From Pseudomonadota bacterium (GTDB lineage Bacteria; Pseudomonadota; Alphaproteobacteria; Micavibrionales; CSBR16-224): DNA of 64,000 bases. The notes beneath the pieces were generated by a model. That model worked only from the letters and a program-made list of their open reading frames with translations, ran no database searches and was not told the origin of the DNA. The translations under genes were made by a program, and so were the position numbers. The stretch covers positions 1,634,735 to 1,698,734 of the forward strand of contig CP053449.1 in the NCBI GenBank assembly GCA_013285465.1, given 5' to 3'. Of this stretch, positions 1 through 64,000 are shown piece after piece. Positions within the stretch are counted from its first letter, which is position 1, and each line of letters opens with the position of its first letter.

Positions 1-2628
1 GCTTATGATGTGCTGGAGCTGTTTGCTTTTGTTTATCCCGCCCGTTTCTGTCTGCCGACAACTGCCGGACTTGTGGCAGAGCTCGGCCTGTCCGCACCTG
101 TTACCACAGCAGAGGAGGAATGCGTCGCCCTGCTGGATATTGCCCAGCATCTGCTGGCAGCCCTGACCGAAACCGGACGCAACGAAACATCTGACCCCGC
201 CGCCATGGCATGGATGATGGGGCCGGGATTATCGGCAAACGGTGACAGCGGCGCAGCAGGATGGCCATGGGCTGATCTTGTTTTAAAAACGCTCGGCAAA
301 ACAGAAGAATTCGCGGATGAACGCACATTGCGCAACGCCGTCAAAGTCTGGAACCGCCTGCAGGAATGGGCGGAAGAAGCCCCGCCCCCGCCGCCCGGAC
401 ATCAGCCCGTTTCCACGGAAGAGGCCGAACAGGCTTTGGCGCGCCTGCTTGACGCACGCGGCGGCGACACACGCCCGCGCCCATCACAACAGCAATATGC
501 CGCCGGGATCATTCCCGCCTTTAACCCGCGCAACCGTGAAAATCTTCCCAATACCGTCATTGCCGAAGCCGGTACGGGTACGGGAAAGACACTTGGTTAC
601 CTTGCCCCTGCGGGTGAATGGGCGGAAAAGAATGAAGGCTGTGTCTGGGTATCAACCTATACCAAAAACTTGCAAAGGCAGGTCGATGAAGAACTCTCGG
701 CGCTTTATGCCGATGACAGTGAAAAAAGGCGCAAAGTCGTGATCCGCAAAGGCCGCGAAAACTACCTTTGCCTGCTCAATCTGGAAGAAGCCCTCGGCAG
801 CCTTGCCGCCCGCAACAATCCGCGCTATGCCACCGCACTGGGGCTTGTCGCCCGCTGGACGGCGGCCTCCCGCGACGGCGATCTGCATGGCGGCGATATG
901 CCGGGCTGGCTGCCCGGTCTGGTCGGCTGGAAAGCAACACACGGGCTGGCAGACCGCCGCGGCGAATGTATTTTCAGCGCCTGTCAGCATTACCACCGCT
1001 GTTTTGTCGAAAAAAGCCAGCGCCTGTCACAGCGCGCCCGTATTGTCGTTGCCAATCACGCGCTTGTCATGCACCGCACCGCTCTCTCACATCCGCATGA
1101 TGTTTTACCAAACCGCTATGTTTTCGATGAGGGCCATCACCTTTTTGACGCCGCTGACAGCGCCTTTGCCCTGCATCTGTCAGGACGTGAAGCGGCCGAA
1201 TTACGGCGCTGGCTGCTGGGTACCGAAACGGAGAACGGCGGTCAATCGCCCGGCCGCAGTCGCAGCCGCGGCCTGCAGCGCCGCGTGGAAGAACTGGTTG
1301 CCGGCGATGAAAAAGCCCGGCATGCGCTGGATGATGTGCTGGAAGCCGCCCGCACGCTGCCGGGTTACGGCTGGGCGCGCCGCGTACAATCCGGCCAACC
1401 GAAAGGGCTTAGCGAAAACTTCCTGCATCTGGTGCGGGAACAGGTCTATGCCCGCAATACCGGCGGGCAGGACATGCTTTACTCTCTGGAAGCCGATGCA
1501 TTGCCGCCGATTGACGGCTTGTTTGAAGCCGCCTACGCTCTGTCCTGCCGTCTGCGCGATTTGAACCGCCCGCTGCAAACGCTGATCAATCTGCTGCAAA
1601 AACAGCTGGAAGAAGGCGCGGACACACTGACATCGGACACCAAACGCCGCATTGAATCCGTCTGCCACAGCCTACATTTCCGCGCCAATCTGGTTATCGC
1701 CGGCTGGGTGGATATGCTGGGCTGCCTGCAAAGCCAGACGAGTCACGATGCCTTTGTCGACTGGTTTCAAGTTGAGCGTATCGAAGGCCGCGAATATGAT
1801 ATCGGCATGTATCGTCACTGGGTTGACCCGACGCGCCCCTTTGCCGCCAATCTGAAGCCGCATGCGCATGGCGTGGTTGTCACATCGGCCAGCCTGCTGG
1901 ATACGGTCACCGAAAGTGATGACGGCTGGAATCATGTTGCACAACAGACAGGGGTTGTACACCTGACCGAAGATGCGGGTGCCTCGGCAGCCCGTGTAGA
2001 GCTACCCTCCCCTTACGACTATGCTGCGCAGTCACGTATTCTGGTTGTGACGGATGTGCCGCGTGAGAAAAATACACAGATCGCCATGGCCTATGCCGCA
2101 CTGTTCAAAGCTGCGGGCGGCGGTGCACTCGGATTATTCACCGCCATTCAGCGGCTGAAAAATATTCATGCGCGGCTGTTGCCCGAACTTGAGGAAAGCG
2201 ATTTGAAGCTTTACGCCCAGCATCTGGACGGGCTGGATCCGACAACGCTGACAGCCATGTTCCGCATGGAAGAAAATTCCTGCATGCTGGGAACAGATGC
2301 CACCCGTGACGGCATGGATGTACCGGGACGCTCCCTGCGGCTGATCGTGTTTGACCGCGTGCCCTGGCCGCGCCCGACGATTTTGCACAAGGCAAGACGC
2401 AAATATTTCGGGCAGGGTTATGATGACCGCGTCACCCGTTTTCGCCTGAAACAGGCTTATGGCCGCCTGATCCGGCATGAACAGGATCAAGGTATTTTCG
2501 TGATGCTGGACAGCCGCTTGCCGACGCGTCTGACTGCCGCCTTCCCGAAAGATGTGCCGATTGAGCGCGTTGGTCTTGCCGAAGCCGTCGATATCATCAA
2601 AAACTTTTTGCCCGCAGATGACATTTGA
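1..2628 (+). CDS. DinG/XPD-family (Rad3-related) Fe-S ATP-dependent DNA helicase, 5' end cut by the window edge
   Basis: Frame 1 is open from nt 1 (listed ORF 10..2628). Walker A AEAGTGTGKT and motif II DEGHH are present. A Cys cluster (YLCLL ... CIFSACQHYHRC) lies between motifs I and II, as in the DinG/XPD Fe-S domain. C-terminal helicase motifs are GTDATRDGMDVPG and QAYGRLIR. Confidence 0.8.
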   Translation, partial: AYDVLELFAFVYPARFCLPTTAGLVAELGLSAPVTTAEEECVALLDIAQHLLAALTETGRNETSDPAAMAWMMGPGLSANGDSGAAGWPWADLVLKTLGKTEEFADERTLRNAVKVWNRLQEWAEEAPPPPPGHQPVSTEEAEQALARLLDARGGDTRPRPSQQQYAAGIIPAFNPRNRENLPNTVIAEAGTGTGKTLGYLAPAGEWAEKNEGCVWVSTYTKNLQRQVDEELSALYADDSEKRRKVVIRKGRENYLCLLNLEEALGSLAARNNPRYATALGLVARWTAASRDGDLHGGDMPGWLPGLVGWKATHGLADRRGECIFSACQHYHRCFVEKSQRLSQRARIVVANHALVMHRTALSHPHDVLPNRYVFDEGHHLFDAADSAFALHLSGREAAELRRWLLGTETENGGQSPGRSRSRGLQRRVEELVAGDEKARHALDDVLEAARTLPGYGWARRVQSGQPKGLSENFLHLVREQVYARNTGGQDMLYSLEADALPPIDGLFEAAYALSCRLRDLNRPLQTLINLLQKQLEEGADTLTSDTKRRIESVCHSLHFRANLVIAGWVDMLGCLQSQTSHDAFVDWFQVERIEGREYDIGMYRHWVDPTRPFAANLKPHAHGVVVTSASLLDTVTESDDGWNHVAQQTGVVHLTEDAGASAARVELPSPYDYAAQSRILVVTDVPREKNTQIAMAYAALFKAAGGGALGLFTAIQRLKNIHARLLPELEESDLKLYAQHLDGLDPTTLTAMFRMEENSCMLGTDATRDGMDVPGRSLRLIVFDRVPWPRPTILHKARRKYFGQGYDDRVTRFRLKQAYGRLIRHEQDQGIFVMLDSRLPTRLTAAFPKDVPIERVGLAEAVDIIKNFLPADDI

Positions 2629-3484
2629 GCCTTTTTCCATCACCGCCCCCGCCAAGATCAATCTGTTCCTGCATATCACAGGGCGGCGTGCGGACGGATA
2701 TCATCTGCTCAACACTCTGATTGACTTCGCCGATAGCGGCAGCCTCGCCTGCGACCGTCTGGATTTTGCTCCGGCAGAAGAATTCTCCCTGCATATCACA
2801 GGTGATTTTGCTGCAGCATTACGAGAAGAAGACCCGCAGCAAAATCTGATCACCCGCGCGGCAAAGACGCTCTGCGGCAGCCTGCCGCCCGTTGCGGTTA
2901 GGCTTGTCAAAAACCTGCCCGTCGCAGCAGGTATCGGCGGCGGCAGCGCCGATGCCGCCGCCTGTTTGAAAGGATTGTCCCGACTGTTGGAAAAACACCT
3001 TCCGCTTGATGATGCCGCAACACTCGGCGCTGATATTCCCGCCTGCCTTGCGGGCAAGCCTGTCCTCGCCCGCGGCATCGGTGAAGAGCTGCATCCCGTT
3101 GCCTTACCCCGTTACGCCTTATTGCTGGTTAATCCGAGAAAAACGCTTTCAACACCGGATGTCTTCCGCCGCTATGCCGCCTCTGATCCTGCTTTTCACA
3201 CCGGCGACAGCTTGGCGGACGCCTTCTCTTTGGAAGAACTCATTGCCTGCGTCACCAACAGCCGCAATGACCTGCAAAGTGCTGCTGCGGCCTTAATGCC
3301 GGAGATTGGTGATGTTCTGCATGAGCTTGAAGATCAACATACCTGCCTTGCCGCCCGCATGTCCGGCAGCGGCGCAACCTGCTTTGGTATATTCGCCGAT
3401 GATAAGGCGGCGCAAAGCGCGGAACAGGCGATCAAAACAGCGCATCCGGACTGGTGGTGCGCTATTGCAAAAACATTCTCTTAG
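2618..3484 (+). CDS. ispE: 4-diphosphocytidyl-2-C-methyl-D-erythritol kinase
   Basis: N-terminus APAKINLFLHITGRRADGYH and GHMP-kinase motif PVAAGIGGGSADAAA. The internal ATG at 2618 overlaps the helicase stop. The listed ORF 2552..3484 carries an unlikely N-terminal extension. Confidence 0.9.
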   Translation: MTFEPFSITAPAKINLFLHITGRRADGYHLLNTLIDFADSGSLACDRLDFAPAEEFSLHITGDFAAALREEDPQQNLITRAAKTLCGSLPPVAVRLVKNLPVAAGIGGGSADAAACLKGLSRLLEKHLPLDDAATLGADIPACLAGKPVLARGIGEELHPVALPRYALLLVNPRKTLSTPDVFRRYAASDPAFHTGDSLADAFSLEELIACVTNSRNDLQSAAAALMPEIGDVLHELEDQHTCLAARMSGSGATCFGIFADDKAAQSAEQAIKTAHPDWWCAIAKTFS

Positions 3485-3491
3485 AAAAAAA

Positions 3492-3821
3492 TCAGTACAG
3501 GCTGCCGGAAAGCGGCAGAACATGCTCATCAGGATGCAGATAGCCGAGTTTTGTGCGCACCTGTTCATCCAGCATATCTTCATCAATTGCAGGCGGGCGC
3601 AGTAATTCGACGCGGTGCTGCAATTGCTGTTTTTCAGCATCCAGCGCCGCATATGCGGCAGCGGCGGCGCTTTTCTCCGCACGCAGATTTTTCAGCGCCG
3701 TATAGCCGCGCTCCCCCTGCACCAGATGCAGCGTGAAATAGGAAAACAGTAGAAAACCGAGGAACGACCAGAAGGATCGTTTAAAAGCTTTGCCGGTTGG
3801 AAAGAAACTATTGGGGGGCAT
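3492..3821 (-). CDS. Septum formation initiator (FtsB/DivIC family) protein
   Basis: One N-terminal TM (FWSFLGFLLFSYFTLHLV) followed by a coiled coil (LKNLRAEKSAAAAAYAALDAEKQQLQHRVELL) and ...DMLDEQVRTKLGYLHPDE. Start taken at the ATG at 3821, with GGAG about 12 nt upstream. The longest ORF runs to 3872. Confidence 0.75.
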   Translation of the reverse strand: MPPNSFFPTGKAFKRSFWSFLGFLLFSYFTLHLVQGERGYTALKNLRAEKSAAAAAYAALDAEKQQLQHRVELLRPPAIDEDMLDEQVRTKLGYLHPDEHVLPLSGSLY

Positions 3822-3901
3822 ATTTAAAAACTCCGCTCTTATTACAGAATCATATGCGCCGCCCTGCGTCAATCATTTATCGAAAAACCCGCCCGTTTTT
3901 A

Positions 3902-3930
3902 TTGACATAATCATATACTCATGTTATAAA
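3902..3930 (+). promoter_or_regulatory. Sigma70-like promoter candidate (TTGACA-17 nt-TATAAA)
   Basis: TTGACA at 3902-3907, a 17-nt spacer, then TATAAA at 3925-3930. It sits 47 nt upstream of the ATG at 3978. Confidence 0.4.
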
Positions 3931-3977
3931 ATACCAGCAAAACACTTTAAATAAACGATCATTCAAAGGGAATAGTC

Positions 3978-4778
3978 ATGGCCAGCGCAGGCGAATGGAT
4001 CAAATACCATGTGATGAACACATTGGAGCACAGCTTTGATAAAGACGGCAAACTGGTTGCCGCGATTGTCGTTGCCGCCGCCGCCAGCGGCGGGTTCTTT
4101 ATTTCCGATGCCGTGCAGGATTATAACACGGCCATGGATAATCAGGGTATTGAAGCGGTCGAAACCGCCTCCTATGAAGCACTTTCCTCCCAAATTGTCG
4201 ATTTTCAGCGCAATGCGCAAGCCCTTGATGTCATGCAGCAAAAACTGGATTATTACGATGATTTAAGCCGCGACGAAAAAACGCCGCAGACGATTGATGA
4301 GGAAGCCGCCCTGCAAACGCAATTTGCCGATCTTCAGCGTGATCTGAATACGCAGGTGAAAGAGATTTCCGTCGCCGCCTTTACCAGCGGCAATACAACA
4401 GACGGTGTTGCCATCGGCGAAGAATCCCTCAGCAGTTTGTGGAAACAGCTGGATCATACATCACCTAACCTGCAAACCTTGAACACGACCTATGACATCA
4501 CAAAGTTTCCGGCCCCTTCCTTCGCTTATCTGGATGAGGCCCGCGCGGAAACGGAAGTCAATAAGAATGCCCCGCTTGATGTTCAATTCAATGCCGCCAC
4601 GGAAATCGCCAATGACTCCAGCGGTAGCGCATTGGGCAACGGCTTTGGCGCCTTTTTCATGATCTTACTGGCAACCGCCGGCGTCGGTCTTGGCGGCGGG
4701 CTGGTAAACAGTAACCGCAAGCGGCAATTCGGTCGTAACGGACATCGGCCAAAGCCGAAAAAACCGGGCGCACATTAA
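3978..4778 (+). CDS. Hypothetical membrane-anchored protein (N-terminal and C-terminal Gly-rich TM segments, basic tail)
   Basis: Long ORF with AAGGG about 9 nt upstream of the ATG. TM-like segments are LVAAIVVAAAASGGFFI and FGAFFMILLATAGVGLGGGLV, and the tail is RKRQFGRNGHRPKPKKP. No family recognised. Confidence 0.5.
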   Translation: MASAGEWIKYHVMNTLEHSFDKDGKLVAAIVVAAAASGGFFISDAVQDYNTAMDNQGIEAVETASYEALSSQIVDFQRNAQALDVMQQKLDYYDDLSRDEKTPQTIDEEAALQTQFADLQRDLNTQVKEISVAAFTSGNTTDGVAIGEESLSSLWKQLDHTSPNLQTLNTTYDITKFPAPSFAYLDEARAETEVNKNAPLDVQFNAATEIANDSSGSALGNGFGAFFMILLATAGVGLGGGLVNSNRKRQFGRNGHRPKPKKPGAH

Positions 4779-4800
4779 AACATCATATTAAAACGCATAG

Positions 4801-4881
4801 CGTGCCGTATGGGTTAGGCACAAGGAGCGAGGTGTACGGGAAAGTACATGAGCGACGATGTAACGCAGCCTATACGGCACG
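4801..4881. repeat. Intergenic inverted repeat (about 81 bp) between two convergent genes; possible bidirectional terminator or REP-like element
   Basis: CGTGCCGTAT (4801-4810) pairs perfectly with ATACGGCACG (4872-4881). Partial further pairing exists (GGGTTAGGC versus GCAGCCTAT). Confidence 0.45.
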
Positions 4882-4891
4882 ATAGATGTTT

Positions 4892-7800
4892 TTACATTTC
4901 AAGAACATCGGCAACACCGTTGATCTGCCGCAAGCGATGGCGCATTTGTTGCGAGACAGCCCATTTCTCGGGCAGCAATATCAGCGCCTCCTGATGAGAA
5001 TCATACAGCTTGGCCAGTATTTCGACACTTTTATGACCGTCTTCTTCCGCATCGGCATTATCCAGAATGTTATGTATTTCAGCCGCCGCCCCCTCTTTAT
5101 CAATGACAATGCGCACGGTCTGCGTTGCCTCTTCGACATGCGGCGTCAAAAGCTCGACCTTCTGCGCCAGAAAACGCACTTCGTCTTCACTCTGTTTATC
5201 AACATCGACCGACATGAGAAGCGACTCCCCGGCGACAAGAATATCGCGGGAGGATGCCAGCACATCCGAAAACATCATCACTTCATAAACGCCGCCGCCG
5301 TCAGAAACTTGCATAAAGGCAAAACGGTTGCCCTTTGCAGAGACGCGTTCGCGCTTTTTCAAAACAATCCCCGCCATTTTAAAGCGCGTTGTCGGTGATT
5401 CTTCAATCTTCTGCAAAACTTCACCTGATGAAACCACCCGCAACCGCCTCAATTGCTGTTCCATTGTATCCAGCGGGTGTGCCGACAGATAAAAACCGAC
5501 GGCACCGAATTCTTTCTGTAAGGATTCCAGCGGGTCCCATTGTTCAACATCGGGCAGCGGCGGCAGCGCCAATGAACTTTCTTCCGCGCTGCCGAACAGG
5601 CTTTCCTGTCCGCTTTCTTTTTCTTCGGCAACGCTGGTCGCGTAACGCAGCAACATTTCCGCCGCCGCATGCGCTTGCGCCCGGTTCGCGACAAGACTGT
5701 CAAAAGCCCCCGCAGCAGCCAGTGCCTCCATCTGGCGGCGGTTCATATTGCGATAGCCCGCACGGCGCATCAGATCATAAATATCCTTGAATGCGCCATT
5801 GGCACGGCGTTCCTCGACCAGCTGCTGCATCGCCTGTTCGCCAACACCTTTCAGCGCCGCCAGCGCATAACGAATAACTTTCTCGCCCGTTTCCTCCACG
5901 GTTTCGACACAGAAATTGACCTCGGATTTATTGATGTCCGGCGGCAGCAGCGTGATCTTCATATCCCGCAGCACCTGACGAAATTCACCGAGTTTATCAG
6001 TGTTACCGCGATCAAAGCACAGTGTCGCCGCCATAAATTCAACGGGGTAATTCGCTTTCAGATAGGCGGTCTGATAAGCGATAAAGGCATAGGCAGCCGA
6101 GTGCGCACGGTTAAAACCATAACCCGCAAATTTTGCGACCTGATCAAAAATCACGCCGGCATTGTCACCATCCACATCATTTTTGACCGCACCTTCAACA
6201 AAAATTTCGCGCTGACGATCCATCTCCTCCTTAATCTTTTTACCCATCGCCTTACGGAGAAGGTCAGCTGCGCCAAGACTGTAACCCGACAAAGTCTGCG
6301 CCACCTGCATAACCTGTTCCTGATAGATCATCACGCCATAGGTCTCGGCCAAAATCGGCTCCAGCGACGGGTGCATGAAATCCTGCTCCTCCTGCCCGTG
6401 CAGACAGGCAAGATAACGCGGTATATTTTCCATCGGACCCGGACGGTACAGTGCCACGGCAGCAGCAATCTGCATGAATTTGCTCATCCGCATCTGGCGG
6501 CATAGATCACGGAAGCCCTGACTCTCCAGCTGGAAGACGGCACTGGTATCGCCTTTGGCCAGCATCGCAAAAGTTTTCTCGTCATCCAGCGGGAACTCCA
6601 GCGGATCAAGCTTCTCGCCTGTCTCTTCCTCAATAATATCAATCGCCCGCTTCACAACCGAGATGGTTTTCAATCCCAGAAAATCGAATTTAACCAACCC
6701 CGCCTGCTCGACATATTTCATGTTGAACTGCGTCACCGGCATATCAGAGCGCGGATCGCGGTAAAGCGGCACAAGCTCGTCCAGCGGACGGTCACCGATC
6801 ACCACGCCCGCTGCATGGGTGGAGGCATGGCGGTACAGCCCTTCCAGATCAAGGGCAATTTCAATCAGCCGGGCGACATTTTCATCACTGTCACGCGCAG
6901 CGCTTAAATCAGGCTCACTATCCAGTGCCTCCTGCAATGTTACCGGATTGGCGGGATTGCTGGGAATCAGCTTGGCAATTCTATCGACCTGACCATAAGG
7001 CATTTGCAGCACGCGTCCGACATCACGCACCACAGCCCGCGCCTGCAATTTACCGAAGGTGATAATCTGCGCCACGCGGTCACGCCCGTAACGTTCCTGC
7101 ACATAATGGATGACCTCGTCACGGCGCTCCTGACAGAAATCGATATCAAAATCCGGCATGGAGATACGTTCAGGATTCAGGAACCGCTCGAACAGCAGAT
7201 TCATATCAATCGGGTCAAGGTCAGTGATTTTCATTGCCCAGGCAACAACCGACCCCGCTCCCGAACCACGACCCGGTCCGACAGGAATGTCGTGGTCTTT
7301 CGCCCATTGGATAAAATCGGCAACGATCAGAAAATATCCGGCAAAGCCCATCTTGCACAAAATATCCAATTCGAAATCGCGGCGGTCATAATAGATTTTG
7401 CGCTGCGCGTCTTTGTCCGCTTCGCTCATATCATCGGTAAAGACATATTTTTCAAGACGCCAGTCCAGCCCTTCGGCGGTTTCACGGCGCAGGGTTTCTT
7501 CCTCTGACGTATCTTCAGCATCCGTAAAACGCGGCAGGATCGGATCAATCGGTTTCAGCAAAAAACTGCAGCGCTGCGCGATCCGCACGGTATTTTCCAC
7601 CGCTTCGGGAAGGTCGGAGAATAGCTCGACCATTTCCGTTTGCGATTTAAAATAATGCTCTTCCGTGACGCGGCGGCGGCTTTCCTGCGAGACATAAGCG
7701 CCCTGCGCAATACACAGCAATGCATCATGCGACAGATGCATGCGGCGTTCGGGGAAATAGCAGTCATTGCTCGCCACCAGCGGAATATTGTGCTTATAGG

Positions 7801-8365
7801 CCAGATCAAGAAAACCCTCTTCCGTGGCCGCTTCATCCGCTGTGCCGTGACGCATTAATTCGATATACAGCCTATCCTGAAAAGCGGCTTTCAGCATCAG
7901 CAGGAATTCTTCAGCCTCTTCCAGTTGCCGTTTTTGCAGGAACTGCCCGACGGGACCGCCCGACCCGCCTGTCAGACAAATCAGCCCTTCGTGATGTTCC
8001 ACAAGCGTTTCCGGCAGAATATGTGACGGTTCAGCTTCATCCGTTTCAAGGAACGCCTTACTGCTAAGCTTCAACAGATTGCGGTATCCGGCATCATTCT
8101 GCACCAGCAGAACAACCGGTACCGGCATATCGCTCGCTTCACATTTAACGGCCAGCTGGCAACCTATGATCGGCTGCACACCTTTCCCTGCCGCCGCAAT
8201 GGAAAATTCCAGCGCCCCGAACAAATTATTCGTATCGGTTACCGCCACAGCGGGCATATCGTCATGGATACATTGTTTGACCAGTTCGGGAATACGGTTT
8301 GCCCCTTCCGCCAATGAATAGGCGGAATGCACGCGCAAGTGAATGAATCGGGGCTTTTCGGACAT
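4892..8365 (-). CDS. dnaE: DNA polymerase III alpha subunit
   Basis: 1157 aa. N-terminal PHP domain FIHLRVHSAYSLAEGA; polymerase core motifs (GPGRGSGAGSVVAWAMKITDLDP, PDFDIDFC); C-terminal OB-fold region. Confidence 0.97.
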   Translation of the reverse strand: MSEKPRFIHLRVHSAYSLAEGANRIPELVKQCIHDDMPAVAVTDTNNLFGALEFSIAAAGKGVQPIIGCQLAVKCEASDMPVPVVLLVQNDAGYRNLLKLSSKAFLETDEAEPSHILPETLVEHHEGLICLTGGSGGPVGQFLQKRQLEEAEEFLLMLKAAFQDRLYIELMRHGTADEAATEEGFLDLAYKHNIPLVASNDCYFPERRMHLSHDALLCIAQGAYVSQESRRRVTEEHYFKSQTEMVELFSDLPEAVENTVRIAQRCSFLLKPIDPILPRFTDAEDTSEEETLRRETAEGLDWRLEKYVFTDDMSEADKDAQRKIYYDRRDFELDILCKMGFAGYFLIVADFIQWAKDHDIPVGPGRGSGAGSVVAWAMKITDLDPIDMNLLFERFLNPERISMPDFDIDFCQERRDEVIHYVQERYGRDRVAQIITFGKLQARAVVRDVGRVLQMPYGQVDRIAKLIPSNPANPVTLQEALDSEPDLSAARDSDENVARLIEIALDLEGLYRHASTHAAGVVIGDRPLDELVPLYRDPRSDMPVTQFNMKYVEQAGLVKFDFLGLKTISVVKRAIDIIEEETGEKLDPLEFPLDDEKTFAMLAKGDTSAVFQLESQGFRDLCRQMRMSKFMQIAAAVALYRPGPMENIPRYLACLHGQEEQDFMHPSLEPILAETYGVMIYQEQVMQVAQTLSGYSLGAADLLRKAMGKKIKEEMDRQREIFVEGAVKNDVDGDNAGVIFDQVAKFAGYGFNRAHSAAYAFIAYQTAYLKANYPVEFMAATLCFDRGNTDKLGEFRQVLRDMKITLLPPDINKSEVNFCVETVEETGEKVIRYALAALKGVGEQAMQQLVEERRANGAFKDIYDLMRRAGYRNMNRRQMEALAAAGAFDSLVANRAQAHAAAEMLLRYATSVAEEKESGQESLFGSAEESSLALPPLPDVEQWDPLESLQKEFGAVGFYLSAHPLDTMEQQLRRLRVVSSGEVLQKIEESPTTRFKMAGIVLKKRERVSAKGNRFAFMQVSDGGGVYEVMMFSDVLASSRDILVAGESLLMSVDVDKQSEDEVRFLAQKVELLTPHVEEATQTVRIVIDKEGAAAEIHNILDNADAEEDGHKSVEILAKLYDSHQEALILLPEKWAVSQQMRHRLRQINGVADVLEM

Positions 8366-8403
8366 TATTTTTTATAGCCCAAAAGACCTGACTGTTCCAC
8401 AGC

Positions 8404-8895
8404 TCATTTGGAAAGAAGCGGTTTGATATGGCCGAAAGGGTCATCCGCCGCCGCAAGGCCGGTAATTTTTATCTGCTGCAGCTTCAGTCCGCCGATTTGC
8501 AGCGGCGTGTCAAAGATAATAATAACATTCACAAAGCCTGCGGCGCGGTCTTTCTCCGAAATTTTCTCATCCGCAATAAAATCCCGGATATTGTCGTAGG
8601 AAACGGACCAGATTTCCCGCGCGCCTCTGGAAAGCGCCAGAGAGGACTTATAAGCTTTTAGAGATGCCCCTGTCTGCTTGGCCAACAAAGGCGGCAGCAC
8701 AATCGACCAGAATACATCTAAAGCCGCCACCCCCAGCACAAGGTAGAAAATCAACGGCTCCACATCCATCAGCAGTTTGATGACCAGTGCCGCAATCCCC
8801 AGAAACAAAGCCCCCAGATAAAGGAATATGCGGATCAGCGTAATTTGGGATTTCAATATGGATGTCGTGAAAATATAAAGCGGTTCTTCCGTCAC
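8404..8895 (-). CDS. Hypothetical membrane protein (2 TM plus a soluble C-domain, possibly bacterial PH/YdbS-like)
   Basis: Two hydrophobic helices (LIRIFLYLGALFLGIAALVIKLL and LIFYLVLGVAALDVFWSIVLPPLL). The GTG start overlaps the add stop as GTGA. The family call is weak. Confidence 0.5.
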   Translation of the reverse strand: MTEEPLYIFTTSILKSQITLIRIFLYLGALFLGIAALVIKLLMDVEPLIFYLVLGVAALDVFWSIVLPPLLAKQTGASLKAYKSSLALSRGAREIWSVSYDNIRDFIADEKISEKDRAAGFVNVIIIFDTPLQIGGLKLQQIKITGLAAADDPFGHIKPLLSK

Positions 8896-9980
8896 CGTCT
8901 GTTCTCCCTATTCCCCGGCTGTGCGGCGTTTCCCGCAGAGGGGACGGCTTTCATATCTGCGGCATAATCATCAATTTTTTTCAGCAACTTTTCGCGGGTC
9001 GCCTCGTCAACGAAAGCCGCCTCAACCGCATTCCGCGTCACTTGCAACAGCTCTTCCGCCGTAAAGCCGAATTCCTCTGCCGCTATTTTGTATTCCTGAC
9101 CGATCGTGGTTTTAAAGAAAGGCGGGTCATCGCTGCCGAGCGTCACCTTAAAGCCTTCATCAAATAATTTGCGCAAAGGGTGCGACGCATAATCCTGAAA
9201 CACATTCATAACCAGATTGCTGGAAACGCAAACTTCCGGCACTGCACCGAATTTTTGCATCTCTTTCATCAAATCCTCATCTTCGATAATGCGCACCATA
9301 TGCCCGTAACGGATACAGCCAAGCTGTTCCTTTACATCGCGAATACTCTCCGGTCCGGCTGCCTCCCCCGCATGGGCGCTCGTCGCCAGCCCCGCATCCG
9401 ATGCGATTTTAAAAGCAGGCGCAAAATCCGTGACCGTATGCGCGTTTTCATCTCCTGCCATATGAAAGGCCGTCACCAATTCATGCGGGTAATCAACGGT
9501 TTGCTGCGCCACTTTCACGGCATTGTCAGGCCCGTAATGGCGGACACAGGCAGACAGCAATCGCGCCTCTATTCCCGTTTCCTCCCGTGCCTGGTAAACG
9601 CCTGCGGCAATCGCATCCACCATCTCCTGATAACTCAGCCCGACGGATGCGCCGTGATCGGCGGAGATAATCAGCTCTTCATAAATCGCCCCCTCCGCCG
9701 CGCAGCGTTTCAGATAGTCACAGGTAATGTCACGGTAATCATCTGCGGTTTTAATCAGCGCTGCGACCTTATCATAAGCTTTCAGAAAACCGACCAGATC
9801 TCCCGCCGCCGTACCGTCACTGTCCCAGCGGTATCCTGTACCGTCATCAGTGAACAGATCATCGGGTAGATCAATGCCGTTTTTTTTGGCCAGTTTCTTT
9901 GCCATCGCGGGCGCAATCGTGCCTTCCAGATGTGCGTGCAGTTCCGCTTTCGGCAGTTTTGCGATTTCCGGTTTTGCCAT
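8892..9980 (-). CDS. add: Adenosine/adenine deaminase family protein
   Basis: Metal-binding N-terminus ELHAHLEGT, HAGE motif (SAHAGEAAGPE) and C-terminal SDDPPFF signature. There is an extra C-terminal tail of about 30 aa. Confidence 0.85.
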   Translation of the reverse strand: MAKPEIAKLPKAELHAHLEGTIAPAMAKKLAKKNGIDLPDDLFTDDGTGYRWDSDGTAAGDLVGFLKAYDKVAALIKTADDYRDITCDYLKRCAAEGAIYEELIISADHGASVGLSYQEMVDAIAAGVYQAREETGIEARLLSACVRHYGPDNAVKVAQQTVDYPHELVTAFHMAGDENAHTVTDFAPAFKIASDAGLATSAHAGEAAGPESIRDVKEQLGCIRYGHMVRIIEDEDLMKEMQKFGAVPEVCVSSNLVMNVFQDYASHPLRKLFDEGFKVTLGSDDPPFFKTTIGQEYKIAAEEFGFTAEELLQVTRNAVEAAFVDEATREKLLKKIDDYAADMKAVPSAGNAAQPGNRENRR

Positions 9981-10053
9981 GTCGAATTAATCCTTTCGCC
10001 TGAATCCCGTATCCGATAGAATATACAGTAAATCATCATGGAAGGGGAGAGCC

Positions 10054-10683
10054 ATGTCAAACACCATCGTACTCAAAAGACACAAGCATCATAAACAGCA
10101 GGATCAATACCATCACGGCGATTTGCGCCGTGCGCTGATCGAAGCAGGACTGCAAATGCTGGATTTCTACGGCACGGAAGGGTTAAGCCTGCGCCGCATT
10201 GCCAAATCGCTCAATGTCAGCCAGACCGCGATTTACAGCCATTTCAAAGACAAAACGGATTTGCTGGCCGCTTTGGCAGAGGTCGGTTTTCAGCAACTGG
10301 CACTGACCATGCTGCATAATGTGAAAGACCCCGCCAATGCGAAAAGACGCATTTTCGATCTGGCCGAAGGTTATATCGGCTTCGCACTGAAAAACAAGGC
10401 GGTGTTCAGCCTGATGTTCGGACGTGAACTGGCGGAGATCAAAAACTATCCGACGCTTGCCCTGACCGCAGGCAAAAGCTACGCATTGCTTTCCGCCGCC
10501 GTTGCCGACGGGCTGAAAAACAATCCGGCGGCCCCCAAACCTGTCGCGACAAACGCTTTGTGGAGTCTTGTCCACGGCACGGCTGTTCTGCTGGTGGATG
10601 GAAAACTGAAACTCGCGGAAACGGGGGATCTGTCCGGTTTCGTTGCAGACCAGCTGTCACCCATGATGGATATTTTTTCTTAG
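10054..10683 (+). CDS. TetR/AcrR family transcriptional regulator
   Basis: N-terminal HTH (LSLRRIAKSLNVSQTAIYSHFKDKTDLLAAL). About 200 aa. Divergent from add. Confidence 0.85.
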   Translation: MSNTIVLKRHKHHKQQDQYHHGDLRRALIEAGLQMLDFYGTEGLSLRRIAKSLNVSQTAIYSHFKDKTDLLAALAEVGFQQLALTMLHNVKDPANAKRRIFDLAEGYIGFALKNKAVFSLMFGRELAEIKNYPTLALTAGKSYALLSAAVADGLKNNPAAPKPVATNALWSLVHGTAVLLVDGKLKLAETGDLSGFVADQLSPMMDIFS

Positions 10684-10787
10684 ACCGCCCCTTCTTTTCA
10701 GTGCGGTGCTTTCCCATCCTTGAAAATTTACATATTTTACTGTAGATTGTCTTCTCTTACAATCAACTTGATGATGGAGACAGGATA

Positions 10788-10946
10788 ATGGCAAAACAAC
10801 CTTCCCTGATGGAGCGCTTTTTTGAACAGGCGCGCTATGCCCTCAAAAAAATGGGGGACGGCTTTGAGGCCGCGAATAAAGCGGAACACCCCTATACAAG
10901 ACAGCTTCCCGCGCCCACACCGCCCAAGCGAAAATACCCGCATTAA
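10788..10946 (+). CDS. Small hypothetical protein (52 aa), not in the supplied ORF track
   Basis: ATG at 10788 preceded by GGAGA 7 nt upstream. Translation is MAKQPSLMERFFEQARYALKKMGDGFEAANKAEHPYTRQLPAPTPPKRKYPH. It competes with the 71-aa minus-strand ORF 10737..10952, which lacks an RBS. Confidence 0.3.
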   Translation: MAKQPSLMERFFEQARYALKKMGDGFEAANKAEHPYTRQLPAPTPPKRKYPH

Positions 10947-10952
10947 AGACAA

Positions 10953-12239
10953 TCAAACCGGAAAATTTAAAACAGCACTGGCAATTCCCAGATAGACGAT
11001 GACACCTGTCACATCGGCAATGGATGTCACAAGCGGTGTGCTTGCCGTTGCCGGGTCAATTTCCAGCTTTGCCAGCAGGAAAGGCAGTGACAGACCGATC
11101 AAACTGCCGATCACGACAATCATGCACATGCTTAAGGCCACGACCAGCGCAATTTCCCAACCGCCTTTATAGTAACCGATCATCGCAACCGTTGCCGCCA
11201 TTGTCAGGCCGATTGCCAGCGAAACCAGCACTTCGCGCAGGACAAGCATACCCCAGTCTTTCATTTCAACATCACCTGTTGCCATCGCACGGATCATCAA
11301 TGTCGCAGACTGCGCCCCGGCATTCCCCGCGCTGCCGATCAGCATCGGCAGGAAGAAGACCAAAGGCAAATAGGCGGCAATCACATCTTCAAAATAATCA
11401 ATCCCCGCACCCGTGAAAATATTGACGAAAATCAGCAATAACAGCCATGTAACACGCTGGCGGTACAGTACGCTGATGGCGGCATCCCGCACTCCCGTGG
11501 CAAGCTTACCGATATGGGCCATTTTGTGAAAGTCTTCGGTTGCCTCTTCCTCGACAACATCCATCGCGTCATCATAGGTAACAATCCCGACCAGACGGTC
11601 GTTTTCATCCAGAACAGGCAAAGCCAGCGTATCATATTTCGCCACCTGCCGCGCCGCATCCTCCTGCGTGTCAAGAATACTCAGAGACGGGCTGCTGGTA
11701 TCCATGATCTCTTCGATTTTTTCATCGGGATCAGCAATAATCAGGCTTTTCAGGCTGACGGCTCCCAGCAGTTTACGCTGCTTATCCACGACATAGGAAC
11801 GGTAAATCGTTTCTTTATCAGGTGCCTCCAGACGCAGCTTATTCAACGCTTCTTCGGCGGTCCAGTCCGGGGACAGCACCGCATAATCCGATGTCATGAT
11901 CGCCCCTGCCGTGCCTTCGGGATAGGAAGAAAGGCGGCGGATATCTTCACGCTCGGCCTGACTCAAAGCCGGCATCAATGTGCGTTGCTCTTCCGGTGAC
12001 AGCTTGTTAAACAAATCCGCACGGTCATCGCCTGACATTTCCGTGATAATCCGTGCCAGTTCGCTGCGTTTCAGATAACGCGCCAGCGTCACCTGCGCAC
12101 TGATATCCAGATGTTCGAAAACCGTCGCCTGACGGTCAATGGGCAACAGCGACAAAATACGCCAGGCATCGCGGACGGGAACATCGCGCAAAATATCGAC
12201 CAAATCGGCGGCGTGCATATCCTCAACATGATCGCGCAA
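10953..12239 (-). CDS. mgtE: Magnesium transporter MgtE
   Basis: MgtE N-domain (HAADLVDILRDV), two CBS domains and the C-terminal TM domain with GNAGAQSATL and PLVTSIADVTGV motifs. TTG start at 12239 is preceded by GGAGGGAGAGG. Confidence 0.93.
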   Translation of the reverse strand: MRDHVEDMHAADLVDILRDVPVRDAWRILSLLPIDRQATVFEHLDISAQVTLARYLKRSELARIITEMSGDDRADLFNKLSPEEQRTLMPALSQAEREDIRRLSSYPEGTAGAIMTSDYAVLSPDWTAEEALNKLRLEAPDKETIYRSYVVDKQRKLLGAVSLKSLIIADPDEKIEEIMDTSSPSLSILDTQEDAARQVAKYDTLALPVLDENDRLVGIVTYDDAMDVVEEEATEDFHKMAHIGKLATGVRDAAISVLYRQRVTWLLLLIFVNIFTGAGIDYFEDVIAAYLPLVFFLPMLIGSAGNAGAQSATLMIRAMATGDVEMKDWGMLVLREVLVSLAIGLTMAATVAMIGYYKGGWEIALVVALSMCMIVVIGSLIGLSLPFLLAKLEIDPATASTPLVTSIADVTGVIVYLGIASAVLNFPV

Positions 12240-12510
12240 CCTCTCCCTCCCCGCGCATCGCGAGGATATTGAAAGGCTCTTTTTTTAAATTTTTTCGCGC
12301 CATAGTAACCTCAACACCTTTTTGAAGGTTTCTCTCTTTCCTTCTGTTTTTATTTGATTTTTGCCCCGATGAAGCGCGCCCAGACTACCTTATTTTCGCC
12401 GTCAACTCAACAAAAAAACCCGCGATGAATTTTGCACAAGCTTGTCCATACAAAGCAAAAGGACGTATAATAAAATGCCTTTCGCAAATCTCCGACCCCG
12501 GTAAAAACTT

Positions 12511-13845
12511 ATGCGCCCTTATTTTATTCATCAAAGCGTTTATGACGATGTTTTTACCTCGGACAAAAACTATTACCGCAAAACCACGAAACGTCTGCAA
12601 TTTCCGAAACTGACCGGTGAAAAGGATTACGACGTCATCATCGTCGGCGGCGGGTTGTCAGGTCTGGCCACAGCCTATTACCTTACGCAGAAACATGACC
12701 TAAAGACCGCCCTGTTTGAGCGCCATTTTATCGGATGGGGGGCATCAGGGCGGAATGGCGGACAAATCCTGCCCGGCTATATGGCGCCTGCGACGCGTAT
12801 GGTCCGGCGTTTCGGTTTTGAGAAAACAAGAAAGCTCTGGGAGATTTCCGTCACCGGCGTCAACAATATCCTGCGCCTGATCGACAGGCACAAAATTGAC
12901 TGCGATCTCGCCCCCGGTGCCGTAACGCCGATCCGCCCTGTTCATTACCATCTTCCTTCCATCGAAAAAGAAATGAAGCTGATGGAACGTCTTGGCAAAC
13001 CGCTGGAGCTTTATGATGCCGTCCGCACACAAGAGGCGCTGTCGAATACGGAGGATTACTACAGCGCAGCACTGGTCGATAAACACAACGCATGGCATTT
13101 CCATCCGCTGAAATATGCCAACGGGCTGGCAAAAATTATCGCGGAAAATGCCGATATTTATGAAGATACCTCTGTCATCGGTATTGATAATTCCAGCGGC
13201 AAAGTCACTGTTTTTACGCCGGAAGGGCGTGCAACGGCAAGCAATGTCGTGTTATGCGGCGATTCATATCTGGGGCAATTGGTGCCAAAACTGCGGCGCA
13301 AATATGTGCTGATCCGCAACGCCATGATCGCCACTGATAAGCTGCCTGCCAAGACAAATTTCATGCCTGAAAATCTGTGCGCCAGCGAATATGGCGGTGA
13401 CCTTCTCTTCTACCGGAAAACCGCAGATAACCGCTTGATGATCGGTGGCGGCGATGCCGTACAGCCGAATGCGCATATGATTACTTCGGAACAGAAAATC
13501 ATTGATGTCCTCAAAGACAGCATGAAAACCATTTTCCCGCAGATTGGTGATATCGGCATTCCCTATGTCTGGGGCGGTTATATCGGCGTCACGACAAGCT
13601 ATTTACCCTATACCGGCTGCATTGACGGCAATATCTATTATATGGGCGGTTATTCGGGGCATGGTGTGAATTTAACCCATGCTTTCGGACGCATTTTTGC
13701 TGAAGCCATTGTCGAAAACCGCGACACCACCGATACGGCGCTGGATCTGATCCGCAACATGTCTCTGCCCGGCAAGGGAGATTTTGATGTTTACCTTGCC
13801 CGTCTCGGCATGTTTCTGGAATCCGTCAAGCAGCGTTTTGATTAA
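12511..13845 (+). CDS. FAD-dependent oxidoreductase (DAO family, gamma-glutamylputrescine-oxidase-like)
   Basis: Rossmann motif DVIIVGGGLSGLATAY, then GWGASGRNGGQ, and C-terminal GGYSGHGVN. Paralog of 62175..63491. Confidence 0.85.
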   Translation: MRPYFIHQSVYDDVFTSDKNYYRKTTKRLQFPKLTGEKDYDVIIVGGGLSGLATAYYLTQKHDLKTALFERHFIGWGASGRNGGQILPGYMAPATRMVRRFGFEKTRKLWEISVTGVNNILRLIDRHKIDCDLAPGAVTPIRPVHYHLPSIEKEMKLMERLGKPLELYDAVRTQEALSNTEDYYSAALVDKHNAWHFHPLKYANGLAKIIAENADIYEDTSVIGIDNSSGKVTVFTPEGRATASNVVLCGDSYLGQLVPKLRRKYVLIRNAMIATDKLPAKTNFMPENLCASEYGGDLLFYRKTADNRLMIGGGDAVQPNAHMITSEQKIIDVLKDSMKTIFPQIGDIGIPYVWGGYIGVTTSYLPYTGCIDGNIYYMGGYSGHGVNLTHAFGRIFAEAIVENRDTTDTALDLIRNMSLPGKGDFDVYLARLGMFLESVKQRFD

Positions 13846-15574
13846 CCGCTTCATCTTCGTTGCGGAAATCCTCAATGATTTTATAAACCGCATCCGGCGG
13901 CATATTCAGACAATCCAGCAAGCGCCCTCCCATTTGTAGCGAGGCTTCCGTCACTTCCGGATAAACCGCCGTCGCCCCCGCCTGCGTCAATTGCTTTGCA
14001 TGGGCGGCATTATGTGCCCGCGCAATAATCGGCACAGCAGGAAGGCATTTATGGATGGACTGCACAATTTTTAAACAGGCTTTTTTGTCATGCACCGTTA
14101 CCACAGCGGCCCGCGCACGCTCGATGCCGATCAAGTCCAGCACCTGCTTTCTCTGCGCATCGCCAAAGAAGACCGGATGCCCCTTTCTATAAGCATCCCG
14201 CGCCACCGCACTATCGGAATCAACGGCAATATAAGGGATTTTCGCCTTATCCAGCATTTCTCCGAGGGTGCTGCCGACGCGGCCGTAACCGGCCAGCAAC
14301 ACATGGCCGCCGAATTCGCGCGTAATCTGGTCAGGAGACGGGGCATCTGTTTTATCTTTGTCCCGCAAATAGGCACCGGCCTTATAAGCCAGGCCATGCA
14401 TCAACGGCGTGACCAAAATCGAAAATCCTGCAACAATCATCATAAATTGCGCAACGCCTGCTTCCAGCAAAGACAGCTGCTCCGCCAGCCCCAAGGTGAT
14501 GAAGGCAAACTCCCCTGCCTGCCCCAGCATCAGACCGGCGGTGACGGCAGCGTAAAGCGGCAATCTGAAAATTTTACACAAGACGGTAATAATAACAGCC
14601 TTGATCGTGAACAGCCCCGCAACACTGACAAGCAGCCAGAAAAACGTGTCCTGCACTGCTGCGAAATTCAGCCCCATACCGACAGACATAAAGAACAGCC
14701 CCATCAAAAGCCCTTTGAACGGTTCGATATCCGCCTCTATCTGGTGACGGAATTCGGTTTCCGTCAAGGACAAGCCGGCCAAAAAGGCGCCGAGAGACAA
14801 AGTCAGCCCAGCAGCATGGGTCACATAAGAAGCGCCCAGCACGACAAGCAGAACAAGAGCGATAAACAACTCGGAAGATTTCGTCTTGCTCACAAATCCG
14901 AATAACGGCTGCAATGCGTATTTTCCGGCTATAAATATCGCGACAATAACCAGCCCGGCCTTTCCAAGGGAGAAAAACAGCGTTTCCCCCAGCGCTGCGC
15001 CATCGCCGGTCTGCGCCAGAAAACTGACCATCAAAATCAGCGGCACAACAGCCAGATCCTGCATCAGCAAGATCATAAAACCCGTTTGCCCGGGCAGTCC
15101 GGTAAATTGCTGCCTATCCGTCAAAAGCTTCATCACAACCGCAGTAGAAGATAAAGCCAGCGATGCCCCGATAATCAAGGAAACTGCCGGGCTATTCCCC
15201 CACAACAGCGCTACGCCCGTAATGGCGACAGCCGTTATAATAATCTGCAATGTGCCCAGACCAAACATCAACCGCCGCATCGACCAAAGCCGTTCCACAG
15301 AAAATTCAAGTCCGATAGAGAACAGCAGAAAGACGATGCCGAACTCGGCAAGCCCGTGGACGATGGCAGGGTTATCAATGGTGAAGGCTGATAAAAGCGG
15401 ATATCCTTCCGCAAAAGCGCCGATACCGTAAGGGCCGATCAATGCGCCGATAATGAGGTACCCGAGTACCGGATCAAGGCGGATTCTACCGAATGCGGGA
15501 ATCAATAAAGCCGACGCCCCCAGAAAAACCAGCACTTCGCGTAAAAAAGGAATATGAGCTTCCATGACGGTCAT
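13826..15574 (-). CDS. CPA2-family monovalent cation:proton antiporter with a C-terminal RCK/TrkA-N domain (KefB/KefC-like K+ efflux)
   Basis: About 12 TM segments with a Kef-type N-terminus (FLREVLVFLGASALLIPAFGRIRLDPVLGYLIIGALIGP). C-terminal GHVLLAGYGRVG Rossmann (RCK) motif. Confidence 0.88.
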   Translation of the reverse strand: MTVMEAHIPFLREVLVFLGASALLIPAFGRIRLDPVLGYLIIGALIGPYGIGAFAEGYPLLSAFTIDNPAIVHGLAEFGIVFLLFSIGLEFSVERLWSMRRLMFGLGTLQIIITAVAITGVALLWGNSPAVSLIIGASLALSSTAVVMKLLTDRQQFTGLPGQTGFMILLMQDLAVVPLILMVSFLAQTGDGAALGETLFFSLGKAGLVIVAIFIAGKYALQPLFGFVSKTKSSELFIALVLLVVLGASYVTHAAGLTLSLGAFLAGLSLTETEFRHQIEADIEPFKGLLMGLFFMSVGMGLNFAAVQDTFFWLLVSVAGLFTIKAVIITVLCKIFRLPLYAAVTAGLMLGQAGEFAFITLGLAEQLSLLEAGVAQFMMIVAGFSILVTPLMHGLAYKAGAYLRDKDKTDAPSPDQITREFGGHVLLAGYGRVGSTLGEMLDKAKIPYIAVDSDSAVARDAYRKGHPVFFGDAQRKQVLDLIGIERARAAVVTVHDKKACLKIVQSIHKCLPAVPIIARAHNAAHAKQLTQAGATAVYPEVTEASLQMGGRLLDCLNMPPDAVYKIIEDFRNEDEAVNQNAA

Positions 15575-15606
15575 TCTGTACGCGAAACCACCGCGCGGTC
15601 AAGTCT

Positions 15607-16665
15607 TTACGCCGCGATTGCAGGATAATCCGTATAGCCTTCCGCACCGCTGGCGTAGAACGTCTCCGGATTGGGTGCATTCAATGGCGTCTCCGCCGCG
15701 AAACGCTCCGCCAGATCGGGATTGGCGATATAGAGTTTGCCAAAAGCAATCGCATCCGCATCACCCTTTGCCAACAATGCCTCCGCGCTGTCCTTTGTGA
15801 AGCCCTCATTGGAAATGAAGACGCCGCCGAATTCTTTTTTCAGCACAGGTGAGATACTGTCCTCTGCCGCATATTCGCGGGTACAGATAAAAGCGATGTT
15901 CCGTTTTCCCAATGCGCGTGCAACATAAGAGAATGTTTCCAGTCTTGTGCTGTCGCCCATATCATGTGCATCCATACGCGGTGCAAGATGCATGCCGACG
16001 CGGTTTTTATCCCAAACTTCCAATACGGCATCCGTCACCTCCAGCATCAGGCGGGCACGGTTTTCAATGCTGCCGCCATAGCGGTCTTCCCGTTTATTGG
16101 TACTGTCCTGCAAAAACTGATCCAGCAGATAGCCGTTGGCACCGTGAATTTCCACACCGTCAAAACCGGCCGCTTTGGCATTTTCCGCCCCTTTTTTATA
16201 GGCGGCGACAATCGCCGGAATTTCATCAAGCTCCAATGCCCGCGGCGTTTCAAATTCCGTTTTCGGTCGTATCAGACTGACATGCCCTGCGGGTTTGACG
16301 GCACTGGGTGCAACGGGCAAAGCGCCATCCAGATAAGAGGAATGCGACACCCGTCCGACATGCCAAAGCTGCAGAAAAATACGCCCGCCTTTCGCATGCA
16401 CGGCTGATGTGATCTTTTTCCAGCCTTCCACCTGTGCCTCTGACCATATTCCCGGCGTATCGGGATAACCGACGCCCATCGGGTCAACCGATGTTGCTTC
16501 ACTGATAATCAGCCCCGCCCCTGCGCGCTGCGCATAATATTCCGCCATCAAATCATTCGGCACACGGCTGCCGTGATCGGCGCGGCAACGCGTCAAAGGC
16601 GACATGATAACGCGGTTCGGCAATTGCAAGTCACCCAATAGCAGCGGCTCCAGTAATTTTGACAT
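15607..16665 (-). CDS. Old Yellow Enzyme family NADH:flavin oxidoreductase (N-ethylmaleimide reductase-like)
   Basis: LLEPLLLGDLQLPNRVIMSPLTRCRA, LWHVGR, HGANGYLLDQFL. Start taken at the ATG at 16665, preceded by GGAGGAGGGGGA. The listed ORF extends to 16854. Confidence 0.9.
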   Translation of the reverse strand: MSKLLEPLLLGDLQLPNRVIMSPLTRCRADHGSRVPNDLMAEYYAQRAGAGLIISEATSVDPMGVGYPDTPGIWSEAQVEGWKKITSAVHAKGGRIFLQLWHVGRVSHSSYLDGALPVAPSAVKPAGHVSLIRPKTEFETPRALELDEIPAIVAAYKKGAENAKAAGFDGVEIHGANGYLLDQFLQDSTNKREDRYGGSIENRARLMLEVTDAVLEVWDKNRVGMHLAPRMDAHDMGDSTRLETFSYVARALGKRNIAFICTREYAAEDSISPVLKKEFGGVFISNEGFTKDSAEALLAKGDADAIAFGKLYIANPDLAERFAAETPLNAPNPETFYASGAEGYTDYPAIAA

Positions 16666-16756
16666 TCCCCCTCCTCCTTCTATAAATTTTATTGCATCAT
16701 AACCGGCTGGCAGTATATGGTATGTCACCTCATAAATATAACCTGCCGGACGGATA

Positions 16757-17209
16757 ATGAAACCGAATATGTTTCGCAAATTGATGAATCTGTGGCCGCC
16801 CTTTCTGGGAGCGGGCATCAAAGTCAAAAATATTGACCCTGATTTCACAACCATTGATGTCGAGTTGAAACAGCGTTTTTACAATAAAAACTATGTCGGC
16901 ACACATTACGGCGGCAGTCTGTTCTCGATGACCGACCCGTTTTACATGCTGATTTTGATGAAACAGCTGGGCAAAGATTATATTGTCTGGGACAAAAGCG
17001 CCAAAATTGATTTTAAAAAGCCCGGCAAGGGTAAACTGACCGCGCATTTCAATATCACGCAGAAGCAAGTTAAAGATATTAAAGATCAGGCCGACAAACA
17101 GAAAAAAGTCGAACCGAAATTCACCGTACAGGTTCTGGATGAAAAAGGTGATGTCGTTGCCGAAATCGAGAAAACCCTCCATGTCCGCAGAAAAAGCCCG
17201 AAACCGTGA
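16757..17209 (+). CDS. DUF4442 / hot-dog-fold thioesterase-like protein
   Basis: WPPFLGAGIKV ... NYVGTHYGGSLFSMTDPFYMLILM pattern, which I recall as typical of the DUF4442 (YiiD C-terminal-like) family. Confidence 0.7.
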   Translation: MKPNMFRKLMNLWPPFLGAGIKVKNIDPDFTTIDVELKQRFYNKNYVGTHYGGSLFSMTDPFYMLILMKQLGKDYIVWDKSAKIDFKKPGKGKLTAHFNITQKQVKDIKDQADKQKKVEPKFTVQVLDEKGDVVAEIEKTLHVRRKSPKP

Positions 17210-17475
17210 TGAGCTGGACGGTCTATATTCTTCAATGCGCGGATAACAGCCTCTACACCGGTATCACGAATGATCTGGATAGCCGCATTGCCGCCCATGA
17301 AGACGGCAGCGGTGCAAAATATACCAGAGGGCGCGGTCCCTTCCGCCTTGTTTACAGGGAAGATTGCGCCGACCGTAGCCACGCCTCGAAACGCGAGCGA
17401 GACATCAAAAGCCTCAGCCGCGATGAAAAACTGCAATTGCTGCACAGCATGGATGGCAAATCAATCCGGCTGTGA
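17206..17475 (+). CDS. GIY-YIG nuclease family protein (UPF0213-type, stand-alone)
   Basis: WTVYILQCADNSLYTGITNDLDSRIAAHEDG..AKYTRGRGPFRLVY. The start overlaps the previous stop as GTGATG. Confidence 0.85.
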   Translation: MMSWTVYILQCADNSLYTGITNDLDSRIAAHEDGSGAKYTRGRGPFRLVYREDCADRSHASKRERDIKSLSRDEKLQLLHSMDGKSIRL

Positions 17476-17482
17476 TATAAGC

Positions 17483-18670
17483 ATGGCTATGAATTCCGAT
17501 TATGATGTCATTATTATCGGCGCAGGTGCGGCAGGCATGATGTGCGCGATTGAAGCAGGCAAACGCGGACGGCGCGTCTGGCTGATCGACCATGCCAAAA
17601 AAATCGGCGAAAAAATCCGTATTTCCGGCGGCGGGCGCTGTAACTTTACCAATATCCATACCCGTCCTGACAATTTTTTGTCTGACAATCCGCATTTTTG
17701 CAAATCCGCCCTGACACAATATACCCAAAATGATTTTCTTCGCCTTGTGCAAAAACACGGCATTGCCTTCCATGAAAAAAAACTGGGGCAGTTGTTCTGC
17801 GATGACCGTGCACAGCAAATCATTGATATGCTGCTGACGGAATGTCGCGATGCCGGTGTAACCGTTGAAAAATCGACAAATGTGGAGAAAATTGAAAAAA
17901 CCGAGACCGGATATCTTCTGGCAACCGATCACGGCAAAAAATCCTGCACATCGCTTGTGATTGCAACGGGCGGGTTGTCGATTCCCAAAATAGGCGCTAC
18001 GAAATTCGGCTATGATGTCGCAAAGCAATTCGGGCTGAATGTTATCCCGACGCGTGCCGCGCTGGTTCCGCTGACCTTTCAGGCCGATTTGCTGGAAAAA
18101 TGCAAATCCTTAAGCGGCCTCTCCGTTGATGCCACTGTCACCTGCGGTAAAATCTCGTTTTCCGAAGGGTTGTTATTTACCCATCGCGGCTTAAGCGGCC
18201 CATCCATCCTGCAAATTTCCTCCTATTGGCGGGAAGGCGAAGACATCACCATCAATCTCGCCCCGGCTGCGGATAGTTACAAATTGCTAAAAGACGCAAA
18301 GCAAAACCAGCCGCGTCAGGATGTACAGACAATCCTGTCAGGTATTGTACCCGCCCGTCTGGCCGCTGCCATTTGCACGGAAAACAACATCACCGGGCGC
18401 ATTGCCGAGCTATCAGACAAAAAACTGGAACAGCTAAGTGCCGCCATACATGACTGGCGCATCAAACCAAGCGGCACGGAAGGCTACCGCACTGCCGAGG
18501 TCACGGCAGGCGGTGTGGATACAAATGAATTATCATCCAAAACCATGGAGGCAAAAAAGCAGCCGGGACTGTTTTTTATCGGTGAGGTTATTGATGTCAT
18601 CGGCCATCTGGGCGGCTTTAATTTTCAATGGGCCTGGTCTTCAGGCTATGTTGCCGGACAGTATGTCTAA
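17483..18670 (+). CDS. HI0933/YhiN-family NAD(P)/FAD-dependent oxidoreductase
   Basis: DVIIIGAGAAGMMCA, ISGGGRCNFTN, C-terminal GGFNFQWAWSSG. Start taken at the ATG at 17483. The listed ORF from 17270 overlaps the GIY-YIG gene. Confidence 0.88.
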   Translation: MAMNSDYDVIIIGAGAAGMMCAIEAGKRGRRVWLIDHAKKIGEKIRISGGGRCNFTNIHTRPDNFLSDNPHFCKSALTQYTQNDFLRLVQKHGIAFHEKKLGQLFCDDRAQQIIDMLLTECRDAGVTVEKSTNVEKIEKTETGYLLATDHGKKSCTSLVIATGGLSIPKIGATKFGYDVAKQFGLNVIPTRAALVPLTFQADLLEKCKSLSGLSVDATVTCGKISFSEGLLFTHRGLSGPSILQISSYWREGEDITINLAPAADSYKLLKDAKQNQPRQDVQTILSGIVPARLAAAICTENNITGRIAELSDKKLEQLSAAIHDWRIKPSGTEGYRTAEVTAGGVDTNELSSKTMEAKKQPGLFFIGEVIDVIGHLGGFNFQWAWSSGYVAGQYV

Positions 18671-18810
18671 GTGACATGCCGCCATAGCTTATCTTTTGCA
18701 TTCTCTCTGATATCCGCGTAAGATGGCTGCAGGAAAAAACATAAATGATTGCATAACGCAATTAATGATGCTTTCAAAGAAAAACAATTCCAATAAGCAA
18801 GTATCATTCC

Positions 18811-19266
18811 ATGGTCAAAAGAAATGAACATTCGAATCTGTCGCAGTGCCCTTTGGCCTGCGCGCTGGACATCCTTGGCGATCATTGGACATTGCTGATT
18901 ATCAGGAATCTGATGCTGTTCGGCTGCCATGAATATAAAGACATGCTCGCCATGCCAGAATCGATTTCCTCCAACATTCTGTCAAACCGCCTTAAAAAGC
19001 TGGAAAGTGTCGCCATTATTGCGTCGGCGCCGCATCCGGACAGCAAACGCCGGAAATTATATTACCTGACGGACAAAGGCAAAGATCTTGTTCACGCCAT
19101 TCTGGAGCTTGCCCGCTGGGCCAATCAACATATCGGTGACCGTACCTGCATTCCCGCAGCAGCACTACCGATCTTCGCGGCCTCCCGTGACGACGCCGCC
19201 CGCATGGTGCTGGAGAATCTCGCCGCCTGGGAGAGACAGAATCTTCCGCAAACAGAGAAGATCTAA
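18811..19266 (+). CDS. HxlR family transcriptional regulator
   Basis: CPLACALDILGDHWTLLIIRNL winged-helix signature. Confidence 0.85.
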   Translation: MVKRNEHSNLSQCPLACALDILGDHWTLLIIRNLMLFGCHEYKDMLAMPESISSNILSNRLKKLESVAIIASAPHPDSKRRKLYYLTDKGKDLVHAILELARWANQHIGDRTCIPAAALPIFAASRDDAARMVLENLAAWERQNLPQTEKI

Positions 19267-19360
19267 ATTACAATATCTGCCGCGAATGTAATGAAGATGC
19301 CGCCAAAACAGCGCAGGCAATCAGTATGCGTACAGCACGAGACTTCTTGTTTTCTGTATG

Positions 19361-20443
19361 TCATTTTTCCGTAGCTGCATTCATATTCTGAAACGCAATC
19401 ATCTTCGGATCAGTGAAGTACTGCCAATGGCATTGCTTTGCACATTCTTTAAACAAATCCGCCATACGCGCATCAATCGCCGTTTTATCCGCCCTGACAT
19501 CACGGATATATATTGCCAGAATTCTGTCAGGGTATTTCTTTAAAACAGCCGCATAGACCTCCGGATCTTTTTCCCCCGAATCCCCGACAAGGATAAATTT
19601 TTTCGCAGGTGCCTGTGCGATAATCGCTTCAATCGCGCCCATTTTATAGGCCAGAGGATCGGAAAACAAATTCAGAAAACTGCGATCTTTCATGCGGAAG
19701 TTTTTTAAATAAAACGCCCCTTTGGGAAACCCCGCATCAGACATGAATTTTTCCAGCTCCGGATACAGCTGCCACGGGCTGGAAGACACATAATAAAAAT
19801 TTACATTCCCGGATGTTTCACGCCATTTTTTATAGAGTGCGGACATCTCGGGAACGACCTGAAATTCTCTCTGAAACGTGTTTTTTAAAAGCGCGGATTT
19901 ATCCAGAACATTGCTGATTTTTATCGTGTCATCAATATCCGAAATCACGCCCAGCCCGTCTGAAAAAATTCTGATGACGTCACCGGAAAACCGCCGCGGA
20001 TCCTCAGGTGGCAAAACGGCATGGATTTGCGTCAAACCTTCCGATATCTGATCTTCGCCCAAAGCAACAAATGTTTGAAAATGGCCGTTCTTTTTTGTTT
20101 TCGGCATTTGATAATTCTGCCCTCCGACACGGATATAAATATCCTTGCCGCGCTCATTATCCGTCAGGAACCATCCCGCACGCCGTTTCAGAACCGTTGA
20201 ATCCTCTTCCTCTTCCAGCGCCATCGTTTTCTTGAACAGCTCTAAATTCACCCCTGCAATCTCGGGTTCAAAAACCCATCCGTGAATTTTCAACCGGTAC
20301 TGCCCCGTTACGGGATCACGGGTCAGTTCCGAAGGGAAGAAGATAATCTGCTCATCCGCTGCAAGCCCTCTCGCCATTGCGGATGAAAAAAATAAAGCCG
20401 TACAGAATAGGGCCAGCGTTACCGCAGCGGGAAGATATTTCAT
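19361..20443 (-). CDS. App1-like (DUF2183) phosphatase family protein, secreted
   Basis: Signal peptide MKYLPAAVTLALFCTALFFSSAMA, DIDDTIK HAD-like motif and LVGDSGEKD. The ATG at 20443 lies 1 nt after the rhodanese stop. The longest ORF reaches 20482. Confidence 0.72.
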   Translation of the reverse strand: MKYLPAAVTLALFCTALFFSSAMARGLAADEQIIFFPSELTRDPVTGQYRLKIHGWVFEPEIAGVNLELFKKTMALEEEEDSTVLKRRAGWFLTDNERGKDIYIRVGGQNYQMPKTKKNGHFQTFVALGEDQISEGLTQIHAVLPPEDPRRFSGDVIRIFSDGLGVISDIDDTIKISNVLDKSALLKNTFQREFQVVPEMSALYKKWRETSGNVNFYYVSSSPWQLYPELEKFMSDAGFPKGAFYLKNFRMKDRSFLNLFSDPLAYKMGAIEAIIAQAPAKKFILVGDSGEKDPEVYAAVLKKYPDRILAIYIRDVRADKTAIDARMADLFKECAKQCHWQYFTDPKMIAFQNMNAATEK

Positions 20444-20444
20444 G

Positions 20445-20981
20445 TTACTCCGCATTTTGCGCATCAACGGATGTTCCTTCAAATATCAGCCGCTTTTCCT
20501 GTTCCTCATCCGAGATCATTTTTCCATTGGAATCGCTCCACAGATTCAGGCGGTAGATTCTTGTATAGCCGTTCGCTTTCAAAACCGGATAGGCCTGCAT
20601 GGTCATGGCAATCATACGTGTCGGGAAAAAGCTGTAATCACAGGCCAACACAACCGGCGTGTCTCTATCCGGCACAGCCTCCGGCAAGACTTTCTCCGTC
20701 AGATCGGTCAGCGGTATATTCAAAGAACCCGCCAGATGGCGATGGGCATAAGATTCTTTGGAGCGGAGATCCAGCACAACGACCTTCGTCTCCCGTTCCT
20801 TCAGCTCCAGAAACTCTTGCAAATGCAGTTCTTCCGCATGCGCGGGCAGCGCTTCTTTGAACTCATCCGGCGTTAAAGCCTGAATGGGTTTCTGTTGCGC
20901 AGAAGAAACAGCCGGATACAAACACAAGCTCAACGTCAGCAGCACGGCGCATACATAGTTTACTTTCGCCATCATCATCAC
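20445..20981 (-). CDS. Rhodanese-like domain protein with a signal peptide
   Basis: Signal peptide (AKVNYVCAVLLTLSLCLYPAVSSA). Rhodanese pattern VVLDLRSKESYAHRHLAGSLNIPL ... VVLACD. Confidence 0.78.
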   Translation of the reverse strand: MMMMAKVNYVCAVLLTLSLCLYPAVSSAQQKPIQALTPDEFKEALPAHAEELHLQEFLELKERETKVVVLDLRSKESYAHRHLAGSLNIPLTDLTEKVLPEAVPDRDTPVVLACDYSFFPTRMIAMTMQAYPVLKANGYTRIYRLNLWSDSNGKMISDEEQEKRLIFEGTSVDAQNAE

Positions 20982-21108
20982 CTTTAATTATATTTCGCTT
21001 TTGAAAATATATGATATTGCTCTACGGAACCGGTAAACAAGATTGCTAGGCAAGCAAGGTTCCTTTATATACAATATAAGATAGTACGATAACAGAAAGA
21101 TAAATCCT

Positions 21109-21453
21109 ATGAGCGAATTACCCCCCTGCCCGAAATGCGAGTCCGTCTATGTTTACGAAGACCGCGGTATCTATCATTGCCCCGAATGCGGACATGAATG
21201 GTCAAGCACCGAAAGCGGCGGAGACAGCGATGGCAAAACCGTCCGTGATGCCAACGGTACGGAATTAAAAGACGGCGATACCGTAACAGTTATCAAGGAT
21301 CTGAAAGTCAAAGGCTCATCCTCTGTCGTCAAAGTCGGCACAAAAGTCAAAAATATCCGCCTGGTCGAGGGCGATCACGATATTGATTGCAAAATCCCCG
21401 GCATTGGCGCAATGGGACTGAAATCCGAATTCGTCAAAAAAGTCTCCGATTAA
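21109..21453 (+). CDS. yjdM: Zinc-ribbon protein YjdM/PhnA
   Basis: [16 protein letters not shown] zinc ribbon plus the conserved C-domain [32 protein letters not shown]. Confidence 0.92.
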
Positions 21454-21606
21454 ATGCAGCTGACATGCAACGGGCAGCCGCCTACATATGGTATCCGGCT
21501 ATGCTTACGGATTGCCTTTTTCGGCCTTAGAACATAGACTATATGCTGGGTAAAAATGATAACCAGCAACATATCTTAAAGGTCGGATTATGAAAGGCAC
21601 TGTTTC

Positions 21607-22771
21607 GTGACCACATCCCCGATATCAAAACCATTGCCGAAAATCGAAGCAATTGCAGGATTTAAGACTCTGGCCTGCATACTGATTTTACTGCACCATA
21701 TTTCCTATTCCTACGCACATGCCGATTATTCCCGCACATTTCTGACCGTTTACAATATTGATTTCTACCCGTTACTGGTCAATGGCTGGATTGGCATCTA
21801 TATGTATTTCGGGCTGTGCGGCTATTTTGTCATGCGGTCATGGTGGAATATGCCGCGCCGCGACTATAAAGAATACGCGATTTCCCGTGCCCGGCGCTTT
21901 TTACCGCTTTATTATTTCGTGCTGCTCATCGTTTTGCTGAAAATCTTTCCTGATTACAAAATGATGAATCCGCCGCATCTATCCTCCATCCTTTATCACG
22001 TTTTTCTTGTATCCGACTTTTTTCTTCCCGATGTCATGGTGTTATTTGCAACCGCATCCGGCGAGTTTAAAGTCGCTCTTTTACTGCCTTTCATTCTTTT
22101 GTTTTGCCTGCGCCATAAAAACCCGGACCGTTCCCTGTTTATTATGATGGCAGTACTGGTACTCGCCGGGCTTGGGCTACGCCTTTTCGGATACAGCCAA
22201 TATGATGTAATATATGTCTATGCCTTTAATTATTTTATGTTTTTTTACGCATTGCATGATGGCATTCGTGCATGCGCTTGATCCCGTTGTTTGCGGCGTG
22301 CTGGTCGCCTATCTGGAATTCCTTTCGCAAAAACGCGGCAAGCCTGTCATCTCTCCCCGGCAAGCAAAATTTCTTTTCTGGTCTACGATTGTCGCCCTTC
22401 TGGTCTGGCTGTTCTGCGGCGAAAAACTGCTGCATGTCACCCTTTACGATGCGACCCTGCAGCCCATTCTTGTCGGCATTTTTACAGGATGCCTTCTTGC
22501 CGGCGTGGTCTTTGGCGGAGCCCCCCGTTTTTTTGAAGGCGGTTTTTCAAAAAACGTCGCCCGCCTGTCCTATGCCGCCTATCTTGTACATATCCCTTTA
22601 ATTGCAACATCATACCGCATTTTAATGTTTGTCCCTCACGCAGGAAAATCCCATCTAGTCAATTTCCTTTACGTCCTCCCCGCGTATTTTATTATCGTCT
22701 GGATTGCCTCCGAGCTTTTACAACGCTTTGTCGAAGAGCCGTTTGTGCGTAACCTAAAACGCTATAGATAA
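21607..22771 (+). pseudogene. Acyltransferase family 3 (OafA-like) gene split by a +1 frameshift
   Basis: Two polytopic-membrane ORFs (21607..22281 and 22214..22771) overlap in adjacent frames and together give about 385 aa, the usual size for the family. The overlap contains a T7 tract at 22240-22246. Confidence 0.7.
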
Positions 22772-22858
22772 CCCGCTCTTCGGCTTGCCGCCAAGCTTGA
22801 AAGCCTGCCGCTTTTCTGCTATCTGTTTCTTTTACAACAGGACAAGGGATTAGATAGC

Positions 22859-23980
22859 GTGAGAAAAACAGTTATCAGCGGCACAGGCCTTTACACGCCG
22901 CCGCACGCCATTTCCAATGAAGAACTGGTCATTGCCTTCAATCAATTTGTTGATGATTTCAATGCCAAAAACGCCGATGCGATTGCTGCGGGTGACATTG
23001 AACCCCTGCAACATTCCAGCGCGGAATTCATCGAGAAAGCCTCCGGTATCAAAAGCCGTTACGTGATGGAGAAAGATGGCATCCTCGACCCGCAACGCAT
23101 GTGCCCGGTCATTCCCGAACGCAGTAATGATGAAATTTCCGTCCTTGCGGAAATCGGTCTGCAGGCTGCGCGTGAAGCGATCAAAAATGCCGGACTGACG
23201 CCCGAAGATATTGACGGCGTTGTCGTTGCCGCCTCCAATATGCAACGCCCCTATCCCGCTATGGCCATCGAGATTCAAAATGCGTTGGGTATCACCGGCT
23301 TTGGTTTCGATATGAATGTCGCCTGTTCCTCTGCAACTTTCGGCATGCAGGTTGCCAATGATATGGTGTCTGCCGGTTCCGCGGACCGTATTCTGATGGT
23401 CAATCCGGAAATCTGCTCGGGTCATCTGAATTTCCGTGACCGCGATTCTCATTTCATTTTTGGCGATGTCGCCACTGCGATGGTCATCGAGGCTGAGGAA
23501 AAAGCAAGCGCGCCCGTACAATGGAATATTCTGAGTACGCGTTTAAAAACATCCTATTCCAACAATATCCGCAATAATTTCGGATTTCTGAACCGCTGCG
23601 ACGAAACCGGCATCGGTCAAAAAGATAAACTCTTCGTACAGGAAGGGCGCAAAGTCTTTAAAGAAGTCGTGCCGATGGTGGCGGAAATGATTACTACCCA
23701 TCTTGGCGATTTGGGGCTTTCCCCCGACGGCGTACGCCGTATCTGGCTCCATCAGGCCAATCTGGGCATGAACCAGCTGATTGCCAAAAGAGTCTTTAAC
23801 CGCGAAATTGACCCCGATGCGACGCCGACGATTCTGGACAGCTATGCCAATACCAGTTCTGCCGGATCGGTCATTGCCTTCCACAAACATTCAAAAGATT
23901 TGGCATCGGGAGATATCGGGCTGCTGTGCTCATTCGGTGCAGGGTATTCGGCAGGATCGATCATCGTGCAGCGGCGTTAG
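22859..23980 (+). CDS. Beta-ketoacyl-ACP synthase III (FabH-like, long form)
   Basis: Active-site context NVACSSATFG, then WLHQAN (His) and SFGAGYS. GTG start. 373 aa. Confidence 0.88.
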   Translation: MRKTVISGTGLYTPPHAISNEELVIAFNQFVDDFNAKNADAIAAGDIEPLQHSSAEFIEKASGIKSRYVMEKDGILDPQRMCPVIPERSNDEISVLAEIGLQAAREAIKNAGLTPEDIDGVVVAASNMQRPYPAMAIEIQNALGITGFGFDMNVACSSATFGMQVANDMVSAGSADRILMVNPEICSGHLNFRDRDSHFIFGDVATAMVIEAEEKASAPVQWNILSTRLKTSYSNNIRNNFGFLNRCDETGIGQKDKLFVQEGRKVFKEVVPMVAEMITTHLGDLGLSPDGVRRIWLHQANLGMNQLIAKRVFNREIDPDATPTILDSYANTSSAGSVIAFHKHSKDLASGDIGLLCSFGAGYSAGSIIVQRR

Positions 23981-23993
23981 AAAAGCGGAGCCG

Positions 23994-24188
23994 TCAGCCC
24001 GGTCCCATAACTGCTTCATACAGCCCGTCATAGAAGGCCGCAATCGTGTCGCCAAAGGCATAGACAACACCAAAAATTGCCACAGCAATCGCGGCAATCA
24101 TCATAGAGTATTCAATCGCTGTTGCCCCGCTTGTATCCGAGCGGAATTTACTGAAATAAAAAGCCACCCGTTTTTTGTTCCAAAACAT
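23994..24188 (-). CDS. flp: Flp family type IVb pilin
   Basis: Flp prepilin motif SGATAIEYSMMIAAIAVAI. 64 aa. Confidence 0.8.
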   Translation of the reverse strand: MFWNKKRVAFYFSKFRSDTSGATAIEYSMMIAAIAVAIFGVVYAFGDTIAAFYDGLYEAVMGPG

Positions 24189-24366
24189 ATAAATAACAAC
24201 CCGCTGTGGTTAAAACTGCACCTTCTTTTATTTTATCCCATTCCTGTGGATTTTTCCAACAGGAAACACGCTTTACACAGGAATGACCGCCGTCTTCATA
24301 CATATAACTCCTTGCAATATGGGTGAAAATGAAGAGAATGATGGTTCTTAACAGAGGAGTTTTTCA

Positions 24367-24693
24367 ATGCAGCACCGTCACCGCTTTTTGGTCTTGTTAC
24401 TGGTTTTGACTGTTTTCCTGTCCATGCCCGCCATGGCGGAAAGCCCCGTATCCTGCAAAGGTGAAGCTGCCGCATGGCGCAACTGTAAGGATGAGAAAGA
24501 TTGCGTCACGATCTCCAATCCCTGCGGTTGGCCCTCGGATGCCGCCAATAAAGTTTTTGCGGAACAAGCACAGCAATGCAACATCATACGCGGTGCCGCT
24601 ATGGGCTGCCCTGCATATGACGCAGAGCGCGATGGCGGTTATACCGCCCGATGTATTGTCGGAAAATGCGTTGCCGTCAAAGATATTCCGTAG
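24367..24693 (+). CDS. Secreted Cys-rich hypothetical protein
   Basis: Signal peptide LVLLLVLTVFLSMPAMA and 8 Cys in the mature part. GGAG lies upstream of the ATG. Confidence 0.55.
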   Translation: MQHRHRFLVLLLVLTVFLSMPAMAESPVSCKGEAAAWRNCKDEKDCVTISNPCGWPSDAANKVFAEQAQQCNIIRGAAMGCPAYDAERDGGYTARCIVGKCVAVKDIP

Positions 24694-24706
24694 ATTACGG
24701 AGAATA

Positions 24707-25231
24707 TTATAATCCGCGCTTTCTGTCTTTGCTTTTACGCGGCGCCGCTTTCGGCTGTTTTTCAGGCTGGACGGCTTTGGGCGCGGATTTTTTAAAATCC
24801 GGTTGTGCGGATTTTTCAGTCAAATCCGTTTCCTCTGCCTGTACGGCAGCATGACGCGTTGCGGTATCAACGGTCTTACCGGCTTTTTTGCCGTGTCCGA
24901 ATAATTTCTCTTTCGCGGCCTTCAAACCGCGTCCTGCCAGCGCGAAAGGTGCATAAAGGATAAGTGCCGTGCCTGCGATGATGTATTCTTTATTATCATA
25001 GACTGCATTCGCCGCAAAAAATGCCGCCGCTCCGACCGCAACACCTGCGACGGCACCGATTGCTGCTCCGGCCACGCCTACGGCAATTGTTGCCCCCAGC
25101 GACGAGCCTAAAATACCCGCCGTCGCACCAAGAAACCCGCCCCCGGCAATGCCTAGCAACGGTACGGCTGCCGCCGCATACATAGACAGTGTTTGAAACC
25201 GGTCTCTGTTATCGCGCCATTTTTTTGCCAT
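24707..25231 (-). CDS. Hypothetical Gly/Ala-zipper membrane protein with a basic C-terminal tail
   Basis: Gly/Ala-rich hydrophobic stretch (GIAGGGFLGATAGILGSSLGATIAVGVAGAAIGAVAGVAVGAAAFFA) followed by a Lys-rich tail. Confidence 0.5.
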   Translation of the reverse strand: MAKKWRDNRDRFQTLSMYAAAAVPLLGIAGGGFLGATAGILGSSLGATIAVGVAGAAIGAVAGVAVGAAAFFAANAVYDNKEYIIAGTALILYAPFALAGRGLKAAKEKLFGHGKKAGKTVDTATRHAAVQAEETDLTEKSAQPDFKKSAPKAVQPEKQPKAAPRKSKDRKRGL

Positions 25232-25413
25232 TATATCCTCGTATCAATCGTATAAATAATTTCCGCGCATAACATTACATAATATTGACAGCAAATCAAG
25301 AATTATCTTTCCGGCAACAACCTGCCGCAAGAAGACATATATGCGACTTGTTCTCTTTCCGAATCAATGATTTTGGCGTAGTGTTTGAGAGCAAAATATT
25401 ATACAGGGCAAAA

Positions 25414-25887
25414 ATGCACCCGACCAAGCGCCACGTTTCCTACCGCATCGCCCCCGCTCTTCCGGCTGATGTCGGTCGCCTTCAGGAGCTTGAAACGGAT
25501 TCCTTTTCCAGTGACCGCCTCTCCCGCCGCCAGATGCTGTATCATCTGCATAATCCGCGCGCCGTTTTTCTAACGGTCAGGGAAGATAACGGCAATCATT
25601 CTGTTTTAGGCTATGCCCTCATCCTGCGTGCAAAGAATCGTTCTGCACGGCTGTATTCTATTGCGGTGGCCAAGGAATTTCGCGGACACGGACTCGGAAA
25701 AATACTGTGCCGTGCCGGGCTGGATGTCTTGCGTGATGCGGGAGAGAAAAAACTGCTGCTGGAAGTTGATGCCAATGACCGCGCAACGATCGGCTTTTAT
25801 GAAAGACTCGGATTTGAAACAACCGGCCTCCTGCCCGCCTATTACGAAGACGGACGTGATGCCCTTAAAATGCAGGTATTACTATGA
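25414..25887 (+). CDS. GNAT family N-acetyltransferase
   Basis: Acetyl-CoA binding motif IAVAKEFRGHGLGKIL. Start taken at the ATG at 25414. The stop overlaps the next gene as ATGA. Confidence 0.85.
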   Translation: MHPTKRHVSYRIAPALPADVGRLQELETDSFSSDRLSRRQMLYHLHNPRAVFLTVREDNGNHSVLGYALILRAKNRSARLYSIAVAKEFRGHGLGKILCRAGLDVLRDAGEKKLLLEVDANDRATIGFYERLGFETTGLLPAYYEDGRDALKMQVLL

Positions 25888-27371
25888 AAGAAAATAACCC
25901 CGTCAAACATATTATCGTGTCCGACAAGCCGCTGGATTTTCTGCCTACGGACCCTTCCGTTCTAACTATGAGCGCCACGGATTTTATTGCCAATAAAGTC
26001 GAGATTGACCTGCGTAAGCATCCGCTACTGAAAGTCATTAATTTGTGCAGCAATTTCGATTATCTGTCGAAAGGTTATTATTGTTCTTTATTGGCGGAGG
26101 CACGCGGTATGCGTTGCGTCCCCCCTGTCGCCAACATTGTCACGCTGAACTGGAAACGCAATTATCAGTCGGAACTGCCTGAATTAAATGCGCTTTTGGA
26201 AAAGCATTTCAAGGAGGAGCCTGACGAACCCCTCGCCCGCACCTATACCGCTTATTTCGGACGCTGCAAAATTGATCAACTGGAACCGCTGGCGCGGCGG
26301 TTGTTCGATATGTTCCGCTTTCCGCTGATGCAGGTGGAAATCAAGGCCGACCAGAAGGGAAAATGGGTTATCAATGATATCGCGCCGCTGTCACTGGCGG
26401 AGCTACCGGTGATGAAGCAGGATTATTTCATTTCGTCCCTACAAAAATTTACCGGATCAGCCTGGCGCAGCCCGCAAAAGAAAAAAGAGAAATACTGGAT
26501 TGCCATCCTGCATGATCCGGAAGAACATCATGCGCCATCAAACAAAGCCGCACTGCAAAAATTCATTAAGGCGGGGAAAGAGCTGAATGTTTCGGTGGAA
26601 CTTATTACCAAGAATGATTTTTCTTCCCTGCTGGAATATGACGGATTGCTAATCCGCGAGACAACGGCGATCAACCACCATACTTACCGCTTTGCCCTGA
26701 AAGCGGAGAGTGAGGACATACCCTCCATCGATGACACGCACTCCATCATCCGCTGCTGCAACAAAGTTTTTCAATATGAAATTCTGCACGCGCACCGGAT
26801 ACCGCTGCCGAAAACATGGATTTTGGACAGGAAATCAGCAAAAACCAGCGCCGGCTCGTTCTCTTTTCCGCTGGTCGTGAAAATTCCGGACGGTGCCTTT
26901 TCAGTGGGTGTTATCAAGGTCGAAAAAGAAGAAAAATTTCAGGCCGCCGTCAGCGATCTTTTGAAAAAATCGGAAATTATTCTGGTGCAGGAATTTGTAC
27001 AGTCGGAATTTGACTGGCGTGTCGGTGTGCTGGACGGGCAACCGCTTTTTGCCTGCAAATATTTCATGGCCGACGGGCATTGGCAAATTTACAACCATGA
27101 TTCCAAAACCAAAAAAGGTCAGGAAGGCGATCATGTCACCATGGCCGTCGAAGATGTGCCTGCGGCCGTCATGGATGTGGCCATCAAAGCCGCCAAACTG
27201 ATCGGTGACGGGCTGTATGGCGTGGATTTAAAACAATTCGGTGATGACATCGTGGTCATGGAGGTGAATGACAACCCCAATCTGGATGCCGGCATTGAAG
27301 ATCAGCATCTGGGCGACAGGCTTTACCGCATTGTACTGGAGAGCCTTATCGCACGTATCGAGAACCGTTAA
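25884..27371 (+). CDS. RimK-type ATP-grasp ligase with an N-terminal extension of about 200 aa
   Basis: ATP-grasp pattern (FPLVVKIPDGAFSVGV, ILVQEFVQSEFDWRVGVLDG, YGVDLKQ..DIVVMEVNDNPN). Confidence 0.85.
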   Translation: MKENNPVKHIIVSDKPLDFLPTDPSVLTMSATDFIANKVEIDLRKHPLLKVINLCSNFDYLSKGYYCSLLAEARGMRCVPPVANIVTLNWKRNYQSELPELNALLEKHFKEEPDEPLARTYTAYFGRCKIDQLEPLARRLFDMFRFPLMQVEIKADQKGKWVINDIAPLSLAELPVMKQDYFISSLQKFTGSAWRSPQKKKEKYWIAILHDPEEHHAPSNKAALQKFIKAGKELNVSVELITKNDFSSLLEYDGLLIRETTAINHHTYRFALKAESEDIPSIDDTHSIIRCCNKVFQYEILHAHRIPLPKTWILDRKSAKTSAGSFSFPLVVKIPDGAFSVGVIKVEKEEKFQAAVSDLLKKSEIILVQEFVQSEFDWRVGVLDGQPLFACKYFMADGHWQIYNHDSKTKKGQEGDHVTMAVEDVPAAVMDVAIKAAKLIGDGLYGVDLKQFGDDIVVMEVNDNPNLDAGIEDQHLGDRLYRIVLESLIARIENR

Positions 27372-27379
27372 GCGCAGCA

Positions 27380-28084
27380 TTATTGGCAGAGATTATCCTG
27401 ACAGACCGGCAAAGATTGCGGGCAATCCATTTCACAAAACGCGTATTCCGTATGCGATGCCGCACAAAAATCTTTATGTGTCTGCGCATACTCTTCCGCA
27501 AAGGCTTTTGCAACAGGCGTTCCGCAATCGCAGCCGCCGCAATGTGTTCCCATCGCGGTACAGTCATCCGCCGTTTCACAGAGCCGTGCCGATGCGGGAA
27601 TTTTGGTGTGATGCCCGATACCGACAAATTTTTCCAGCGTTGCAATATCTCCCTGTGACTTGGCGTATTCAAGCGGCAGAGTATTTCCACAGAGCGGCAC
27701 CCAGAACAAATCGCCAAGCTTTCTTGTACCGATGACCAAAAAGCTTTCCTGCGGAGGAAACGCATCACCCCAATAAGTATTATAGAGAATCGCGACTGTC
27801 TGCCCCTGCGTGACACCCTTCCACGGTTTGCTGACGGTAAAGTCGAACACCCGTAAGTTTGATGCATCTCCGCCTTTCATTGATAAACCATGCAGCTTAA
27901 AGACGGCTTTTTCCTTACGCGTCAATTCGCGGGAACTTGCCGCCGCGCCTTCAAAAATCACCGGAACGGAGGCGATATTTTTTTCATTTAGGCGGGATGA
28001 TGCACAGCTGAGCGCATGCGCATGAGTCGCCCCTGCAAAAACAATTATCAGCGCCACAATCATGCCAAGAATTTTTTGATACAT
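27380..28084 (-). CDS. Secreted hypothetical protein with a C-terminal Cys-rich module
   Basis: Signal peptide MYQKILGMIVALIIVFAGATHAHA. The C-terminal module has 10 Cys (CETADDCTAMGTHCGGCDCG...). Confidence 0.6.
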   Translation of the reverse strand: MYQKILGMIVALIIVFAGATHAHALSCASSRLNEKNIASVPVIFEGAAASSRELTRKEKAVFKLHGLSMKGGDASNLRVFDFTVSKPWKGVTQGQTVAILYNTYWGDAFPPQESFLVIGTRKLGDLFWVPLCGNTLPLEYAKSQGDIATLEKFVGIGHHTKIPASARLCETADDCTAMGTHCGGCDCGTPVAKAFAEEYAQTHKDFCAASHTEYAFCEMDCPQSLPVCQDNLCQ

Positions 28085-28134
28085 AAGAAAGCCTTTCAGA
28101 AATAACGGTTCTTTTATTTTAGACGCAAAGCATT

Positions 28135-28980
28135 TTAAAACAAAGCGCGAATAGCCGCGGCAATTGCCTGAACGGTTTTGACTTTTTTATTTTCCACGCG
28201 GAAAATAAGGCAATGTTCATCATAAAAAACCGGTGCCTTAGGCACGCGCACAAGCTTCTTTCGTGCCATAGCCGCAACACGCGCAGGCAAAATTCCTATG
28301 CCGCAGCCATTCGCTGTTAAATCGGCGATCACTTCCAGACTGCCGGAAAAAACCATACGTTCAAAAGAGATTCCGCGTTTTTTTAAATCTTTCAGCAAGG
28401 ATTGTGATTGCAGCAGATCAGGATCACAAATCAGCAGTTTCGGATTTTTTACCGCCTTTTTTTCCGGCAGCCATAAGGTGACTTCGTCTTTGCACAGCTG
28501 ATGAATAATTAAATCCGGATGTTGAGCAGGATTTACGACAACACCGATATCCGTCTTCATACTGACAACATCTTCTGCGACCTTGCGTGACAAATCATGG
28601 TGGAGCGTAATATTCAGATGCGGGTGTTTCGCCATCATCTCCGGCAAAAACCCCGATAGCAATGCCAGCGCAACGGAGGGGTGACTGCCGATGGAATAAC
28701 TGCCGCGCATTTCATTTATTGAAGCCTGTGCTTCTGCGCGGATATCCTCCCATGATTGCAACAGCATTTTCGCATGACTTAATAATTGTTTTCCCGCCTG
28801 CGTCAAAGTTACGCCGCGCTTACTGCGTATTAATAATGTCGCTCCTGTTGCATGTTCCAGCCTCTGCATCGCCAGTGACAGTGACGGCTGGCTGATACCC
28901 AGCCTTTCTGCGGCGCGGGAGACATTCCGGGTATTGGCAACCTCGACAAAATAGGTCAAATCGGCCGGAGAAGGAATCAT
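28135..28980 (-). CDS. LysR family transcriptional regulator
   Basis: N-terminal HTH DLTYFVEVANTRNVSRAAERLGISQPSLSLAMQRLE. About 280 aa with a substrate-binding domain. Confidence 0.9.
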   Translation of the reverse strand: MIPSPADLTYFVEVANTRNVSRAAERLGISQPSLSLAMQRLEHATGATLLIRSKRGVTLTQAGKQLLSHAKMLLQSWEDIRAEAQASINEMRGSYSIGSHPSVALALLSGFLPEMMAKHPHLNITLHHDLSRKVAEDVVSMKTDIGVVVNPAQHPDLIIHQLCKDEVTLWLPEKKAVKNPKLLICDPDLLQSQSLLKDLKKRGISFERMVFSGSLEVIADLTANGCGIGILPARVAAMARKKLVRVPKAPVFYDEHCLIFRVENKKVKTVQAIAAAIRALF

Positions 28981-29105
28981 AGTTTTTACCTATTACAATT
29001 ATATTAAATTGATATTATATCTATAAAATAAACCGCGCTAGTCTTTTCTTAAGGCGGATGTGCAGTTTCATCCCGCCAACCCACAAAGGAAAAAGGAGAA
29101 AAACA

Positions 29106-29537
29106 ATGTGTGGAGATTACTTTAACCTGAAGGCAGGCCGTGATTGTAACGAACCCGAACAGATGGTTTCGGCCTACCATCTGCATATCTACTTTGAACC
29201 GGGCACAGATGCGGAACAAAATGCGCTGGACATTGCGCAGGAGCTGGAAAACCGCTTCCCGCAGGCCATCACAGATTCACATCCTGTCGGTAAAGTCGGG
29301 CCGCACAGTCAGGCCAATATCGGCGTGACGATTACGCCGGACAGCTTTGGCGAGATCGTGTCCTTTTTACAACTGAACAGAAAAGATTTGTCCATTCTGG
29401 TGCATCCGCGCACGGGCGATGAATGGGTCGACCATCAGGACGCCGCCATGTGGATCGGTCCGCCGGTAGATTTCAATGACAAATTTTTCGAACCTCTCCG
29501 TCCGCAGAATAAAAAAACGCGTCCGGGACTGAAGTAA
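29106..29537 (+). CDS. DOPA 4,5-dioxygenase family protein
   Basis: YHLHIYF ... HPVGKVGPH ... LSILVHPRTG pattern. The ATG at 29106 is preceded by AGGAGA. Divergent from the LysR gene. Confidence 0.78.
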   Translation: MCGDYFNLKAGRDCNEPEQMVSAYHLHIYFEPGTDAEQNALDIAQELENRFPQAITDSHPVGKVGPHSQANIGVTITPDSFGEIVSFLQLNRKDLSILVHPRTGDEWVDHQDAAMWIGPPVDFNDKFFEPLRPQNKKTRPGLK

Positions 29538-29574
29538 AAAAATATGCGCCAAGCGGCCAAGAAAATGCTGCGGA

Positions 29575-29600
29575 AATGATGGGCCCATCATTCATATTTT
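29575..29600 (+). terminator. Rho-independent terminator candidate
   Basis: Perfect palindrome AATGATGGGCCCATCATT (29575-29592) followed by CATATTTT. Confidence 0.45.
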
Positions 29601-29659
29601 ATCACCTTCCGTTATGTGCTAGCGTAAAGCAGTCATAAAACGGCCTCAGGCACGGATCA

Positions 29660-30664
29660 ATGTCTCTTAGAACAATTACTTTACTGACAGAGGGAGGCGC
29701 AAAAGCGCCATCCAAAAAACTGACACAGCATCAGGACGTTATCCAGTCATGGTCTTCCCAAAAAATGAAGAACAGCCCGCGTGAAACCCGCTTCCTGATG
29801 GATGCGGAACATATGCAGGATTTCGTTGACCTGATACAGCAGCAATATGGCAGAAAAAAAGATTGGCGTATCATCATAGCACCCGTTGAAACAACCGTGC
29901 CGCTGCTTGAAGAGAAACCGGAACCGGAATATAAAAATGCGAAGAAAAGCTATGGCAGCATTACGCGGGAAGTACTTTATGACAAGATTTTCACAGGCGC
30001 CGCAACCGATATGGATTTTCTGGCGCTGGTTATTCTTTCAACCATTGTCACCGCCATCGGTCTGATCACAGATAATGTTGCCGTTCTTATCGGCGCGATG
30101 GTCATTGCCCCGCTATTGGGACCAAACCTGGCCTTAAGTTTTGCGGTCACGCTTGGGGATAAGGATATGATCACGCGCGCTTTAAAGGCGAATGCCGCGG
30201 GTTTTTCATTAACAATGCTGCTGAGCATCCTTCTCGGCTTTTTTATACCTGAAGCACTCTTTATAGAAAGCAGCGAATTTATCGCCCGCACGGATGTCGG
30301 TTATGGCGGTATCATTCTGGCACTTTCCTCCGGCGCTGCCGCGGTCCTGTCTCTGACAAGCGGCGTTTCCACGACAATGGTCGGCGTCATGGTCGCCGTT
30401 GCATTGATGCCGCCGGCTGTTGCATTAGGACTTTCCTTTGGTTCCGGCCTTTTCACCGCAGCTTATGGTGCCGGTTTACTGCTTGCAATCAACATCATCT
30501 GCGTTAATCTTGCTGCAAAAGCCGTCTTTACATTGAAAGGCATTCGCCCGCGCACATGGTATCAGCGCAAAAAGTCAAAACAGTCCCTGAGGGTCAGCCT
30601 GTTTTTCTGGTTTAGCTTATTATGTGTTCTGATTGTTTTGATTTATCTATGGCATAATTTATGA
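29660..30664 (+). CDS. DUF389 / TIGR00341-family membrane protein
   Basis: Soluble N-domain followed by TM repeats with LIGAMVIAPLLGP and VMVAVALMPP motifs. Confidence 0.78.
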   Translation: MSLRTITLLTEGGAKAPSKKLTQHQDVIQSWSSQKMKNSPRETRFLMDAEHMQDFVDLIQQQYGRKKDWRIIIAPVETTVPLLEEKPEPEYKNAKKSYGSITREVLYDKIFTGAATDMDFLALVILSTIVTAIGLITDNVAVLIGAMVIAPLLGPNLALSFAVTLGDKDMITRALKANAAGFSLTMLLSILLGFFIPEALFIESSEFIARTDVGYGGIILALSSGAAAVLSLTSGVSTTMVGVMVAVALMPPAVALGLSFGSGLFTAAYGAGLLLAINIICVNLAAKAVFTLKGIRPRTWYQRKKSKQSLRVSLFFWFSLLCVLIVLIYLWHNL

Positions 30665-30681
30665 CGTTATTGATGACAGGC

Positions 30682-33600
30682 TTAACCGCCCTCCGCCTCC
30701 TGCAATAGCGCATCTTTCAACACATCGCTCTGCTTTTTATAGTAATCGGCAATATCGGAGAGCTGCTGCGTCGTGTTGCGCATATAAGCAATCTGCTCCT
30801 GCAGCTGCCCTGCCGCGGAGATTTCCTGAACAGGCTCTTGCTGCGGCTGGCTGCCATAAAGCGCCTGAAACAGCCTGTTATTCATCAGATTATCCGGAAA
30901 CGGATTACGCGGTGCGTTATCATGCTCCGCCTGCACAGCCACATCACCGGTTTCTCTTCGTTGCAAAGGACTATCCTGAGCCGTTGCTTGATCCGGTAAG
31001 ACATTTTGCGAATCCGGCGGCGCATCCGGCCCGTTAATATTGTCACGGATTTGCTGTGACAAACCATCTGCACCGTAAAATGCCTGCAAGAAGCCGTCAC
31101 GAGAAGAATCCGTTGCCTGCCGGATCAGTTCATTCTCACCGCCAAAGATATCGGGGCGCAGATTGTTCTGCAAGTAGTCCAGAATACCGAAATAGCGCCC
31201 GCTTGCTCCGCCTGCAGCCGTGTCAAAACCGCGACGACTGCCCGGCGTGCCGTCCGCCGCTCCCTCATCCGGTGGAATAAAGCCGTTGAACTCGATTTCA
31301 TCAAGCACATTCATAACAAAAGCCTGATCGAAAAATCCGCCATTGCCGTCACTGACCCGAATTGTCACATTGTGATTATCCTTTGTTTCAAAATCGACCG
31401 CATCCATCAGACGCAGCATATTGCCCGCAATAGTGAATTTACCGTCCGGATCATTTTGAATGCTGTAGGTAAAGCTGTCGCCCGGCAGATCGGCATCCGT
31501 TGCCGACAATGTTGCAATATCCCCGCCGATCGCCGTCAGCTCAGGCACATCGGTGCCGGACAACATCACCGCCGTCGGAAAATCATTGACCGGATTAATC
31601 ACCAGCGGCTTGGTATTGACGATACTGGTATAGCCGCTTGTATCAGACACGGTAAAGGCGAAACTGTCCGATGTTACTTCGCTGCCGTCATGCGCATAAA
31701 GCAAGCGCCCCGCATCAATATCTGTTTGCGTAAACATCCCGCCAAGTCCGCGTGCCTCTCCCGCGTCCAATGTGCTGTTGCTATTGGCATCAACGAACAA
31801 TGTTCCGGTATCCGGCGCATCCGTCACAGTATAAATGATATGCCCGCCGTAAACGATCTGCGTTTCCGTCTGATAGAATGTATTCGGACTGAAATGATTG
31901 CGGTATTCGGCCGCCACCCATGCGCCGCTGGTTGTGCCTTCATAAACGCGCAAATTATCATACAGCCCGTCGTAATAAAGATTGTTGCGTCCGCCATCAA
32001 AACTCGTCGCCTCCGATCCGTCACCGATAAAGGCATAACGCGTCCCGTTTCCCAGACCTGTGCCGCCATGCGAATTGATATCGCGCGCCACTTCCACCCC
32101 GTCGACATAGAGGATTTTATCCGTGCCGTCATAAACAGCGGCAATATGGTGCCAATTGCCGTCATTGACTTTTACACCGGTGGAATAAAAATCATCAACA
32201 CCCAAGCCATTCCCCGAAGTGGAGAATGCGACACGCCCGTCCCCGTGAATATAGACATTAAAAAATTCACTGCGGTCAAAATCAATCAACGACCAGTTAT
32301 CGTTATAATTTGATACATTCACCGTCGTATTCACCCAGGCACTGACGGAGATTTGCTGCAGCGAATTATTACCCGATAAACCGTAATCCAGCGCAATATA
32401 TTCGGAATTGTTAAATTCCGCCCCGCTGCCGAAAGCGCCAGCAATCTGATTATCGCTGTCAAAACCGTTGCGGCCAAAGCCGTTATGCGCCGCTTGTGAA
32501 CTGTCGCTGACCTGCACATCGAAATCGCTCTCAAAATGCCAAACACCACCATATTCGCCGCGCCATGTTGTTGTCTGGTTGGTTTCGGCGGCGCCCGCAT
32601 TGCCGTAATAAATATAAAAAACCGTATCCGTTCCGGCTTTCAGATCTCCGCGCGTATAAAGCTGCATGCTTTGCGTCGCTGTATTGAATGCCACCAGCTC
32701 ACGGTCAAGTTTGGTCAAACCATCCGCACCGGTCACGACAATATCGGAGCCGTCCACCTTCACATTGCCCCAGAAATCCGCACCGAAGCCTGATTCCGTC
32801 AAGAACAGGGCAAAATCATCCAAATCAGCATCGACCAGATCATGGTCAACCACGATTTTCTGACGATAAGTCCAGCTGTTATCATACCATGCCGCATCAT
32901 AGGATAGTTCCGTATTGGTAATCGCCGTCACAGCCGCTTCATCTGCCGATGTTGTCGTCAACACATCCAATGCAGGTGTGATTTCCAAATTGACCGTATG
33001 CGGTCCTGTCACATTTTCCGCATCGCTGACGGTAAAGGAAAAGCTGTCCGTGCTATTGGCACCCGCACCATGCGTATAGCTGATTTTGCCATCCAGCACA
33101 TCCTGCTGTGTAAAACTATCGCCCACAGACAACGCAGCGCCGCTTAAAAACAACGTGCCGTTGGAGGTCAGAGCCGTCAGCTCGTATAACAATCCGCTAT
33201 CAGGATCATTGATATCCGTTGCCGTCAACACATCCGTTGTTAAAACAAGACTGCCGCCCTGCCCCAGAACGCCGATCCCTGTTTCCACTTGCGGCGGGCC
33301 TTTAAGCCATTTATCGACGATATAATCATTAATGTCGCTAACTTCCTGCGCCGTCAGCGCATGATTCCACGACCAGAATTCGCCGATATTTCCCTGAAAA
33401 TGAGACCCTGAGCCAAGATTGGCATCGCCAACCGGTGTCTGGCTGTCATTGGAATGCCCGATCGTGACATTACCGCTATGTGAGCCAAGCGTATCCACCC
33501 GCGTCAAAACCTGCGCAGGGCCGCCATTCAAGCTGACGGAGAAAGTGCGGTTGTTGATATCGGCATCCGTTGCATCATGCACCGCCGTCACATAATAAAC

Positions 33601-34152
33601 CGTATTTGCCGTGACGGCGCCAAGATTAACGGATTTATAGCGATCCGCCGCCGACCAATAGCTTTCCCCCCATGTATAAACATACAAATCGCCGCCGACC
33701 ATAATGATATTATAACCGTTGGAGCCGCCGCCCTGTTCATACAGCATTTGCGTACCGCTAATATCCGCACCGGTTTCAAACACCATCGCGAATGATTTTT
33801 CACTGTAACTGCCGGTATTGATTTCCGTTGCATTGGCAATATCAAGATAATCGGAGGTGCCGTCAAAATTGATAGCGCCTCTGCCTTCAAAGCCTGCCGC
33901 ATCAAATCTCGGGCGGTTGCCGCCGCTGCTTGCCGCGTCATAATTATTGCCGCTATCATCATCCCAACGGTCGATCAACGCCCCGTCCGCCGGTTGATCA
34001 TTCGTCAAACCGTCACCATCAACATCCAGCGCATCAAAATGAAAAATCGTATTGGCAATCACGGGGAAAGAGGCATCAAGCAACACACGCTGTTCCAGCG
34101 CCATCAGCGTCATTTTTGACGTTTTCGCCTTTTTCTCCTTCTCCAAAAACAC
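30682..34152 (-). CDS. Large extracellular-type protein with two LamG (concanavalin-like) domains, DUF2341 and cadherin-like repeats; no Sec signal and no RTX repeats
   Basis: First LamG: INFDGTSDYLDI...FQGNIGEFWSWNHALT. DUF2341-like: WTYRQKIVVDHDLVDADLDDFALFL. Second LamG: VWHFES...WHHIAAVYDG...YDNLRVY. Cadherin repeat: LSATDADLPGDSFTYSI...HNVTIRVSDGNG. GTG start at 34152, with alternative ATGs at 34113 and 34104. Confidence 0.85.
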   Translation of the reverse strand: MFLEKEKKAKTSKMTLMALEQRVLLDASFPVIANTIFHFDALDVDGDGLTNDQPADGALIDRWDDDSGNNYDAASSGGNRPRFDAAGFEGRGAINFDGTSDYLDIANATEINTGSYSEKSFAMVFETGADISGTQMLYEQGGGSNGYNIIMVGGDLYVYTWGESYWSAADRYKSVNLGAVTANTVYYVTAVHDATDADINNRTFSVSLNGGPAQVLTRVDTLGSHSGNVTIGHSNDSQTPVGDANLGSGSHFQGNIGEFWSWNHALTAQEVSDINDYIVDKWLKGPPQVETGIGVLGQGGSLVLTTDVLTATDINDPDSGLLYELTALTSNGTLFLSGAALSVGDSFTQQDVLDGKISYTHGAGANSTDSFSFTVSDAENVTGPHTVNLEITPALDVLTTTSADEAAVTAITNTELSYDAAWYDNSWTYRQKIVVDHDLVDADLDDFALFLTESGFGADFWGNVKVDGSDIVVTGADGLTKLDRELVAFNTATQSMQLYTRGDLKAGTDTVFYIYYGNAGAAETNQTTTWRGEYGGVWHFESDFDVQVSDSSQAAHNGFGRNGFDSDNQIAGAFGSGAEFNNSEYIALDYGLSGNNSLQQISVSAWVNTTVNVSNYNDNWSLIDFDRSEFFNVYIHGDGRVAFSTSGNGLGVDDFYSTGVKVNDGNWHHIAAVYDGTDKILYVDGVEVARDINSHGGTGLGNGTRYAFIGDGSEATSFDGGRNNLYYDGLYDNLRVYEGTTSGAWVAAEYRNHFSPNTFYQTETQIVYGGHIIYTVTDAPDTGTLFVDANSNSTLDAGEARGLGGMFTQTDIDAGRLLYAHDGSEVTSDSFAFTVSDTSGYTSIVNTKPLVINPVNDFPTAVMLSGTDVPELTAIGGDIATLSATDADLPGDSFTYSIQNDPDGKFTIAGNMLRLMDAVDFETKDNHNVTIRVSDGNGGFFDQAFVMNVLDEIEFNGFIPPDEGAADGTPGSRRGFDTAAGGASGRYFGILDYLQNNLRPDIFGGENELIRQATDSSRDGFLQAFYGADGLSQQIRDNINGPDAPPDSQNVLPDQATAQDSPLQRRETGDVAVQAEHDNAPRNPFPDNLMNNRLFQALYGSQPQQEPVQEISAAGQLQEQIAYMRNTTQQLSDIADYYKKQSDVLKDALLQEAEGG

Positions 34153-34187
34153 GCACTCCTTTTGGGATGGACGACCCTTTGTCTATT

Positions 34188-34206
34188 TTAACATGAACAA
34201 TGTTAA
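34188..34206. promoter_or_regulatory. Palindrome TTAACAT-N5-ATGTTAA between the M50-fusion gene and the LamG gene
   Basis: TTAACAT (34188-34194), gaaca, ATGTTAA (34200-34206). It lies 36 nt upstream of the LamG GTG start. Confidence 0.3.
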
Positions 34207-34249
34207 CGCAGACTTAATTTACCTTTTTTTATAAACAGTTAAGCGGGTA

Positions 34250-36376
34250 TCATAGAGCAGATTCCCGCCCCCAGAATGCCGCCAGTTTCTGCCAGAATAT
34301 CCAAAGCACGCTTTCGGCAGAGCTTTCAAGGCGTACCATCCCCCGCACAACGCGCGGGTTTGGTGCAAAATCTTTGATATCCGCCTCTACGGAGAACTGT
34401 GCGGCATAAAGCCCGTAACGCGCTGTCAGACCTGTTTTTCCGGGAGTTTCATCTGTCGGAATAGCACCGCCGAATCTCGCCGAAAGCTCCGGCCAATGCA
34501 GGGTATCACTGCTGTTCTCTGCCAGTTTATCCAAGCGCACGGGAAAATTTTCCGCAAAATCCGTATCGGGATAAAACAATCCCGCACGACCGAGAGTAAT
34601 TTTTTCTCTTTTGTTTTCATGTATATATCCGCTAATTGTTAATATATCAGGCTGCACCAGAATACCCAACCGCTGCGCAGGATTGATCCAGCGTCCTTGA
34701 TGCATATCCCCCGCCACATCGGTTAATATGCCGGATAAATCCGCCTTGATAACCAGCCTCTGCTGCTGTTCGCGCAAGCCGGACAATTTTTGCGCCGCCG
34801 CCGCCAATTTTTCTGTCAACGGCTCTTGTTCGGGATGGTCGCGGGCAAGAATTTGCTGCTGGTTCCGCAATTTTTGCAGCGATTGATAGTCCAGCTCCGC
34901 CAATGCGATCTGCTGTTGCAATTGCGGCGATTCAATGACGGCCAGAACATCCCCTTTTTTCACCTGTTGCCCCGCCGTCATATTGACCTCAATCAGCTTT
35001 CCGGCAACCGGTGTGTAAAGATGCGTATATGCGGCGCTATGCAGTACTGCGGGAATAGTGATCTTATGCGCACGCGGCATAGTGACCGCCACAAATACGC
35101 CAATGATAACGCACAAACTGATCAGGCTGTGGAGAGAATGGTATGATTTTTGCCGTTGCCGCCACCAGACGGTCACTTCCCGCCAGATTGGCAGAGCAAT
35201 AAACCATGCGATTTCCACAACCATCAGAAAGATATTCAAAGGCGGAAAAAACAGCGCAAAAACCACCCAGGCAATCCCCAAAAACAGGAACAAACGGTAT
35301 ATCCAGAGCGCAAAACCGAAAGACTGAAAAAAGCGCCGCTGCCGCAAAGGAATATCTTCCGGAACATCATCTTTCCAGCCCCATAACATGCGGCGCAAAC
35401 GCCATTTTGCCCAAAGACAGGCACGGTCCTGAAGATTTTCAATACCCAATACATCGGAAAGCAGATAATACCCGTCAAATTTCATCAACGGATTGAGATT
35501 GACCAGCAAGCTTCCGGTAAGAGAAACCAGCGCCACAAAGAAAGCAGTGCTTTTTCCAAGACCTACGGGAAGAAAACGCCACAGTAGCAGCGCAATAGCG
35601 GCCAGACTGATTTCAGTCAACACGCCTGCCGCCGCAATCGCCACACGCTTGCGCCTGTCGGTCAAAGACCATACACCCGTTGTTTCCGTGTATAACACAG
35701 GATAGAGAACAATAAAGGCCACACCGATGACCGGAACTTTGACCCCGTATTTTGTCGCCGTATAGGCATGCCCCAATTCGTGCAGCGTTTTCACGAAAAC
35801 TGTTGTCAGCGCAATCAGCGTAGCGCCTTCCCAATTCAGAATATTCTGAAAGCTGTGCAGAAATTCATCCATACGCTGAAATGTCATCAACAGCCCCGCC
35901 GCCAGCAGACAAAGCATCATCAGCATAAAGCGCTGCGATAATAACGGACGCAGCAATGGCAGGCTGCGTTCCAGAAAATTTTGCGGCTTAAAAAGCGGGA
36001 GCGTTACAAAAAGATAGCCGTGCAACGCCCTCTTCCAAAAAGGTTTTTCCGCGCGCTTAGTGCGCCTCTCATGTTGCGCAGATGACTGCGCTGTATTGCC
36101 TTGCACAAGCTGATTTCTCACCAGAAATACCGATAAATCTTCTACCGTTTCCGTATCGATTGTCAGCGTTGTTTCCGCATTAACAGCCCGGACAAGGTCA
36201 TCCGGCCGGCGGCAATCCGCCAAACGGCGCAGACATTCAAAAGCCGTCCAGCCGATTTTATAAAAGCGGTGTGCCAGCGGATCATAAATAACCCAATGCG
36301 GGGCACCATCCGCACCGGAGGCGGTTTTATCGATTTTTAAATCTTCCCGCAATAACGGCAGATCACCTTTTGCCAT
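34250..36376 (-). CDS. Fusion protein: PqqD/RRE-like N-domain, M50 site-2-protease membrane core and a C-terminal HlyD-like periplasmic adaptor domain
   Basis: HELGH is encoded at 35768-35782 and NLNPLMKFDG at 35474-35500 (the S2P HExxH and NxxPxxxxDG motifs). There are multiple TM segments. The C-terminal lipoyl/coiled-coil pattern is VAGKLIEVNMTAGQQVKKGDVLAVIESPQLQQQIALAELD. Confidence 0.85.
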   Translation of the reverse strand: MAKGDLPLLREDLKIDKTASGADGAPHWVIYDPLAHRFYKIGWTAFECLRRLADCRRPDDLVRAVNAETTLTIDTETVEDLSVFLVRNQLVQGNTAQSSAQHERRTKRAEKPFWKRALHGYLFVTLPLFKPQNFLERSLPLLRPLLSQRFMLMMLCLLAAGLLMTFQRMDEFLHSFQNILNWEGATLIALTTVFVKTLHELGHAYTATKYGVKVPVIGVAFIVLYPVLYTETTGVWSLTDRRKRVAIAAAGVLTEISLAAIALLLWRFLPVGLGKSTAFFVALVSLTGSLLVNLNPLMKFDGYYLLSDVLGIENLQDRACLWAKWRLRRMLWGWKDDVPEDIPLRQRRFFQSFGFALWIYRLFLFLGIAWVVFALFFPPLNIFLMVVEIAWFIALPIWREVTVWWRQRQKSYHSLHSLISLCVIIGVFVAVTMPRAHKITIPAVLHSAAYTHLYTPVAGKLIEVNMTAGQQVKKGDVLAVIESPQLQQQIALAELDYQSLQKLRNQQQILARDHPEQEPLTEKLAAAAQKLSGLREQQQRLVIKADLSGILTDVAGDMHQGRWINPAQRLGILVQPDILTISGYIHENKREKITLGRAGLFYPDTDFAENFPVRLDKLAENSSDTLHWPELSARFGGAIPTDETPGKTGLTARYGLYAAQFSVEADIKDFAPNPRVVRGMVRLESSAESVLWIFWQKLAAFWGRESAL

Positions 36377-36379
36377 CCC

Positions 36380-37720
36380 CTATACTCCCAGAAAGCGGCG
36401 CAGGGAAATCAAGGGTCGCCTGAACAGGCTGTAAGCCAGCAGGCTACGCCCGCCATAAATTTTTGCCGTCCCTGTCAGACCGATACGCGCCGCCTCACCT
36501 CCGTCAAAAGCGGCACGGATTTTATAAGTCAGCAAACCGTCAGCATCCATTGATGACTGATAACTAACGGTTTTCAGATATGCCTGATGTTTTTTCAATG
36601 GGGCAGTATTCAGGAAAAACGCCACCGGTTCCGCCTCGTCAATCGTCAGCATCGCATCTACGGGAACACGGATCAGCAGTTCCGTGTCATGCGGTGCTGC
36701 CAGCATCATAATCTTATCTCCCGTCCGCACAGGGCGGCCGCGCAAATCATTTTTATCGGAAAAAACCGCCACACCGTCACGTGGCGCCGTCATTACAGAT
36801 TGCGCAAGAAGCTGCCGCGCATAGCTTAATTCCTGCTGCCGCAAGGCGATTTCCGCCCGCAGCGCCGCCAGTGCCTGTTTTTTCTCCGGTGCCGTGATGG
36901 ATTCCCGCTCCGCTTTCGCCAGCACAGCCTGCGCCATAATCTGCCGGTGTTCCGCCTCCGCCACCTGACTGCGCAAAGCCGTATCGTCAATTTTTGCCAA
37001 GACCTCGCCCTGCTTGACCAGCGTATTGGGCTCAACCGGTATATCTGCCAATGTACCGTCAAAGGGGATGCTGATGACATAAGGGTCTTTTGCCACAATT
37101 TCCGCCGGTGCCGTCACCGCCAATCTGACCGGCCAGCACAGCACCGCCAATACGGACAGTGCCAGAATTTTTCCTTTCCAACCGCGCAACTTCTTGCTGC
37201 CGCCCTGCGTCAAAGCCTGCATGCCGTAACCGTAAGCATCTGCCAATTCATCCAGCAAGACTTTATCCAAAGCTGCAAAAGCCTCTTCCCGGTCTATCCA
37301 TAAAGCGCCTGTTACATTGCCATTCCGGTCATATAATGCCATCAATGCCGCATTGGCAGAGCACCATGTTTGCCAGTTTTTCTTATCCGCCCCTTCCGCA
37401 TCTTTTGCATCTTTTGCAGTCAGAATGCGTACAGCATCCTCCTCCTGTTGCGGCACATGCCGCGCAATAAAATCCGATAACCACAACAGATAAGGACTGT
37501 TTTTTTCCGTCTCTGTCAGGCCGGAAACCGTTTCAATACCGTTATCCCGCGTCCAGAGTAACGCTTGACGGTAGGGAACAAGACGGTAAGTTTCATTCAC
37601 CATCATAAATGCCAGCTCTGCCGCCGTCTTTTGACTGCGGGACTGCCGTTGCAACGAAAGCAGCAGAAGCAGCTTTTCAGCCTGCGCATCTATTTTTTTC
37701 GGATTTTTTTTACTCATCAC
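36380..37720 (-). CDS. Membrane-fusion (HlyD/RND-adaptor family) protein with a cytoplasmic, GAF-like N-domain of about 175 aa
   Basis: One TM (ILALSVLAVLCWPV), then FDGTLADIPVEPNTLVKQGEVLAKIDDTAL, a coiled coil, and VMTAPRDGVAV. Overlaps the upstream gene by 8-11 nt. Confidence 0.8.
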   Translation of the reverse strand: MMSKKNPKKIDAQAEKLLLLLSLQRQSRSQKTAAELAFMMVNETYRLVPYRQALLWTRDNGIETVSGLTETEKNSPYLLWLSDFIARHVPQQEEDAVRILTAKDAKDAEGADKKNWQTWCSANAALMALYDRNGNVTGALWIDREEAFAALDKVLLDELADAYGYGMQALTQGGSKKLRGWKGKILALSVLAVLCWPVRLAVTAPAEIVAKDPYVISIPFDGTLADIPVEPNTLVKQGEVLAKIDDTALRSQVAEAEHRQIMAQAVLAKAERESITAPEKKQALAALRAEIALRQQELSYARQLLAQSVMTAPRDGVAVFSDKNDLRGRPVRTGDKIMMLAAPHDTELLIRVPVDAMLTIDEAEPVAFFLNTAPLKKHQAYLKTVSYQSSMDADGLLTYKIRAAFDGGEAARIGLTGTAKIYGGRSLLAYSLFRRPLISLRRFLGV

Positions 37721-39155
37721 CCAAATCCTGCGGTACGTCTTCAGGATTTGCCGCCACTTTCAAGCCGATAAAGCCGAGCGGAGTTTTCTTGCGTGCGGCC
37801 CCGACATCAAAAATTGCCTTACCGCCCATACCGGGAAGCAGCTCCTCCTGATAAGATGACATCTCCGCAACGATTTCCGCCGTCTGACTGACCGGATCAA
37901 CTTTACCATGGACACGAATGACATGCGCCGGATATGTTTTACCGCTTTCCTCCACATAAACATCAAACGGCGTGCCGACATTCAGCCAGCGCAGCCAAAC
38001 AGACGGCACCAGAAATTGCAACAGCAGCGGTTCATTTGAAGAAATTTCCATCAACACACGCCCGCGTTCCGCGTATTCATAGGGGCTGGCCAACCTGTTT
38101 GTCACGCGCCCGTCAAACGGCGCCTTGATCGTGCAAAGAGAAATACGTTCTTCAACCTGCGCCAGGCGCGCCTGTTCTTGTGCCACGCTTTCCTGTGCCG
38201 CAATATATTCAATTTCGGATAATGTCCCTAATTTGCGCAATTGCTTTTTGGCTTTCAGTTCGGCATCAGCCAGACGCAGCGCCGCGTTTTTCTCATTGTA
38301 AAGCGCCTCTTCCATCGCACAGTCGAAACGCGCCAAAATATCTGCGGCAGAGAAAACATCACCGTTCTGGAAGGGAAAATCGAGAATTTTACCGCTCATC
38401 AGGCTTGAAATAACGGCCTGTCTGCGCGCGATCAGAACAGATTGCACTTCATGTGTCTCAACAGGTGCGTCGGACAAAGCCGGCAAGGCTTCCGCCGTTG
38501 CCGTTTCTACCGGATTATCCCCTGCTGCAGGCGCAATTTGCGCAAAAGTTTCAATATCATCCAGAACTTTTTGCATCGGGCTGAACTCTGGTGTGTTCTG
38601 CGCTTGCGCCGCACCCATTGCAATAACGGATACGGGTTGTGCAACTATTGTCTCGCGCGGCGAGACAGAGAAGAAAAATTTGCGCGATGATGCAAACTCA
38701 ACGGCTTTTTCCCCAAAGTTGTTAACCTTTTGCACAGCCGTTAGAACCGTATGGGAAGCCCCCAGCGTGAGAGGTGCATAAGCGTCAGCCACCTGTTGTT
38801 TGACCGCTGTCAGATCAGGCGCTTCCAGTTCCGTCACTTTCTGAACAAGCTGTTCCTGCAGAAGCGCCGTTTTCTCAAGTGCTTTCTGTCCCGCATCCCG
38901 CGCAAAAACGCCAAATGCCTGTAGTTTTTGTCCTGCAACGGCAGGCACGCGCCGCCAATCATCCTTATTGAACAAAAGCGGGTCGGACAATACCAGCATT
39001 AACCCCAGAACTGCGCCAAACAACACACAGGCAACAAACAGCGCACGGGTTTTACCCGTCGCCGTTTTGCGCTGCGCCTGTCCTGCGGATTTTCGTCCGA
39101 AGGGGGCGGCCTTGTTTTTTCCTCCCGATGCATCGAGCATAATGTCTCTTCGCAA
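37710..39155 (-). CDS. Membrane-fusion (HlyD family) protein with a long periplasmic spacer
   Basis: N-terminal TM (ALFVACVLFGAVLGLMLVL), a spacer of about 190 aa, then SGKILDFPFQNGDVFSAADILARFD, a coiled coil, and IKAPFDGRVT. Confidence 0.8.
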   Translation of the reverse strand: MRRDIMLDASGGKNKAAPFGRKSAGQAQRKTATGKTRALFVACVLFGAVLGLMLVLSDPLLFNKDDWRRVPAVAGQKLQAFGVFARDAGQKALEKTALLQEQLVQKVTELEAPDLTAVKQQVADAYAPLTLGASHTVLTAVQKVNNFGEKAVEFASSRKFFFSVSPRETIVAQPVSVIAMGAAQAQNTPEFSPMQKVLDDIETFAQIAPAAGDNPVETATAEALPALSDAPVETHEVQSVLIARRQAVISSLMSGKILDFPFQNGDVFSAADILARFDCAMEEALYNEKNAALRLADAELKAKKQLRKLGTLSEIEYIAAQESVAQEQARLAQVEERISLCTIKAPFDGRVTNRLASPYEYAERGRVLMEISSNEPLLLQFLVPSVWLRWLNVGTPFDVYVEESGKTYPAHVIRVHGKVDPVSQTAEIVAEMSSYQEELLPGMGGKAIFDVGAARKKTPLGFIGLKVAANPEDVPQDLGDE

Positions 39156-39178
39156 CCTTTCATTTACCGATGCGGTGT

Positions 39179-40696
39179 TTACAACACCGTATCAAGCTGT
39201 GTCAGGTGATATTTTTCGTCTTCTTTTTTTTGTTCTTCTCCGTCTTGGCTTCCGGCATTCTGCCAAATATCCACGCCCAAGCTGTTCAACATGCGTGCAT
39301 AAGCATGTTGTGCTGCCTGATAGGCAAAACTTCTGTCCCATTGCAGCAGAGCATAATCGAGCTCCGTGTTGAGAACACTTAAATCACTGCCTAGACCCGC
39401 CTCGCGCTTGCGCGTCGCGCTACGCAAAATCTTCCGGTAATTATCCGCCTGTTCATCCATTTTTAAAAACTGGCTGCGGCTTTCTTCCAGCTGCTGTTTT
39501 GCGACATGAACCTGCGCAATCACCGCAACCAACAAGGCATAACGCTGCTTATCAGACAGCGCTTTTTTGTTCTTGGCCTGTTCATAACGCTGCGGCAGTG
39601 TAAACAAATCCATCAGCATTGCGGAAAGCGATACCGAGAAATTCGCCCAGTCCTGATCGGATAGAAAGGAATTCGTATCTTTGTTCAGCCCCAGAAAGAA
39701 GCGCGCACCCGGCAAAACCTCCAGCACAGTGGTTTTGATATCACGCAGGGCGATACGTTCTTTCAAAAAAGCCTCTTTGATTTCAGGGCGGTTCATCAGC
39801 GCTGTTTCCTGCAGCTTTTCGCTGTCCTGCTCCAGCTTGGGAAACTCTGCGGATGTCAGCCAATTTTCCCGCGGCAAATGCAACGTCACTTTATCTTCGG
39901 GTGACAACCCGACCAGTGTCTTCAGCTCCAGCATCGCTTGCGCAACATCGCGGCGCTTTTCCGCCAGCGCGTTGCGCTTGCGAAGCAATTCCTCTTTTTT
40001 CTGCAAACCGCTTTCATACGGGATGACGCCTTTTTGTATGGCCTGTTCCAAATCCGCCAACCGCCCGTCAGATTCTTTCAGCAACGCGGCATGTTTCTCT
40101 GCTGTTTCCTGTTCCGCCGCAGCGCGCCAGAAGGCAACATAGACATCCTGTGCCAGATTTTGCAGCACTTTGCGGCGGCGTTCATGTGCAATCAGCACGC
40201 GATCAGATGCCGTACGTGCATGGGCAACTGTGACGGCGGCATCCAGAATATTCCAGCTCGCTTCCAATTGCGCCGTGCGGCGGTGCCTGTCTGTGGAAAT
40301 GGATGGTTCCAGTGATTGCATTCCCGTTAAAGCCGAACGGCTAGATGACGCACCTGTATTACTGCGTCCCTGATAGGATGCGCCGGCTTCGATCTGCGGC
40401 AACAGGCTCAATTTTTCGATATTGTATTCACCGCTGCGAAGCAGCTCTTCCATCAGCGCGACCTGCACATCCAGATTGCGTTTCACAGCCAGATCAAGCG
40501 CCTGATCCAGCGTCATCTGCAAGATGCCGTCATTTTTCTGTGCGATGACTTCCAAATCGCTGCGCAGTTTTTCCGTGTATTCCCGATCCCCCATCGGCGC
40601 AGTCGCCGTCGAACAGGCCGTCAAAAACAACAGCTCGGACATCAGTAAAAAAAAACTGCCAAGACGAAAAAAATTTATGCTGGAATAAAGACCCAT
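39179..40696 (-). CDS. TolC-like outer membrane efflux lipoprotein (OMF family)
   Basis: Lipoprotein signal with lipobox LLFLTAC. TolC-type N-terminus LTLDQALDLAVKRNLDVQVA and two OEP repeats. ATG at 40696; the longest ORF (TTG) reaches 40717. Confidence 0.85.
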   Translation of the reverse strand: MGLYSSINFFRLGSFFLLMSELLFLTACSTATAPMGDREYTEKLRSDLEVIAQKNDGILQMTLDQALDLAVKRNLDVQVALMEELLRSGEYNIEKLSLLPQIEAGASYQGRSNTGASSSRSALTGMQSLEPSISTDRHRRTAQLEASWNILDAAVTVAHARTASDRVLIAHERRRKVLQNLAQDVYVAFWRAAAEQETAEKHAALLKESDGRLADLEQAIQKGVIPYESGLQKKEELLRKRNALAEKRRDVAQAMLELKTLVGLSPEDKVTLHLPRENWLTSAEFPKLEQDSEKLQETALMNRPEIKEAFLKERIALRDIKTTVLEVLPGARFFLGLNKDTNSFLSDQDWANFSVSLSAMLMDLFTLPQRYEQAKNKKALSDKQRYALLVAVIAQVHVAKQQLEESRSQFLKMDEQADNYRKILRSATRKREAGLGSDLSVLNTELDYALLQWDRSFAYQAAQHAYARMLNSLGVDIWQNAGSQDGEEQKKEDEKYHLTQLDTVL

Positions 40697-40755
40697 AGAG
40701 ACCAAATTTTCTAACAATTAGGGGCGGCAGAGAAGCCGAGCGAAAGCCTAGAGAA

Positions 40756-40769
40756 TGCATAATTATGCA
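40756..40769. promoter_or_regulatory. Perfect 14-bp palindrome TGCATAATTATGCA (operator candidate) just downstream of the putative -10 of the TolC/MFP/M50 operon
   Basis: Perfect dyad at 40756-40769. It extends imperfectly to 22 bp (AGAaTGCATAATTATGCAcTCT). Confidence 0.35.
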
Positions 40770-40776
40770 CTCTTTC

Positions 40777-40804
40777 ATTTTACGCTCTTCTCCATACAGG
40801 TCAA
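40777..40804 (-). promoter_or_regulatory. Sigma70-like promoter candidate for the TolC/MFP/M50 operon (TTGACC-16 nt-TAAAAT)
   Basis: On the minus strand, TTGACC is at 40804-40799 and TAAAAT at 40782-40777, with a 16-nt spacer. It is 80 nt upstream of the ATG at 40696. Confidence 0.4.
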
Positions 40805-40916
40805 TATGTTAGTAATTTTTTAACAATTTATGTGATAAAGGCGACTTAAAAAAAGCCGCCTTTCACGCCCCTGTCCGGCAGAGGCATCGTTAATACGCTG
40901 AAAAACCTTCTTCGCC

Positions 40917-41165
40917 TTAGGCGGCTTCGGTTTTTACGATAATTTCCAGCATTTCGTCTTTCAGCGACAGACGTGTCTTTTTCAGATCTTCCAGACGCTC
41001 GTCACTGGCGGCTTCAATTTCTTTTTCGATGCGTAAAATTTCTTTCGTCACATCTTCATATTCATCGAAAAGCTTTTTAAAATGGGCATCCGCCGTTTTC
41101 AGCGTGTGGATTGCTTCTTTATGTTCCGGCAGTTCATGTACCAAATCGTGATGTTCTTCCAACAT
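40917..41165 (-). CDS. DUF465 (YdcH-like) family protein
   Basis: 82-aa coiled-coil protein with HHDLVHELPEHKEAIHTLKTADAHFKKLFDEY, typical of DUF465. Confidence 0.85.
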   Translation of the reverse strand: MLEEHHDLVHELPEHKEAIHTLKTADAHFKKLFDEYEDVTKEILRIEKEIEAASDERLEDLKKTRLSLKDEMLEIIVKTEAA

Positions 41166-41245
41166 AGTGTTTTCCTTTCATTTGCGGTGATTCCAAGGGA
41201 GTTTAAAGCCTGCGGCCTCAAAAATAAAGCATTATGACAGAAAAA

Positions 41246-42502
41246 TCACGCCATCATCCCAAAACGGCGGATAGCTTCATAACCCAGCCCCAGACCGACA
41301 CTAGACAGCTTATTCTCCTCAGATATCTCCGCCTGTGGAAATTTGGCTGCGATTGTTTCTTTCAACAATGGTACCTCTGTCGTACCGCCCGTCAAAATAA
41401 TCAATTCCACCGCCTCTTCTGCGATTTGCGCCTGCCGCAAACAATCATCAATATCGGCAATAATCGCACGCACATGTTTCTCCACCGCATCATTAAAAAC
41501 GCTGCGCGCCACAGTAACGGAAAACGCCTCCTCTACAAAATCAAGCGATGCCGTCACTTGCAAATGCTCCGTCAGTCCGATTTTACAATCTTCAACCGCC
41601 GCCAAGAGCTGATGGCCTTTTTCCTCCTCCAGCAATTTGATATAGCGTGAAAACTTTTCCGGCGCATGTGACTGCGGCAAAATATCCCGCATCTGCTTGT
41701 GCATTTTCGGCGTGTATAAAAAGTTGATTTTCGACCATTCGGACATGTCATGGAACGGCACAGCCGGAAGCGGTAGGTTTTTCTCGCCGTAATCCGTGCC
41801 GTATCCGAAATCGGGCATGAAGGCACGCAGACTTAAATCCTTGTCAAAATCATTTCCGCCAATACGGATACCGGAATTGCCGAGAATGTCATCCGTGCGG
41901 TCAGCTTTATCCATCACATCCTGCGCCAGACGAATGACGGTAAAATCCGATGTACCGCCTCCGATATCGGCAACAAGTGCCAGTTTTTCAGATGGAAGAT
42001 TTCTTTCATGCGCAAAAGCGGCCGCGATCGGTTCATACTGAAAAGCGACATGTTTAAACCCGACGGCTTGCGCGATATTCTGCAATTCGTCCTGCGCACG
42101 ACTATCGGTTTTGCTGTCATTATCGGCGAAATGCACGGGTCTGCCCATAACGACATTTATCATTTCAACGCCGCTGTGCTGCTCTGCCACAGCTTTCATA
42201 TGGCCGATAAAATCACCCAGAACATCTTCAAATTTCTTCAGCTTTCCATTTACCACCGTGCCGTCATTCATCAGGCTGGTACCCAGAATACGTTTCAGAC
42301 TGCGCATGAAACGCCCCTCTTCCCCCTCCATAAAAAGCTGCATCGCCTGTTTGCCGAAACAGGGCTGCGGCGCAACGGCAGAATAGAAAACGGCACTCGG
42401 AATCGTTATGCCGTCCTCTTCCAGAGGCACAAGCGTCACGGCGCGTTCCCTGCAAAGGGCAAGCGTTGAATTCGAGGTTCCAAAATCAAGACCGCAATTC
42501 AT
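41246..42502 (-). CDS. Hsp70-family ATPase (YegD-like)
   Basis: GLDFGTSNS phosphate-1 motif, DIGGGTSDFT phosphate-2 and LTGGTTEVP. About 420 aa with no substrate-binding domain. Confidence 0.88.
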   Translation of the reverse strand: MNCGLDFGTSNSTLALCRERAVTLVPLEEDGITIPSAVFYSAVAPQPCFGKQAMQLFMEGEEGRFMRSLKRILGTSLMNDGTVVNGKLKKFEDVLGDFIGHMKAVAEQHSGVEMINVVMGRPVHFADNDSKTDSRAQDELQNIAQAVGFKHVAFQYEPIAAAFAHERNLPSEKLALVADIGGGTSDFTVIRLAQDVMDKADRTDDILGNSGIRIGGNDFDKDLSLRAFMPDFGYGTDYGEKNLPLPAVPFHDMSEWSKINFLYTPKMHKQMRDILPQSHAPEKFSRYIKLLEEEKGHQLLAAVEDCKIGLTEHLQVTASLDFVEEAFSVTVARSVFNDAVEKHVRAIIADIDDCLRQAQIAEEAVELIILTGGTTEVPLLKETIAAKFPQAEISEENKLSSVGLGLGYEAIRRFGMMA

Positions 42503-42663
42503 TGAAATAACTGTTCTGTTTGATGGCAGCGCAAATGCCTTTCATAGATAGGAAGGATGGCCGCATTTGTCAAGCAGGGGTACGGAGGAGGCTGCATATA
42601 GGGCTGGCGCAACCTGAAATATCTCATCTATAATCACAGACAGTATAATGACAATCTTGTAGC

Positions 42664-43311
42664 ATGGTTTCAAATATGCCGGATTTTACAGTTTTCGACA
42701 AAACAATACTGGTCACAATTGCCAGCGCAGCGGCAGCATTCCTTATTGTTCTGGGTGTCGGGCTGACGCTTGTCAAAAACAAAAGCCGGACAGAACTGAA
42801 GCGCCAAAAAACACGCGGCGGCAAGGAATGGCAAAATGCCCGCCAAAAAATACGCTTTTTCCGTTTCAAAAATGCGCGTGAAATACTGATTATTTTTTCA
42901 CTGCTGGCACTGATCGCTCTGGGGAAATTTCTGGAACCGTCCCCGCCTGCCGCAGATACACACAGCGCCAAAGACGGCAAAAGCAGCAGCACAATTTTCT
43001 GCCATTCCCCCTACATTATTGACGGCGATACTTTCGACTGTATCGGCACGCGCATACGTCTGACGGGGATTGATGCGCCGGAAATGCCCGACCATTGCAG
43101 AGCCGGGCGACGCTGTACCAAAGGCGATCCCTTTGCCGCAAAAGATCATCTGAAGACTTTAACAACGGGCTGGGTAAAATGCCACGCCATCGAAATTGAC
43201 CATTACGGGCGCACCATTGCCCGTTGCACTGTAAAGGATATCGATCTTTCCTGCGCGATGATCGCCTCCGGCCATGCCGTCCGGCGTTACAGCCGTATTT
43301 CCTGCCCTTAA
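42664..43311 (+). CDS. Thermonuclease (SNase-like) family protein with an N-terminal membrane anchor
   Basis: TM ILVTIASAAAAFLIVLGVGL. Nuclease motifs IIDGDTFDC...IRLTGIDAPE and DHYGRTIARC. Confidence 0.8.
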   Translation: MVSNMPDFTVFDKTILVTIASAAAAFLIVLGVGLTLVKNKSRTELKRQKTRGGKEWQNARQKIRFFRFKNAREILIIFSLLALIALGKFLEPSPPAADTHSAKDGKSSSTIFCHSPYIIDGDTFDCIGTRIRLTGIDAPEMPDHCRAGRRCTKGDPFAAKDHLKTLTTGWVKCHAIEIDHYGRTIARCTVKDIDLSCAMIASGHAVRRYSRISCP

Positions 43312-43320
43312 GTCCGGCAA

Positions 43321-46300
43321 TCAGAAACTGCCGACAATATTGAAGAAAACACCGCGGCTTTGATAATCAAGATTGGTCAGATCATCCGAGAAATCCGTGA
43401 AGTTATAACCGACGCCCAGTTTGACATTCTCGTTAAAATGCCGGTACACGCCGATCAAGCCGCCGGCTTTTGCGTCACCGGCATCTTTGGCATCAAGATA
43501 GCGCAGCTCACCCGTCACATCCCATTCATGCACCACATGCCAGTCAGCACGTGCCACGCCCAGCCATGCCGTGCTACTGAACCACGGCGTACCTGCCGCC
43601 GTCGTATCACGCAATTCGCCGACACGGTATCCCAACTTGCCGCCCACCGATAGTTTAGGAAACAGATCATAAATAAAATCGCCCGAGAAGACATGACTGC
43701 GCTGTTCATAGCCGTTTGCAGCACCTGTGCCAGAGACTTGCCCCGGGCTACCCTCATCAGACAAATAAGTGTAACGCACCAGCGCATTCAATTTGTCGTT
43801 CAAAACGGGGCGGTAGCCAAAGCCCATATTCAGCTCGGTAAAATTCGCATCCGTCGTGCTACCTGTACCCGCATCGCTGAGAGCAACATCCAGTCCGCCC
43901 GAGAAACGCCAATCTTCCGAAACCTGATAGGCCAGCGTATTTTTCATCAGCCATGATGTTCTGTCACCTGTCGTATTGCCGCTTTCTTCGCGCCATTCCA
44001 GCGTACCGCCATAGCGGACTTTATCGCGGGTATAACCTGCGGAGACGGAGGCCGCAATCCGGTCAAGATCACCGGTTGCCGGGTCAGAGGTTTTTCCGGT
44101 TTCAAATTTACCGCCCCATGTCCAGCGGTCGCTGGCAGCAAGGTCCAGCCCCATCGCATGCATAATGCCGGACTGCCCCTGCTGCGCATGCAGATAACGC
44201 TGCTCGGAAAATACCGACAAATTATCAGTATAGCGGGAGCGCGTTCCCGCCACGAGCGTATTGCTGCGCCCGTTATTGCCCGTATCAGTGCGCCCTGTGT
44301 CAGACAGATAATTGATATAATGGCTGGTACGGTCGTCCACACGGTAATCCAGCCCCGCCTTGCCGCCGAGACCGTCATCGCCGCCTGTCAGTTCGCCGCT
44401 GATTTCCAGCCGGTCATTCAGGCGGAATAAACCGCCGCCGCCGTAACGGTCATTGCCCAGCCGCGTCGTATCACGGTGCAGCGTTGTTTGCGCAAGGCCG
44501 TAAATTTCGTAACGCCCCGGCGTGCCCTCTTCCGTCAACGGCGCATAACCAAGTTTTACAAGCGCGTCCGTCCGCTGCCCTGTTTGCGCCAGCACCGTAC
44601 TACCGCCTGCCGCCAGCGCCGTATCACGGTCATCATGCCGCGCGCCGAATGTCAGCGTTGTTTCCTGTGACAATGCGTAATCCACACCCGCCTCGACCGC
44701 TTTATAACTGCCGGTCGTTTTGCCTTCCTTGAAATCGGCCTTCGCTGTGAAATCCAGCCTGTCCGACACCGGCAGACGGAGCATACCGCCTGATTGTTCT
44801 ACGCCTTCATTTGTCAGCTGCCCCGGCGCGGAAAAGCCGTTTTGCCTGTTCAGCCAATATCCCGATAATGTCCCGTTTTGTCTGCCATCCGTCAGTTCGG
44901 CAAAATCAGCGGCAATCTCTATACGGTGCGCATCCGCATCAATACCCGCCGTTCCCGTTTGCGGGATAGCGCCAAAATTGAAACCGCCATTCTGTGAGGA
45001 CATGCCGCCTGTTCCCGGACCGTCAGAACGTGCGGTTTCCAGTTTTAGATATGTGCCGGGTTTGTAACGCAGCGTCATATCCGCCCCCAAAAGGCTTTGC
45101 TGCCTGCCTGTACCTTTTTGTTCATAACCTGATGCGCCAACCCGCAGATGATCATTCACCCAATGGCTGACGCGCCCGCCTTTTGTCATGTTATCAACGG
45201 AAGAAACGCCGGGGGTAAATTCATAGCCCGCGACAAGATAAACCGGATTGCCGCCTTGTGTGCCGTTCAGGATGAAGGCGGAAATACCCGCCGTTGATTC
45301 CAGCGGCGTGCTTAAAATAACGCGCCCTTGAATATAATTGATGTCGTAATCCTGTCCGTAAATCAGTGTTTTGGATTCCAGTACGATACCTGAATCCTGA
45401 TCGCGCACCTCAACACGCAGCCTTTCCGAGCCGATGACCAAATCCTGATTGCGCAAATAGTAAAGTGACCCGCCCGTGCCGCGGAATTCTTCAATCGCAT
45501 CTAATGTGCCGGGATCGGCCGCGAACAGATCAAGCTCCGTACGTTTTTCACCGAAAGCCGTTGTTGTCATACTGCCGTGATGCGCTTCGGCACCGTAAAG
45601 CGTACGGCTGAAATTCATCAGATCGGTTCCCGTCAATCGGGTCTGAAAACTGCCCCATAGAACTTTCGTATCGTTTTTTTCAACCTTCACATAGAATTTT
45701 CCCAAAGTCGGCGCATCTTCGATCAGCGTGGAATCATCGCCGTAAACCGGATAATAAGCACTAGGGTCAAGGCGGCGCAGCAGGCTGCGGGCATCTTTTT
45801 CATCGAATTGCGAAAAAATATCCTCAAGCGGTTTTTCCTGTGTATCGGCGCTGGAAGTCACTTGCCAGCCATTCTTCAATTTGCCTTTGGTGTAATAGGC
45901 CAAACGCCCTTCGGCATATAGTTTTTCATTATAGCGATCGCTGTTTTTTCCGGTCACCAGCGCCGCCGGGCCTTTCACATCATTCAGCCCCATCGTCAGA
46001 TCCGCAATCCCGACAGTGAACCATTCCTGCGACGGAATATTGATATGACGATTGAATTCCGCACGGCCGCCATCCGTTTTTTCAAGCACCACATCAACAT
46101 CGTGATCGCCTGCGGGCAGTATCTGCTCCACGGCAAATTTACCCTGCGTATCCACCGGAACCGGCTGCCCCATTACCAGAACCGTTTCCCCTGCGGCGAT
46201 ACCATCACCATTCACCGTCACCGTGCCGCCATGAACCGGAATATTGCGCAAACCGATATGGTTCTCCCCATATCCCGTCAACATCTCGCGTGTTTTGCCT

Positions 46301-47472
46301 TCATCGGGCTGTGCGCCACGCCGCGCATCCAGAATATCCATCACTTTCGGCGTCGTTTCGTCGAAACGACCTTTCCCGTCATAGACGCGCAGCAAATATT
46401 TTACCGCCGTCAGAGTATTATCCTGCGGCACTGCCCATGTAATTTCGCCAAAAGAACCATCAAAAGGCAGAACAGCCAGCGGCGGTTTATCTGTTGAGAC
46501 ACCTTCCTTGAAAATCCGCAATTCCGCTTTTTTGATAAAGGCGCGGTAATTTGTATAGGGAAGGAAAGAAACCGTCTCCCCTCTGACCGCGCCCTCCGGC
46601 CAGACCGTCACATTCAGAACAGGCTCAATCTCCAGCCCGTCAAAACGCAGCTGAATATCCGCTTTTTCAAGTGCGATATCCGTGCAACGCGTTACATCCG
46701 CGCTATTGGGAACATCTTCTCCCGGAGCCGTTTCGCCATCAATGGAAATACGGAACGGCAAATCACTATCCTGCGCAGGCGCATCTTTGCACACCCCCGC
46801 CTGCGGCACAGCATAAGCGGCTGTTTTATACCAGACGCGTAGCTCCGCGCGACGATCATCAGCCATGCAATCCTGATAATCCAGCTGCGCCTGTTCCGGC
46901 GTTTCCGCACCAGCCATATCCAGCTGACATTCCGTCGCCGCCGCACTGTCTCCCATCCCTGTGATGCGCACAGGCACATTCTGCCATGCCTCCAATTCAC
47001 GCAGATAGGCGGCAACTTCTTTCGCACGGGCAACGGAGAGAGCATGGTTATCAGCATAATATTTGCGCGACTCTTTTGATAAAGGCTGTTTATCGGTATA
47101 GCCGACAATCTCGGCGCGCTCGATCTCTCGTCCCTGCAGCTCTGTAGCAAGATGTGTCAGCGAGGCTTTTCCCGCATCCGATAATTGATGCCGCCCCGAT
47201 GCGAAATACGGCACATCAGCATTCCCCAATTTGGAAATCTCAGCCTTTTTGCGCCACAATACCAACACTTCATCCGCAGGACGGCGGTATTCCGTATCTG
47301 GTGGCACAGCGCGTTTCACAACCCGCGAGACCATCGCCGTTTTTCCCGGCTGATCCAGCGGCGGGCAAGTGTCGCAATCCTCCCCGATCGCCGGCGAATT
47401 CCCTGCCAGAAATGCGACGGCAACACCGGTCAGTAAAAGATATTTCGATGCGGCGCGGGAGAATATCATCAT
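43321..47472 (-). CDS. Very large outer-membrane protein: signal peptide, N-proximal OmpA-like domain and a C-terminal beta-barrel
   Basis: Signal peptide (LLLTGVAVAFLAGNSPA). OmpA-like segment FASGRHQLSDAGKASL...IVGYTDKQP...NHALSVARAKEVAAYL. Long alternating-hydrophobic beta-strand region ending in the OMP signature ...FFNIVGSF. The ATG overlaps the upstream stop as ATGA. Confidence 0.8.
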   Translation of the reverse strand: MMIFSRAASKYLLLTGVAVAFLAGNSPAIGEDCDTCPPLDQPGKTAMVSRVVKRAVPPDTEYRRPADEVLVLWRKKAEISKLGNADVPYFASGRHQLSDAGKASLTHLATELQGREIERAEIVGYTDKQPLSKESRKYYADNHALSVARAKEVAAYLRELEAWQNVPVRITGMGDSAAATECQLDMAGAETPEQAQLDYQDCMADDRRAELRVWYKTAAYAVPQAGVCKDAPAQDSDLPFRISIDGETAPGEDVPNSADVTRCTDIALEKADIQLRFDGLEIEPVLNVTVWPEGAVRGETVSFLPYTNYRAFIKKAELRIFKEGVSTDKPPLAVLPFDGSFGEITWAVPQDNTLTAVKYLLRVYDGKGRFDETTPKVMDILDARRGAQPDEGKTREMLTGYGENHIGLRNIPVHGGTVTVNGDGIAAGETVLVMGQPVPVDTQGKFAVEQILPAGDHDVDVVLEKTDGGRAEFNRHINIPSQEWFTVGIADLTMGLNDVKGPAALVTGKNSDRYNEKLYAEGRLAYYTKGKLKNGWQVTSSADTQEKPLEDIFSQFDEKDARSLLRRLDPSAYYPVYGDDSTLIEDAPTLGKFYVKVEKNDTKVLWGSFQTRLTGTDLMNFSRTLYGAEAHHGSMTTTAFGEKRTELDLFAADPGTLDAIEEFRGTGGSLYYLRNQDLVIGSERLRVEVRDQDSGIVLESKTLIYGQDYDINYIQGRVILSTPLESTAGISAFILNGTQGGNPVYLVAGYEFTPGVSSVDNMTKGGRVSHWVNDHLRVGASGYEQKGTGRQQSLLGADMTLRYKPGTYLKLETARSDGPGTGGMSSQNGGFNFGAIPQTGTAGIDADAHRIEIAADFAELTDGRQNGTLSGYWLNRQNGFSAPGQLTNEGVEQSGGMLRLPVSDRLDFTAKADFKEGKTTGSYKAVEAGVDYALSQETTLTFGARHDDRDTALAAGGSTVLAQTGQRTDALVKLGYAPLTEEGTPGRYEIYGLAQTTLHRDTTRLGNDRYGGGGLFRLNDRLEISGELTGGDDGLGGKAGLDYRVDDRTSHYINYLSDTGRTDTGNNGRSNTLVAGTRSRYTDNLSVFSEQRYLHAQQGQSGIMHAMGLDLAASDRWTWGGKFETGKTSDPATGDLDRIAASVSAGYTRDKVRYGGTLEWREESGNTTGDRTSWLMKNTLAYQVSEDWRFSGGLDVALSDAGTGSTTDANFTELNMGFGYRPVLNDKLNALVRYTYLSDEGSPGQVSGTGAANGYEQRSHVFSGDFIYDLFPKLSVGGKLGYRVGELRDTTAAGTPWFSSTAWLGVARADWHVVHEWDVTGELRYLDAKDAGDAKAGGLIGVYRHFNENVKLGVGYNFTDFSDDLTNLDYQSRGVFFNIVGSF

Positions 47473-50400
47473 TTCTCTCCCGCCGAGGAGGTCACAAATT
47501 CCTCCTCCACTTGCAATTCATGGCAACAGCTGTGTTTCTTCCACAGTTTTTTCACCACGTCCGTCACGGCTTGCAAACGCTTGCGCGCCAGCTTTTCATC
47601 TTCCTGTTTTACGGTATAGGCCAGACGCAAGACAATCGGGCGGTCACGCATTTGTTCCAGAACTTGTTCCAACTGGCTGTGGAAATCCGGCTTTAAGTCG
47701 GTTTCGCCTGACAGGAAGGCATCATCGCGCATATCGACCCGCACGACCTTATGAATGGCGGCACCGAAATTGATCTTTGCCATCTTTCCGCGCGTCGCGC
47801 GGATAATGCGCGGGTTTTCCGTCGTGACGCGATAGCCTGTCGGCAGCGTGCGTTCATCCAGCTTCATAATGAAATTACTGCCGCGCTCTTCATCAGGAAT
47901 AGCAGCACAGGCAACATGGAAACGCCCTTGCGCATCCGTTGTCACCAACAAACCGTTCACAGTTGCCAGACGCACGGCGGGAATGCCCGGCTCACCCTCA
48001 TCCTGATAGCCGTTGGTGTTTTTATCATCAAAGACCTTTCCGATCAGATCGGCGCAATCAAAAACCGGATCAGGGACAACACGCACCGTTGCTGTTGCCA
48101 CATTGGAAGCCGCATTGGCAAAACCCGGCGGCACCAGATTATTGATCGCCTCGACACGGTTCACATACTCACCCGGCTGCACACCCGCGCCGACGACAAG
48201 GATCATTTTAAATGTCCGCGTCGCCCCCGCCGCAATGGTCAAATTCGGCCAGGTCAGCGTTCTGTTCACAACGGTCGGCTCAGTCGCCACCCCATCCAGT
48301 GTCGCGCTTCCGGCTTTGTATTTAAAGCCCGGCGGAATGGTGTCGATAATGTTGATATTGGTCAAATTCGCCGCCAGAGTATTGCGCGCCGTAATCGTAT
48401 AAGGCACAAGCTGGCCGATGCTGACATTGGTCATCGGCGTCGTTTTGGTCAAAACGATGGCACTGTCCAGCACCGGATCCAGCGGAATATGGTTGTTGAC
48501 CAGATTGGCCGATGTCGCCGGATCAATGACAAAACTGAAATAATGCTGGGTCGTCGCCTGATCGGCAGGCGTAAAGGCAGCGGTTGTCGCCGGACAGGCC
48601 GCAGGGTTATGCGCGGGTGCAGCAAGCACCGGTGCCAGGGCACTCGTCTGCACTTGCGCAGGATCGGGCGGCGGCGGCGAGACTGTCAGCGTATTCGCAC
48701 ACACCGGAATAATCGCCGATGGCACCGGAATGTAAGCGCCGGGATAGCTTGAAATCGAAAGTGTATAGGTTCCCGCAGGCGCGGCAGGCGTTAACAGGAA
48801 CTGGTACAAACCATCTGCGGCGGTCGTTACTGTTGCCGTGCCGCCGACAAGATGCACTGCCGGATTAAATCCGACAGGCCCCGCGATTGTCACATCTGCC
48901 CCCGCAACCGGTAAACGGGTAATGGAATCATAGACCACACCCGCCGGATCCAGCGGCAGACTTTGCTCGATAATATTATCACCTGCCAGCAATGACAGAT
49001 TGCTTAATGTACCATCGCCACTGGACAGATCCGCACCCGCCGGATTTCCGGCATTGGTGCCGCCATTGCTGGTTGATGCCCCGGTATCACGCGTTCCGTT
49101 CGCGGGCACAATCCCCTGCTCATTCGGCAGGGCGCGTCCGTAAATCAAGCCTGTTGTCGGTTCACGGAACTGGATTTTATATCCTGCCCCCGGTGCGATA
49201 CCGTTAAAGGCATAAGTGCCATCCGCCGCCGTTGTCGCTGTACTGACGATAATATTGTTGAACAGCAATTCAACCGTCCATCCCTGCACAAGCGGCTCAC
49301 CTCCGTCAATCTGGCGGTCATGGTCATAATCGCGCCAAATCGTGCCGCTGATATCGGCCACATTGGCAATCGCCACCGTATCGGTATCGGTATTATTGCC
49401 GTCAAAACCGGGGGGCTCACCGCCGCCGGAGACAACTGCCGTATTTACCAGCAACTGCCCCGCCGTACCGCCCGCCACAGCAACACGCAAAGAAATCGGG
49501 TTACCGTTACCGCCTGCCGCAATCACGTCTGTGCTGGTACAAGTGACGGTCGTATCGCCGATTGCTCCGACACAAGCCCAGCCTGTTCCCGTCGCCGGTG
49601 CAGCAACTGTCATACCGACCGGCAGCGTATCAACAACAGTGACCGTACCGGAGGTTGCCACCGTTCCGACATTCGACGGTGTGATCGTAAATACACCGGT
49701 CGTCGACCCCTCACCAAAACTGGACGGCGCATGGGTTTTCAGAATTGTCAGATCAGGCGCCGCTCCCGGCACTTCGGCAAAATTATTACCGCCCGATACC
49801 GTATTCGCACCTGTTAAATCAAAACCCGCAATACGGCTGGTTGTTGCCGTCGGGTTGCTGGCAACGCCGCCGGTGCTGCCGGCCGTCACAATCCCGTTGG
49901 TTGTGCCTGTTGCCTGTGCAGGCTGATCCAGCGTATAGGTTCCCGGCGGCAATCCGGTAAAACCGTAATCCCCGTTTGCATCCGTCAGTGTCGTTGCGCT
50001 GACGGGATTGGTGTTGATATCCGTTCCTGTCAGATTGATCGTCTGGTTTGACAACCCATATTCCGTCCCATTCAAAACACCGTCATTATTGTAATCAAGA
50101 AAGACATTCCCCAGCGCGCTGCGTCCATTGATGATCTCCGCAAAATTATTATCGGCGGCTGTCGTGTTCGGCGGCAGGATAATCGTGGCAATCACGCTCG
50201 GCACCGTTGCGGGATTTGTCGGCGTCCCCGCCGTACCGCCATTGGGAACCGCACCTGCTGTCGTAATACCGTTTGATGTCCCCGCAGGCTGGTTCGGCTG
50301 GCGCACCGAATAAGTCGCGGGCTGCAGCCCCGTAAAGTTGTAAGCCCCTGTGGCGTCTGTCGTATCGGTTGTGATGACGGCATTGCCCGCATCCAGTAGC

Positions 50401-53400
50401 TCGATCAACTGTCCGGCAATCCCCGTATCACCACCATTCTGGATGCCGTTGTTATTGGCATCCTGAAAGACCGTTCCCGAAATAGCTGAGAGAACGATTT
50501 CCGCAAAATTATTTCCGGTCGAGCCGCTGACCTCGCCGCCCGCACCGTCATTATTCAGAATGATATTGATGATCTGACTGCTTGTTGCTGTCGGGTTCGA
50601 AGCCGTCCCTGCCGTTCCGGTACTGCCATTGACACTGCCGATCGCCCCTGCCGTTGTCGTGCCGTTACTGGTTCCCGCAGGCTGGGCATTTTGGCAGACG
50701 GAATAAGTGCCGCCCGCAAGGCCGGAGAACAGATAATTCCCCGCCGCATCCGTCAGTTGCGTATCCAGCAATGCGCCGCCGCAGGTTGCGCCGCTGCGTA
50801 GCTCCACCGCTTCGCCGGAAATCACCGCATCAGTGCCTGACTGGAACACACCATCGGGCGCGACATTATTGTCGCGGAACATTTTACCGGAAATAAAGCC
50901 CAGCGTACTGACTGATAAAACCGCATTCGCAGGCTGCTGGTTATTGCCCAGATTGGTCTGCAGACGCCCTGCCGGAATGTTGTTTGTATGATCGCCCGGC
51001 GTGTTTGCCGTGACATCAACGCTGATCGTACAGCCGCCTGCCGGAATAGATGCGCCATTCGCATAGCTGATTGTTGCCGCCCCTGCCGCTGCCGTGACAG
51101 CCCCCGGACAGGTTTTCACAACATTCGGCACAGGTGCGACCAACACCGCTCCCGGAGCCGTTGGCAAATTATCAGTAAAGATTGAGGTCAGAGTCAGCGG
51201 TACCGTATTATCATTACCAAGGAAGATCGTCATGGTCGAGACGCTGCCTTGCGGAATAACTGCCGGATCAAACTGTTTACTGACTGTCGGCGGCGTTGAA
51301 ACCAGAAGCTGTGCACTGGTTGGTTCCTGATTACTGACGCCTTCAAAAGTCGTAACAGCACCTGCCGCCAGTGTATTGGTATAGCTGCCGGAAATATTGC
51401 TGAGGACATTCACGCTCACGGTACAGGAGCCGCTACCCGGAATTGTCGCTCCGCTCAAGCTGATGCTTGTTGCAGAGGCCGGTGCCGTGACCGTGCCGCC
51501 CGCACAGGTGGTCGAAGCTCCCGGTGTTGGCGCAACAACAAGACCTGCCGGGAGGTTATCCGTGAAGGATGCCGCCGTCAGCGCCGCCGCATTCGCATTC
51601 GCCAGATTGATCGTCAGCACTGCAGAAGCACCCGGCGCCCGCGATGCCGTGCCTGTCGTAAATCCGGCAGGATTGCCCGCATCCAGTGTAAAATTGGCAA
51701 TCGCTTTATGGATGACCACCGGCGATTTGGCCCGCAGCGTATCATCGGTCGGGTCGGAGTTTGTTGCGGAGGCACCGCCAACCGTTGCCGAAACAGCCCC
51801 CGCCGGAATGGTGTTGAGAAAGTCGCCTTCCGTCGAGGCAACCACGTCAATTTCCCCGTAACAGGAGGCCGCCGTACCGCCGGACGCCGCCCCCAGATTT
51901 GCACCCGAGATTTGCACCTGCCCCGCCGCCGGAGACGATATCGTGCCGCCCGCACAAGTGGTAACGGGGTTCGGGCTGCTGGGTACCGTCACATTCGCAG
52001 GCAGATTATCCGTAACGGAAATTCCCGAAGCCGGTTGCGCCGTCGCATTGTATAATGTAATCCGCAGGCGCGACCGCTGCCCGACCGAGACCACATTCGG
52101 CGTAAATTGTTTGGTAATGCCGACATTGCTTTGAATCGTCAGACTGGTGGTCGCCTGCCCGCTATTGGTCAACCCTTGATCGGTCTGAATCGCATTGGCG
52201 GGAATAAAGTTTGTAATCCCGCCGACTGTGGTCGAGCTGACATTGACCGCAATCGTACAAGACGCATTTGCCAGCATGCTTGCCCCCGCAAGCGAAAGCG
52301 ATGTCGCACCCGGTATTGCCGTCACCGTACCGCCGGTACAGGTTGTTGCTGCGGCAGGCGTCGGCGCGATAATCATGCCATTCGCCGCCGCGCCCATTGT
52401 ACCGTCTGCGGTAAAGTAATCCGCTAGCGACAGCCCCGTCACATCCAGCGAGCCGTTCGTCACCGTAATCGTCAGACGGCTTATCTGCCCCGGGAAAGTC
52501 AAGGTACTGGGATTGGTCGTTTTCGCAACCGTCAGATTCGTCGGCGGATCAAAGACCAGCGTTCCCGTCACAGCCGTCTGGTTACTCACGCCGCCCGTTG
52601 CCGTCAGATTGCCGATGGGGATCGTGTTGATCCAGTTCGCCGCTCCGGTTGCCACAACATCAAACAGCAGATCACAACTGCCGCCGCCCGCCAAATTCGC
52701 CCCCGTCATCGTCAGGCTGCCGTCACCGGGATTACCCGTAATGACCGGACTGCCCGCACAGGTCGCATAAGCATTGGTCGGATTGGCTAGCACCATTCCC
52801 GCAGGCAGCGGATCCGTGACACTGACATTCGCCAAGGCGACCGCGCCGCTATTCGTCATACGCACCGTGACTGTCGATTTACCGCCGGAGGAAACGCTGG
52901 AAGGGCTGAATGTTTTGACTGCGCCAAGCGCCGAGGTGAAAGTAATATTCGCCGTATTCGAATTCAGCGGCCCGACCCCCGCAGTCGTTCCATCTGCATA
53001 AGTCTGCGTTCCCGCAAGCGTTGCCGTATTGCTGTAAATTCCGGCAGGCGCAATCACATCGACCTGCACCACGCAAGTTCCAGATGCGCCCGTACCGCCG
53101 CTTGCCCGCGCAGGAACCGTTGCACCGTTCATAGAAAATGACGTCGCATTCGGCGTTGCCGTCACCGTACCGCCAGCGCAGGTTGTTGCCGCATTCGCCG
53201 GTGTCGCCACACGCATCTGTCCGCCGCTGCCCGCCAATGGCAGGTTATCACTCAGCGAGACATTATTCATCGGATTTGCCGACAGATTCGACAGGGTGAC
53301 CGTCAAGCGCGTAATGGCACCCTCCGAAAGCGGGCCGGCGGGCGAGAAAGCTTTCACGGCAGACAAGACCGCCGTATTGATTGTTCCTGATACGCTATTG

Positions 53401-55232
53401 GAGGAACCGCCGTTACAGGTCGCCCCCGCATTGTAACAGACTGACCCCGCCGCCAAGGTGTTGGAATAGGATGATCCGTTTGCCGCGCCGGAATCCGTCA
53501 TTGCCCAGAAGGTAACCGTACAGCTGCCCGGCGTATTCACATCCGCCCGCGCCGGAACCGTGCCGATGGTAAAGACCGGTGTTGTCGTTCCGGTCGCCCC
53601 CGTGACCGTCAACCCCACACAACCTGTACCGCCCAATACCGGCGTAAAATTCAAACTGCCGATTGTTCCCGTCAGAAACGTCTGCCCGTTTGTCAGCGTT
53701 TCATTAATATCCAGATTATTCAGCGCCGATGCCAGCCAGTTCTGTACCGTCACCGTATAGCTGACAGGGCTGCCCGGCGCCGCGCTTGACGGTGTGCGGG
53801 ATTTCAGGACACGCAGATCATCCACAACCAGAATGGAGGAAGAAGTATTCTGGCTGACCACACCGGCCGTTGCCGTTGTTACCGCGCCTTGCGCAATACT
53901 GTTCGTATAGGTAATGGGCGTATTCGGATTTTGTACCGTCGCGGTAAAAGGCGCAGTGATGGTACAGCTGCCGCCTGCGGCAATCGTGGTATTTCCCGTT
54001 TGCGTAATACCGGTATTCCCTGCTGTGGCCGCATAAGTTCCGGCAGTCCCCGTCCCCGTACAGGCGACCCCGACCGCGCCGCTGATTTTTAAGCCGAAAC
54101 CGGCATTACCGATCCCGTCAATCGGATCATCGGTAAAACCCGTCACCGTCAATGGCGCGGTTCCCGTATTGGACATGACAATCGAAAAACTGTCATCCTG
54201 CCCGCTGGAAACGGCGCTATGCGCAAAACTTTTACTGACATTCAGCGGCGAACGCGTACGGACGGAAGCGCTGGCATTATTCGGCACGATGCCGACATCA
54301 CTGCTGAAATCCGTTGCGCCAACAATCGTATTGCTCTGAAAGCCTGTATCATAAACACCGTTGGTATGACTGGCCACGACCGCAACAGTGATCGAACAGC
54401 TGGAATTGGCGGCAATGGTACCGCCCGTCGCCGTTACCGATGTCGCCCCTGCCACAGGCGTGAATGTTGCAGGTGTTCCGCCGCCCGTACAGCTGGAATT
54501 ACTGACAACGGGGCTGGCCACTTCGATAATCGGCGTCCCCAAAGACGGGAAATTATCCGTAACGCTGAAATTTGCCAGCGCAACGGGATTGCTGTTGCTG
54601 ACCGTGATTGTCAGCGTGGCGGAACCGCCGCCGAGAACCAGCGTGTTATTACTGAAAGATTTACTTATGACCGGACGCGCAAAGGCCCGCACATTCACGC
54701 TTTGACTGACATTACCGGAATTCGCGACAGCTGCGCCGTCATCTCCCGTGACCGCACCATCGGCAATCGTATAGCTGTAGGTTGCCGCATTCCCTGTCGA
54801 GGTCCCCGCCGTGACGGGAACAATAATCGTACAAGTTCCATCCGTATTATTTGCCCGCGCCGGAATTGTACCGCCACTGAGCGAAATGGCCTGCGTGCCG
54901 TTGACAGCCGTCAATGTCCCCGCCCCCGGATTGACGACAGGAACGGAAGGATCGGTACATGTATAGGTCGCGGCACCGGCAATGCTGAGGCCGTTCGGCA
55001 ATGTGCCGGGCAAGCTGTTACTGAAAGCGACAGCCGTCACCGGCGCAACCGTATTATTATTGGACAGGGTGATTTCAAGTTGTGTGATTTCGCCGGGATA
55101 AATATCTGTCGGCTGCCCTGTGACCAGCGTCACGGAAGCCCCCAATGCTGCATAGGCGGTTCCCGACCACAAAATCCCGCATAACAGAATGATGCAGGCA
55201 AGAAACTTTTTCAATCTACGCTGGACGATCAT
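47469..55232 (-). CDS. Giant (2587 aa) secreted repeat protein with ten Cys-pair Ig-like modules, SdrD-B/Cna-B-like repeats, DUF11-like repeats and a degenerate C-terminal OmpA-like module
   Basis: Signal peptide LACIILLCGILWSGTAYA. Repeats carry ...TLTITVSN...V(S/T)DNLP...TC(A/T)GGT...SCT(I/V).V. SdrD-B-like repeats: G.VF.D.N.NG..D.G..G......L......TTTDA.G.Y.F.GL..G.Y. DUF11-like: LTILKTHAP...VVDTLPVGM...WAC...VTC. Confidence 0.85.
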   Translation of the reverse strand: MIVQRRLKKFLACIILLCGILWSGTAYAALGASVTLVTGQPTDIYPGEITQLEITLSNNNTVAPVTAVAFSNSLPGTLPNGLSIAGAATYTCTDPSVPVVNPGAGTLTAVNGTQAISLSGGTIPARANNTDGTCTIIVPVTAGTSTGNAATYSYTIADGAVTGDDGAAVANSGNVSQSVNVRAFARPVISKSFSNNTLVLGGGSATLTITVSNSNPVALANFSVTDNFPSLGTPIIEVASPVVSNSSCTGGGTPATFTPVAGATSVTATGGTIAANSSCSITVAVVASHTNGVYDTGFQSNTIVGATDFSSDVGIVPNNASASVRTRSPLNVSKSFAHSAVSSGQDDSFSIVMSNTGTAPLTVTGFTDDPIDGIGNAGFGLKISGAVGVACTGTGTAGTYAATAGNTGITQTGNTTIAAGGSCTITAPFTATVQNPNTPITYTNSIAQGAVTTATAGVVSQNTSSSILVVDDLRVLKSRTPSSAAPGSPVSYTVTVQNWLASALNNLDINETLTNGQTFLTGTIGSLNFTPVLGGTGCVGLTVTGATGTTTPVFTIGTVPARADVNTPGSCTVTFWAMTDSGAANGSSYSNTLAAGSVCYNAGATCNGGSSNSVSGTINTAVLSAVKAFSPAGPLSEGAITRLTVTLSNLSANPMNNVSLSDNLPLAGSGGQMRVATPANAATTCAGGTVTATPNATSFSMNGATVPARASGGTGASGTCVVQVDVIAPAGIYSNTATLAGTQTYADGTTAGVGPLNSNTANITFTSALGAVKTFSPSSVSSGGKSTVTVRMTNSGAVALANVSVTDPLPAGMVLANPTNAYATCAGSPVITGNPGDGSLTMTGANLAGGGSCDLLFDVVATGAANWINTIPIGNLTATGGVSNQTAVTGTLVFDPPTNLTVAKTTNPSTLTFPGQISRLTITVTNGSLDVTGLSLADYFTADGTMGAAANGMIIAPTPAAATTCTGGTVTAIPGATSLSLAGASMLANASCTIAVNVSSTTVGGITNFIPANAIQTDQGLTNSGQATTSLTIQSNVGITKQFTPNVVSVGQRSRLRITLYNATAQPASGISVTDNLPANVTVPSSPNPVTTCAGGTISSPAAGQVQISGANLGAASGGTAASCYGEIDVVASTEGDFLNTIPAGAVSATVGGASATNSDPTDDTLRAKSPVVIHKAIANFTLDAGNPAGFTTGTASRAPGASAVLTINLANANAAALTAASFTDNLPAGLVVAPTPGASTTCAGGTVTAPASATSISLSGATIPGSGSCTVSVNVLSNISGSYTNTLAAGAVTTFEGVSNQEPTSAQLLVSTPPTVSKQFDPAVIPQGSVSTMTIFLGNDNTVPLTLTSIFTDNLPTAPGAVLVAPVPNVVKTCPGAVTAAAGAATISYANGASIPAGGCTISVDVTANTPGDHTNNIPAGRLQTNLGNNQQPANAVLSVSTLGFISGKMFRDNNVAPDGVFQSGTDAVISGEAVELRSGATCGGALLDTQLTDAAGNYLFSGLAGGTYSVCQNAQPAGTSNGTTTAGAIGSVNGSTGTAGTASNPTATSSQIINIILNNDGAGGEVSGSTGNNFAEIVLSAISGTVFQDANNNGIQNGGDTGIAGQLIELLDAGNAVITTDTTDATGAYNFTGLQPATYSVRQPNQPAGTSNGITTAGAVPNGGTAGTPTNPATVPSVIATIILPPNTTAADNNFAEIINGRSALGNVFLDYNNDGVLNGTEYGLSNQTINLTGTDINTNPVSATTLTDANGDYGFTGLPPGTYTLDQPAQATGTTNGIVTAGSTGGVASNPTATTSRIAGFDLTGANTVSGGNNFAEVPGAAPDLTILKTHAPSSFGEGSTTGVFTITPSNVGTVATSGTVTVVDTLPVGMTVAAPATGTGWACVGAIGDTTVTCTSTDVIAAGGNGNPISLRVAVAGGTAGQLLVNTAVVSGGGEPPGFDGNNTDTDTVAIANVADISGTIWRDYDHDRQIDGGEPLVQGWTVELLFNNIIVSTATTAADGTYAFNGIAPGAGYKIQFREPTTGLIYGRALPNEQGIVPANGTRDTGASTSNGGTNAGNPAGADLSSGDGTLSNLSLLAGDNIIEQSLPLDPAGVVYDSITRLPVAGADVTIAGPVGFNPAVHLVGGTATVTTAADGLYQFLLTPAAPAGTYTLSISSYPGAYIPVPSAIIPVCANTLTVSPPPPDPAQVQTSALAPVLAAPAHNPAACPATTAAFTPADQATTQHYFSFVIDPATSANLVNNHIPLDPVLDSAIVLTKTTPMTNVSIGQLVPYTITARNTLAANLTNINIIDTIPPGFKYKAGSATLDGVATEPTVVNRTLTWPNLTIAAGATRTFKMILVVGAGVQPGEYVNRVEAINNLVPPGFANAASNVATATVRVVPDPVFDCADLIGKVFDDKNTNGYQDEGEPGIPAVRLATVNGLLVTTDAQGRFHVACAAIPDEERGSNFIMKLDERTLPTGYRVTTENPRIIRATRGKMAKINFGAAIHKVVRVDMRDDAFLSGETDLKPDFHSQLEQVLEQMRDRPIVLRLAYTVKQEDEKLARKRLQAVTDVVKKLWKKHSCCHELQVEEEFVTSSAGEK

Positions 55233-55366
55233 ACAAAATCCCGTGTCATTTTTCCGCCCTTAGATAGGCAGAAAAAAAGTCAAAGACACCCCTCCAACAG
55301 AGTAGAATATTATTCCATGACTGTAAACGGATAGACAGAAAACATATGGCCTGCATTCACCGTATT

Positions 55367-58279
55367 TTAGCCGAAGAATCCGGTATAATGGGCGATGGCT
55401 GTTGAAATGCGGCGCGTCACCAGATGCATTTGCTGCATCGGCGCAATGATGCCGGTCTGCAGATTGACGTAACCGTCTTTATCTTTGGCCCGCTTGCGGT
55501 ATTCGGAGGTCTCCCCGAAATCATAATCGCTGCTTTTCATGATTTGCGCGGGAAAGATTTTCTTTAAAACCGCAACGGCGCGATCAATATCCATATGGAA
55601 GATCATTTTCAAAAGCTGCTCACGTGAAATCGCATGATGAGGACCGTAACGCGGAATATGCGTTGCCAACAGAGAGCAATAGGCAATCATCGCAATCCGC
55701 ATGGCGTGCAGACAGGCAATTTCATCCGCACAGGGATGCGGGTCCGTTTGCAAAAAGCGCTCCAGCAATGTGTAATCCCAATACAGCTTGCGGAAAACCT
55801 CCATCATATTGTCGTGATGATCATGTTTTTCCAACTGCGTGGCAACCGCCGCCATGCGGTTGGAAATATCCGCATCCTGCCTGCTTCCGGCACGGGTAAT
55901 CCACAATGTCGGATTCAGGATATTGATATAGGCGCGCATCACATCGGGGTTGGAGCGTTCCGCCCCGCTGCGGATCAGCGATAAAATCGTGCGGAAACGC
56001 GGCGAGCGTTTCTCCGCATCGGCAAAGAAATCAGAATATTCGCGCATCGCACGGCCAATACCGGAAACCGTATTGGCCAGCACGCCCATTTGCGCCAGAA
56101 TGGCATTGGTCGGAATTGCCCTGATTTCATTGACATTGCGCTTATCGGGCAAGGCCGAACTATCCGTGCTTTCCCGTTTAATCGCCCTACTGCCGGAGGG
56201 GTCTGTCAAATTAGTGCCAAAGGCGAACAGTAAATCCGCATATTTCGGGTTCTTGGTATAATCCAGCTGGAACTGTGTTGATTCCGTGAAAAATCCGGTA
56301 ACGGCACTCCGCATCGGCTCCTGATAATAAGGGTCGTCCTCATCCTGCGCCCCGTCCTGATCACCCAGCCAATATGTCAACGCACCTGTCACCATGGCCA
56401 GTGCCGTTTCCGCCGTCATAAAATTGACGTAACCGTCACCGCCCTGATAACTGCTTTCCTGTGTATAGGGAATACCGGCCTTGGCCAAAGCACCCAGCAC
56501 ATAGGGCGGCGCGATATATTCCAGACGTTTTTGGAAGCTTTCGGGATGACCGCCGCGCCCTATGGACTCCCCATGCGTATCAAAAAACAACAGGCCGATA
56601 TTTTTAATTTTCCTGTCTTTGAACATCTGGATAAAGCGTTCTTTCATGCGCTCGATAGATGCCCCCGCGGCAGGCTGGCCGATATAACGCCCCGCATCGG
56701 AGTAACCGGTCTGAATACATAGGCGCTGCCGCTTTTTCAGATAAGAGGTAAAATCCGGGCTATCAAACAACGCGGCCATATAGCGCGTACTGTTCTGCAA
56801 AGCGCGGTCGGTTTCAAACAACGGGCAGATATCCACCATATGATCGACACCGAAATATTTGGCAAAATACAGCGCCGTTAAAATCGTGAACGCACTTTCG
56901 GTTTCCGCGATCAAAAAGCGGATCGGGCTGTCCGTATCAATATATTGCGTGATTTTCTGTATCAGCATGAATTTATATTTTGCCGTCATTTCTTCATCGG
57001 CAATATCGCCGAAATCCGCATTCACAGGCTTGGTCGCTTTAATAAGATCCAGAATTTTTTCGGTATTCTGCCGCCGTGTTGTCGGATGATCCGGATGCGT
57101 ATCAAGCCGGATTTTCTCACTGACCGCATTATGCAGCTGGGTCGCATTCAGGCGGAAATGAACTTCCGCACGGCTTAATCCGTTGCTTTGCATTTGCGTC
57201 AGCAGGACAAGGAGTCGCTTTTGCAGTGCCGTATCTTCCGTTTTGGCGATATTTTTTTCAATTGCGCGGAGAAGCGGCGCAGCAGAGATAAGACGCTTTT
57301 TCGTACTGCCGATCAGCGATTGCGCAATCTGCTGCAATTCTTCGTAATTTTCATCGTCATTGTTATTGTAAGACAGGAAGTCCTTGCGGTGCTCCTCCAT
57401 AAGAACAAGCGTCGTCTGAATATCCGCCAGCGGCTTTGCAAGCATTCCGCACTCTTCCGGATAATCCGCCAGCAGTGCGGTAAAGGCCTCCTGATATGCG
57501 GATAATTGCCGGATTTGCAGCAGGATACGTTTTTCCAAAGTCGTCGCCCATGAAATATCGCGCCGTCCGTCGATATCAAAACCGACCCATGTCGCAACGG
57601 AAAACAAACGCGGGCGCAGCTTCTGCCAATCCTGCGGATAGCATTCCTCCGCAACATCGAAAAGCCGTGACAGCATAAATTCCAGCGCTTTGTGCAAATT
57701 ATCAATGGCCGCCAGTGCCAGATCATTTTCCATTGTCAAATCGGGTGGCATAAAAGTAACAGCCGCCGCCTTGTGCAATGCTTTTTTGGTCGCGCCGTTA
57801 TCGGCTCCGGCAAGCTGCCCCGTATAGCGCGCCAGTTCCTGCGACAATGCAGGCGGCATTGAGAAAGTCGGATGCGCGGTAAAAACAAAACCGTAGAGAA
57901 AATCCTCCGTCTTTTTGCGGAAAGCTGAAAATCCGCACGGCGTTTTACCGTCTTTGCCGCGCGCCAGCGCATAGAAAATTTTATCGATCGCCGCCGTGTT
58001 TTCGGCCTGATTGCAACAGCCAAGATATTGCGCAGCGTTTTCCGCACGGTGTTCCAGCCCCTTGCGGTATAATTTTTCTACGGCATCCGACACAGCCGTG
58101 ACAGATAATGCGCCTTTCTCAAAACCGCGGACAATATCCAGCGCCAAACGCAAGACCGGACTGACAAAGGGATCGCCTTGATAATTACCGTGATGCATCC
58201 GGTAACGCTCCAGCACATGCTGCAAGAAATCGGGACTGTCTTTTAAGGTGAGGCTGTTAACGGGGGTTATTTTGGGCAA
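55367..58279 (-). CDS. ppc: Phosphoenolpyruvate carboxylase (divergent form)
   Basis: FTAHPTF (canonical TAHPTE), GYSDAGRYIG (canonical GYSDS.KD.G), HGESIGRGGHP (canonical GRGGS.GRGG.P). The C-terminus ends TGFFG. 970 aa. Confidence 0.78.
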   Translation of the reverse strand: MPKITPVNSLTLKDSPDFLQHVLERYRMHHGNYQGDPFVSPVLRLALDIVRGFEKGALSVTAVSDAVEKLYRKGLEHRAENAAQYLGCCNQAENTAAIDKIFYALARGKDGKTPCGFSAFRKKTEDFLYGFVFTAHPTFSMPPALSQELARYTGQLAGADNGATKKALHKAAAVTFMPPDLTMENDLALAAIDNLHKALEFMLSRLFDVAEECYPQDWQKLRPRLFSVATWVGFDIDGRRDISWATTLEKRILLQIRQLSAYQEAFTALLADYPEECGMLAKPLADIQTTLVLMEEHRKDFLSYNNNDDENYEELQQIAQSLIGSTKKRLISAAPLLRAIEKNIAKTEDTALQKRLLVLLTQMQSNGLSRAEVHFRLNATQLHNAVSEKIRLDTHPDHPTTRRQNTEKILDLIKATKPVNADFGDIADEEMTAKYKFMLIQKITQYIDTDSPIRFLIAETESAFTILTALYFAKYFGVDHMVDICPLFETDRALQNSTRYMAALFDSPDFTSYLKKRQRLCIQTGYSDAGRYIGQPAAGASIERMKERFIQMFKDRKIKNIGLLFFDTHGESIGRGGHPESFQKRLEYIAPPYVLGALAKAGIPYTQESSYQGGDGYVNFMTAETALAMVTGALTYWLGDQDGAQDEDDPYYQEPMRSAVTGFFTESTQFQLDYTKNPKYADLLFAFGTNLTDPSGSRAIKRESTDSSALPDKRNVNEIRAIPTNAILAQMGVLANTVSGIGRAMREYSDFFADAEKRSPRFRTILSLIRSGAERSNPDVMRAYINILNPTLWITRAGSRQDADISNRMAAVATQLEKHDHHDNMMEVFRKLYWDYTLLERFLQTDPHPCADEIACLHAMRIAMIAYCSLLATHIPRYGPHHAISREQLLKMIFHMDIDRAVAVLKKIFPAQIMKSSDYDFGETSEYRKRAKDKDGYVNLQTGIIAPMQQMHLVTRRISTAIAHYTGFFG

Positions 58280-58396
58280 ATGACTTTCTTTCTTCTTATC
58301 GGATTGTTCAATATTGACCGGAAATCAATATTGCCACAGATCTGTAAAAATAGGAAATAAAGGCTTTGCTTGCTTTTGACGGCGCGGCAGAAAAAT

Positions 58397-58957
58397 CTAG
58401 CGTTTGCGAATTTGCGGCTTATCGCCTTTCGGTCGCGAAGCCTGCGTTTTCTTTTCCTCTTCAGCCGTACCCTCCGTCATGGAAATTTTTGAGAAACGGC
58501 GTGCCAGCGCATCACCGTTTCCGAACGGATTAGCCGTATCCGCATCAAGATGCCCCGTGAGAACCAGATTCATATTGGAAAGACCGGATTCCTTATGCTG
58601 TATGAAACGCAAAGCTGCCTCATCAATCAAACGATGCACTTTGGCAATGGAGTCCTGATTGATGTCGCCATCGGTCATCTCCAAAAGCATATTCATCGCA
58701 TTATGTTTCTTTTTATCAGGATCGCCAAACATCTCACGCAGCCGTGCCGTTTCCTTTTTCGGCATCGTGGCGGCATATTCCTGAATCTCGCCCAATGTCG
58801 CAATTTGAACGGTAGAGCCGTAGATTTCCACATCTTGACCGGTAGGCAATTGCAACTTGTCGCCAAAACGGGCTGTTTCCTCATCCGTCGGCACATGAAT
58901 ATCAATGTCTTTTTTTCCGGATTTTTGGGGCTGCGGTGTTTTTGTATTATCTGTCAC
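58397..58957 (-). CDS. Hypothetical protein (186 aa, charged termini)
   Basis: Long ORF in an otherwise empty interval. No family recognised. Confidence 0.5.
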   Translation of the reverse strand: MTDNTKTPQPQKSGKKDIDIHVPTDEETARFGDKLQLPTGQDVEIYGSTVQIATLGEIQEYAATMPKKETARLREMFGDPDKKKHNAMNMLLEMTDGDINQDSIAKVHRLIDEAALRFIQHKESGLSNMNLVLTGHLDADTANPFGNGDALARRFSKISMTEGTAEEEKKTQASRPKGDKPQIRKR

Positions 58958-58972
58958 AGGCTACTCTCACTT

Positions 58973-59007
58973 ATGCGCTATTATTTTACATATAAATTAT
59001 AGCGCAT
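58973..59007. promoter_or_regulatory. Inverted repeat ATGCGCTAT-N17-ATAGCGCAT upstream of 58397..58957
   Basis: 9-bp perfect arms at 58973-58981 and 58999-59007, with an AT-rich 17-nt spacer. It lies 16 nt upstream of the start codon. Confidence 0.3.
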
Positions 59008-59124
59008 CCCGGGCTTGTTTGTCAAACGAAATACAGAATCCTCCGCAGGAACAATACGGGTGCAACAGCCGCTATAAGCGGCCGTTCAATTGCCTCTTTC
59101 TTCACAGTTTAAAGATAGAGCCGC

Positions 59125-59580
59125 TTACTTGATAAAATATCCGGAAACGCGCCAATGACCATCAGCCTCCTGCATAAAGGTCACGGTTTCTACCGCGTGC
59201 TGCTTATTTTGAAAGACAGTTTCATATAGCACAACCAGATAGTTGCCGTCAGGCGCACCCGGCAGCTCTGTCAAAAATTCAGACACTGTCAACTTACGCA
59301 TCAACGTATTCCCCAGCGGTTTTCTGACGGCACTTAAAGAATGCGTCCAATCCTCTTGCGTTACAGCCGCCTTAAAATATGCCGATGCTCCCTCCCAACT
59401 CTCGGAATATTTTTCCCGGTCTACAAGCTGAAGCCATGTATGCACAGCCTGAAGCACCGCATCCTTTGCAGAATCAACCTGTACGGCGTCTTCCGCTTTT
59501 GCAACATTTGCCGTGACAAAAATCATTACGGCAACGATAAAAATTCTCATGGGTTTGAATAAAGCGCTCATTCTGTACAA
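59125..59580 (-). CDS. DUF4019 domain protein, secreted
   Basis: Signal peptide (IFIVAVMIFVTANVAKA). WLQLVDREKYSESWEGASAYFKAAVTQEDW pattern, which I recall as DUF4019. Confidence 0.7.
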   Translation of the reverse strand: MYRMSALFKPMRIFIVAVMIFVTANVAKAEDAVQVDSAKDAVLQAVHTWLQLVDREKYSESWEGASAYFKAAVTQEDWTHSLSAVRKPLGNTLMRKLTVSEFLTELPGAPDGNYLVVLYETVFQNKQHAVETVTFMQEADGHWRVSGYFIK

Positions 59581-59636
59581 ATTCCTTTTCTTTCATGTTT
59601 AAAATAGCATCAGATTACAACAAACAGGGGTTAAAG

Positions 59637-60782
59637 TTAATCCTGCAAAAGATCCACCGTAAAAACCTCAATGTCTTTTTCTTTACCGGCAATGTCTTTT
59701 TGCCCCAGCGACTTAAAGTCATACTCATCATCTTGCCTGAACAAACGACGCGCATATCCCGATATTAACACTTTCGTACCGAGCTTCTTGTTCATTTGCT
59801 CCAGACGCGCCGCCGTATTGACAACATCTCCGTAAAGACTCAAGAACAGGCGATCCTCCCCGACCTGACTAAGGACAACCTTGCCCGTATGAATGCCGAC
59901 ACGGAACTGTGGTGTATAATCGTATTTTTTCTTATACTCTTTTTCATACTTTAAGAGCCGTTTTTCAAGCGCACTGATACTTCTAAGAGCGTTTTTCGCT
60001 TTTCCTATCGGCCAGATCACCACAAGCCCGTCTCCGGTGTAGTTGATTAAGTCGCCCCCGTAAATGCGGAAGATATAACCGGCATCGAAAATGAAGCGGG
60101 AAATAAGCTCCATACTTTTTTGCGGCGATAGTTTTTCGGCAATTTTAGTCGAGCCTACCATATCCAGAAACAAAACAACCCGCATCGTCTCGACAGGGCG
60201 CTTATATGTACCGATCAGAATATGGAAGATATGCTTGCTGCCGACCGTGTTGATGATATTTAACAGATAGCTTGTCAGCGTCGGGATAATAAACATCATA
60301 CCGATAAAGAATAAATAGTAACTCTTAGGTATCGTCTGCAGAGATAAGGGGATATCAAATGCCTGCGAGACAAAAAATATGCTGACGATGACGGAAAACA
60401 GCATAAAGGCAAGGTAATAGAGGAAATGAACTGCCGGATGCCAAAGCTTGATATTCTGTCCCATCCGGCTGCGGCTTATTTCAAAATACACAAGCCAGCA
60501 CCCCAGATAAACCAGCCAGAATGTTGCCGGAACCAGAATGTTGGACCAGGCGCTGTGATCTTCAATATTAAAAGAAGCCCATGACAGTAAAAAAGCAAAG
60601 CCGTAAACGATCAGATATTTTTGATAGAATAAAAGAGATATAACGGCCATGATCGCCGCATCAATATAAATCGGGGTCTTCATATATTCCCAAGACCACT
60701 CATGGCGATAGCCGACCAGCAAAGGCCCTGCGATCATCAAAATAATGAGCGCTATCGTGATTTTGTTATTCTCTCTCAGCAT
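59637..60782 (-). CDS. Class III adenylate/guanylate cyclase with an N-terminal 6-TM domain
   Basis: VVLFLDMVGSTKIAE, YTGDGLVVIW, VGIHTGKVV, YGDVVNTAARLEQ. Confidence 0.88.
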   Translation of the reverse strand: MLRENNKITIALIILMIAGPLLVGYRHEWSWEYMKTPIYIDAAIMAVISLLFYQKYLIVYGFAFLLSWASFNIEDHSAWSNILVPATFWLVYLGCWLVYFEISRSRMGQNIKLWHPAVHFLYYLAFMLFSVIVSIFFVSQAFDIPLSLQTIPKSYYLFFIGMMFIIPTLTSYLLNIINTVGSKHIFHILIGTYKRPVETMRVVLFLDMVGSTKIAEKLSPQKSMELISRFIFDAGYIFRIYGGDLINYTGDGLVVIWPIGKAKNALRSISALEKRLLKYEKEYKKKYDYTPQFRVGIHTGKVVLSQVGEDRLFLSLYGDVVNTAARLEQMNKKLGTKVLISGYARRLFRQDDEYDFKSLGQKDIAGKEKDIEVFTVDLLQD

Positions 60783-60825
60783 ATTTTTTCTTCTTTAAAG
60801 CGCTGTCAGACCAAACAGGAGAACG

Positions 60826-61029
60826 TCAACGTCCGGCCTTTCGGCGCAAGGCGTCCAGCCTGTCCTGACGGCGTTTCATTGCTGCCTGTCCCGCCTTGGA
60901 CGGCGCCTCTTTCGTCACAACAAATTTTTCACGCTCTGCAATAACGGCAGGGCTTGCCTCACTCACATCTCGAAAGCTCTGCAGTAATTGATCAACTTCC
61001 GACACATAGTTTTTTGATAATTTTGTCAT
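60826..61029 (-). CDS. Small hypothetical protein (67 aa, basic C-terminus)
   Basis: ORF fills the gap between two co-directional genes. No family recognised. Confidence 0.4.
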   Translation of the reverse strand: MTKLSKNYVSEVDQLLQSFRDVSEASPAVIAEREKFVVTKEAPSKAGQAAMKRRQDRLDALRRKAGR

Positions 61030-61076
61030 TGTCTAAAAATCCATCCCTTATCTCCGGCCTTGCCGGATAAACAGCC

Positions 61077-61967
61077 TTACAGTTCTGCCAATAAAAGAGC
61101 CAGCGACAAGTAAATCACCCCCTGCAAAGCGCCAATAGCAATATTCCGCTGCTCTAAAATCTCATGGAACACATTCACGCGATATAAGATAACACGTTCC
61201 GCCACAAAAGAGAGCAGTTTCAAGACAAGGATAACCCCTAAGGAAACTGCCATCCATGGCAGCAGAAACATCTTGATATCATAAACCTCATAGACAACCA
61301 GATTCGCCGCGACACTAATGGCAAAAGCCGTCCCGATTTTCCGTCCGGCGAATGACAGCGCCAATGCCACATTGCCTTTTTGCAGCTCGTCCTGAACAGA
61401 TTTATCTTTATGTGTCATGGAAAACAGTTTTAGCCTTAAGCGTGTCATACCTGTCAGCACAATCTGGGAAATAACATAGCCCGCAAACAGCGCCACCAGC
61501 GCCTCTATTGTATTGTCCGTAATCCAGATCATCAAAGCGCGCAGAATAATGGCTGCCGCAAGAACATTGCCTGTATCGCAAATAGCCACGGCAATATTGC
61601 CTTTGCTGATTTCCTCGCGCAGGGAAATATCGGGCAGCGCCAATTTATCAAAGATAATCCGGGCCCAGGCCATCAGAGCAATACCGACCACTCCGTAGAC
61701 ACCGATCGCCACAGCAGAACTCATCATATCTCCGCCCATATCGCCGTATATCGTGCCGCTCAATAAAATGGTCATTGCAAAAGTCACACCGGCGAGCGAC
61801 AGCCCGAAAGCCGGGTTATCCTTTTTCAAAAGTTCATCAGAGGCATTGATATGCGCAATCGTCCCTGAAAATAATCTCAGCGATGCAAAAAGAGCAATCA
61901 CAATGGAAAAATTCAAAAGCAGGATTTTATTATAACTATGATCCCAATAGACGAGGTCCCATCCCAT
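61077..61967 (-). CDS. Polytopic membrane protein, probably repeated DUF350 units
   Basis: About 8 TM segments in repeated pairs, with short acidic/aromatic loops. The DUF350 assignment is from memory. Confidence 0.55.
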   Translation of the reverse strand: MGWDLVYWDHSYNKILLLNFSIVIALFASLRLFSGTIAHINASDELLKKDNPAFGLSLAGVTFAMTILLSGTIYGDMGGDMMSSAVAIGVYGVVGIALMAWARIIFDKLALPDISLREEISKGNIAVAICDTGNVLAAAIILRALMIWITDNTIEALVALFAGYVISQIVLTGMTRLRLKLFSMTHKDKSVQDELQKGNVALALSFAGRKIGTAFAISVAANLVVYEVYDIKMFLLPWMAVSLGVILVLKLLSFVAERVILYRVNVFHEILEQRNIAIGALQGVIYLSLALLLAEL

Positions 61968-62174
61968 TTTTCTTCACCCTTCTCTCGTGCGATATCGTTA
62001 AACGGAAGATATTTCATCTCTGTCTATTTTCTACAGTAATACATTGCATCAGATCTGGACAAGAAAACTCTTACATCTTGTCGCCATGAGTTGCGTCTGC
62101 GCATAAAAGACCGGTTGACCGATATGACATGATTGCGGATGATAGCGGATAGCAACCATAACCCCAGAAGAATC

Positions 62175-63491
62175 ATGTTTAATCAAAAGCCAAGCACTGC
62201 ACAGGATTATATTGACTGTTATTATTCACGCAGCCTGCGCATAGAGACAGATTTTCCAAAACTGCAGGAAACGGTTCAGCCCCCTGTCTGCATCGTCGGC
62301 GGCGGCATGGCCGGCGTAGCGACCGCGCAAAGTCTGGCTGAGCGCGGCATCCATGCCGTCCTGCTGGAGGCCAACCGTATTGCCTGGGGTGCTTCGGGGC
62401 GCAATGGCGGCTTCGTTTCCGCCGGATATTCATTAAGTCCGGAGAAAATCGCAAAAGCTGTCGGCAATCAACACGCGCGCGCATTATATGATTTAACAGC
62501 GGATGCTTTTCATTTGGTTCAGAAACGTATGGGCGCAAAGAAAGAGCTTATTTGCGAGGGGGAGGAAGGCATTCTGGGTGTGTCATGGTATGATGATGAA
62601 AAATCCGTGCGTGACCACGTCACTTTTATGAATGACGTCATGGGGGAAAAATTCGAATTCTGGCCAAGAGCGAAAGTCGCGGAATATTACAACACGAATA
62701 AATACTATGATGCCTATTTCAAAACACGCGCTATGCAACTGCACGCCTTGAACTATGTTTGTCACGCGGCAAATACGGCACAGGACGCAGGTGCCCGGAT
62801 TTTCGAAAAATCTCCGGTAACAGCCTATTGTAAAAAAGGCGATCAATGGCATATTTACACTGAAAACGGCCATATTATTGCAGATCAGCTTGTCTTGTGC
62901 TGCGGCATACAAACGGGCGGCATACAGAAAAAACTGGCACGTTCCGTTTTATCGGTATCGACCTTTGTTTTACTGACGGAGCCGATGGAAGAAAAACTGC
63001 ATCAAACCATCCGTGCACCTTACGGAGTCATGGATAGCCGCTTTTCATCGAATTACTACCGCCCCTTAACAAAAGATCACCGGCTGTTGTGGGGCGGCCT
63101 CGTATCGATGTTCCATCCCTCTCAGGAAAAGCTGAAAAAAATTATGATGCAGAATCTGCTGTCAATTTATCCGCAATTTGAGGGTGTTCAGGCAGAAGTC
63201 GCATGGGGCGGCGATATGGGCTATCCAACGCATAAAATGCCGCAAATCGGACGCCTGCAGGAGGGCCTCTGGTATGCGCAAGGATTTGGCGGGCATGGTA
63301 TGACATCAACAGTCGCGGCCGGTGAAGTTATTGCCGCTGCCATAGCAGAGCAGGATGAACGATATAAATTATTTGAACCTTTCGGCCTGACATATGCCGG
63401 CAAACCCTTTGGCCCGGCAATTGCACAAACGGCCTATTGGTTATTTCAACTGCGGGATTCTTTGCAATCTCTGCGTTATAATCGTTCATGA
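62175..63491 (+). CDS. FAD-dependent oxidoreductase (DAO family), paralog of 12511..13845
   Basis: VCIVGGGMAGVATA, AWGASGRNGGF, GFGGHGM. Start taken at the ATG at 62175. The longest ORF (TTG) starts at 62133. Confidence 0.85.
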   Translation: MFNQKPSTAQDYIDCYYSRSLRIETDFPKLQETVQPPVCIVGGGMAGVATAQSLAERGIHAVLLEANRIAWGASGRNGGFVSAGYSLSPEKIAKAVGNQHARALYDLTADAFHLVQKRMGAKKELICEGEEGILGVSWYDDEKSVRDHVTFMNDVMGEKFEFWPRAKVAEYYNTNKYYDAYFKTRAMQLHALNYVCHAANTAQDAGARIFEKSPVTAYCKKGDQWHIYTENGHIIADQLVLCCGIQTGGIQKKLARSVLSVSTFVLLTEPMEEKLHQTIRAPYGVMDSRFSSNYYRPLTKDHRLLWGGLVSMFHPSQEKLKKIMMQNLLSIYPQFEGVQAEVAWGGDMGYPTHKMPQIGRLQEGLWYAQGFGGHGMTSTVAAGEVIAAAIAEQDERYKLFEPFGLTYAGKPFGPAIAQTAYWLFQLRDSLQSLRYNRS

Positions 63492-63658
63492 ATGCTTTAA
63501 CAAAGCAAACCGGCCAAGTCTATAAGGTTTTTGCCGGGAAGATTATTGCCAAGCTGGTTTTAAAATATTTGAAGTGATTTATTTTCGTCATATTCAATGC
63601 TAACATGGCAAAAGTTTTGAAAACACAAAGTGAATTCAACAAGACTGTTTTTAAAGGA

Positions 63659-64000
63659 ATGGGCGTTATGGGCATGAAAGCAGCACACTGGGATCATGAA
63701 GCGGCGCAGAAAATCCTGCAGGAAAAATCCTCCCTCCCCGGCGCTTTACTTCCCGTTCTCCATGACTTGCAGGCACGTTTCGGATATATCAATGCAGATT
63801 TCGTCCCGGAAATTGCACAGGCATTAAACCTTTCCCGCGCCGATATTCACGGTGTGATTTCTTTTTACCATGATTTCCGTGACGCTCCGCCCGCCGCAAA
63901 TGTTGTAAAAATCTGCCGTGCCGAAGCGTGTCAATCCATGGGCTGTCATGAACTGGAAGAACATGCAAAGAACAGTCATATTACGCTAGAGCCTGTCTAT
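63659..64000 (+). CDS. fdsG: NAD-dependent formate dehydrogenase gamma subunit (NuoE-like 2Fe-2S protein), 3' end cut by the window edge; not in the supplied ORF track
   Basis: The ATG at 63659 follows AAAGGAA, and the frame stays open to nt 64000. Translation is ...LPGALLPVLHDLQARFGYINADFVPEIAQALNLSRADIHGVISFYHDFR...VKICRAEACQSMGCHELEEH, matching the FdsG/NuoE signature. Confidence 0.85.
   Translation, partial: MGVMGMKAAHWDHEAAQKILQEKSSLPGALLPVLHDLQARFGYINADFVPEIAQALNLSRADIHGVISFYHDFRDAPPAANVVKICRAEACQSMGCHELEEHAKNSHITLEPVY

Follow-up and report, generated by a model that had tools for sequence, protein, structure and literature searches.

In classical type 1 secretion systems (T1SS; HlyA with HlyB/HlyD/TolC, and RTX proteins with their GGxGxD repeats), a large, acidic, Cys-free, repeat-rich cargo that has no Sec signal and whose C-terminal end is conserved and helical is served by an ABC transporter, one membrane fusion protein (MFP) and a TolC-like outer membrane factor (OMF). 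The double-glycine export of bacteriocins and microcins (CvaAB-TolC) likewise uses an MFP and TolC in Gram-negatives; there, a small peptide carries a leader of the form LSxxELxxIxGG, which is read and cut by a C39 cysteine protease fused to the ABC transporter. In RiPP pathways, RRE domains (PqqD; TbiB1, TfuB1) bind the leader of a short precursor. Membrane metalloproteases of the M50 family (EpeP/YydH, TglG/TmoG, daptide HExxH) remove such leaders, and for EpeP both cleavage and export of the product have been proposed (PMC10885120). LapA-type adhesins are giant proteins with an N-terminal element on which a dedicated periplasmic cysteine protease, LapG, acts to control display.

We analyzed a stretch of 64,000 nucleotides from a Pseudomonadota bacterium (CP053449.1:1634735-1698734; hereafter, the window, with coordinates counted from its first letter and all features on the (-) strand), in which a giant LamG/cadherin protein is encoded directly downstream of a four-gene module consisting of a TolC-like OMF, two MFPs and an M50-HlyD protein. 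Like a T1SS, this locus places MFPs and a TolC-like OMF beside a large, acidic, Cys-free, repeat-rich protein that has no Sec signal and a conserved C-terminal end predicted to be helical. However, it has no ABC transporter, its cargo has no GGxGxD repeats but does have a conserved N-terminal motif, and there are three MFP-type proteins instead of one, with an RRE-M50 protease fused to one of them. The closest analogy is bacteriocin export, in which a transporter-fused peptidase cuts a leader as export proceeds, but here without an ABC transporter. In both cases a leader would be read and probably cut by a peptidase fused to an export component, whereas this system has an M50 intramembrane metalloprotease fused to an MFP as its peptidase, a cargo of 1000 to >4000 aa, and a putative leader that reads LE-x-R...D-(G/A)-A. 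The predicted RRE fold of the M50-HlyD N-terminal domain finds its best structural matches in the RRE-leader complexes of RiPP enzymes, but the domain is presumed to bind the N-terminal end of a giant protein, and the operon in the window contains no RiPP tailoring or modifying enzymes. The M50 domain belongs to the same membrane metalloprotease family as the RiPP proteases, but its family matches fall below cutoffs, and it is fused to RRE and HlyD domains within a tripartite envelope module. Finally, as in LapA-type systems, an N-terminal element of a giant adhesin is perhaps cut by a dedicated protease controlling display, but the cargo has no match to the LapA-like retention-module family, the module has no ABC transporter, and the protease is an M50 enzyme.

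We propose that the 1154-aa LamG/cadherin protein is probably the dedicated cargo of the adjacent envelope-spanning module and carries an N-terminal leader. The initial annotation had already named it the substrate of the neighboring machine, and that claim is supported as far as comparative genomics reaches, by the synteny of homologs and by the linkage of the N-terminal motif to M50-HlyD loci.

The module comprises the TolC-like OMF (512 aa, lipobox LLFLTAC, profile matches; 39179..40717), MFP 1 (481 aa, RND_mfp 105 bits; 37710..39155), MFP 2 (446 aa, profile matches; 36380..37720) and the RRE-M50-HlyD fusion (708 aa, profile matches and alignment; 34250..36376). MFP 2 has a conserved cytoplasmic N-terminal domain, which scores as GAF in the homolog from a variant cluster, L092. 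None of the four genes encodes an ABC transporter or a C39 domain, and we could identify neither an inner-membrane translocase nor a source of energy among them. ABC-like ORFs, present in just 4 of 87 related loci, never lie within the module.

The protease motifs of the fusion protein are intact: both the HExxH zinc-binding motif (H199, E200, H203; 35768..35782) and the NxxPxxxxDG site-2 protease motif (N293, P296, D301, G302; 35471..35500) are invariant in 24 aligned family members. The protein scores 28.9 bits against PF02163 (gathering score 27.2), and the best NCBIfam matches of its M50 domain, NF041824 and NF058609 (daptide HExxH at 144 bits, and YydH/LiaK), are all below the family cutoffs. 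The N-terminal domain (aa ~1-95; 36092..36376) was identified by AF2, Foldseek and profile searches. Its AF2 model (pLDDT 86) has three strands followed by three helices, and the top Foldseek matches are TbiB1, TfuB1, TigE and CteB, with the RRE-leader complexes of TbiB1 and TfuB1 at probability 1.0. A profile of the domain run against PDB sequences returned only PqqD and TfuB1, both marginal (E 0.1 and 0.26). The Pfam PqqD model does not detect the subfamily to which the window's domain belongs, and the L092 homolog, at 25.5 bits, exceeds the gathering score of PF05402. The model thus bears out the initial label "RRE-like" and shows the fold of the leader-peptide binder of RiPP enzymes. Hydropathy does not discriminate between 7 and 8 transmembrane segments, so that the orientation used below (RRE domain in the cytoplasm, HlyD domain in the periplasm) is an assumption.

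The cargo ORF (30682..34152) is present as initially described, with a GTG start and 1156 aa. A Shine-Dalgarno sequence, AGGAG (34160-34156), lies 9 nt 5' of an in-frame TTG at 34146 and just 3 nt from the GTG, and P0001, a protein 99% identical to the cargo, is annotated from the equivalent TTG as 1154 aa. Because of this spacing and the P0001 call, we consider TTG 34146 the likely start. The gap to the M50-HlyD gene, previously given as 97 nt, is correct when counted from the GTG and therefore becomes 103 nt from the likely start. An in-frame stop 8 codons 5' of the GTG makes a hidden N-terminal signal peptide impossible.

The protein is built largely of extracellular-type domains. Profile matches identify a first LamG domain (Laminin_G_3, aa 97-272; 33337..33864), a cadherin-like domain (Cadherin_3, aa 296-390, the better of two matched stretches; 32983..33267), a second LamG domain (Laminin_G_3/Laminin_G_2, aa 584-747; 31912..32403) and further cadherin-like repeats, namely a partial tandem-95 match (aa 813-862) and Cadherin PF00028 (aa 868-938; together 31339..31716). 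The two LamG domains and the cadherin-like repeats of the initial annotation are thereby recovered, whereas its DUF2341 is a sub-threshold segment only (aa 467-537; 32542..32754; 17.1 bits vs a gathering score of 23.4). We also agree that the protein lacks a Sec or Tat signal, a lipobox and RTX repeats. Within the first 50 aa, uncharged hydrophobic runs reach at most 7 residues, there is no twin-arginine motif, a lipobox is impossible because the protein has no Cys, and the whole protein contains no GGxGxD repeats and no PF00353 match. Its net charge is -106. An NCBIfam scan of the full protein gave only the weak tandem-95 match.

The N-terminus consists of a basic stretch, EKEKKAKTSK (aa 4-13; 34114..34143), followed by an LEPR-XLL-like motif, ALEQRVLLDASFPVIANT (aa 18-35, or aa 16-33 counted from TTG 34146; 34048..34101), which we regard as a candidate leader or targeting peptide; homologs are likewise K/R-rich before the motif, and the motif is kept in them and in other M50-HlyD-linked cargos. 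Scanned alone, the N-terminus scores 20.3, 21.7 or 23.1 bits, depending on segment length, against NF012209 (LEPR-XLL; cutoff 17), and this family is absent from the full-length scan at E<=0.01. The ALEQRVLLDAS motif picked out earlier is therefore real and not a chance resemblance, reading LEQRVLL instead of LEPRxLL, with Gln replacing Pro. It had been described as a recurrent motif with no known function; it is in fact an already curated domain, and we found no published function for NF012209. Among module-linked cargos, the general form begins with basic residues, after which comes LE-x-R-h-h-(F/L)-D-(A/G)-(A/S), in which L, E, R and D are invariant and the closing D-(A/G)-(A/S) is near-invariant. 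NF012209 is matched by 17 of 25 module-linked N-termini and is the sole family that they match.

Across genomes, the motif-bearing cargo gene is linked to the module, and the motif is specific to this linkage. Cargo homologs with 48-55% identity adjoin the OMF-MFP-MFP-M50/HlyD module while gene order and flanking genes vary; for instance, P0005 (55% identity) and P0008 (54%) have the module adjacent, in different gene orders and with unrelated flanks. A Rhodospirillales genome (L003) encodes three tandem cargo paralogs with different passenger domains, all beginning LEKRLMLDA. The module also accompanies a motif-bearing cargo in Azospirillum (N-terminus MALEPRFMFDAAG), on an E. coli IncF plasmid (a 4459-aa cargo, N-terminal ...FALESRQLFDGAA) and in Cupriavidus metallidurans CH34 (N-terminal ...LALEPRLLYDAAAG). 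As a forward test, we fetched 80 metagenome loci with the M50-HlyD profile alone, and the four-gene module is kept wherever flanking DNA suffices. When 3133 six-frame ORFs from these loci were searched with an HMM built on the N-terminal motif, 41 matches reached >=26 bits, with the next best at 4.5 bits, and all 41 lie at the N-terminus of a large ORF adjoining the module. Motif-positive loci account for 24 of the 38 with >=5 kb of downstream flank. In at least 8 of the remaining loci, a giant ORF lies on the upstream side of the OMF gene and runs off the fetched DNA, which puts its N-terminus out of view, and ~6 of the 38 well-flanked loci have no obvious cargo. The co-occurrence check suggested in the initial annotation is strongly positive.

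The reverse tests were small and partly biased to the FDGA subtype of the motif. Among the plasmid records listed, all 11 in which an LEPR N-terminus lay within the DUF4347-protein match were also positive for M50-HlyD (11/11). DUF4347 proteins are found on 40 Phaeobacter plasmids, and the organisms reported for M50-HlyD hits do not include Phaeobacter; on the one plasmid inspected, from DSM 17395, the DUF4347 protein is without the motif and has RTX repeats at its end, and there is no module within 14 kb of its gene. The LEPR fragments P0160 and P0163 both adjoin the module, and the canonical LEPR-XLL protein P0035 adjoins a PqqD-M50-HlyD homolog. Canonical LEPR-XLL proteins can also occur apart from the module, with none within 10 kb of 2 of the 3 sampled.

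The other end of the cargo is also conserved. Alignment and AF2 delimit an acidic, Gln-rich region that is mostly predicted to be disordered and contains a conserved LQAFYG (31072-31089; region 30811..31335), followed by a terminal helix (aa ~1115-1156; 30685..30810) with a class-wide motif, TTQQLSDIADYYKKQSDVLKDALL, that recurs in distant cargos. The last 70 aa are indeed Gln-rich (17% Gln) and include a predicted helix, but instead of the Gln/Glu-rich helix of some 70 aa first described, AF2 gives a single helix of ~43 aa (aa ~1113-1155, pLDDT 70-85) preceded by a largely disordered stretch. That description was also incomplete, as this class-wide element is a second one and rivals the N-terminus as a signal. 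Known C-terminal signal families do not match the cargo, in which we see only the conserved terminal helix and its motif. The helix is a second candidate signal, and the C-terminus, with conservation comparable to that of the N-terminus, could be the actual secretion signal.

We infer the following sequence of events, including export itself, its inner-membrane route and its energy source. The module would span the envelope, with an OMF lipoprotein, two MFPs, and a fusion protein contributing the cytoplasmic RRE domain, the M50 intramembrane metalloprotease and the periplasmic HlyD/MFP part. The basic stretch and LEPR-XLL-like motif would act as a system-specific leader, which is most likely bound by the RRE domain and probably cut off at the M50 active site. 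The passenger, unfolded, acidic and Cys-free, would then leave via the MFP/TolC-type duct, and the conserved C-terminal helix would be a second required element.

An unlikely but substantial alternative keeps the protein as the cargo of this module and assigns the signal to its C-terminal helix, as in type 1 secretion, so that the LEPR motif would act after export or in parallel with it, retaining or anchoring the protein at the inner-membrane complex or serving as the M50 release-cut site (cf. LapA/LapG). Within their final 55 aa, 10 of 23 non-redundant cargos have the motif (S/T/P)-(L/F)-x-x-Q-(L/I/V/F) and then an amphipathic L..AL segment, versus 15 of 753 internal windows taken from these proteins, but the motif was defined post hoc from these data, and about half of the cargos lack it or have a degenerate form. 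It is present in the E. coli, Azospirillum and CH34 cargos and shows in the alignment, and the three L003 paralogs have in common a near-identical C-terminal segment of ~90 aa. A disordered acidic region leading into a long helix, as modeled by AF2, resembles T1SS signals, and acidity and the lack of Cys are traits that the cargo shares with T1SS substrates. However, there is no ABC transporter to read such a signal, the RRE fold is that of a leader-peptide binder, and the N-terminal motif, with its four invariant residues, is the more sharply conserved of the two. A Vibrio LEPR-XLL protein that carries RTX and serralysin-type C-terminal domains (PMC10868602) fits a C-terminal signal, and the motif may therefore have a wider role.

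The absence of a motor in the module also lends itself to export in two steps, with LEPR as an unusual SecA-dependent signal, M50 as its signal peptidase, and the three MFPs and OMF then carrying the passenger across the periplasm and outer membrane. A SecA paralog (SecA_DEAD 286 bits) does lie inside the variant cluster L092, between the PqqD-M50-HlyD and MFP genes and beside a canonical LEPR-XLL protein, and a SecA-like gene is directly downstream of the M50-HlyD gene in L055. We nevertheless regard this route as improbable, given that, apart from L092, just 1 of the 80 metagenome loci has a SecA-like gene nearby, that the N-terminus has no hydrophobic core and keeps charged E, R and D invariant in its motif, and that a Sec-type signal needs no RRE domain. 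It is very improbable that adjacency merely reflects co-regulation or co-inheritance, with the module exporting or processing another substrate, for example a small peptide, while the giant protein takes a different route out or does not leave. The link between this one motif and giant ORFs holds in loci from alpha-, beta- and gammaproteobacteria and from metagenomes, across varied gene orders; loci with several cargos keep both termini and swap passenger domains; and the window's 97-nt gap has no conserved small ORF. Such a reading could nonetheless point to RiPP leader peptidases as the best matches of the M50 domain (daptide HExxH, YydH/LiaK), to the small peptides that RRE domains normally serve, and to the ~6 well-flanked module loci without a visible giant ORF.

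Recognition of an N-terminal leader by the module is thus the reading we favor for this locus. The linkage of this divergent LEPR-XLL motif, in many unrelated bacteria, to an uncharacterized export module without an ABC transporter suggests a route for giant-protein secretion that has yet to be described. We put forward tentatively, as a plausible generalization in which we have rather less confidence, that the LEPR-XLL N-terminus may be the leader of an undescribed ABC-free secretion pathway, in which the RRE domain would recognize it, the fused M50 protease would remove it, and a three-MFP/TolC-like duct would export giant adhesins. If true, the LEPR-XLL domain would gain its first function, and the pathway would define a secretion system of a new class, found widely across Proteobacteria (3261 clusters at 50% identity, together with E. 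coli plasmids).

A promoter-like site (40777..40804) precedes the OMF gene; a consensus match only, with 10/12 positions agreeing, it is a candidate promoter for the operon.

The cargo, a LamG/cadherin protein encoded on the minus strand of the window (ORF 30682..34152; 1156 aa from its GTG start), lies downstream of a module of four genes on the same strand. These encode a TolC-like outer membrane factor (OMF) with a lipobox (39179-40717), a first membrane fusion protein (MFP), HlyD1 (37710-39155), a second MFP with a conserved cytoplasmic N-terminal domain (36380-37720), and a 708-aa M50-HlyD fusion (34250-36376). No ABC, RND or MFS transporter is found among the four module genes of the window. 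As shown below by comparison across related loci, module and cargo form a conserved five-part gene unit with a system-specific N-terminal motif.

The coordinates agree with the gap of 97 nt noted initially between the GTG of the cargo ORF and the end of the M50-HlyD gene at 34250. This gap contains neither a terminator-like nor a promoter-like site, and a promoter-like site precedes the OMF gene. A terminator-like hairpin at 34101-34087 was not taken as a terminator, as it overlaps the LEQR codons within the cargo ORF and its T-tract is weak. The cargo probably starts at TTG 34146 rather than at the GTG, giving 1154 aa, because a Shine-Dalgarno AGGAG (34160-34156) is placed 9 nt 5' of this TTG and just 3 nt from GTG 34152, and because P0001, a protein from another assembly that is 99% identical to the cargo, is called from the same TTG with 1154 aa. 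An in-frame stop 8 codons 5' of the GTG excludes a hidden upstream signal peptide, which the initial annotation had named as an outcome that would overturn its reading.

The genes flanking the cluster are unrelated, with a convergent DUF389 gene on one side. On the other, upstream of the operon (41246-47472), three genes encode a truncated ATPase of 418 aa resembling Hsp70/MreB, an SNase homolog whose N-terminus carries a membrane segment, and a 1383-aa protein with an OmpA domain and a C-terminal beta-barrel. The 1383-aa protein has a C-terminus matching that of an ORF located at the beginning of the related locus L006, and no gene for such a protein was seen beside the distant modules inspected.

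Pfam places Laminin_G_3 at aa 97-272 and aa 584-747 of the cargo, Cadherin_3 in two matched stretches (best aa 296-390), and Cadherin (PF00028) at aa 868-938; the two LamG and the cadherin-like domains of the initial annotation thus stand, while its DUF2341 stays below threshold (17.1 bits vs 23.4). DUF4347 is absent from the window's cargo by the same database. Cys, GGxGxD and twin-arginine motifs are all absent from the whole protein, and the longest uncharged hydrophobic run in its first 50 aa is at most 7 residues, in keeping with the reported lack of Sec and Tat signals, lipobox and GGxGxD repeats. Its net charge is -106, and the cargo bears the hallmarks of proteins secreted unfolded. 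An AF2 model (10 homologs) has the C-terminal 217 aa mostly disordered and ending in one helix of ~43 aa (pLDDT 70-85), and the C-terminal 237 aa match no NCBIfam or Pfam family even at E<=10.

Scanned alone, the cargo N-terminus, ALEQRVLLDASFPVIANT, matches NCBIfam NF012209 (LEPR-XLL domain-containing protein) at 20-23 bits vs a cutoff of 17. The initial annotation had described the motif as recurrent and without an assigned function. The full-text search agrees, returning just two papers with passing mentions and no published function, although LEPR-XLL is already a curated domain in use for RefSeq protein names. No paper describing an RRE-M50-HlyD or M50-HlyD secretion module was found in the literature search either, and in the literature searched the name of the motif is therefore known, whereas its function and the module are undescribed. 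The module-linked N-termini follow the consensus (L/S)(L/I)x(A/S)-L-E-(P/K/S/Q)-R-(L/I/M)-(M/L)-F-D-(A/G)-A, then an Ala-rich stretch; NF012209 is matched by 17/25 of them, and no other family is.

The M50-HlyD family gave 919 matches in a word-indexed search and 3261 representatives at 50% identity in an exhaustive search (E<=1e-30), the best 150 of which are all full-length fusions of ~700 aa aligned end to end. HExxH and NxxPxxxxDG are invariant in an alignment of 24 family members. Using this alignment alone, we fetched 80 metagenome loci with flanks up to 10 kb, at which the order OMF-MFP-MFP-M50/HlyD is kept wherever the flank suffices. A motif HMM built from 37 N-terminal 26-mers was then run against all 3133 six-frame ORFs of >=90 aa in the fetched loci; it yielded 41 matches at >=26 bits and none between 26 and 4.5 bits, and every match is the N-terminus of a large ORF. 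Motif-positive loci number 33/80 overall and 24/38 among those with >=5 kb of downstream flank, which provides the co-occurrence with M50-HlyD operons that the initial annotation had proposed to look for and, as comparative evidence, supports its central idea that the cargo is the substrate of the adjacent machine. For a genome with a few such genes, we estimate (rather than compute) the chance of one falling within 10 kb of a given locus at ~1%. Most positive ORFs share the strand of the M50-HlyD gene and begin 23-4372 nt downstream of it; a few are instead placed upstream of the OMF gene. In at least 8 loci that seem negative, a giant ORF 5' of the OMF gene runs off the fetched DNA, which hides its N-terminus, and no cargo ORF is visible at ~6 metagenome loci. 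ABC-like ORFs occur at 4/87 related loci, never inside the module.

Nine homologs of the cargo (47-99% identity) have three features in common: an N-terminal basic stretch followed by L-E-(Q/K/R)-R-(V/L)-(L/M)-(L/F)-D-A-(S/A), an acidic C-terminal region with an L(Q/S)AFYG motif, and a terminal helix ...Q(L/F)xD(I/V)xxY(Y/H)xx(Q/R)xxxL(K/R)xALL. For two homologs on long contigs, the four-gene module adjoins the cargo, which is downstream of it in one and upstream in the other, amid unrelated flanking genes. Three tandem cargo paralogs with differing passenger domains are encoded in the Rhodospirillales genome CP060238.1; all three start with LEKRLMLDA, and a C-terminal segment of ~90 aa is nearly identical among them. 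Constant termini around variable passengers are what would be expected of secretion substrates.

The arrangement recurs in cultured organisms. A tblastn search of plasmids with the M50-HlyD protein returned 68 records, of which three examples were examined in detail. In Azospirillum brasilense, a 3399-aa 'DUF4347 domain-containing protein' starting MALEPRFMFDAAG is followed by the module; on E. coli IncFIA/FIB plasmids, a 4459-aa 'Ig-like domain-containing protein' starting ...RFALESRQLFDGAA is followed by the module; and on the chromid of C. metallidurans CH34, so is a 3750-aa ORF starting ...LALEPRLLYDAAAG. The E. coli protein (NZ_CP081687.1, 44829-64580; L089/L090) has a LEPR-like/DUF4347/cadherin architecture, and IS elements flank cargo and module together. 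The module is carried by 24/5426 complete E. coli genomes, mostly on IncF-type plasmids. The DUF4347 that follows the LEPR motif in the Azospirillum cargo (L088, 527-2026) weakly resembles Peptidase_C80 (E 0.022, below threshold), the self-cleaving cysteine protease domain of MARTX toxins.

In the reverse direction, with a LEPR-plus-DUF4347 N-terminus as the query and on the small samples of these tests, 11/11 listed records with a match reaching the first two residues were also positive for M50-HlyD. DUF4347 proteins were found on 40 Phaeobacter plasmid records, yet Phaeobacter is absent among the organisms reported for M50-HlyD matches. On the one plasmid inspected, from Phaeobacter DSM 17395, the protein opens with DUF4347, lacks the LEPR motif and ends in RTX repeats, and no module lies within 14 kb of its gene. 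It is therefore the LEPR N-terminus, and not the passenger domain, that tracks the module; DUF4347 was rejected as a module-linked feature, since the Phaeobacter protein has it without motif or module and the window's cargo lacks it. A 44-aa N-terminal profile matched only fragments of 48-76 aa at contig ends. Two LEPR fragments recovered in a profile search, P0160 and P0163, both adjoin modules.

The tight link to the module holds for the FDGA/LDAS subtype of the motif, because canonical LEPRxLLSAD proteins with a C-terminal membrane anchor, which we found through passenger-domain similarity, behave differently. One of them, P0035, sits in a cluster (L092) with a GAF-HlyD protein, a PqqD-M50-HlyD protein, a SecA paralog and an MFP, and no module lies within 10 kb of two others, P0027 and P0022. 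In a Vibrio protein of ~8000 aa, LEPR-XLL occurs together with C-terminal domains of the RTX and serralysin types (PMC10868602). The LEPR-XLL domain at large may serve a more general function. A PAS or histidine-kinase gene lies downstream of each canonical LEPR-XLL gene at L091, L092 and L093, and the proteins share a C-terminal transmembrane domain (…GYVLWLxRGGxL…PAWRxxDPLP…), which suggests a separate, signalling-linked subfamily.

Pfam's PqqD went undetected in 24/24 members of the window's M50-HlyD subfamily. It is found above threshold (PF05402, 25.5 bits) in the L092 homolog, which is 26% identical to the window's protein. Among 177,635 PDB sequences, a profile of the first 118 aa matched only PqqD (3g2b, E 0.1) and 6jx3_B (E 0.26), which is TfuB1, a lasso-peptide RRE. 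The AF2 model of this N-terminal domain (pLDDT 85.9) has three strands followed by three helices, and its best eight Foldseek matches in the PDB are all RRE proteins (TbiB1, TfuB1, TigE, CteB), the best seven at probability 1.0 and the eighth, CteB, at 0.94, with target-normalised TM-scores up to 0.68. In the PDB entries of the lasso-peptide proteins TbiB1 and TfuB1, the protein is bound to a leader peptide. On the strength of the profile matches, the model, the Foldseek result and the L092 homolog, the earlier 'RRE-like' label holds at the level of the fold. In the fusion, this RRE fold is joined to an MFP together with an M50 active site that is intact. Alignment-averaged hydropathy gives 7 or 8 segments with ambiguous loop charges, so we claim no topology for this protein. 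The N-terminal ~170 aa of the second MFP form a conserved cytoplasmic domain (…ELxFxxVNETxRLxxYRQA…), which scores as GAF in the L092 homolog (759-2222; 24.4 bits vs a gathering score of 22.4) and has no Pfam match in the window's copy.

Models and sequences together support a tripartite, type-1-like secretion system in which a RiPP-style leader-recognition and cleavage unit would replace the ABC transporter of type 1 secretion. The RRE would bind the leader in the cytoplasm, M50 would remove it, and the passenger would leave through the MFP/TolC duct. The nearest functional analogy is leader-dependent bacteriocin export, where a peptidase is fused to the transporter. There is also a precedent in EpeP, a RiPP M50 protease thought to both cleave and export its own product (PMC10885120).

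The main rival reverses the roles of the termini, with the cargo C-terminus as the secretion signal and the N-terminus serving retention or release. The motif (S/T/P)-(L/F)-x-x-Q-(L/I/V/F) is present in the last 55 aa of 10/23 non-redundant cargos vs 15/753 internal windows, a pattern that was, however, drawn up post hoc; it has no match among NCBIfam or Pfam families. There are also hints of a two-step export route involving a SecA paralog: at L092 (4368-6311), a SecA paralog of 647 aa is encoded between the PqqD-M50-HlyD gene and the MFP gene and adjoins a canonical LEPR-XLL/DUF4347 protein with a C-terminal membrane anchor, and at L055 (12318-15044) a second SecA-like gene is directly downstream of the module. 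Such paralogs are rare, being seen at these 2 variant loci only, and we rejected SecA as a general component.

If leader-dependent export by the RRE-M50 unit is correct, LEPR-XLL would gain a candidate function and a secretion route would be in hand for a large family of giant surface proteins. The tripartite paradigm of type 1 secretion would then include a member without an ABC motor, and RRE domains would act outside small-peptide biosynthesis. The system is widespread, with tractable hosts in E. coli, Azospirillum brasilense and Cupriavidus metallidurans CH34, and the combination of motif and module offers a rule for annotating cargos now named only 'Ig-like' or 'DUF4347 domain-containing protein'.

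Some smaller features of these loci are worth recording. In the window's cargo (30685-30810) and at L090, L088, L096, L033, L038, L060, L068 and L080, the C-terminal motif is followed by an amphipathic L..AL segment. Within its first 12 codons, the HlyD1 ORF (37710-39155) starts LRRDIMLDAS, resembling the RVLLDAS of the cargo; we rejected this MLDAS as a cargo-like motif, as it is kept in close relatives only (L006, partly L008), and it is probably a coincidence or the product of an over-extended ORF. At several high-GC loci (L037, 12214-16102; also L053, L066, L081 and L084), genes intervene between the M50 gene and the cargo. By sequence motifs alone they appear to comprise arrays of tail-collar/MdpB-like paralogs (MSDPFxGEIRMFAGxxAP...) along with GNAT-like and sulfotransferase-like genes, and they may encode cargo-modifying or accessory proteins.

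Follow-up and report, generated by a model that had tools for sequence, protein, structure and literature searches.

A widespread five-gene module that resembles a protein-export machine without a recognisable motor

On the minus strand of the 64-kb stretch of DNA analysed here (the window), a tight run of genes encodes a TolC-like lipoprotein, two single-pass adaptors (membrane-fusion proteins, MFPs) and a 708-aa fusion that combines an RRE-like domain, of the type that binds peptides, with an M50/site-2 protease (S2P) and an MFP. A fifth gene directly downstream of the fusion gene (30682-34152, minus strand) encodes a 1156-aa cadherin/LamG protein. Judging from sequences and structural models, we propose with moderate confidence that this five-gene module most probably forms a dedicated type-I-like apparatus, independent of Sec, that would export and process the neighbouring giant adhesin. 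The original prediction described the four genes correctly and missed the fifth, which encodes a giant LEPR-XLL protein, the probable cargo; the locus is a module of five genes, not four, and 30682-34152 is added to the earlier span. Because the neighbouring gene encodes a giant LEPR-XLL cadherin/LamG protein, the vague earlier notion of an export conduit becomes a specific hypothesis.

In the proposed mechanism, the adhesin would carry a short N-terminal leader in which the LEPR-XLL motif comes after a basic stretch. In the cytoplasm, this leader would be bound by the RRE-like domain of the fusion protein, which we infer to recognise the motif, and the fused site-2 protease would probably cut it on the cytoplasmic side of the inner membrane. 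The periplasmic adaptor domain of the 708-aa protein would join MFP-A and MFP-B, presumably in a single mixed ring, in a periplasmic tunnel docking onto the TolC-like channel, and the cytoplasmic GAF-like domain of MFP-B may gate the process on a small-ligand cue.

Gene layout and component proteins

The packing predicted for the four genes was reproduced from the ORF coordinates: a 23-nt gap between the channel gene (OMF) and MFP-A, an 11-nt overlap between MFP-A and MFP-B (8 nt if an alternative start is used), and a 3-nt gap between MFP-B and the fusion gene. A promoter-like site (TTGACC-16-TAAAAT, 40777-40804, minus strand), identified as a sigma-70-type consensus match only, lies 5' of the OMF gene. 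It was the best such match in 30000-41500 (10/12 positions), and the number of matches in this region was no higher than in shuffled sequence. The upper bound of the originally predicted span, 40804, falls at the same place.

Pfam and NCBIfam profiles together with hydropathy bore out the predicted identities of all four products. The OMF (39179-40717, minus strand; 512 aa) is TolC/NodT-like, matching PF02321 (OEP) in two stretches with 109 bits, and is a probable lipoprotein, the LTAC part of its LLFLTAC sequence fitting a lipobox. MFP-A (37710-39155, minus strand; 481 aa) matched HlyD_3 (51.6 bits) and TIGR01730 RND_mfp (105 bits, cut-off 94.9); a single N-terminal transmembrane segment (TM) spans its residues 38-56, and it also contains a long linker of low complexity. 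MFP-B (36380-37720, minus strand; 446 aa) matched HlyD_3 with 34.6 bits, and its AlphaFold2 model (mean pLDDT 94.1) comprised a cytoplasmic GAF-like domain at about residues 12-172, one TM at about 181-203, which hydropathy placed at 185-203, and, in the periplasm, an HlyD-type adaptor whose alpha-hairpin is at residues 247-306. Its best structural matches were MacA, EmrA and MexA, and among 59 MFP-B homologs Pfam found GAF in six and GAF_2 in four (best E 1.2e-5). PGAP names the adaptors efflux adaptor subunits. All three MFP domains of the module, including the one in the fusion protein, possess alpha-hairpins.

The fusion protein (34250-36376, minus strand; 708 aa, about seven TMs by hydropathy) consists of an RRE-like domain at about residues 10-100, an M50/S2P domain at 148-432 and an HlyD-type adaptor at 438-705. 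The original prediction that it is M50-like held in the HMM check, marginally, with 28.9 bits against a Peptidase_M50 cut-off of 27.2. The protein also matched Biotin_lipoyl_2 (37.2 bits) and HlyD_3 (25.9 bits), and PDB profile matches included HlyD (8dck, 5e-16), MjS2P (3b4r, 2.9e-5) and 6vej. Both predicted catalytic motifs were present: HELGH (residues 199-203) lies at 35768-35782 as predicted, and NLNPLMKFDG (residues 293-302), the second S2P signature with the Asp ligand, spans 35471-35500 on the same minus strand, the range given earlier having been 3 nt short. H199, E200 and H203, as well as N293, P296, F300, D301 and G302, were invariant in 76 homologs sharing 35-96% identity with the window protein, and the active site is intact.

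Residues 28-386 matched the NCBIfam model daptide_HExxH (NF041824) at E 4.6e-42 (144.5 bits, equivalog cut-off 300), and the YydH/LiaK model (NF058609) was matched weakly (35.8 against an equivalog cut-off of 225). These profiles make the protease half a homolog of the RRE-S2P leader peptidases found in RiPP pathways, such as the daptide MpaP, an intramembrane S2P with an N-terminal RRE that acts in RRE-dependent leader peptide removal (PMC10028931). In the AlphaFold2 model (pLDDT 83.6) the N-terminal domain adopted the beta3-alpha3 pattern of an RRE; at the sequence level 3 of the 22 N-domains compared matched PqqD, at E 0.14-0.19, and profile searching of the PDB with this domain returned no match. 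Distant plasmid homologs are called "PqqD family" by PGAP, and JGI names homologs "putative peptide zinc metalloprotease".

The LEPR-XLL giant protein and its linkage to the cassette

The 1156-aa product of the fifth gene, an LEPR-XLL domain protein with cadherin-like and LamG repeats, matched Cadherin_3 (105 bits), Laminin_G_3 (76.6 bits) and Cadherin (34 bits) in Pfam. Its N-terminus matched the NCBIfam LEPR-XLL model NF012209 with 20.6 bits (cut-off 17) through the motif MTLMA-LEQRVLLD (34075-34113, minus strand), which is preceded by a Lys-rich stretch. Neither a Sec or Tat signal nor a TM or hydrophobic signal segment was detected by hydropathy, and with 0 GGxGxD repeats the protein has no RTX repeats; because both a hydrophobic signal segment and RTX repeats are missing, no other export route was apparent for the cargo. 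Its C-terminus carries a weakly conserved element, NTTQQLSDIADYYKKQSDVLKDALL... (30685-30810, minus strand). Of 18 complete LEPR-XLL giants, 13 have a related element, P-x-[FL]-[ST]-x-Q-[LVM]...L-x-x-A-L, within their final 60 aa; this regex also matched 2.5% of internal windows, was picked after data inspection and is fitted only loosely by the window copy.

The neighbourhoods of 82 related loci from many bacterial lineages were surveyed, with gene order counted over evaluable loci. The four-gene order was kept in about 87% of evaluable cases: MFP-B immediately preceded the fusion gene in 65 of 75, MFP-A lay upstream of MFP-B in 56 of 64, and the OMF directly upstream of MFP-A in 48 of 55. 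Independent gene calls with precomputed Pfam gave an identical layout. At least 924 database proteins, each about 710 aa long, have the fusion architecture, and the RRE-M50 half alone matched 2151 clusters (50% identity) at E<=1e-30; since both recur so widely, the gene arrangement is not a matter of chance. The module is widespread and unstudied: in the literature searched we found no description of it and no functional work on the M50-HlyD architecture, in agreement with the original prediction.

An ORF of at least 700 aa adjoined the cassette in 55/82 loci, and was absent from the examined DNA in 27/82. The LEPR motif was present in 28 of the 36 such ORFs with a visible N-terminus, and the pattern hhA-L-E-[PQKS]-R-h-h-[FL]-D-[GA]-A recurred N-terminally in cassette-adjacent giants at 35 loci. 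The giants flanking homologous cassettes ranged from 938 to >6596 aa and were adhesin-like, with cadherin, Ig-like and LamG domains. In the reverse test, 81 metagenome stretches were retrieved solely through DNA encoding ALEPRIMFDGAA, and 23 of them contained cassette genes. The cassette lay downstream in all four motif-anchored stretches with at least 11 kb of downstream sequence, and none was present upstream in 13 of 19 with at least 7 kb of upstream sequence; in those 13, the cassette may sit past the giant gene, or else some LEPR-XLL proteins may lack cassette linkage.

On E. coli IncF plasmids and an 80-kb Kosakonia plasmid, IS elements flank the complete set of five genes. The fusion gene occurred at >=99% identity in 24 of 5426 complete E. 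coli genomes. IS-flanked plasmid segments from E. coli, Citrobacter, Hafnia and Kosakonia carried all five genes and no transporter, showing that the module is mobile as a whole. Only the giant LEPR-XLL gene accompanies the cassette consistently, in line with its product being the cargo.

The missing energiser and alternative readings

Besides ABC, RND and MFS proteins, the energisers of tripartite systems include PET/AaeB-type proteins. As originally predicted, no ABC, RND or MFS gene was found in the 64-kb window, either by Pfam (about 40 ORFs) or by ABC/RND jackhmmer searches that included the window ORFs; its sole transporters were a KefB-like Na/H exchanger (13826-15574) and MgtE (10953-12239). 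Across the 82 loci, ABC ATPase genes lay within +/-10 kb in nine, all small and importer-like and none inside the cassette, and RND genes lay nearby in two. An exporter-type ABC gene was adjacent in none (0/82), and there was no conserved transporter gene near the cassette. The missing ABC/RND/MFS partner is therefore systematic and not a local displacement. As the original prediction held, the protease fusion sits at the place that the inner-membrane partner would take in a tripartite system.

It is possible, though we regard it as unlikely, that the cassette supplies only a leader peptidase, adaptors and a channel, while an unlinked ABC or other transporter drives transport across the inner membrane. 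All characterised tripartite systems are reported to have an energised inner-membrane partner (ABC, RND or MFS; PMC8277102), and the energiser search covered the window and the neighbourhoods of the 82 loci. PMC10868602 mentions a Vibrio LEPR-XLL giant whose C-terminus bears RTX and serralysin-type domains. Type I substrates driven by ABC transporters typically have such domains, so some LEPR-XLL members may use a classical ABC-driven type I system; the common C-terminal element of the giants could likewise serve as a type-I-like signal. However, the survey placed no exporter-type ABC beside the cassette, and the five genes travel on plasmid segments without a transporter. The usual linkage and mutual specificity of type I ABC and MFP genes also speak against such a partner.

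Less probable still is a tether-and-release device, in parallel with LapA/LapG/LapD. Here the RRE/protease would keep the N-terminal LEPR segment anchored in the inner membrane during display of the adhesin through the tunnel, and the adhesin would later be freed by regulated intramembrane cleavage under the control of MFP-B's GAF-like domain. Regulated cleavage is typical of site-2 proteases, MFP-B carries a fused GAF-like sensor domain, the giants are adhesin-like, and their separate C-terminal element could lead export as in type I substrates. Conserved LapG- or LapD-like genes were not present nearby, however, and because an exporter and an energy source are still required, this reading refines the export proposal and does not replace it.

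A system for small-peptide (RiPP-like) maturation and export or for drug efflux, with the giant gene incidental, is very improbable: the JGI and PGAP names and the weak YydH/LiaK and daptide protease matches favour it, but those scores lie far under the equivalog cut-offs, the cassette has no conserved modification enzymes or other genes among ORFs of 70 aa or more, and the giant is its only consistently linked partner. The envelope-spanning signalling device raised originally, in which an anti-sigma factor or comparable protein would undergo regulated intramembrane proteolysis as with RseP/SpoIVFB, fits membership of the M50/S2P family but is hardly to be expected, as no sigma, anti-sigma or transcription-factor gene was conserved beside the cassette in the 82 loci, Pfam found neither PDZ nor CBS domains, which signalling S2Ps typically carry, and the OMF and three MFPs would be left without a role.

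Comparison with known systems

The proposed apparatus would share with the bacteriocin/microcin-type type I exporters CvaAB-TolC/PCAT1 an N-terminal cargo leader, Sec-independent export, a leader peptidase within the inner-membrane component, and an MFP with a TolC-type channel. CvaAB-TolC/PCAT1 has a C39 cysteine peptidase within the ABC transporter, one adaptor and cargo under about 100 aa, whereas the module has a zinc S2P with an RRE, no nucleotide-binding domain anywhere, three different adaptors and a presumed cargo of 1,000 to more than 6,500 aa. Like the giant-adhesin type I systems LapA/LapBCE, SiiE/SiiCDF and HlyA/HlyBD-TolC, it places a giant repeat adhesin gene beside OMF and MFP genes, with a conserved terminal element on the cargo, and HlyD is the nearest sequence relative of the fused MFP domain. 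Unlike these systems it has no ABC transporter and no RTX nonapeptide repeats, and its conserved signal is N-terminal (LEPR-XLL); its protease is intramembrane and MFP-fused, in contrast to the periplasmic LapG of the LapA system.

MpaP and YydH/LiaK contain the homologous RRE and S2P module, to which the fusion protein adds a C-terminal HlyD-type adaptor of about 270 aa. RiPP precursors and tailoring enzymes are absent from its context, unlike theirs, and its presumed substrate is a giant protein instead of a short peptide. RseP, SpoIVFB and MjS2P have the same HExxH and NxxPxxxxDG core in transmembrane helices, but the fusion protein lacks PDZ/CBS domains and a nearby regulator substrate and carries an RRE and an MFP. 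TriABC-OpmH of Pseudomonas aeruginosa, to which the 6vej profile match relates, likewise has more than one distinct adaptor per outer-membrane channel (two different MFPs), together with the RND pump TriC, whereas the module has three adaptor-type proteins and no pump. The module looks like a protein-export machine without a recognisable motor; candidate energy sources are the proton-motive force, working via the polytopic domain, and a ratchet in which the cadherin/Ig repeats would fold extracellularly in a Ca2+-dependent manner.

Domain composition of the cassette and its fusion protein

The four genes of the cassette lie on the minus strand and encode a TolC-like outer-membrane factor (OMF, 39179-40717), two membrane-fusion proteins (MFP-A, 37710-39155, and MFP-B, 36380-37720), and a 708-aa fusion protein (34250-36376). 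The four ORFs are co-directional, with a 23-nt gap between the OMF and MFP-A genes, an 11-nt overlap between those of MFP-A and MFP-B, and 3 nt between MFP-B and the fusion gene; the tight packing described in the original prediction is thus borne out by the ORF coordinates and spacing. Searches with Pfam and NCBIfam models also recognized all four proteins in the roles proposed for them. The OMF, which contains the sequence LLFLTAC, matched PF02321 (109 bits), MFP-A matched TIGR01730 (105 bits against a cut-off of 94.9), MFP-B matched HlyD_3, and the fusion protein matched Peptidase_M50, Biotin_lipoyl_2, and HlyD_3, giving three MFP domains in the cassette. Hydropathy analysis indicated one transmembrane segment each in MFP-A and MFP-B and approximately seven in the fusion protein. 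The best structural matches of the cassette adaptors were MacA, EmrA, and AcrA. None of the four proteins has a specific model of its own in NCBIfam release 20, and the PGAP names of the cassette proteins on plasmids are generic. The cassette is closely preceded on the minus strand by a DUF465 gene (82 aa, 40917-41165) and an Hsp70/MreB-like gene (418 aa, 41246-42502), neither of which is conserved beside the cassette in other loci. Two further minus-strand genes for large surface proteins (43321-47472 and 47469-55232), distinct from the cassette, share a 4-nt overlap; one encodes a 2587-aa DUF7933/SdrD_B/DUF11 repeat protein with a classical signal peptide, and the other a 1383-aa protein with an OmpA domain at its N-terminus and a weak match to a beta-barrel at its C-terminus. 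A 970-aa ORF (55367-58279, minus strand) matched phosphoenolpyruvate carboxylase (PF00311) only weakly and in part (78.8 bits, residues 127-579).

The fusion protein carries HELGH at residues 199-203 (35768-35782), within helix 182-209 of the AlphaFold2 model, and NLNPLMKFDG at residues 293-302 (35471-35500), corresponding to the second site-2 protease (S2P) motif NxxPxxxxDG with its Asp zinc ligand. H199, E200, H203, N293, P296, F300, D301, and G302 were invariant across 76 aligned homologs (35-96% identical), indicating that the protease site is under selection. The PF02163 score was marginal (28.9 bits against a gathering threshold of 27.2) and covered only residues 193-266; a profile search against PDB sequences matched the HExxH region to the M. 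jannaschii site-2 protease MjS2P (3b4r, 2.9e-5). The fusion protein is a predicted M50 intramembrane protease with both catalytic motifs intact.

The AlphaFold2 model of the fusion protein (mean pLDDT 83.6) has three parts: residues 14-87 form an N-terminal domain in which three strands precede three helices, residues 148-432 form a helical membrane domain, and the C-terminal part is an adaptor that comprises an alpha-hairpin (484-539) along with beta-barrel domains. The profile search against PDB sequences placed this adaptor closest to HlyD (8dck, 5e-16), followed by MacA and EmrA. Foldseek comparison of the full-length fusion protein and MFP-B models with the PDB matched only MFP structures (MacA, EmrA, AcrA, and MexA) and gave no match for the RRE, S2P, or GAF-like parts.

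The best NCBIfam match of the fusion protein, covering residues 28-386, was the daptide intramembrane metalloprotease (NF041824; 4.6e-42, 144.5 bits), and the YydH/LiaK model matched more weakly. In the daptide family, an RRE domain is located N-terminal to an intramembrane site-2 protease, and leader peptide removal is RRE-dependent (PMC10028931). The alignment to the daptide HMM begins at residue 28, inside the N-terminal domain. Distant plasmid homologs of the fusion protein are called 'PqqD family' by PGAP, and Pfam PqqD matched the N-domains of homologs below threshold (E 0.14-0.19). The isolated N-domains of the window's fusion protein and MFP-B gave no Pfam match at E ≤ 10, and searches of PDB sequences with the RRE-like N-domain, as a single sequence or as a profile, found nothing relevant. 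The earlier description of an RRE-like domain joined to an M50 protease and an MFP is supported, its RRE part mainly through the homology to RiPP peptidases and the model. The daptide score lies below the equivalog cut-off of 300, and no RiPP tailoring enzymes were found beside the cassettes among ORFs of 70 aa or more in the window, the surveyed loci, and the plasmid loci. Because both score and genomic context fail, the protein is not a daptide or YydH equivalog; as judged from its sequence, it is a relative and not a member of the daptide MpaP family. Proteins closely related to the fusion protein carry the label uncultured Alphaproteobacteria. Plasmid matches also revealed a distant clade, sharing 23-29% identity with the fusion protein, in Rhodobacterales, Rhizobium, Methylosinus, and Thalassospira; the annotations of its proteins are PqqD family, M50, or site-2 protease, and the matches reach into the adaptor region.

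The MFP-B model (mean pLDDT 94.1) shows an alpha/beta domain (residues 12-172), a single transmembrane segment, and then a MacA-like adaptor. Pfam matched GAF in 6 and GAF_2 in 4 of 59 MFP-B homologs (best E 1.2e-5), and the cytoplasmic domain of the window's MFP-B itself had no Pfam match. From the homologs and the model, we read this cytoplasmic domain as a putative GAF-like sensor or docking domain.

The adjoining LEPR-XLL protein

Downstream of the fusion gene, after 97 nt, comes a further minus-strand ORF, of 1156 aa (30682-34152); this gene had been overlooked in the original prediction. The encoded protein matched Cadherin_3, Laminin_G_3, and Cadherin in Pfam, had no hydrophobic signal segment by hydropathy, and contained no RTX repeats. 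Its N-terminus reads KKAKTSK-MTLMA-LEQRVLLDAS, and residues 14-73 matched the LEPR-XLL model NF012209 with 20.6 bits against a cut-off of 17. The corresponding giant proteins of 35 loci share the motif hh-A-L-E-[PQSK]-R-[ILMV]-[MLV]-[FL]-D-[GA]-A-A-x-A-T, preceded by a net-basic stretch, and their RTX repeats are absent or number at most four.

Variants of the motif track phylogeny, with an LE[KQ]R..LDAS clade and LEPR..FDGA clades. The window (34075-34098) and its closest relatives, loci L004, L005, L171, and L174, carry the form LE[KQ]R[LVT][LM]LDA[SA], and LEPRxxFDGA is the commoner form. A LamG-like region directly follows the motif in the window protein and in that of L004.

A weak element, P-x-[FL]-[ST]-x-Q-[LVM] with L-x-x-A-L some 10-15 residues further on, also recurs at the C-terminus of the giants. 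With a regular expression chosen post hoc, 13 of 18 complete giants had it within their final 60 residues, compared with 2.5% of internal windows, and it might represent a second, C-terminal signal. The copy in the window (30685-30810, minus strand) is only a loose fit; the element was also seen in three plasmid loci (L166, L168, and L170) and among the complete giants of loci L005-L084.

Conservation and mobility of the five-gene module

With one genome scanned per species, at least 299 confirmed relatives were obtained, and 80 loci were kept; the loci were surveyed with our own ORF calls and iterated profiles. Related loci occur in Alpha-, Beta-, Gamma-, and Zetaproteobacteria, Nitrospira (including the N. 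defluvii chromosome), Desulfobulbaceae, Magnetococcales, and Pelagibacteraceae single cells, and examples of cultured genera are Pseudomonas, Halomonas, Stutzerimonas, Rhizobium, Methylobacterium, Variovorax, and Phytobacter. The fusion gene has MFP-B directly upstream of it in 65 of 75 evaluable loci; MFP-A lies ahead of MFP-B in 56 of 64, and the OMF ahead of MFP-A in 48 of 55. The grouping of an OMF and two MFPs with the M50-HlyD fusion, originally seen in the window, therefore recurs in most evaluable loci. When the RRE-M50 half was used by itself as the query of an exhaustive search, 2151 clusters at 50% identity reached E ≤ 1e-30; of the best 150, nearly all are approximately 700 aa long, indicating that the adaptor tail is present.

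An ORF of at least 700 aa abuts the cassette in 55 of 82 loci. Where the N-terminus of the abutting ORF lies inside the locus, 28 of 36 carry the LEPR motif, and the eight without it are mostly on the opposite strand or unrelated. Independent gene calls with precomputed Pfam annotation placed Cadherin_3 giants of 3058 and 2927 aa, which start MAGKKKSKIKKVQQALEKRTMLDAAA and MDQKKKLRIGKLEKRLMLDAS, respectively, after the OEP, MFP, MFP, and M50 genes. A fusion homolog of 41% identity has the same order of OMF, MFP, MFP, and M50-HlyD genes, followed by a cadherin protein of more than 6596 aa starting MIPLEKRLLLDAS.

In a reverse test, metagenome contigs were scanned with a degenerate pattern for DNA encoding ALEPRIMFDGAA. 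Among the 81 stretches recovered (median 6.4 kb), 23 contained cassette genes. Where at least 7 kb was available upstream of the motif, the cassette was present there in 6 of 19 stretches, co-directional or divergent; where at least 11 kb was available downstream, it was present in all four, beyond a giant gene of about 9 kb. These results indicate that the link between motif and cassette holds from the motif side too, for at least some LEPR-XLL proteins. A 50-aa motif profile run against the protein database matched only 21 short fragments.

The module was also found on plasmids. On a plasmid of Azospirillum brasilense (L166), the four cassette genes follow a giant 'DUF4347 domain-containing protein'. 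E. coli IncF plasmids encode a 4459-aa 'Ig-like domain-containing protein' starting MTTIKNRRLRPRAHRFALESRQLFDGAA and then the four cassette genes; the block is flanked by ISKpn26 and IS1, forming an IS-flanked unit of roughly 20 kb, and the five-gene module occupies 44829-64580 of plasmid NZ_CP081687.1 (L169/L170). The same block occurs on an 80-kb Kosakonia plasmid (L168), and the five-gene module was also found on Citrobacter and Hafnia plasmids. The E. coli fusion gene is present at 99% identity or more in 24 of 5426 complete genomes, mostly plasmid-borne. The five-gene module is mobile as a unit. On the Kosakonia plasmid, three tandem 'tail fiber protein' genes of about 675 nt (17128-19235) come directly after the fusion gene in the same orientation.

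Energization and proposed function

On the simplest reading of these sequences, the cassette would export and process LEPR-XLL proteins as a type-I-like apparatus. This reading is suggested by the linkage of an adhesin-like giant without Sec, Tat, or RTX features to an OMF and three adaptor-type proteins, and by an inner-membrane member that combines a leader-recognition domain with a peptidase whose relatives process leaders. We infer that the giant is the cargo, that the RRE-like domain binds the LEPR motif, that the leader is cleaved, and that the adaptors form a mixed ring. The RRE-S2P-adaptor fusion would recognize and cleave the N-terminal LEPR-XLL leader, and the two further adaptors, one with the GAF-like sensor, together with the TolC-like channel would complete the export path across both membranes. 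Candidate driving forces are the proton-motive force and the extracellular Ca2+-dependent folding of cadherin/Ig repeats.

Tripartite MFP/TolC machines are viewed as adaptors arranged around an energized pump of the ABC, RND, or MFS type. The absence of such genes from the operon and the window, noted in the original prediction, was confirmed by Pfam scans of sizeable ORFs and by an ABC/RND profile search of all window ORFs. Across the 82 surveyed loci, ABC ATPase profiles matched 11 ORFs (230-540 aa) in nine loci, scattered and all outside the cassette; one case is an Mla lipid-transport pair. RND proteins occurred in two of the 82 loci, no other polytopic protein recurs beside the cassette, and the incomplete PLSDB gene table of the 69-kb E. 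coli plasmid lists no transporter. With type I secretion systems the cassette shares a TolC-family OMF and HlyD-type MFPs, without an ABC protein in cis. Since no cognate ABC transporter is encoded in cis, it is not a classical type I system. The main rival candidate for the energy source is an unlinked ABC transporter; an ABC partner merely displaced within the window is rejected, as the 64 kb contains none and related loci show no conserved one. Bacteriocin exporters likewise have a leader peptidase built into their inner-membrane component; unlike them, the cassette has three adaptors and no nucleotide-binding domain. Neither the window nor the annotated plasmid loci contained the LapG or LapD genes of a Lap-type system.

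The data are also compatible with the protease acting in tether and release and the GAF-like domain serving as the sensor, which would refine the export model rather than replace it. The alternative function offered in the original prediction, an envelope-spanning signaling device, is not supported, and signaling by regulated intramembrane proteolysis (RIP) is rejected because no regulator is conserved near the cassette. A RiPP exporter is rejected on the grounds that the cassette lacks conserved tailoring enzymes beside it, in a search that covered ORFs, including any precursors, of 70 aa or more. We tentatively propose, as a possible rather than a probable account, that export through the cassette constitutes a new Gram-negative pathway in which the LEPR-XLL leader is cleaved and megadalton-class adhesins are exported ATPase-free, driven by the proton-motive force or Ca2+-dependent folding.

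In the literature covered, which excludes most subscription journals, we found no description of the M50-HlyD/TolC architecture, and a full-text search of the same scope found nothing pairing 'site-2 protease' with 'HlyD'. LEPR-XLL and DUF4347 are mentioned only in passing in the literature found. Because natural E. coli plasmids carry the module, the proposal is directly testable by standard genetics. This large and phylogenetically broad family departs from the energized-pump picture, with an intramembrane protease in the place of the pump and no conserved energizer nearby. If the export reading is correct, it would assign a function to the LEPR-XLL tag of many of the largest bacterial proteins, provide an export route for giant adhesins without a Sec signal, and show that protein secretion has taken over from RiPP biosynthesis the logic of leader recognition by an RRE.

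Follow-up and report, generated by a model that had tools for sequence, protein, structure and literature searches.

Within the 64,000-nucleotide window, that is, the whole stretch of DNA analysed, two overlapping genes on the minus strand encode a giant repetitive protein, referred to below as the fibre, and a predicted outer-membrane partner. The features of the pair, from the N-terminus of the fibre to the C-terminus of the partner, are the following:

47469..55232, minus strand: fibre ("passenger") gene, 2587 aa (open reading frame and translation)
55149..55232, minus strand: Sec-type signal peptide of the fibre, aa 1-28, ending in TAYA before A (sequence reading and hydropathy heuristic)
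50898..55145, minus strand: about 10 DUF7933 domains (CnaA-like, predicted isopeptide), aa ~30-1445 (Pfam)
48459..50885, minus strand: SdrD_B (CnaB-like) and DUF11 domains with unassigned stalk, aa ~1450-2258 (Pfam, PDB)
48087..48458, minus strand: last DUF11/CLIPPER domain, aa 2259-2382 (best DUF11 stretch in Pfam; TIGR01451 at aa 2263-2315 in NCBIfam)
47751..48071, minus strand: terminal SdrD_B-like beta-sandwich, family-invariant, with a conserved Cys pair, aa ~2388-2494 (alignment, AF2, Foldseek)
47472..47750, minus strand: beta-alpha-beta-alpha-beta tail of the fibre, aa 2495-2587 (alignment, AF2 model, hhalign)
47469..47472, minus strand: ATGA stop/start overlap, a translational coupling arrangement (junction sequence)
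43321..47472, minus strand: outer-membrane partner gene, 1383 aa (open reading frame; full-length conservation within the family, 40-60% identity)
47389..47472, minus strand: Sec-type signal peptide of the partner, aa 1-28 (sequence and hydropathy heuristic)
46927..47208, minus strand: OmpA/MotB-type peptidoglycan-binding domain, aa 89-182 (Pfam PF00691, NCBIfam, family profile)
46078..46761, minus strand: core of two beta-sandwich domains, aa ~238-465 (conservation, AF2 strands)
43324..46065, minus strand: very large beta-barrel region, aa ~470-1383 (AF2 model, conservation, OMP_b-brl near threshold)
43324..43341, minus strand: outer-membrane protein C-terminal signature NIVGSF, with a terminal aromatic residue (translation)

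The junction reads GAG AAA TGA TGA TAT TC from the fibre gene into the partner gene. As had been noted in the initial annotation, the fibre TGA (47471-47469) overlaps the partner ATG (47472-47470) as ATGA; one correction is added here, namely that a second partner ATG directly follows the first and gives an alternative TGATG arrangement with a 1-nt overlap. This second ATG is the start chosen in the public annotation of a homologue with 98% identity, a protein of 1382 aa. Both start choices are coupling-type arrangements. Promoter and terminator scans revealed no enrichment over shuffles, and a search for upstream regulatory RNA returned one sub-threshold chance match and nothing else. Metagenome DNA runs, among them bioreactor and marine ones, contain the locus. 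Three metatranscriptome runs, from a study shared with the metagenome DNA runs, contained no contigs on the locus and are uninformative on expression.

Signal peptides were judged by sequence reading and a hydropathy heuristic rather than by a dedicated predictor. The N-termini of the fibre (MIVQRRLKKFLACIILLCGILWSGTAYA, followed by A) and of the partner (MMIFSRAASKYLLLTGVAVAFLAGNSPA, followed by I) each run from a basic n-region through a hydrophobic core to an AxA-like end, and the heuristic agrees, so the Sec signal peptides first read in both proteins stand. By the same heuristic, 34 of 44 complete homologous giants are signal-peptide-like.

Behind the signal peptide, roughly 18 Ig-like domains make up the stalk of the fibre, the DUF7933 and DUF11 domains being of the CnaA-like and the SdrD_B domains of the CnaB-like kind. 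Pfam recognised nine DUF7933 stretches (440.9 bits), five SdrD_B (181.7 bits), and five DUF11 (82.9 bits), NCBIfam recognised TIGR01451, and SdrD and UafA B domains in the PDB were matched at aa ~1450-2258; the tandem isopeptide-type domains exceed the Pfam cutoffs. DUF7933 has been described as a predicted isopeptide domain, often with a disulfide (PMC12617251). In most DUF7933 repeats of the fibre a single Lys opens the repeat and is followed, at the spacing expected of the predicted triads, by an Asp at +34/35 (in TDNLP) and further on by an Asn; one Cys pair is found in every repeat. Because this Lys-Asp-Asn triad and Cys pair recur in most stalk domains, the domains are probably locked by both isopeptide and disulfide bonds, a chemistry in keeping with a place outside the cytoplasm. 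In the first 211 aa, DUF7933 was the sole match and no TPS (Haemagg_act) domain was found, while an adhesive tip domain was seen neither in the window fibre nor in the four split and two fused relatives inspected for one.

The last ~200 aa are the most conserved part of the fibre, with 47-72% identity across phyla. The first half of this C-terminal module is a beta-sandwich (aa ~2388-2494) that Foldseek matches to SdrD B domains, and this sandwich dominates the Foldseek result for the module as a whole. The second half, the tail, folds as beta-alpha-beta-alpha-beta in the AF2 model (pLDDT about 85-95), which is compatible with an OmpA-like fold. Alignment of the tail with the OmpA domain of the partner by hhalign gave a probability of 59% (E 9e-5, 57 columns), with a 14-residue gap at the position of the peptidoglycan-binding GHTD...N loop; no Pfam family and no PDB sequence matched the tail. 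The fibre end had been described as a degenerate OmpA-like segment. The segment is real and strongly conserved, and the hhalign result lends weak support to its being a truncated OmpA-like fold that lacks the peptidoglycan-binding loop. We propose that the tail is a docking or retention element. It is kept even when the partner has no OmpA domain. An intermolecular disulfide through a Cys-Cys pair in the tail was considered and set aside, as the pair is not universally conserved.

The partner begins, after its signal peptide, with an OmpA domain scored by PF00691 at 40.3 bits against a cutoff of 27.2 (E 4e-10), which places it at 46927-47208, close to the 46903-47190 first noted. The motif TD...N.ALSVARA, of the peptidoglycan-binding type D...N..LS..RA, is visible, the domain belongs to PF00691, and a family profile searched against the PDB retrieved the peptidoglycan-binding domains of PomB, MotB, TssL, and Pal (E 5e-13). 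Annotation pipelines name the partner "OmpA family protein" or "flagellar motor protein MotB". Within the family the domain is an accessory, present in 0-3 copies and absent from 18 of the 72 loci in which both genes were scored. The two-sandwich core opens with an invariant PFRISIDG motif, is modelled by AF2 as strands at fragment residues 44-235, and matches Glucodextran_B weakly.

The barrel region, made up of long beta-strands and short turns, extends over about 900 aa and is thus longer than the several hundred residues initially estimated; the outer-membrane signature at its end, NIVGSF, was read correctly and corresponds to a family consensus of NLxGKF. A DSSP-based estimate on the AF2 model, which is of moderate quality (pLDDT 72.7, pTM 0.58), gives about 34-46 strand elements. 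An insert at aa ~550-760, which includes the motifs YYPVYGDDS and FRGTGGSLYYL, is highly conserved, is modelled with low confidence, and may be a plug.

Relatives of the barrel were sought in Pfam (at E <= 5 on sub-fragments), in NCBIfam, and among PDB sequences (phmmer and profile hmmsearch). The only matches were to OmpA and, near threshold, to the generic OMP_b-brl. When the barrel model was searched against the PDB with Foldseek, it aligned only with large barrels of a generic kind, at an rmsd above 20 Å and a TM, normalised to the query, of <= 0.25. The top fold matches, MtrB, SprA, SlpA, LptD, and FimD, are giant barrels of the translocon, sheath, or tether type; given the low TM and the high rmsd, they were rejected as evidence of homology to any translocon. 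Neither protein matched the 12-strand autotransporter domain PF03797 in Pfam or NCBIfam, and the 1383-aa partner matched none of ShlB, Bac_surface_Ag, and POTRA in the same collections. In Pfam there was no match to IAT_beta, to RTX (HemolysinCabind), or to the usher domains PF00577, PapC_N, and PapC_C, the fold match to FimD being low (TM 0.22 query-normalised, 0.36 target-normalised). NCBIfam and Pfam detected neither Por_Secre_tail (TIGR04183) nor the type B CTD (TIGR04131) in the giant protein or in its last 98 aa, and no SprA/Sov family match, with Foldseek alignments to SprA chains reaching TM 0.22-0.23 only. By these tests the barrel falls outside the type I, type V, and type IX systems as well as the chaperone-usher systems, and it is placed in no known transporter family, membership of which would have spoken against a dedicated pair.

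Conservation of the gene pair was followed in related loci. In all 76 related loci with upstream DNA, the C-terminal 207 aa of the fibre were encoded directly upstream of the barrel gene, and an ATGA or GTGA overlap was present at 57 of the 76 homologous junctions. The 76 loci come from Proteobacteria, Nitrospirae, Gemmatimonadales, Elusimicrobia, and Bdellovibrionota. The reverse check, starting from tail-bearing genes, found barrel sequence downstream in three of three cases. Because adjacency is invariant and the overlap recurs at three quarters of the junctions, the fibre and barrel genes are not neighbours by chance. No other gene is conserved around the pair in related loci; in particular, there is no conserved PorV, PorLMKN-type, sortase, motor, chaperone, or pilin gene nearby, and no gene for an energy source or chaperone lies near the pair. 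A wider operon was considered and dismissed, since the TolC/HlyD/M50/Hsp70-like genes downstream and the PEPcase-like gene upstream are not conserved with the pair outside close relatives. The idea of a dedicated passenger-barrel pair, as first supposed, is thus supported, having withstood both refuting checks open to computation, on the family of the barrel and on joint conservation.

The pair is widespread: at least 571 stretches were confirmed in a one-genome-per-species collection, and 1013 cluster representatives were found at E <= 1e-30. It occurs mainly in Proteobacteria, and cultured carriers include Polaromonas sp. CF318, Methylobacillus arboreus, Janthinobacterium sp. SUN073, strains of Sphingomonas and Microbulbifer, Azoarcus taiwanensis, and Deferrisoma. 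Homologous passengers vary from 1030 to more than 3276 aa and contain differing mixes of DUF11, DUF7933, SdrD_B, and SpaA_3 domains. A variable passenger with a constant end is the pattern expected of cargo with a targeting or anchoring end.

This pattern also bears on whether the giant protein leaves the periplasm at all. It could stay there, as a scaffold or an outer-membrane staple together with the OmpA-barrel protein: both proteins have Sec signals only, the periplasm would hold the conserved module as well as the OmpA domains, and its oxidising milieu fits the disulfides. Yet a stalk of about 18 Ig-like domains far exceeds the width of the periplasm, a barrel of more than 30 strands is needless for a mere staple, and fast diversification of the passenger over a constant base is typical of exposed proteins. 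Moreover, DUF11, SdrD_B, and CnaB-type isopeptide domains are found in cell-surface fibrillar adhesins and pilins (PMC12617251). We consider an envelope-internal role improbable.

Among 147 distant barrel relatives, 26 were single polypeptides of 1949-6889 aa, one of them a RefSeq protein of Deferrisoma. In these fusions the order is signal peptide, variable passenger, SdrD_B, tail (not always present), OmpA domains (none to three), beta-sandwich core, and barrel, with an N-terminal signal peptide and none inside the chain. An origin by frameshift or gene-calling artefact was rejected because the junctions lack the signal peptide and N-terminus of the partner and the linkers differ between lineages. 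The pair had been said not to match two-partner secretion, autotransporters, or type I secretion. This holds for diagnostic domains, none of which was found, but not for architecture, since the fused relatives share the domain order of autotransporters. In several fusions the tail adjoins the OmpA domains, and since OmpA domains bind peptidoglycan and are therefore periplasmic, this position agrees with a fibre base held in the periplasm. Three fusions (P0271, P0365, and P0380) lack the tail. Such a loss is expected if docking is the job of the tail, because a covalent link makes non-covalent docking redundant.

The fused forms weigh against the possibility that the partner is an anchor only, i.e. 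an outer-membrane-to-peptidoglycan tether and docking site for a fibre that crosses the membrane by a type II or BAM-assisted route. With its OmpA domain and big barrel the partner does have what a tether needs, in likeness to SlpA/OmpM among the fold matches; the module contains neither an energy source nor a chaperone; and folded, cross-linked Ig-like domains are classic cargo of type II or type IX, not type V, systems. In the fusions, however, one covalent chain runs from the passenger through the periplasmic OmpA domains into the barrel. A passenger tethered in cis in this way has to cross the membrane as part of the assembly to which it belongs, and a separate export route would be unable to deliver it. 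In addition, tethering is not the core function if the OmpA domain is dispensable, as it is in the 18 loci that lack it. We regard an anchor-only partner as unlikely.

A different role for the C-terminal module would be that of a cleavable secretion signal of the type IX kind. The barrel would then recognise the sandwich and tail and pass folded domains, the signal would be cleaved, and the fibre would be released or re-attached, e.g. as an S-layer-like coat or matrix fibre. Type IX secretion likewise handles giant adhesins that carry a Sec signal and a conserved beta-sandwich at the C-terminus, its SprA barrel has 36 strands, the size class of the barrel here, and the disulfides of the stalk suggest folding before export. 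Against it stand the missing Por_Secre_tail, type B CTD, and SprA matches and the lack of conserved PorV, sortase, or motor genes nearby; furthermore, release from the fused forms would need proteolysis, and a tail placed beside OmpA domains suggests a permanent periplasmic position. We consider such a cleavable signal an improbable function of the module.

We favour, at slightly better than even odds (about 55%), an autotransporter-like display module: the stalk would be threaded through the giant barrel, with the conserved C-terminal module retained on its periplasmic side. What has been observed is the domain content, the strict pairing, the recurring overlap, the natural fusions, and the lack of matches to known translocator families; the surface location of the fibre, its threading through the lumen, the docking of its tail, and the energy source of its export are inferred. 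In this two-gene, self-contained module, passenger and barrel would be separate polypeptides, the overlapping stop and start codons would lead to the partner being made 1:1 with the fibre, and the fibre would be exported by Sec. Its stalk would run through the lumen of the barrel to the outside, while its C-terminal module would dock on the beta-sandwich core of the partner at the periplasmic side, and the OmpA domain of the partner, where present, would fasten the whole to the cell wall. Export would become irreversible once the domains had folded and been cross-linked outside the cell.

More tentatively, at odds somewhat below even, the module may represent a distinct and so far unnamed outer-membrane display pathway, in which a barrel of more than 30 strands, without kinship to translocators of the Omp85, autotransporter, usher, or SprA kind, would export a Sec-delivered, isopeptide-locked fibre and permanently hold it through its conserved C-terminal module, in split and fused forms across many Gram-negative phyla. 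If true, this would in effect be a new type of secretion system.

How Sec-dependent giant adhesins with Ig-like isopeptide-type domains reach the Gram-negative cell surface is an open question. The paper in which DUF7933 was defined names Gram-negative fibrillar adhesins with OmpA-like ends and offers no explanation of their outer-membrane passage (PMC12617251), and a recent study of a Sec-type giant adhesin leaves its export route unresolved (PMC12153261). No description of the fibre/barrel pair was found in the searchable literature on DUF7933, TIGR01451, DUF11 with OmpA, giant barrels, and isopeptide autotransporters. For one large class of adhesins the module offers a testable answer, a dedicated giant barrel partner, and, being widespread, simple (two genes or one), and present in cultured strains, it is open to genetic tests. 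The current "OmpA family protein" and "MotB" labels hide the system. If its strands number more than 36, the barrel would rank with the largest known barrels formed by a single chain, and a self-contained display of very long, covalently stabilised fibres would be of interest for surface display and biomaterials.

Compared with known systems, the module resembles types Va and Vb in its logic: it is Sec-dependent, its passenger lies N-terminal of an outer-membrane barrel, there is no ATPase, and the gene set is self-contained, in one chain (the fused relatives) or two adjacent genes (the window pair). It differs from them in lacking PF03797, an Omp85/ShlB barrel, POTRA, and an N-terminal TPS domain. 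Its recognition module would be at the C-terminus of the passenger, its barrel region is about 900 aa instead of 250-550 aa, and its passenger is built of Ig-like isopeptide-type domains, not a beta-helix. Type Ve proteins (intimin, invasin) also display an Ig-like array from a barrel with a periplasmic peptidoglycan-binding domain; there, however, the barrel comes first and the passenger is C-terminal, whereas in our fused relatives the passenger precedes the barrel, and a 12-strand IAT_beta barrel with LysM takes the place of the giant barrel with its OmpA domain.

Type IX secretion (SprA and its cargo SprB and RemA) likewise combines a barrel of this size class with giant repetitive adhesins that have a Sec signal and, at the C-terminus, a conserved beta-sandwich. 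The window pair is set apart by a TM to SprA of only 0.22-0.23, by the lack of SprA and CTD matches and of PorV/PorLMKN-type neighbours, and by its occurrence mainly in Proteobacteria, not Bacteroidota. Type I adhesins (LapA, MpIBP, SiiE) resemble the pair in its proposed end state, a stalk through a channel with a terminal domain held on the periplasmic side. They have no Sec signal and use a C-terminal RTX signal, an N-terminal retention module, a TolC-like trimer, and an ABC transporter, while the window pair has a Sec-type N-terminus, no RTX, the opposite polarity, and a channel predicted to be a monomeric giant barrel.

SlpA/OmpM proteins differ in having SLH domains and no passenger partner. 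A superfamily of predicted 38- and 40-strand outer-membrane beta-barrels (OMBB; families 002/003) was reported by Solan et al. (PNAS 2021; PMC8346858), whose main text gives neither a function nor a partner for them; these are likewise very large single-chain barrels, some with N-terminal peptidoglycan-binding domains, and our strand estimate (about 34-46 elements) takes in their strand numbers. On the side of the fibre, the counterparts are Gram-negative CLIPPER/DUF11-OmpA fibrillar adhesins, such as B9T28_05395 of Acinetobacter silvestris (PMC12617251), which also combine a signal peptide, a DUF11-type isopeptide stalk, and an OmpA-like C-terminus. In the pair described here, in contrast, the fibre end appears to be a truncated OmpA-like domain, and the intact OmpA domain is carried by a separate, obligatory barrel partner.

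The fibre protein (the giant passenger) and its partner, the barrel protein, are encoded by overlapping genes. The pair stands alone, since the same strand carries a PEP-carboxylase-like gene 134 nt upstream and a convergent gene lies just downstream. The features of this part of the window are the following.

55367-61967, reverse strand: genes upstream of the pair (970-aa partial PEP-carboxylase match; DUF4019, adenylate/guanylate-cyclase-domain and DUF350 proteins)
47469-55232, reverse strand: fibre protein, 2587 aa
43321-47472, reverse strand: barrel protein, 1383 aa
42664-43311, forward strand: staphylococcal-nuclease-like (SNase-like) domain protein, 215 aa, the 3' boundary of the module
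41246-42502, reverse strand: Hsp70/MreB-like protein
39179-40717, reverse strand: TolC-like OEP
37710-39155 and 36380-37720, reverse strand: two HlyD-like proteins
34250-36376, reverse strand: M50-peptidase/HlyD fusion
30682-34152, reverse strand: cadherin/LamG/Big_9 protein, 1156 aa

None of the upstream genes was kept beside the module in other genomes. The last five lines (30682-42502) make up a putative second export cluster for a surface protein, which was kept in close relatives only and not together with the fibre/barrel pair. The GC content of the fibre gene (48000-54000) was 0.57-0.58, versus 0.46-0.51 in flanking genes, and could reflect either a Thr/Ala/Gly-rich composition or horizontal acquisition. 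The junction sequence, GAG AAA TGA TGA TAT TC, bore out the overlap of the giant's TGA with the barrel ATG (as ATGA) noted in the initial annotation. The barrel gene start is ambiguous (ATGATG at 47467-47472): the first ATG gives the ATGA overlap and the second gives TGATG, the latter being the publicly annotated start of P0001, a homologue with 98% identity (1382 aa). The two reading frames are coupled whichever ATG serves as the start.

The fibre protein begins with a Sec-type signal peptide (...TAYA, followed by A). Pfam analysis revealed DUF7933 in nine stretches (E 3e-134), with five matches each to SdrD_B and DUF11, and NCBIfam added TIGR01451; among PDB sequences, its sole relatives were the SdrD and UafA B domains of staphylococci. 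The composition is high in Thr, Ala, Gly and Asn and low in Lys. In most DUF7933 repeats a lone Lys at the start is followed 34-35 residues on by an Asp (TDNLP motif) and further along by an Asn, and every repeat contains one Cys pair. This pattern agrees with the prediction, made in the isopeptide survey that defined the family (PMC12617251), of a Lys-Asp-Asn triad and a frequent disulfide. A distinct tip domain was sought in the fibre protein, and none was found.

The barrel protein carries a signal peptide of its own, followed by an OmpA domain at aa 89-182 (Pfam, above cutoff), which confirmed the peptidoglycan-binding segment proposed earlier for its N-terminal part. The TD...N..LS.ARA binding motif was found in this domain, and the family profile aligned with the peptidoglycan-binding domains of PomB, MotB, TssL and Pal (E 5e-13). 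From aa 238, where PFRISIDG is invariant, to the end, the barrel family is 40-60% identical. An AlphaFold2 model of aa 230-1383 (60-sequence alignment, pLDDT 72.7, pTM 0.58) predicts two beta-sandwich domains, then ca. 34-46 long strands with short turns up to the C-terminal ...GSF; both the number of strands and the closure of the barrel are estimated. The strongest conservation in the family (motifs YYPVYGDDS, FRGTGGSLYYL and GQDYxINYxQGR) falls in a low-confidence insert between barrel strands (aa ~550-760; window 45190-45820), perhaps a plug or a domain that contacts the substrate. Foldseek returned only generic large barrels (TonB-dependent receptors, MtrB, SprA, SlpA, LptD, FimD) at TM <= 0.25 normalised to the query, and the barrel region was assigned to no family, whether by Pfam with relaxed cutoffs or by a profile run against PDB sequences.

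A pattern-based scan with each species represented by one genome yielded at least 571 confirmed barrel relatives. Co-occurrence was analysed in the best 80 loci (Alpha-, Beta-, Gamma- and Deltaproteobacteria, Nitrospirae, Gemmatimonadales, Elusimicrobia, Bdellovibrionota and Acidobacteria), 76 of which hold upstream DNA. Homologues of the window giant's last 207 aa were encoded directly upstream of the barrel gene in 76/76 loci (47-72% identity), as the end of ORFs of ~1000 to >3200 aa; passengers are diverse in length and domain composition, in contrast to the constant C-terminal ~200 aa. The junction was ATGA in 51/76 loci and GTGA in 6/76. When all ORFs of the 80 loci were clustered against one another, no third conserved gene emerged, and the window's other neighbour genes recur in close relatives only. 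In the reverse test, barrel sequence followed each of three tail-bearing genes on long contigs (3/3). One of the three, in Chitiniphilus shinanonensis (KB895352.1; L083:60-2296), is probably a decayed module: after the fibre tail end, a barrel homologue (36% identity) extends over its first ~530 aa only and has no gene call.

Split (two-gene) systems have from 0 to 3 OmpA domains. Three copies occupy the N-terminus of the barrel homologue at loci L056, L057, L064, L065, L067, L069 and L075 (Microbulbifer, Thiohalomonas, Cellvibrionaceae, Chromatiales and one Nitrospirae MAG), two copies do so at L022 and L072, and 18 loci have none (Sphingomonas, Hyphomicrobiaceae, Caulobacterales, Gemmatimonadales, Elusimicrobia). 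Thus, the sandwich domains and the barrel are the core of the system.

A HMMER search of 1.84 billion cluster representatives recovered 3473 barrel relatives, and 1013 had E <= 1e-30. In 26 of the 147 best matches, a single chain of 1949-6889 aa ends in the barrel. These 26 proteins, which include a RefSeq entry from Deferrisoma, are genuine gene fusions. They run from a signal peptide through a variable passenger, SdrD_B and, in most of them, the tail, to 0-3 OmpA domains, the beta-sandwich core and the barrel; linkers are lineage-specific, and the junctions lack an internal signal peptide. In the fused proteins P0256 and P0271, long arrays of Asp-rich calcium-binding-type repeats (DxDxDGxxD) sit between an N-terminal domain without a Pfam match and a DUF11/SdrD_B stalk; the passenger repertoire is therefore wider than Ig-like domains. 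We conclude from the fusions that both window proteins function as a single unit. A barrel that merely anchors the fibre is hard to reconcile with cis-fused forms, and we consider it unlikely. Co-occurrence across genomes, the lack of a third conserved gene and the natural fusions all uphold the dedicated passenger and barrel pair proposed in the initial annotation.

In the AlphaFold2 model of the giant's C-terminal module (pLDDT 86.6), an SdrD_B-type sandwich leads into a beta-alpha-beta-alpha-beta tail (aa 2495-2587), which had no relative in Pfam or among PDB sequences. Profile-profile alignment of the tail with the partner's own OmpA domain gave a probability of 59% (E 9e-5), with a 14-residue gap exactly at the expected position of the peptidoglycan-binding loop; a degenerate OmpA-like C-terminus, as first described, is thus plausible, if weakly supported. 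A vicinal Cys-Cys in the tail's last strand region (window 47520-47525, fibre aa 2569-2570) is kept as CC[YH] in most, not all, homologues. In several fusions the tail immediately precedes the OmpA domains, which must be periplasmic, so the conserved module would lie on the periplasmic side. That it is a type-IX-like cleaved signal for folded transport appears highly improbable, and we give very little credence to a fibre that is purely a periplasmic scaffold. The tail has been lost from three fusions, as would be expected of an element that serves for non-covalent docking in split systems.

We favour, at odds slightly better than even (ca. 0.55), an autotransporter-like display module, whose surface location, threading, docking and energy source we infer. 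Both proteins would reach the periplasm via Sec, coupled translation yielding 1:1 amounts, and the giant barrel would be assembled by BAM. The stalk would go through the barrel lumen, fold outside and become locked there by isopeptide and disulfide bonds, while the C-terminal sandwich and tail would remain below the membrane, docked on the partner's sandwich core. OmpA domains, where present, would fasten the base to peptidoglycan. The initial observation is confirmed, and its interpretation is supported as far as sequences alone allow.

Solan et al. predicted a superfamily of 38/40-strand barrels, to which the present barrel may belong; their main text gives these barrels neither function nor partner (PMC8346858). 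No description of a fibre/barrel pair was found in the literature searched. Of the testable features that define types Va, Vb, Ve, IX and I and chaperone-usher systems, the module shows none, in agreement with its earlier placement outside classical two-partner secretion, autotransporters and T1SS. There is an appreciable chance, somewhat below even, that it deserves the name of a new secretion type. With type V it has in common the logic of a passenger plus a barrel, split or fused, and with type IX a C-terminal sandwich and a giant barrel. The end state proposed here is similar to that of type I adhesins, which a retention module holds in TolC, but the fibre/barrel module has the opposite polarity and a Sec start. 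We rate the fibre/barrel module as barrel-mediated display of a Sec-dependent passenger, a known kind of system in a new variant form.
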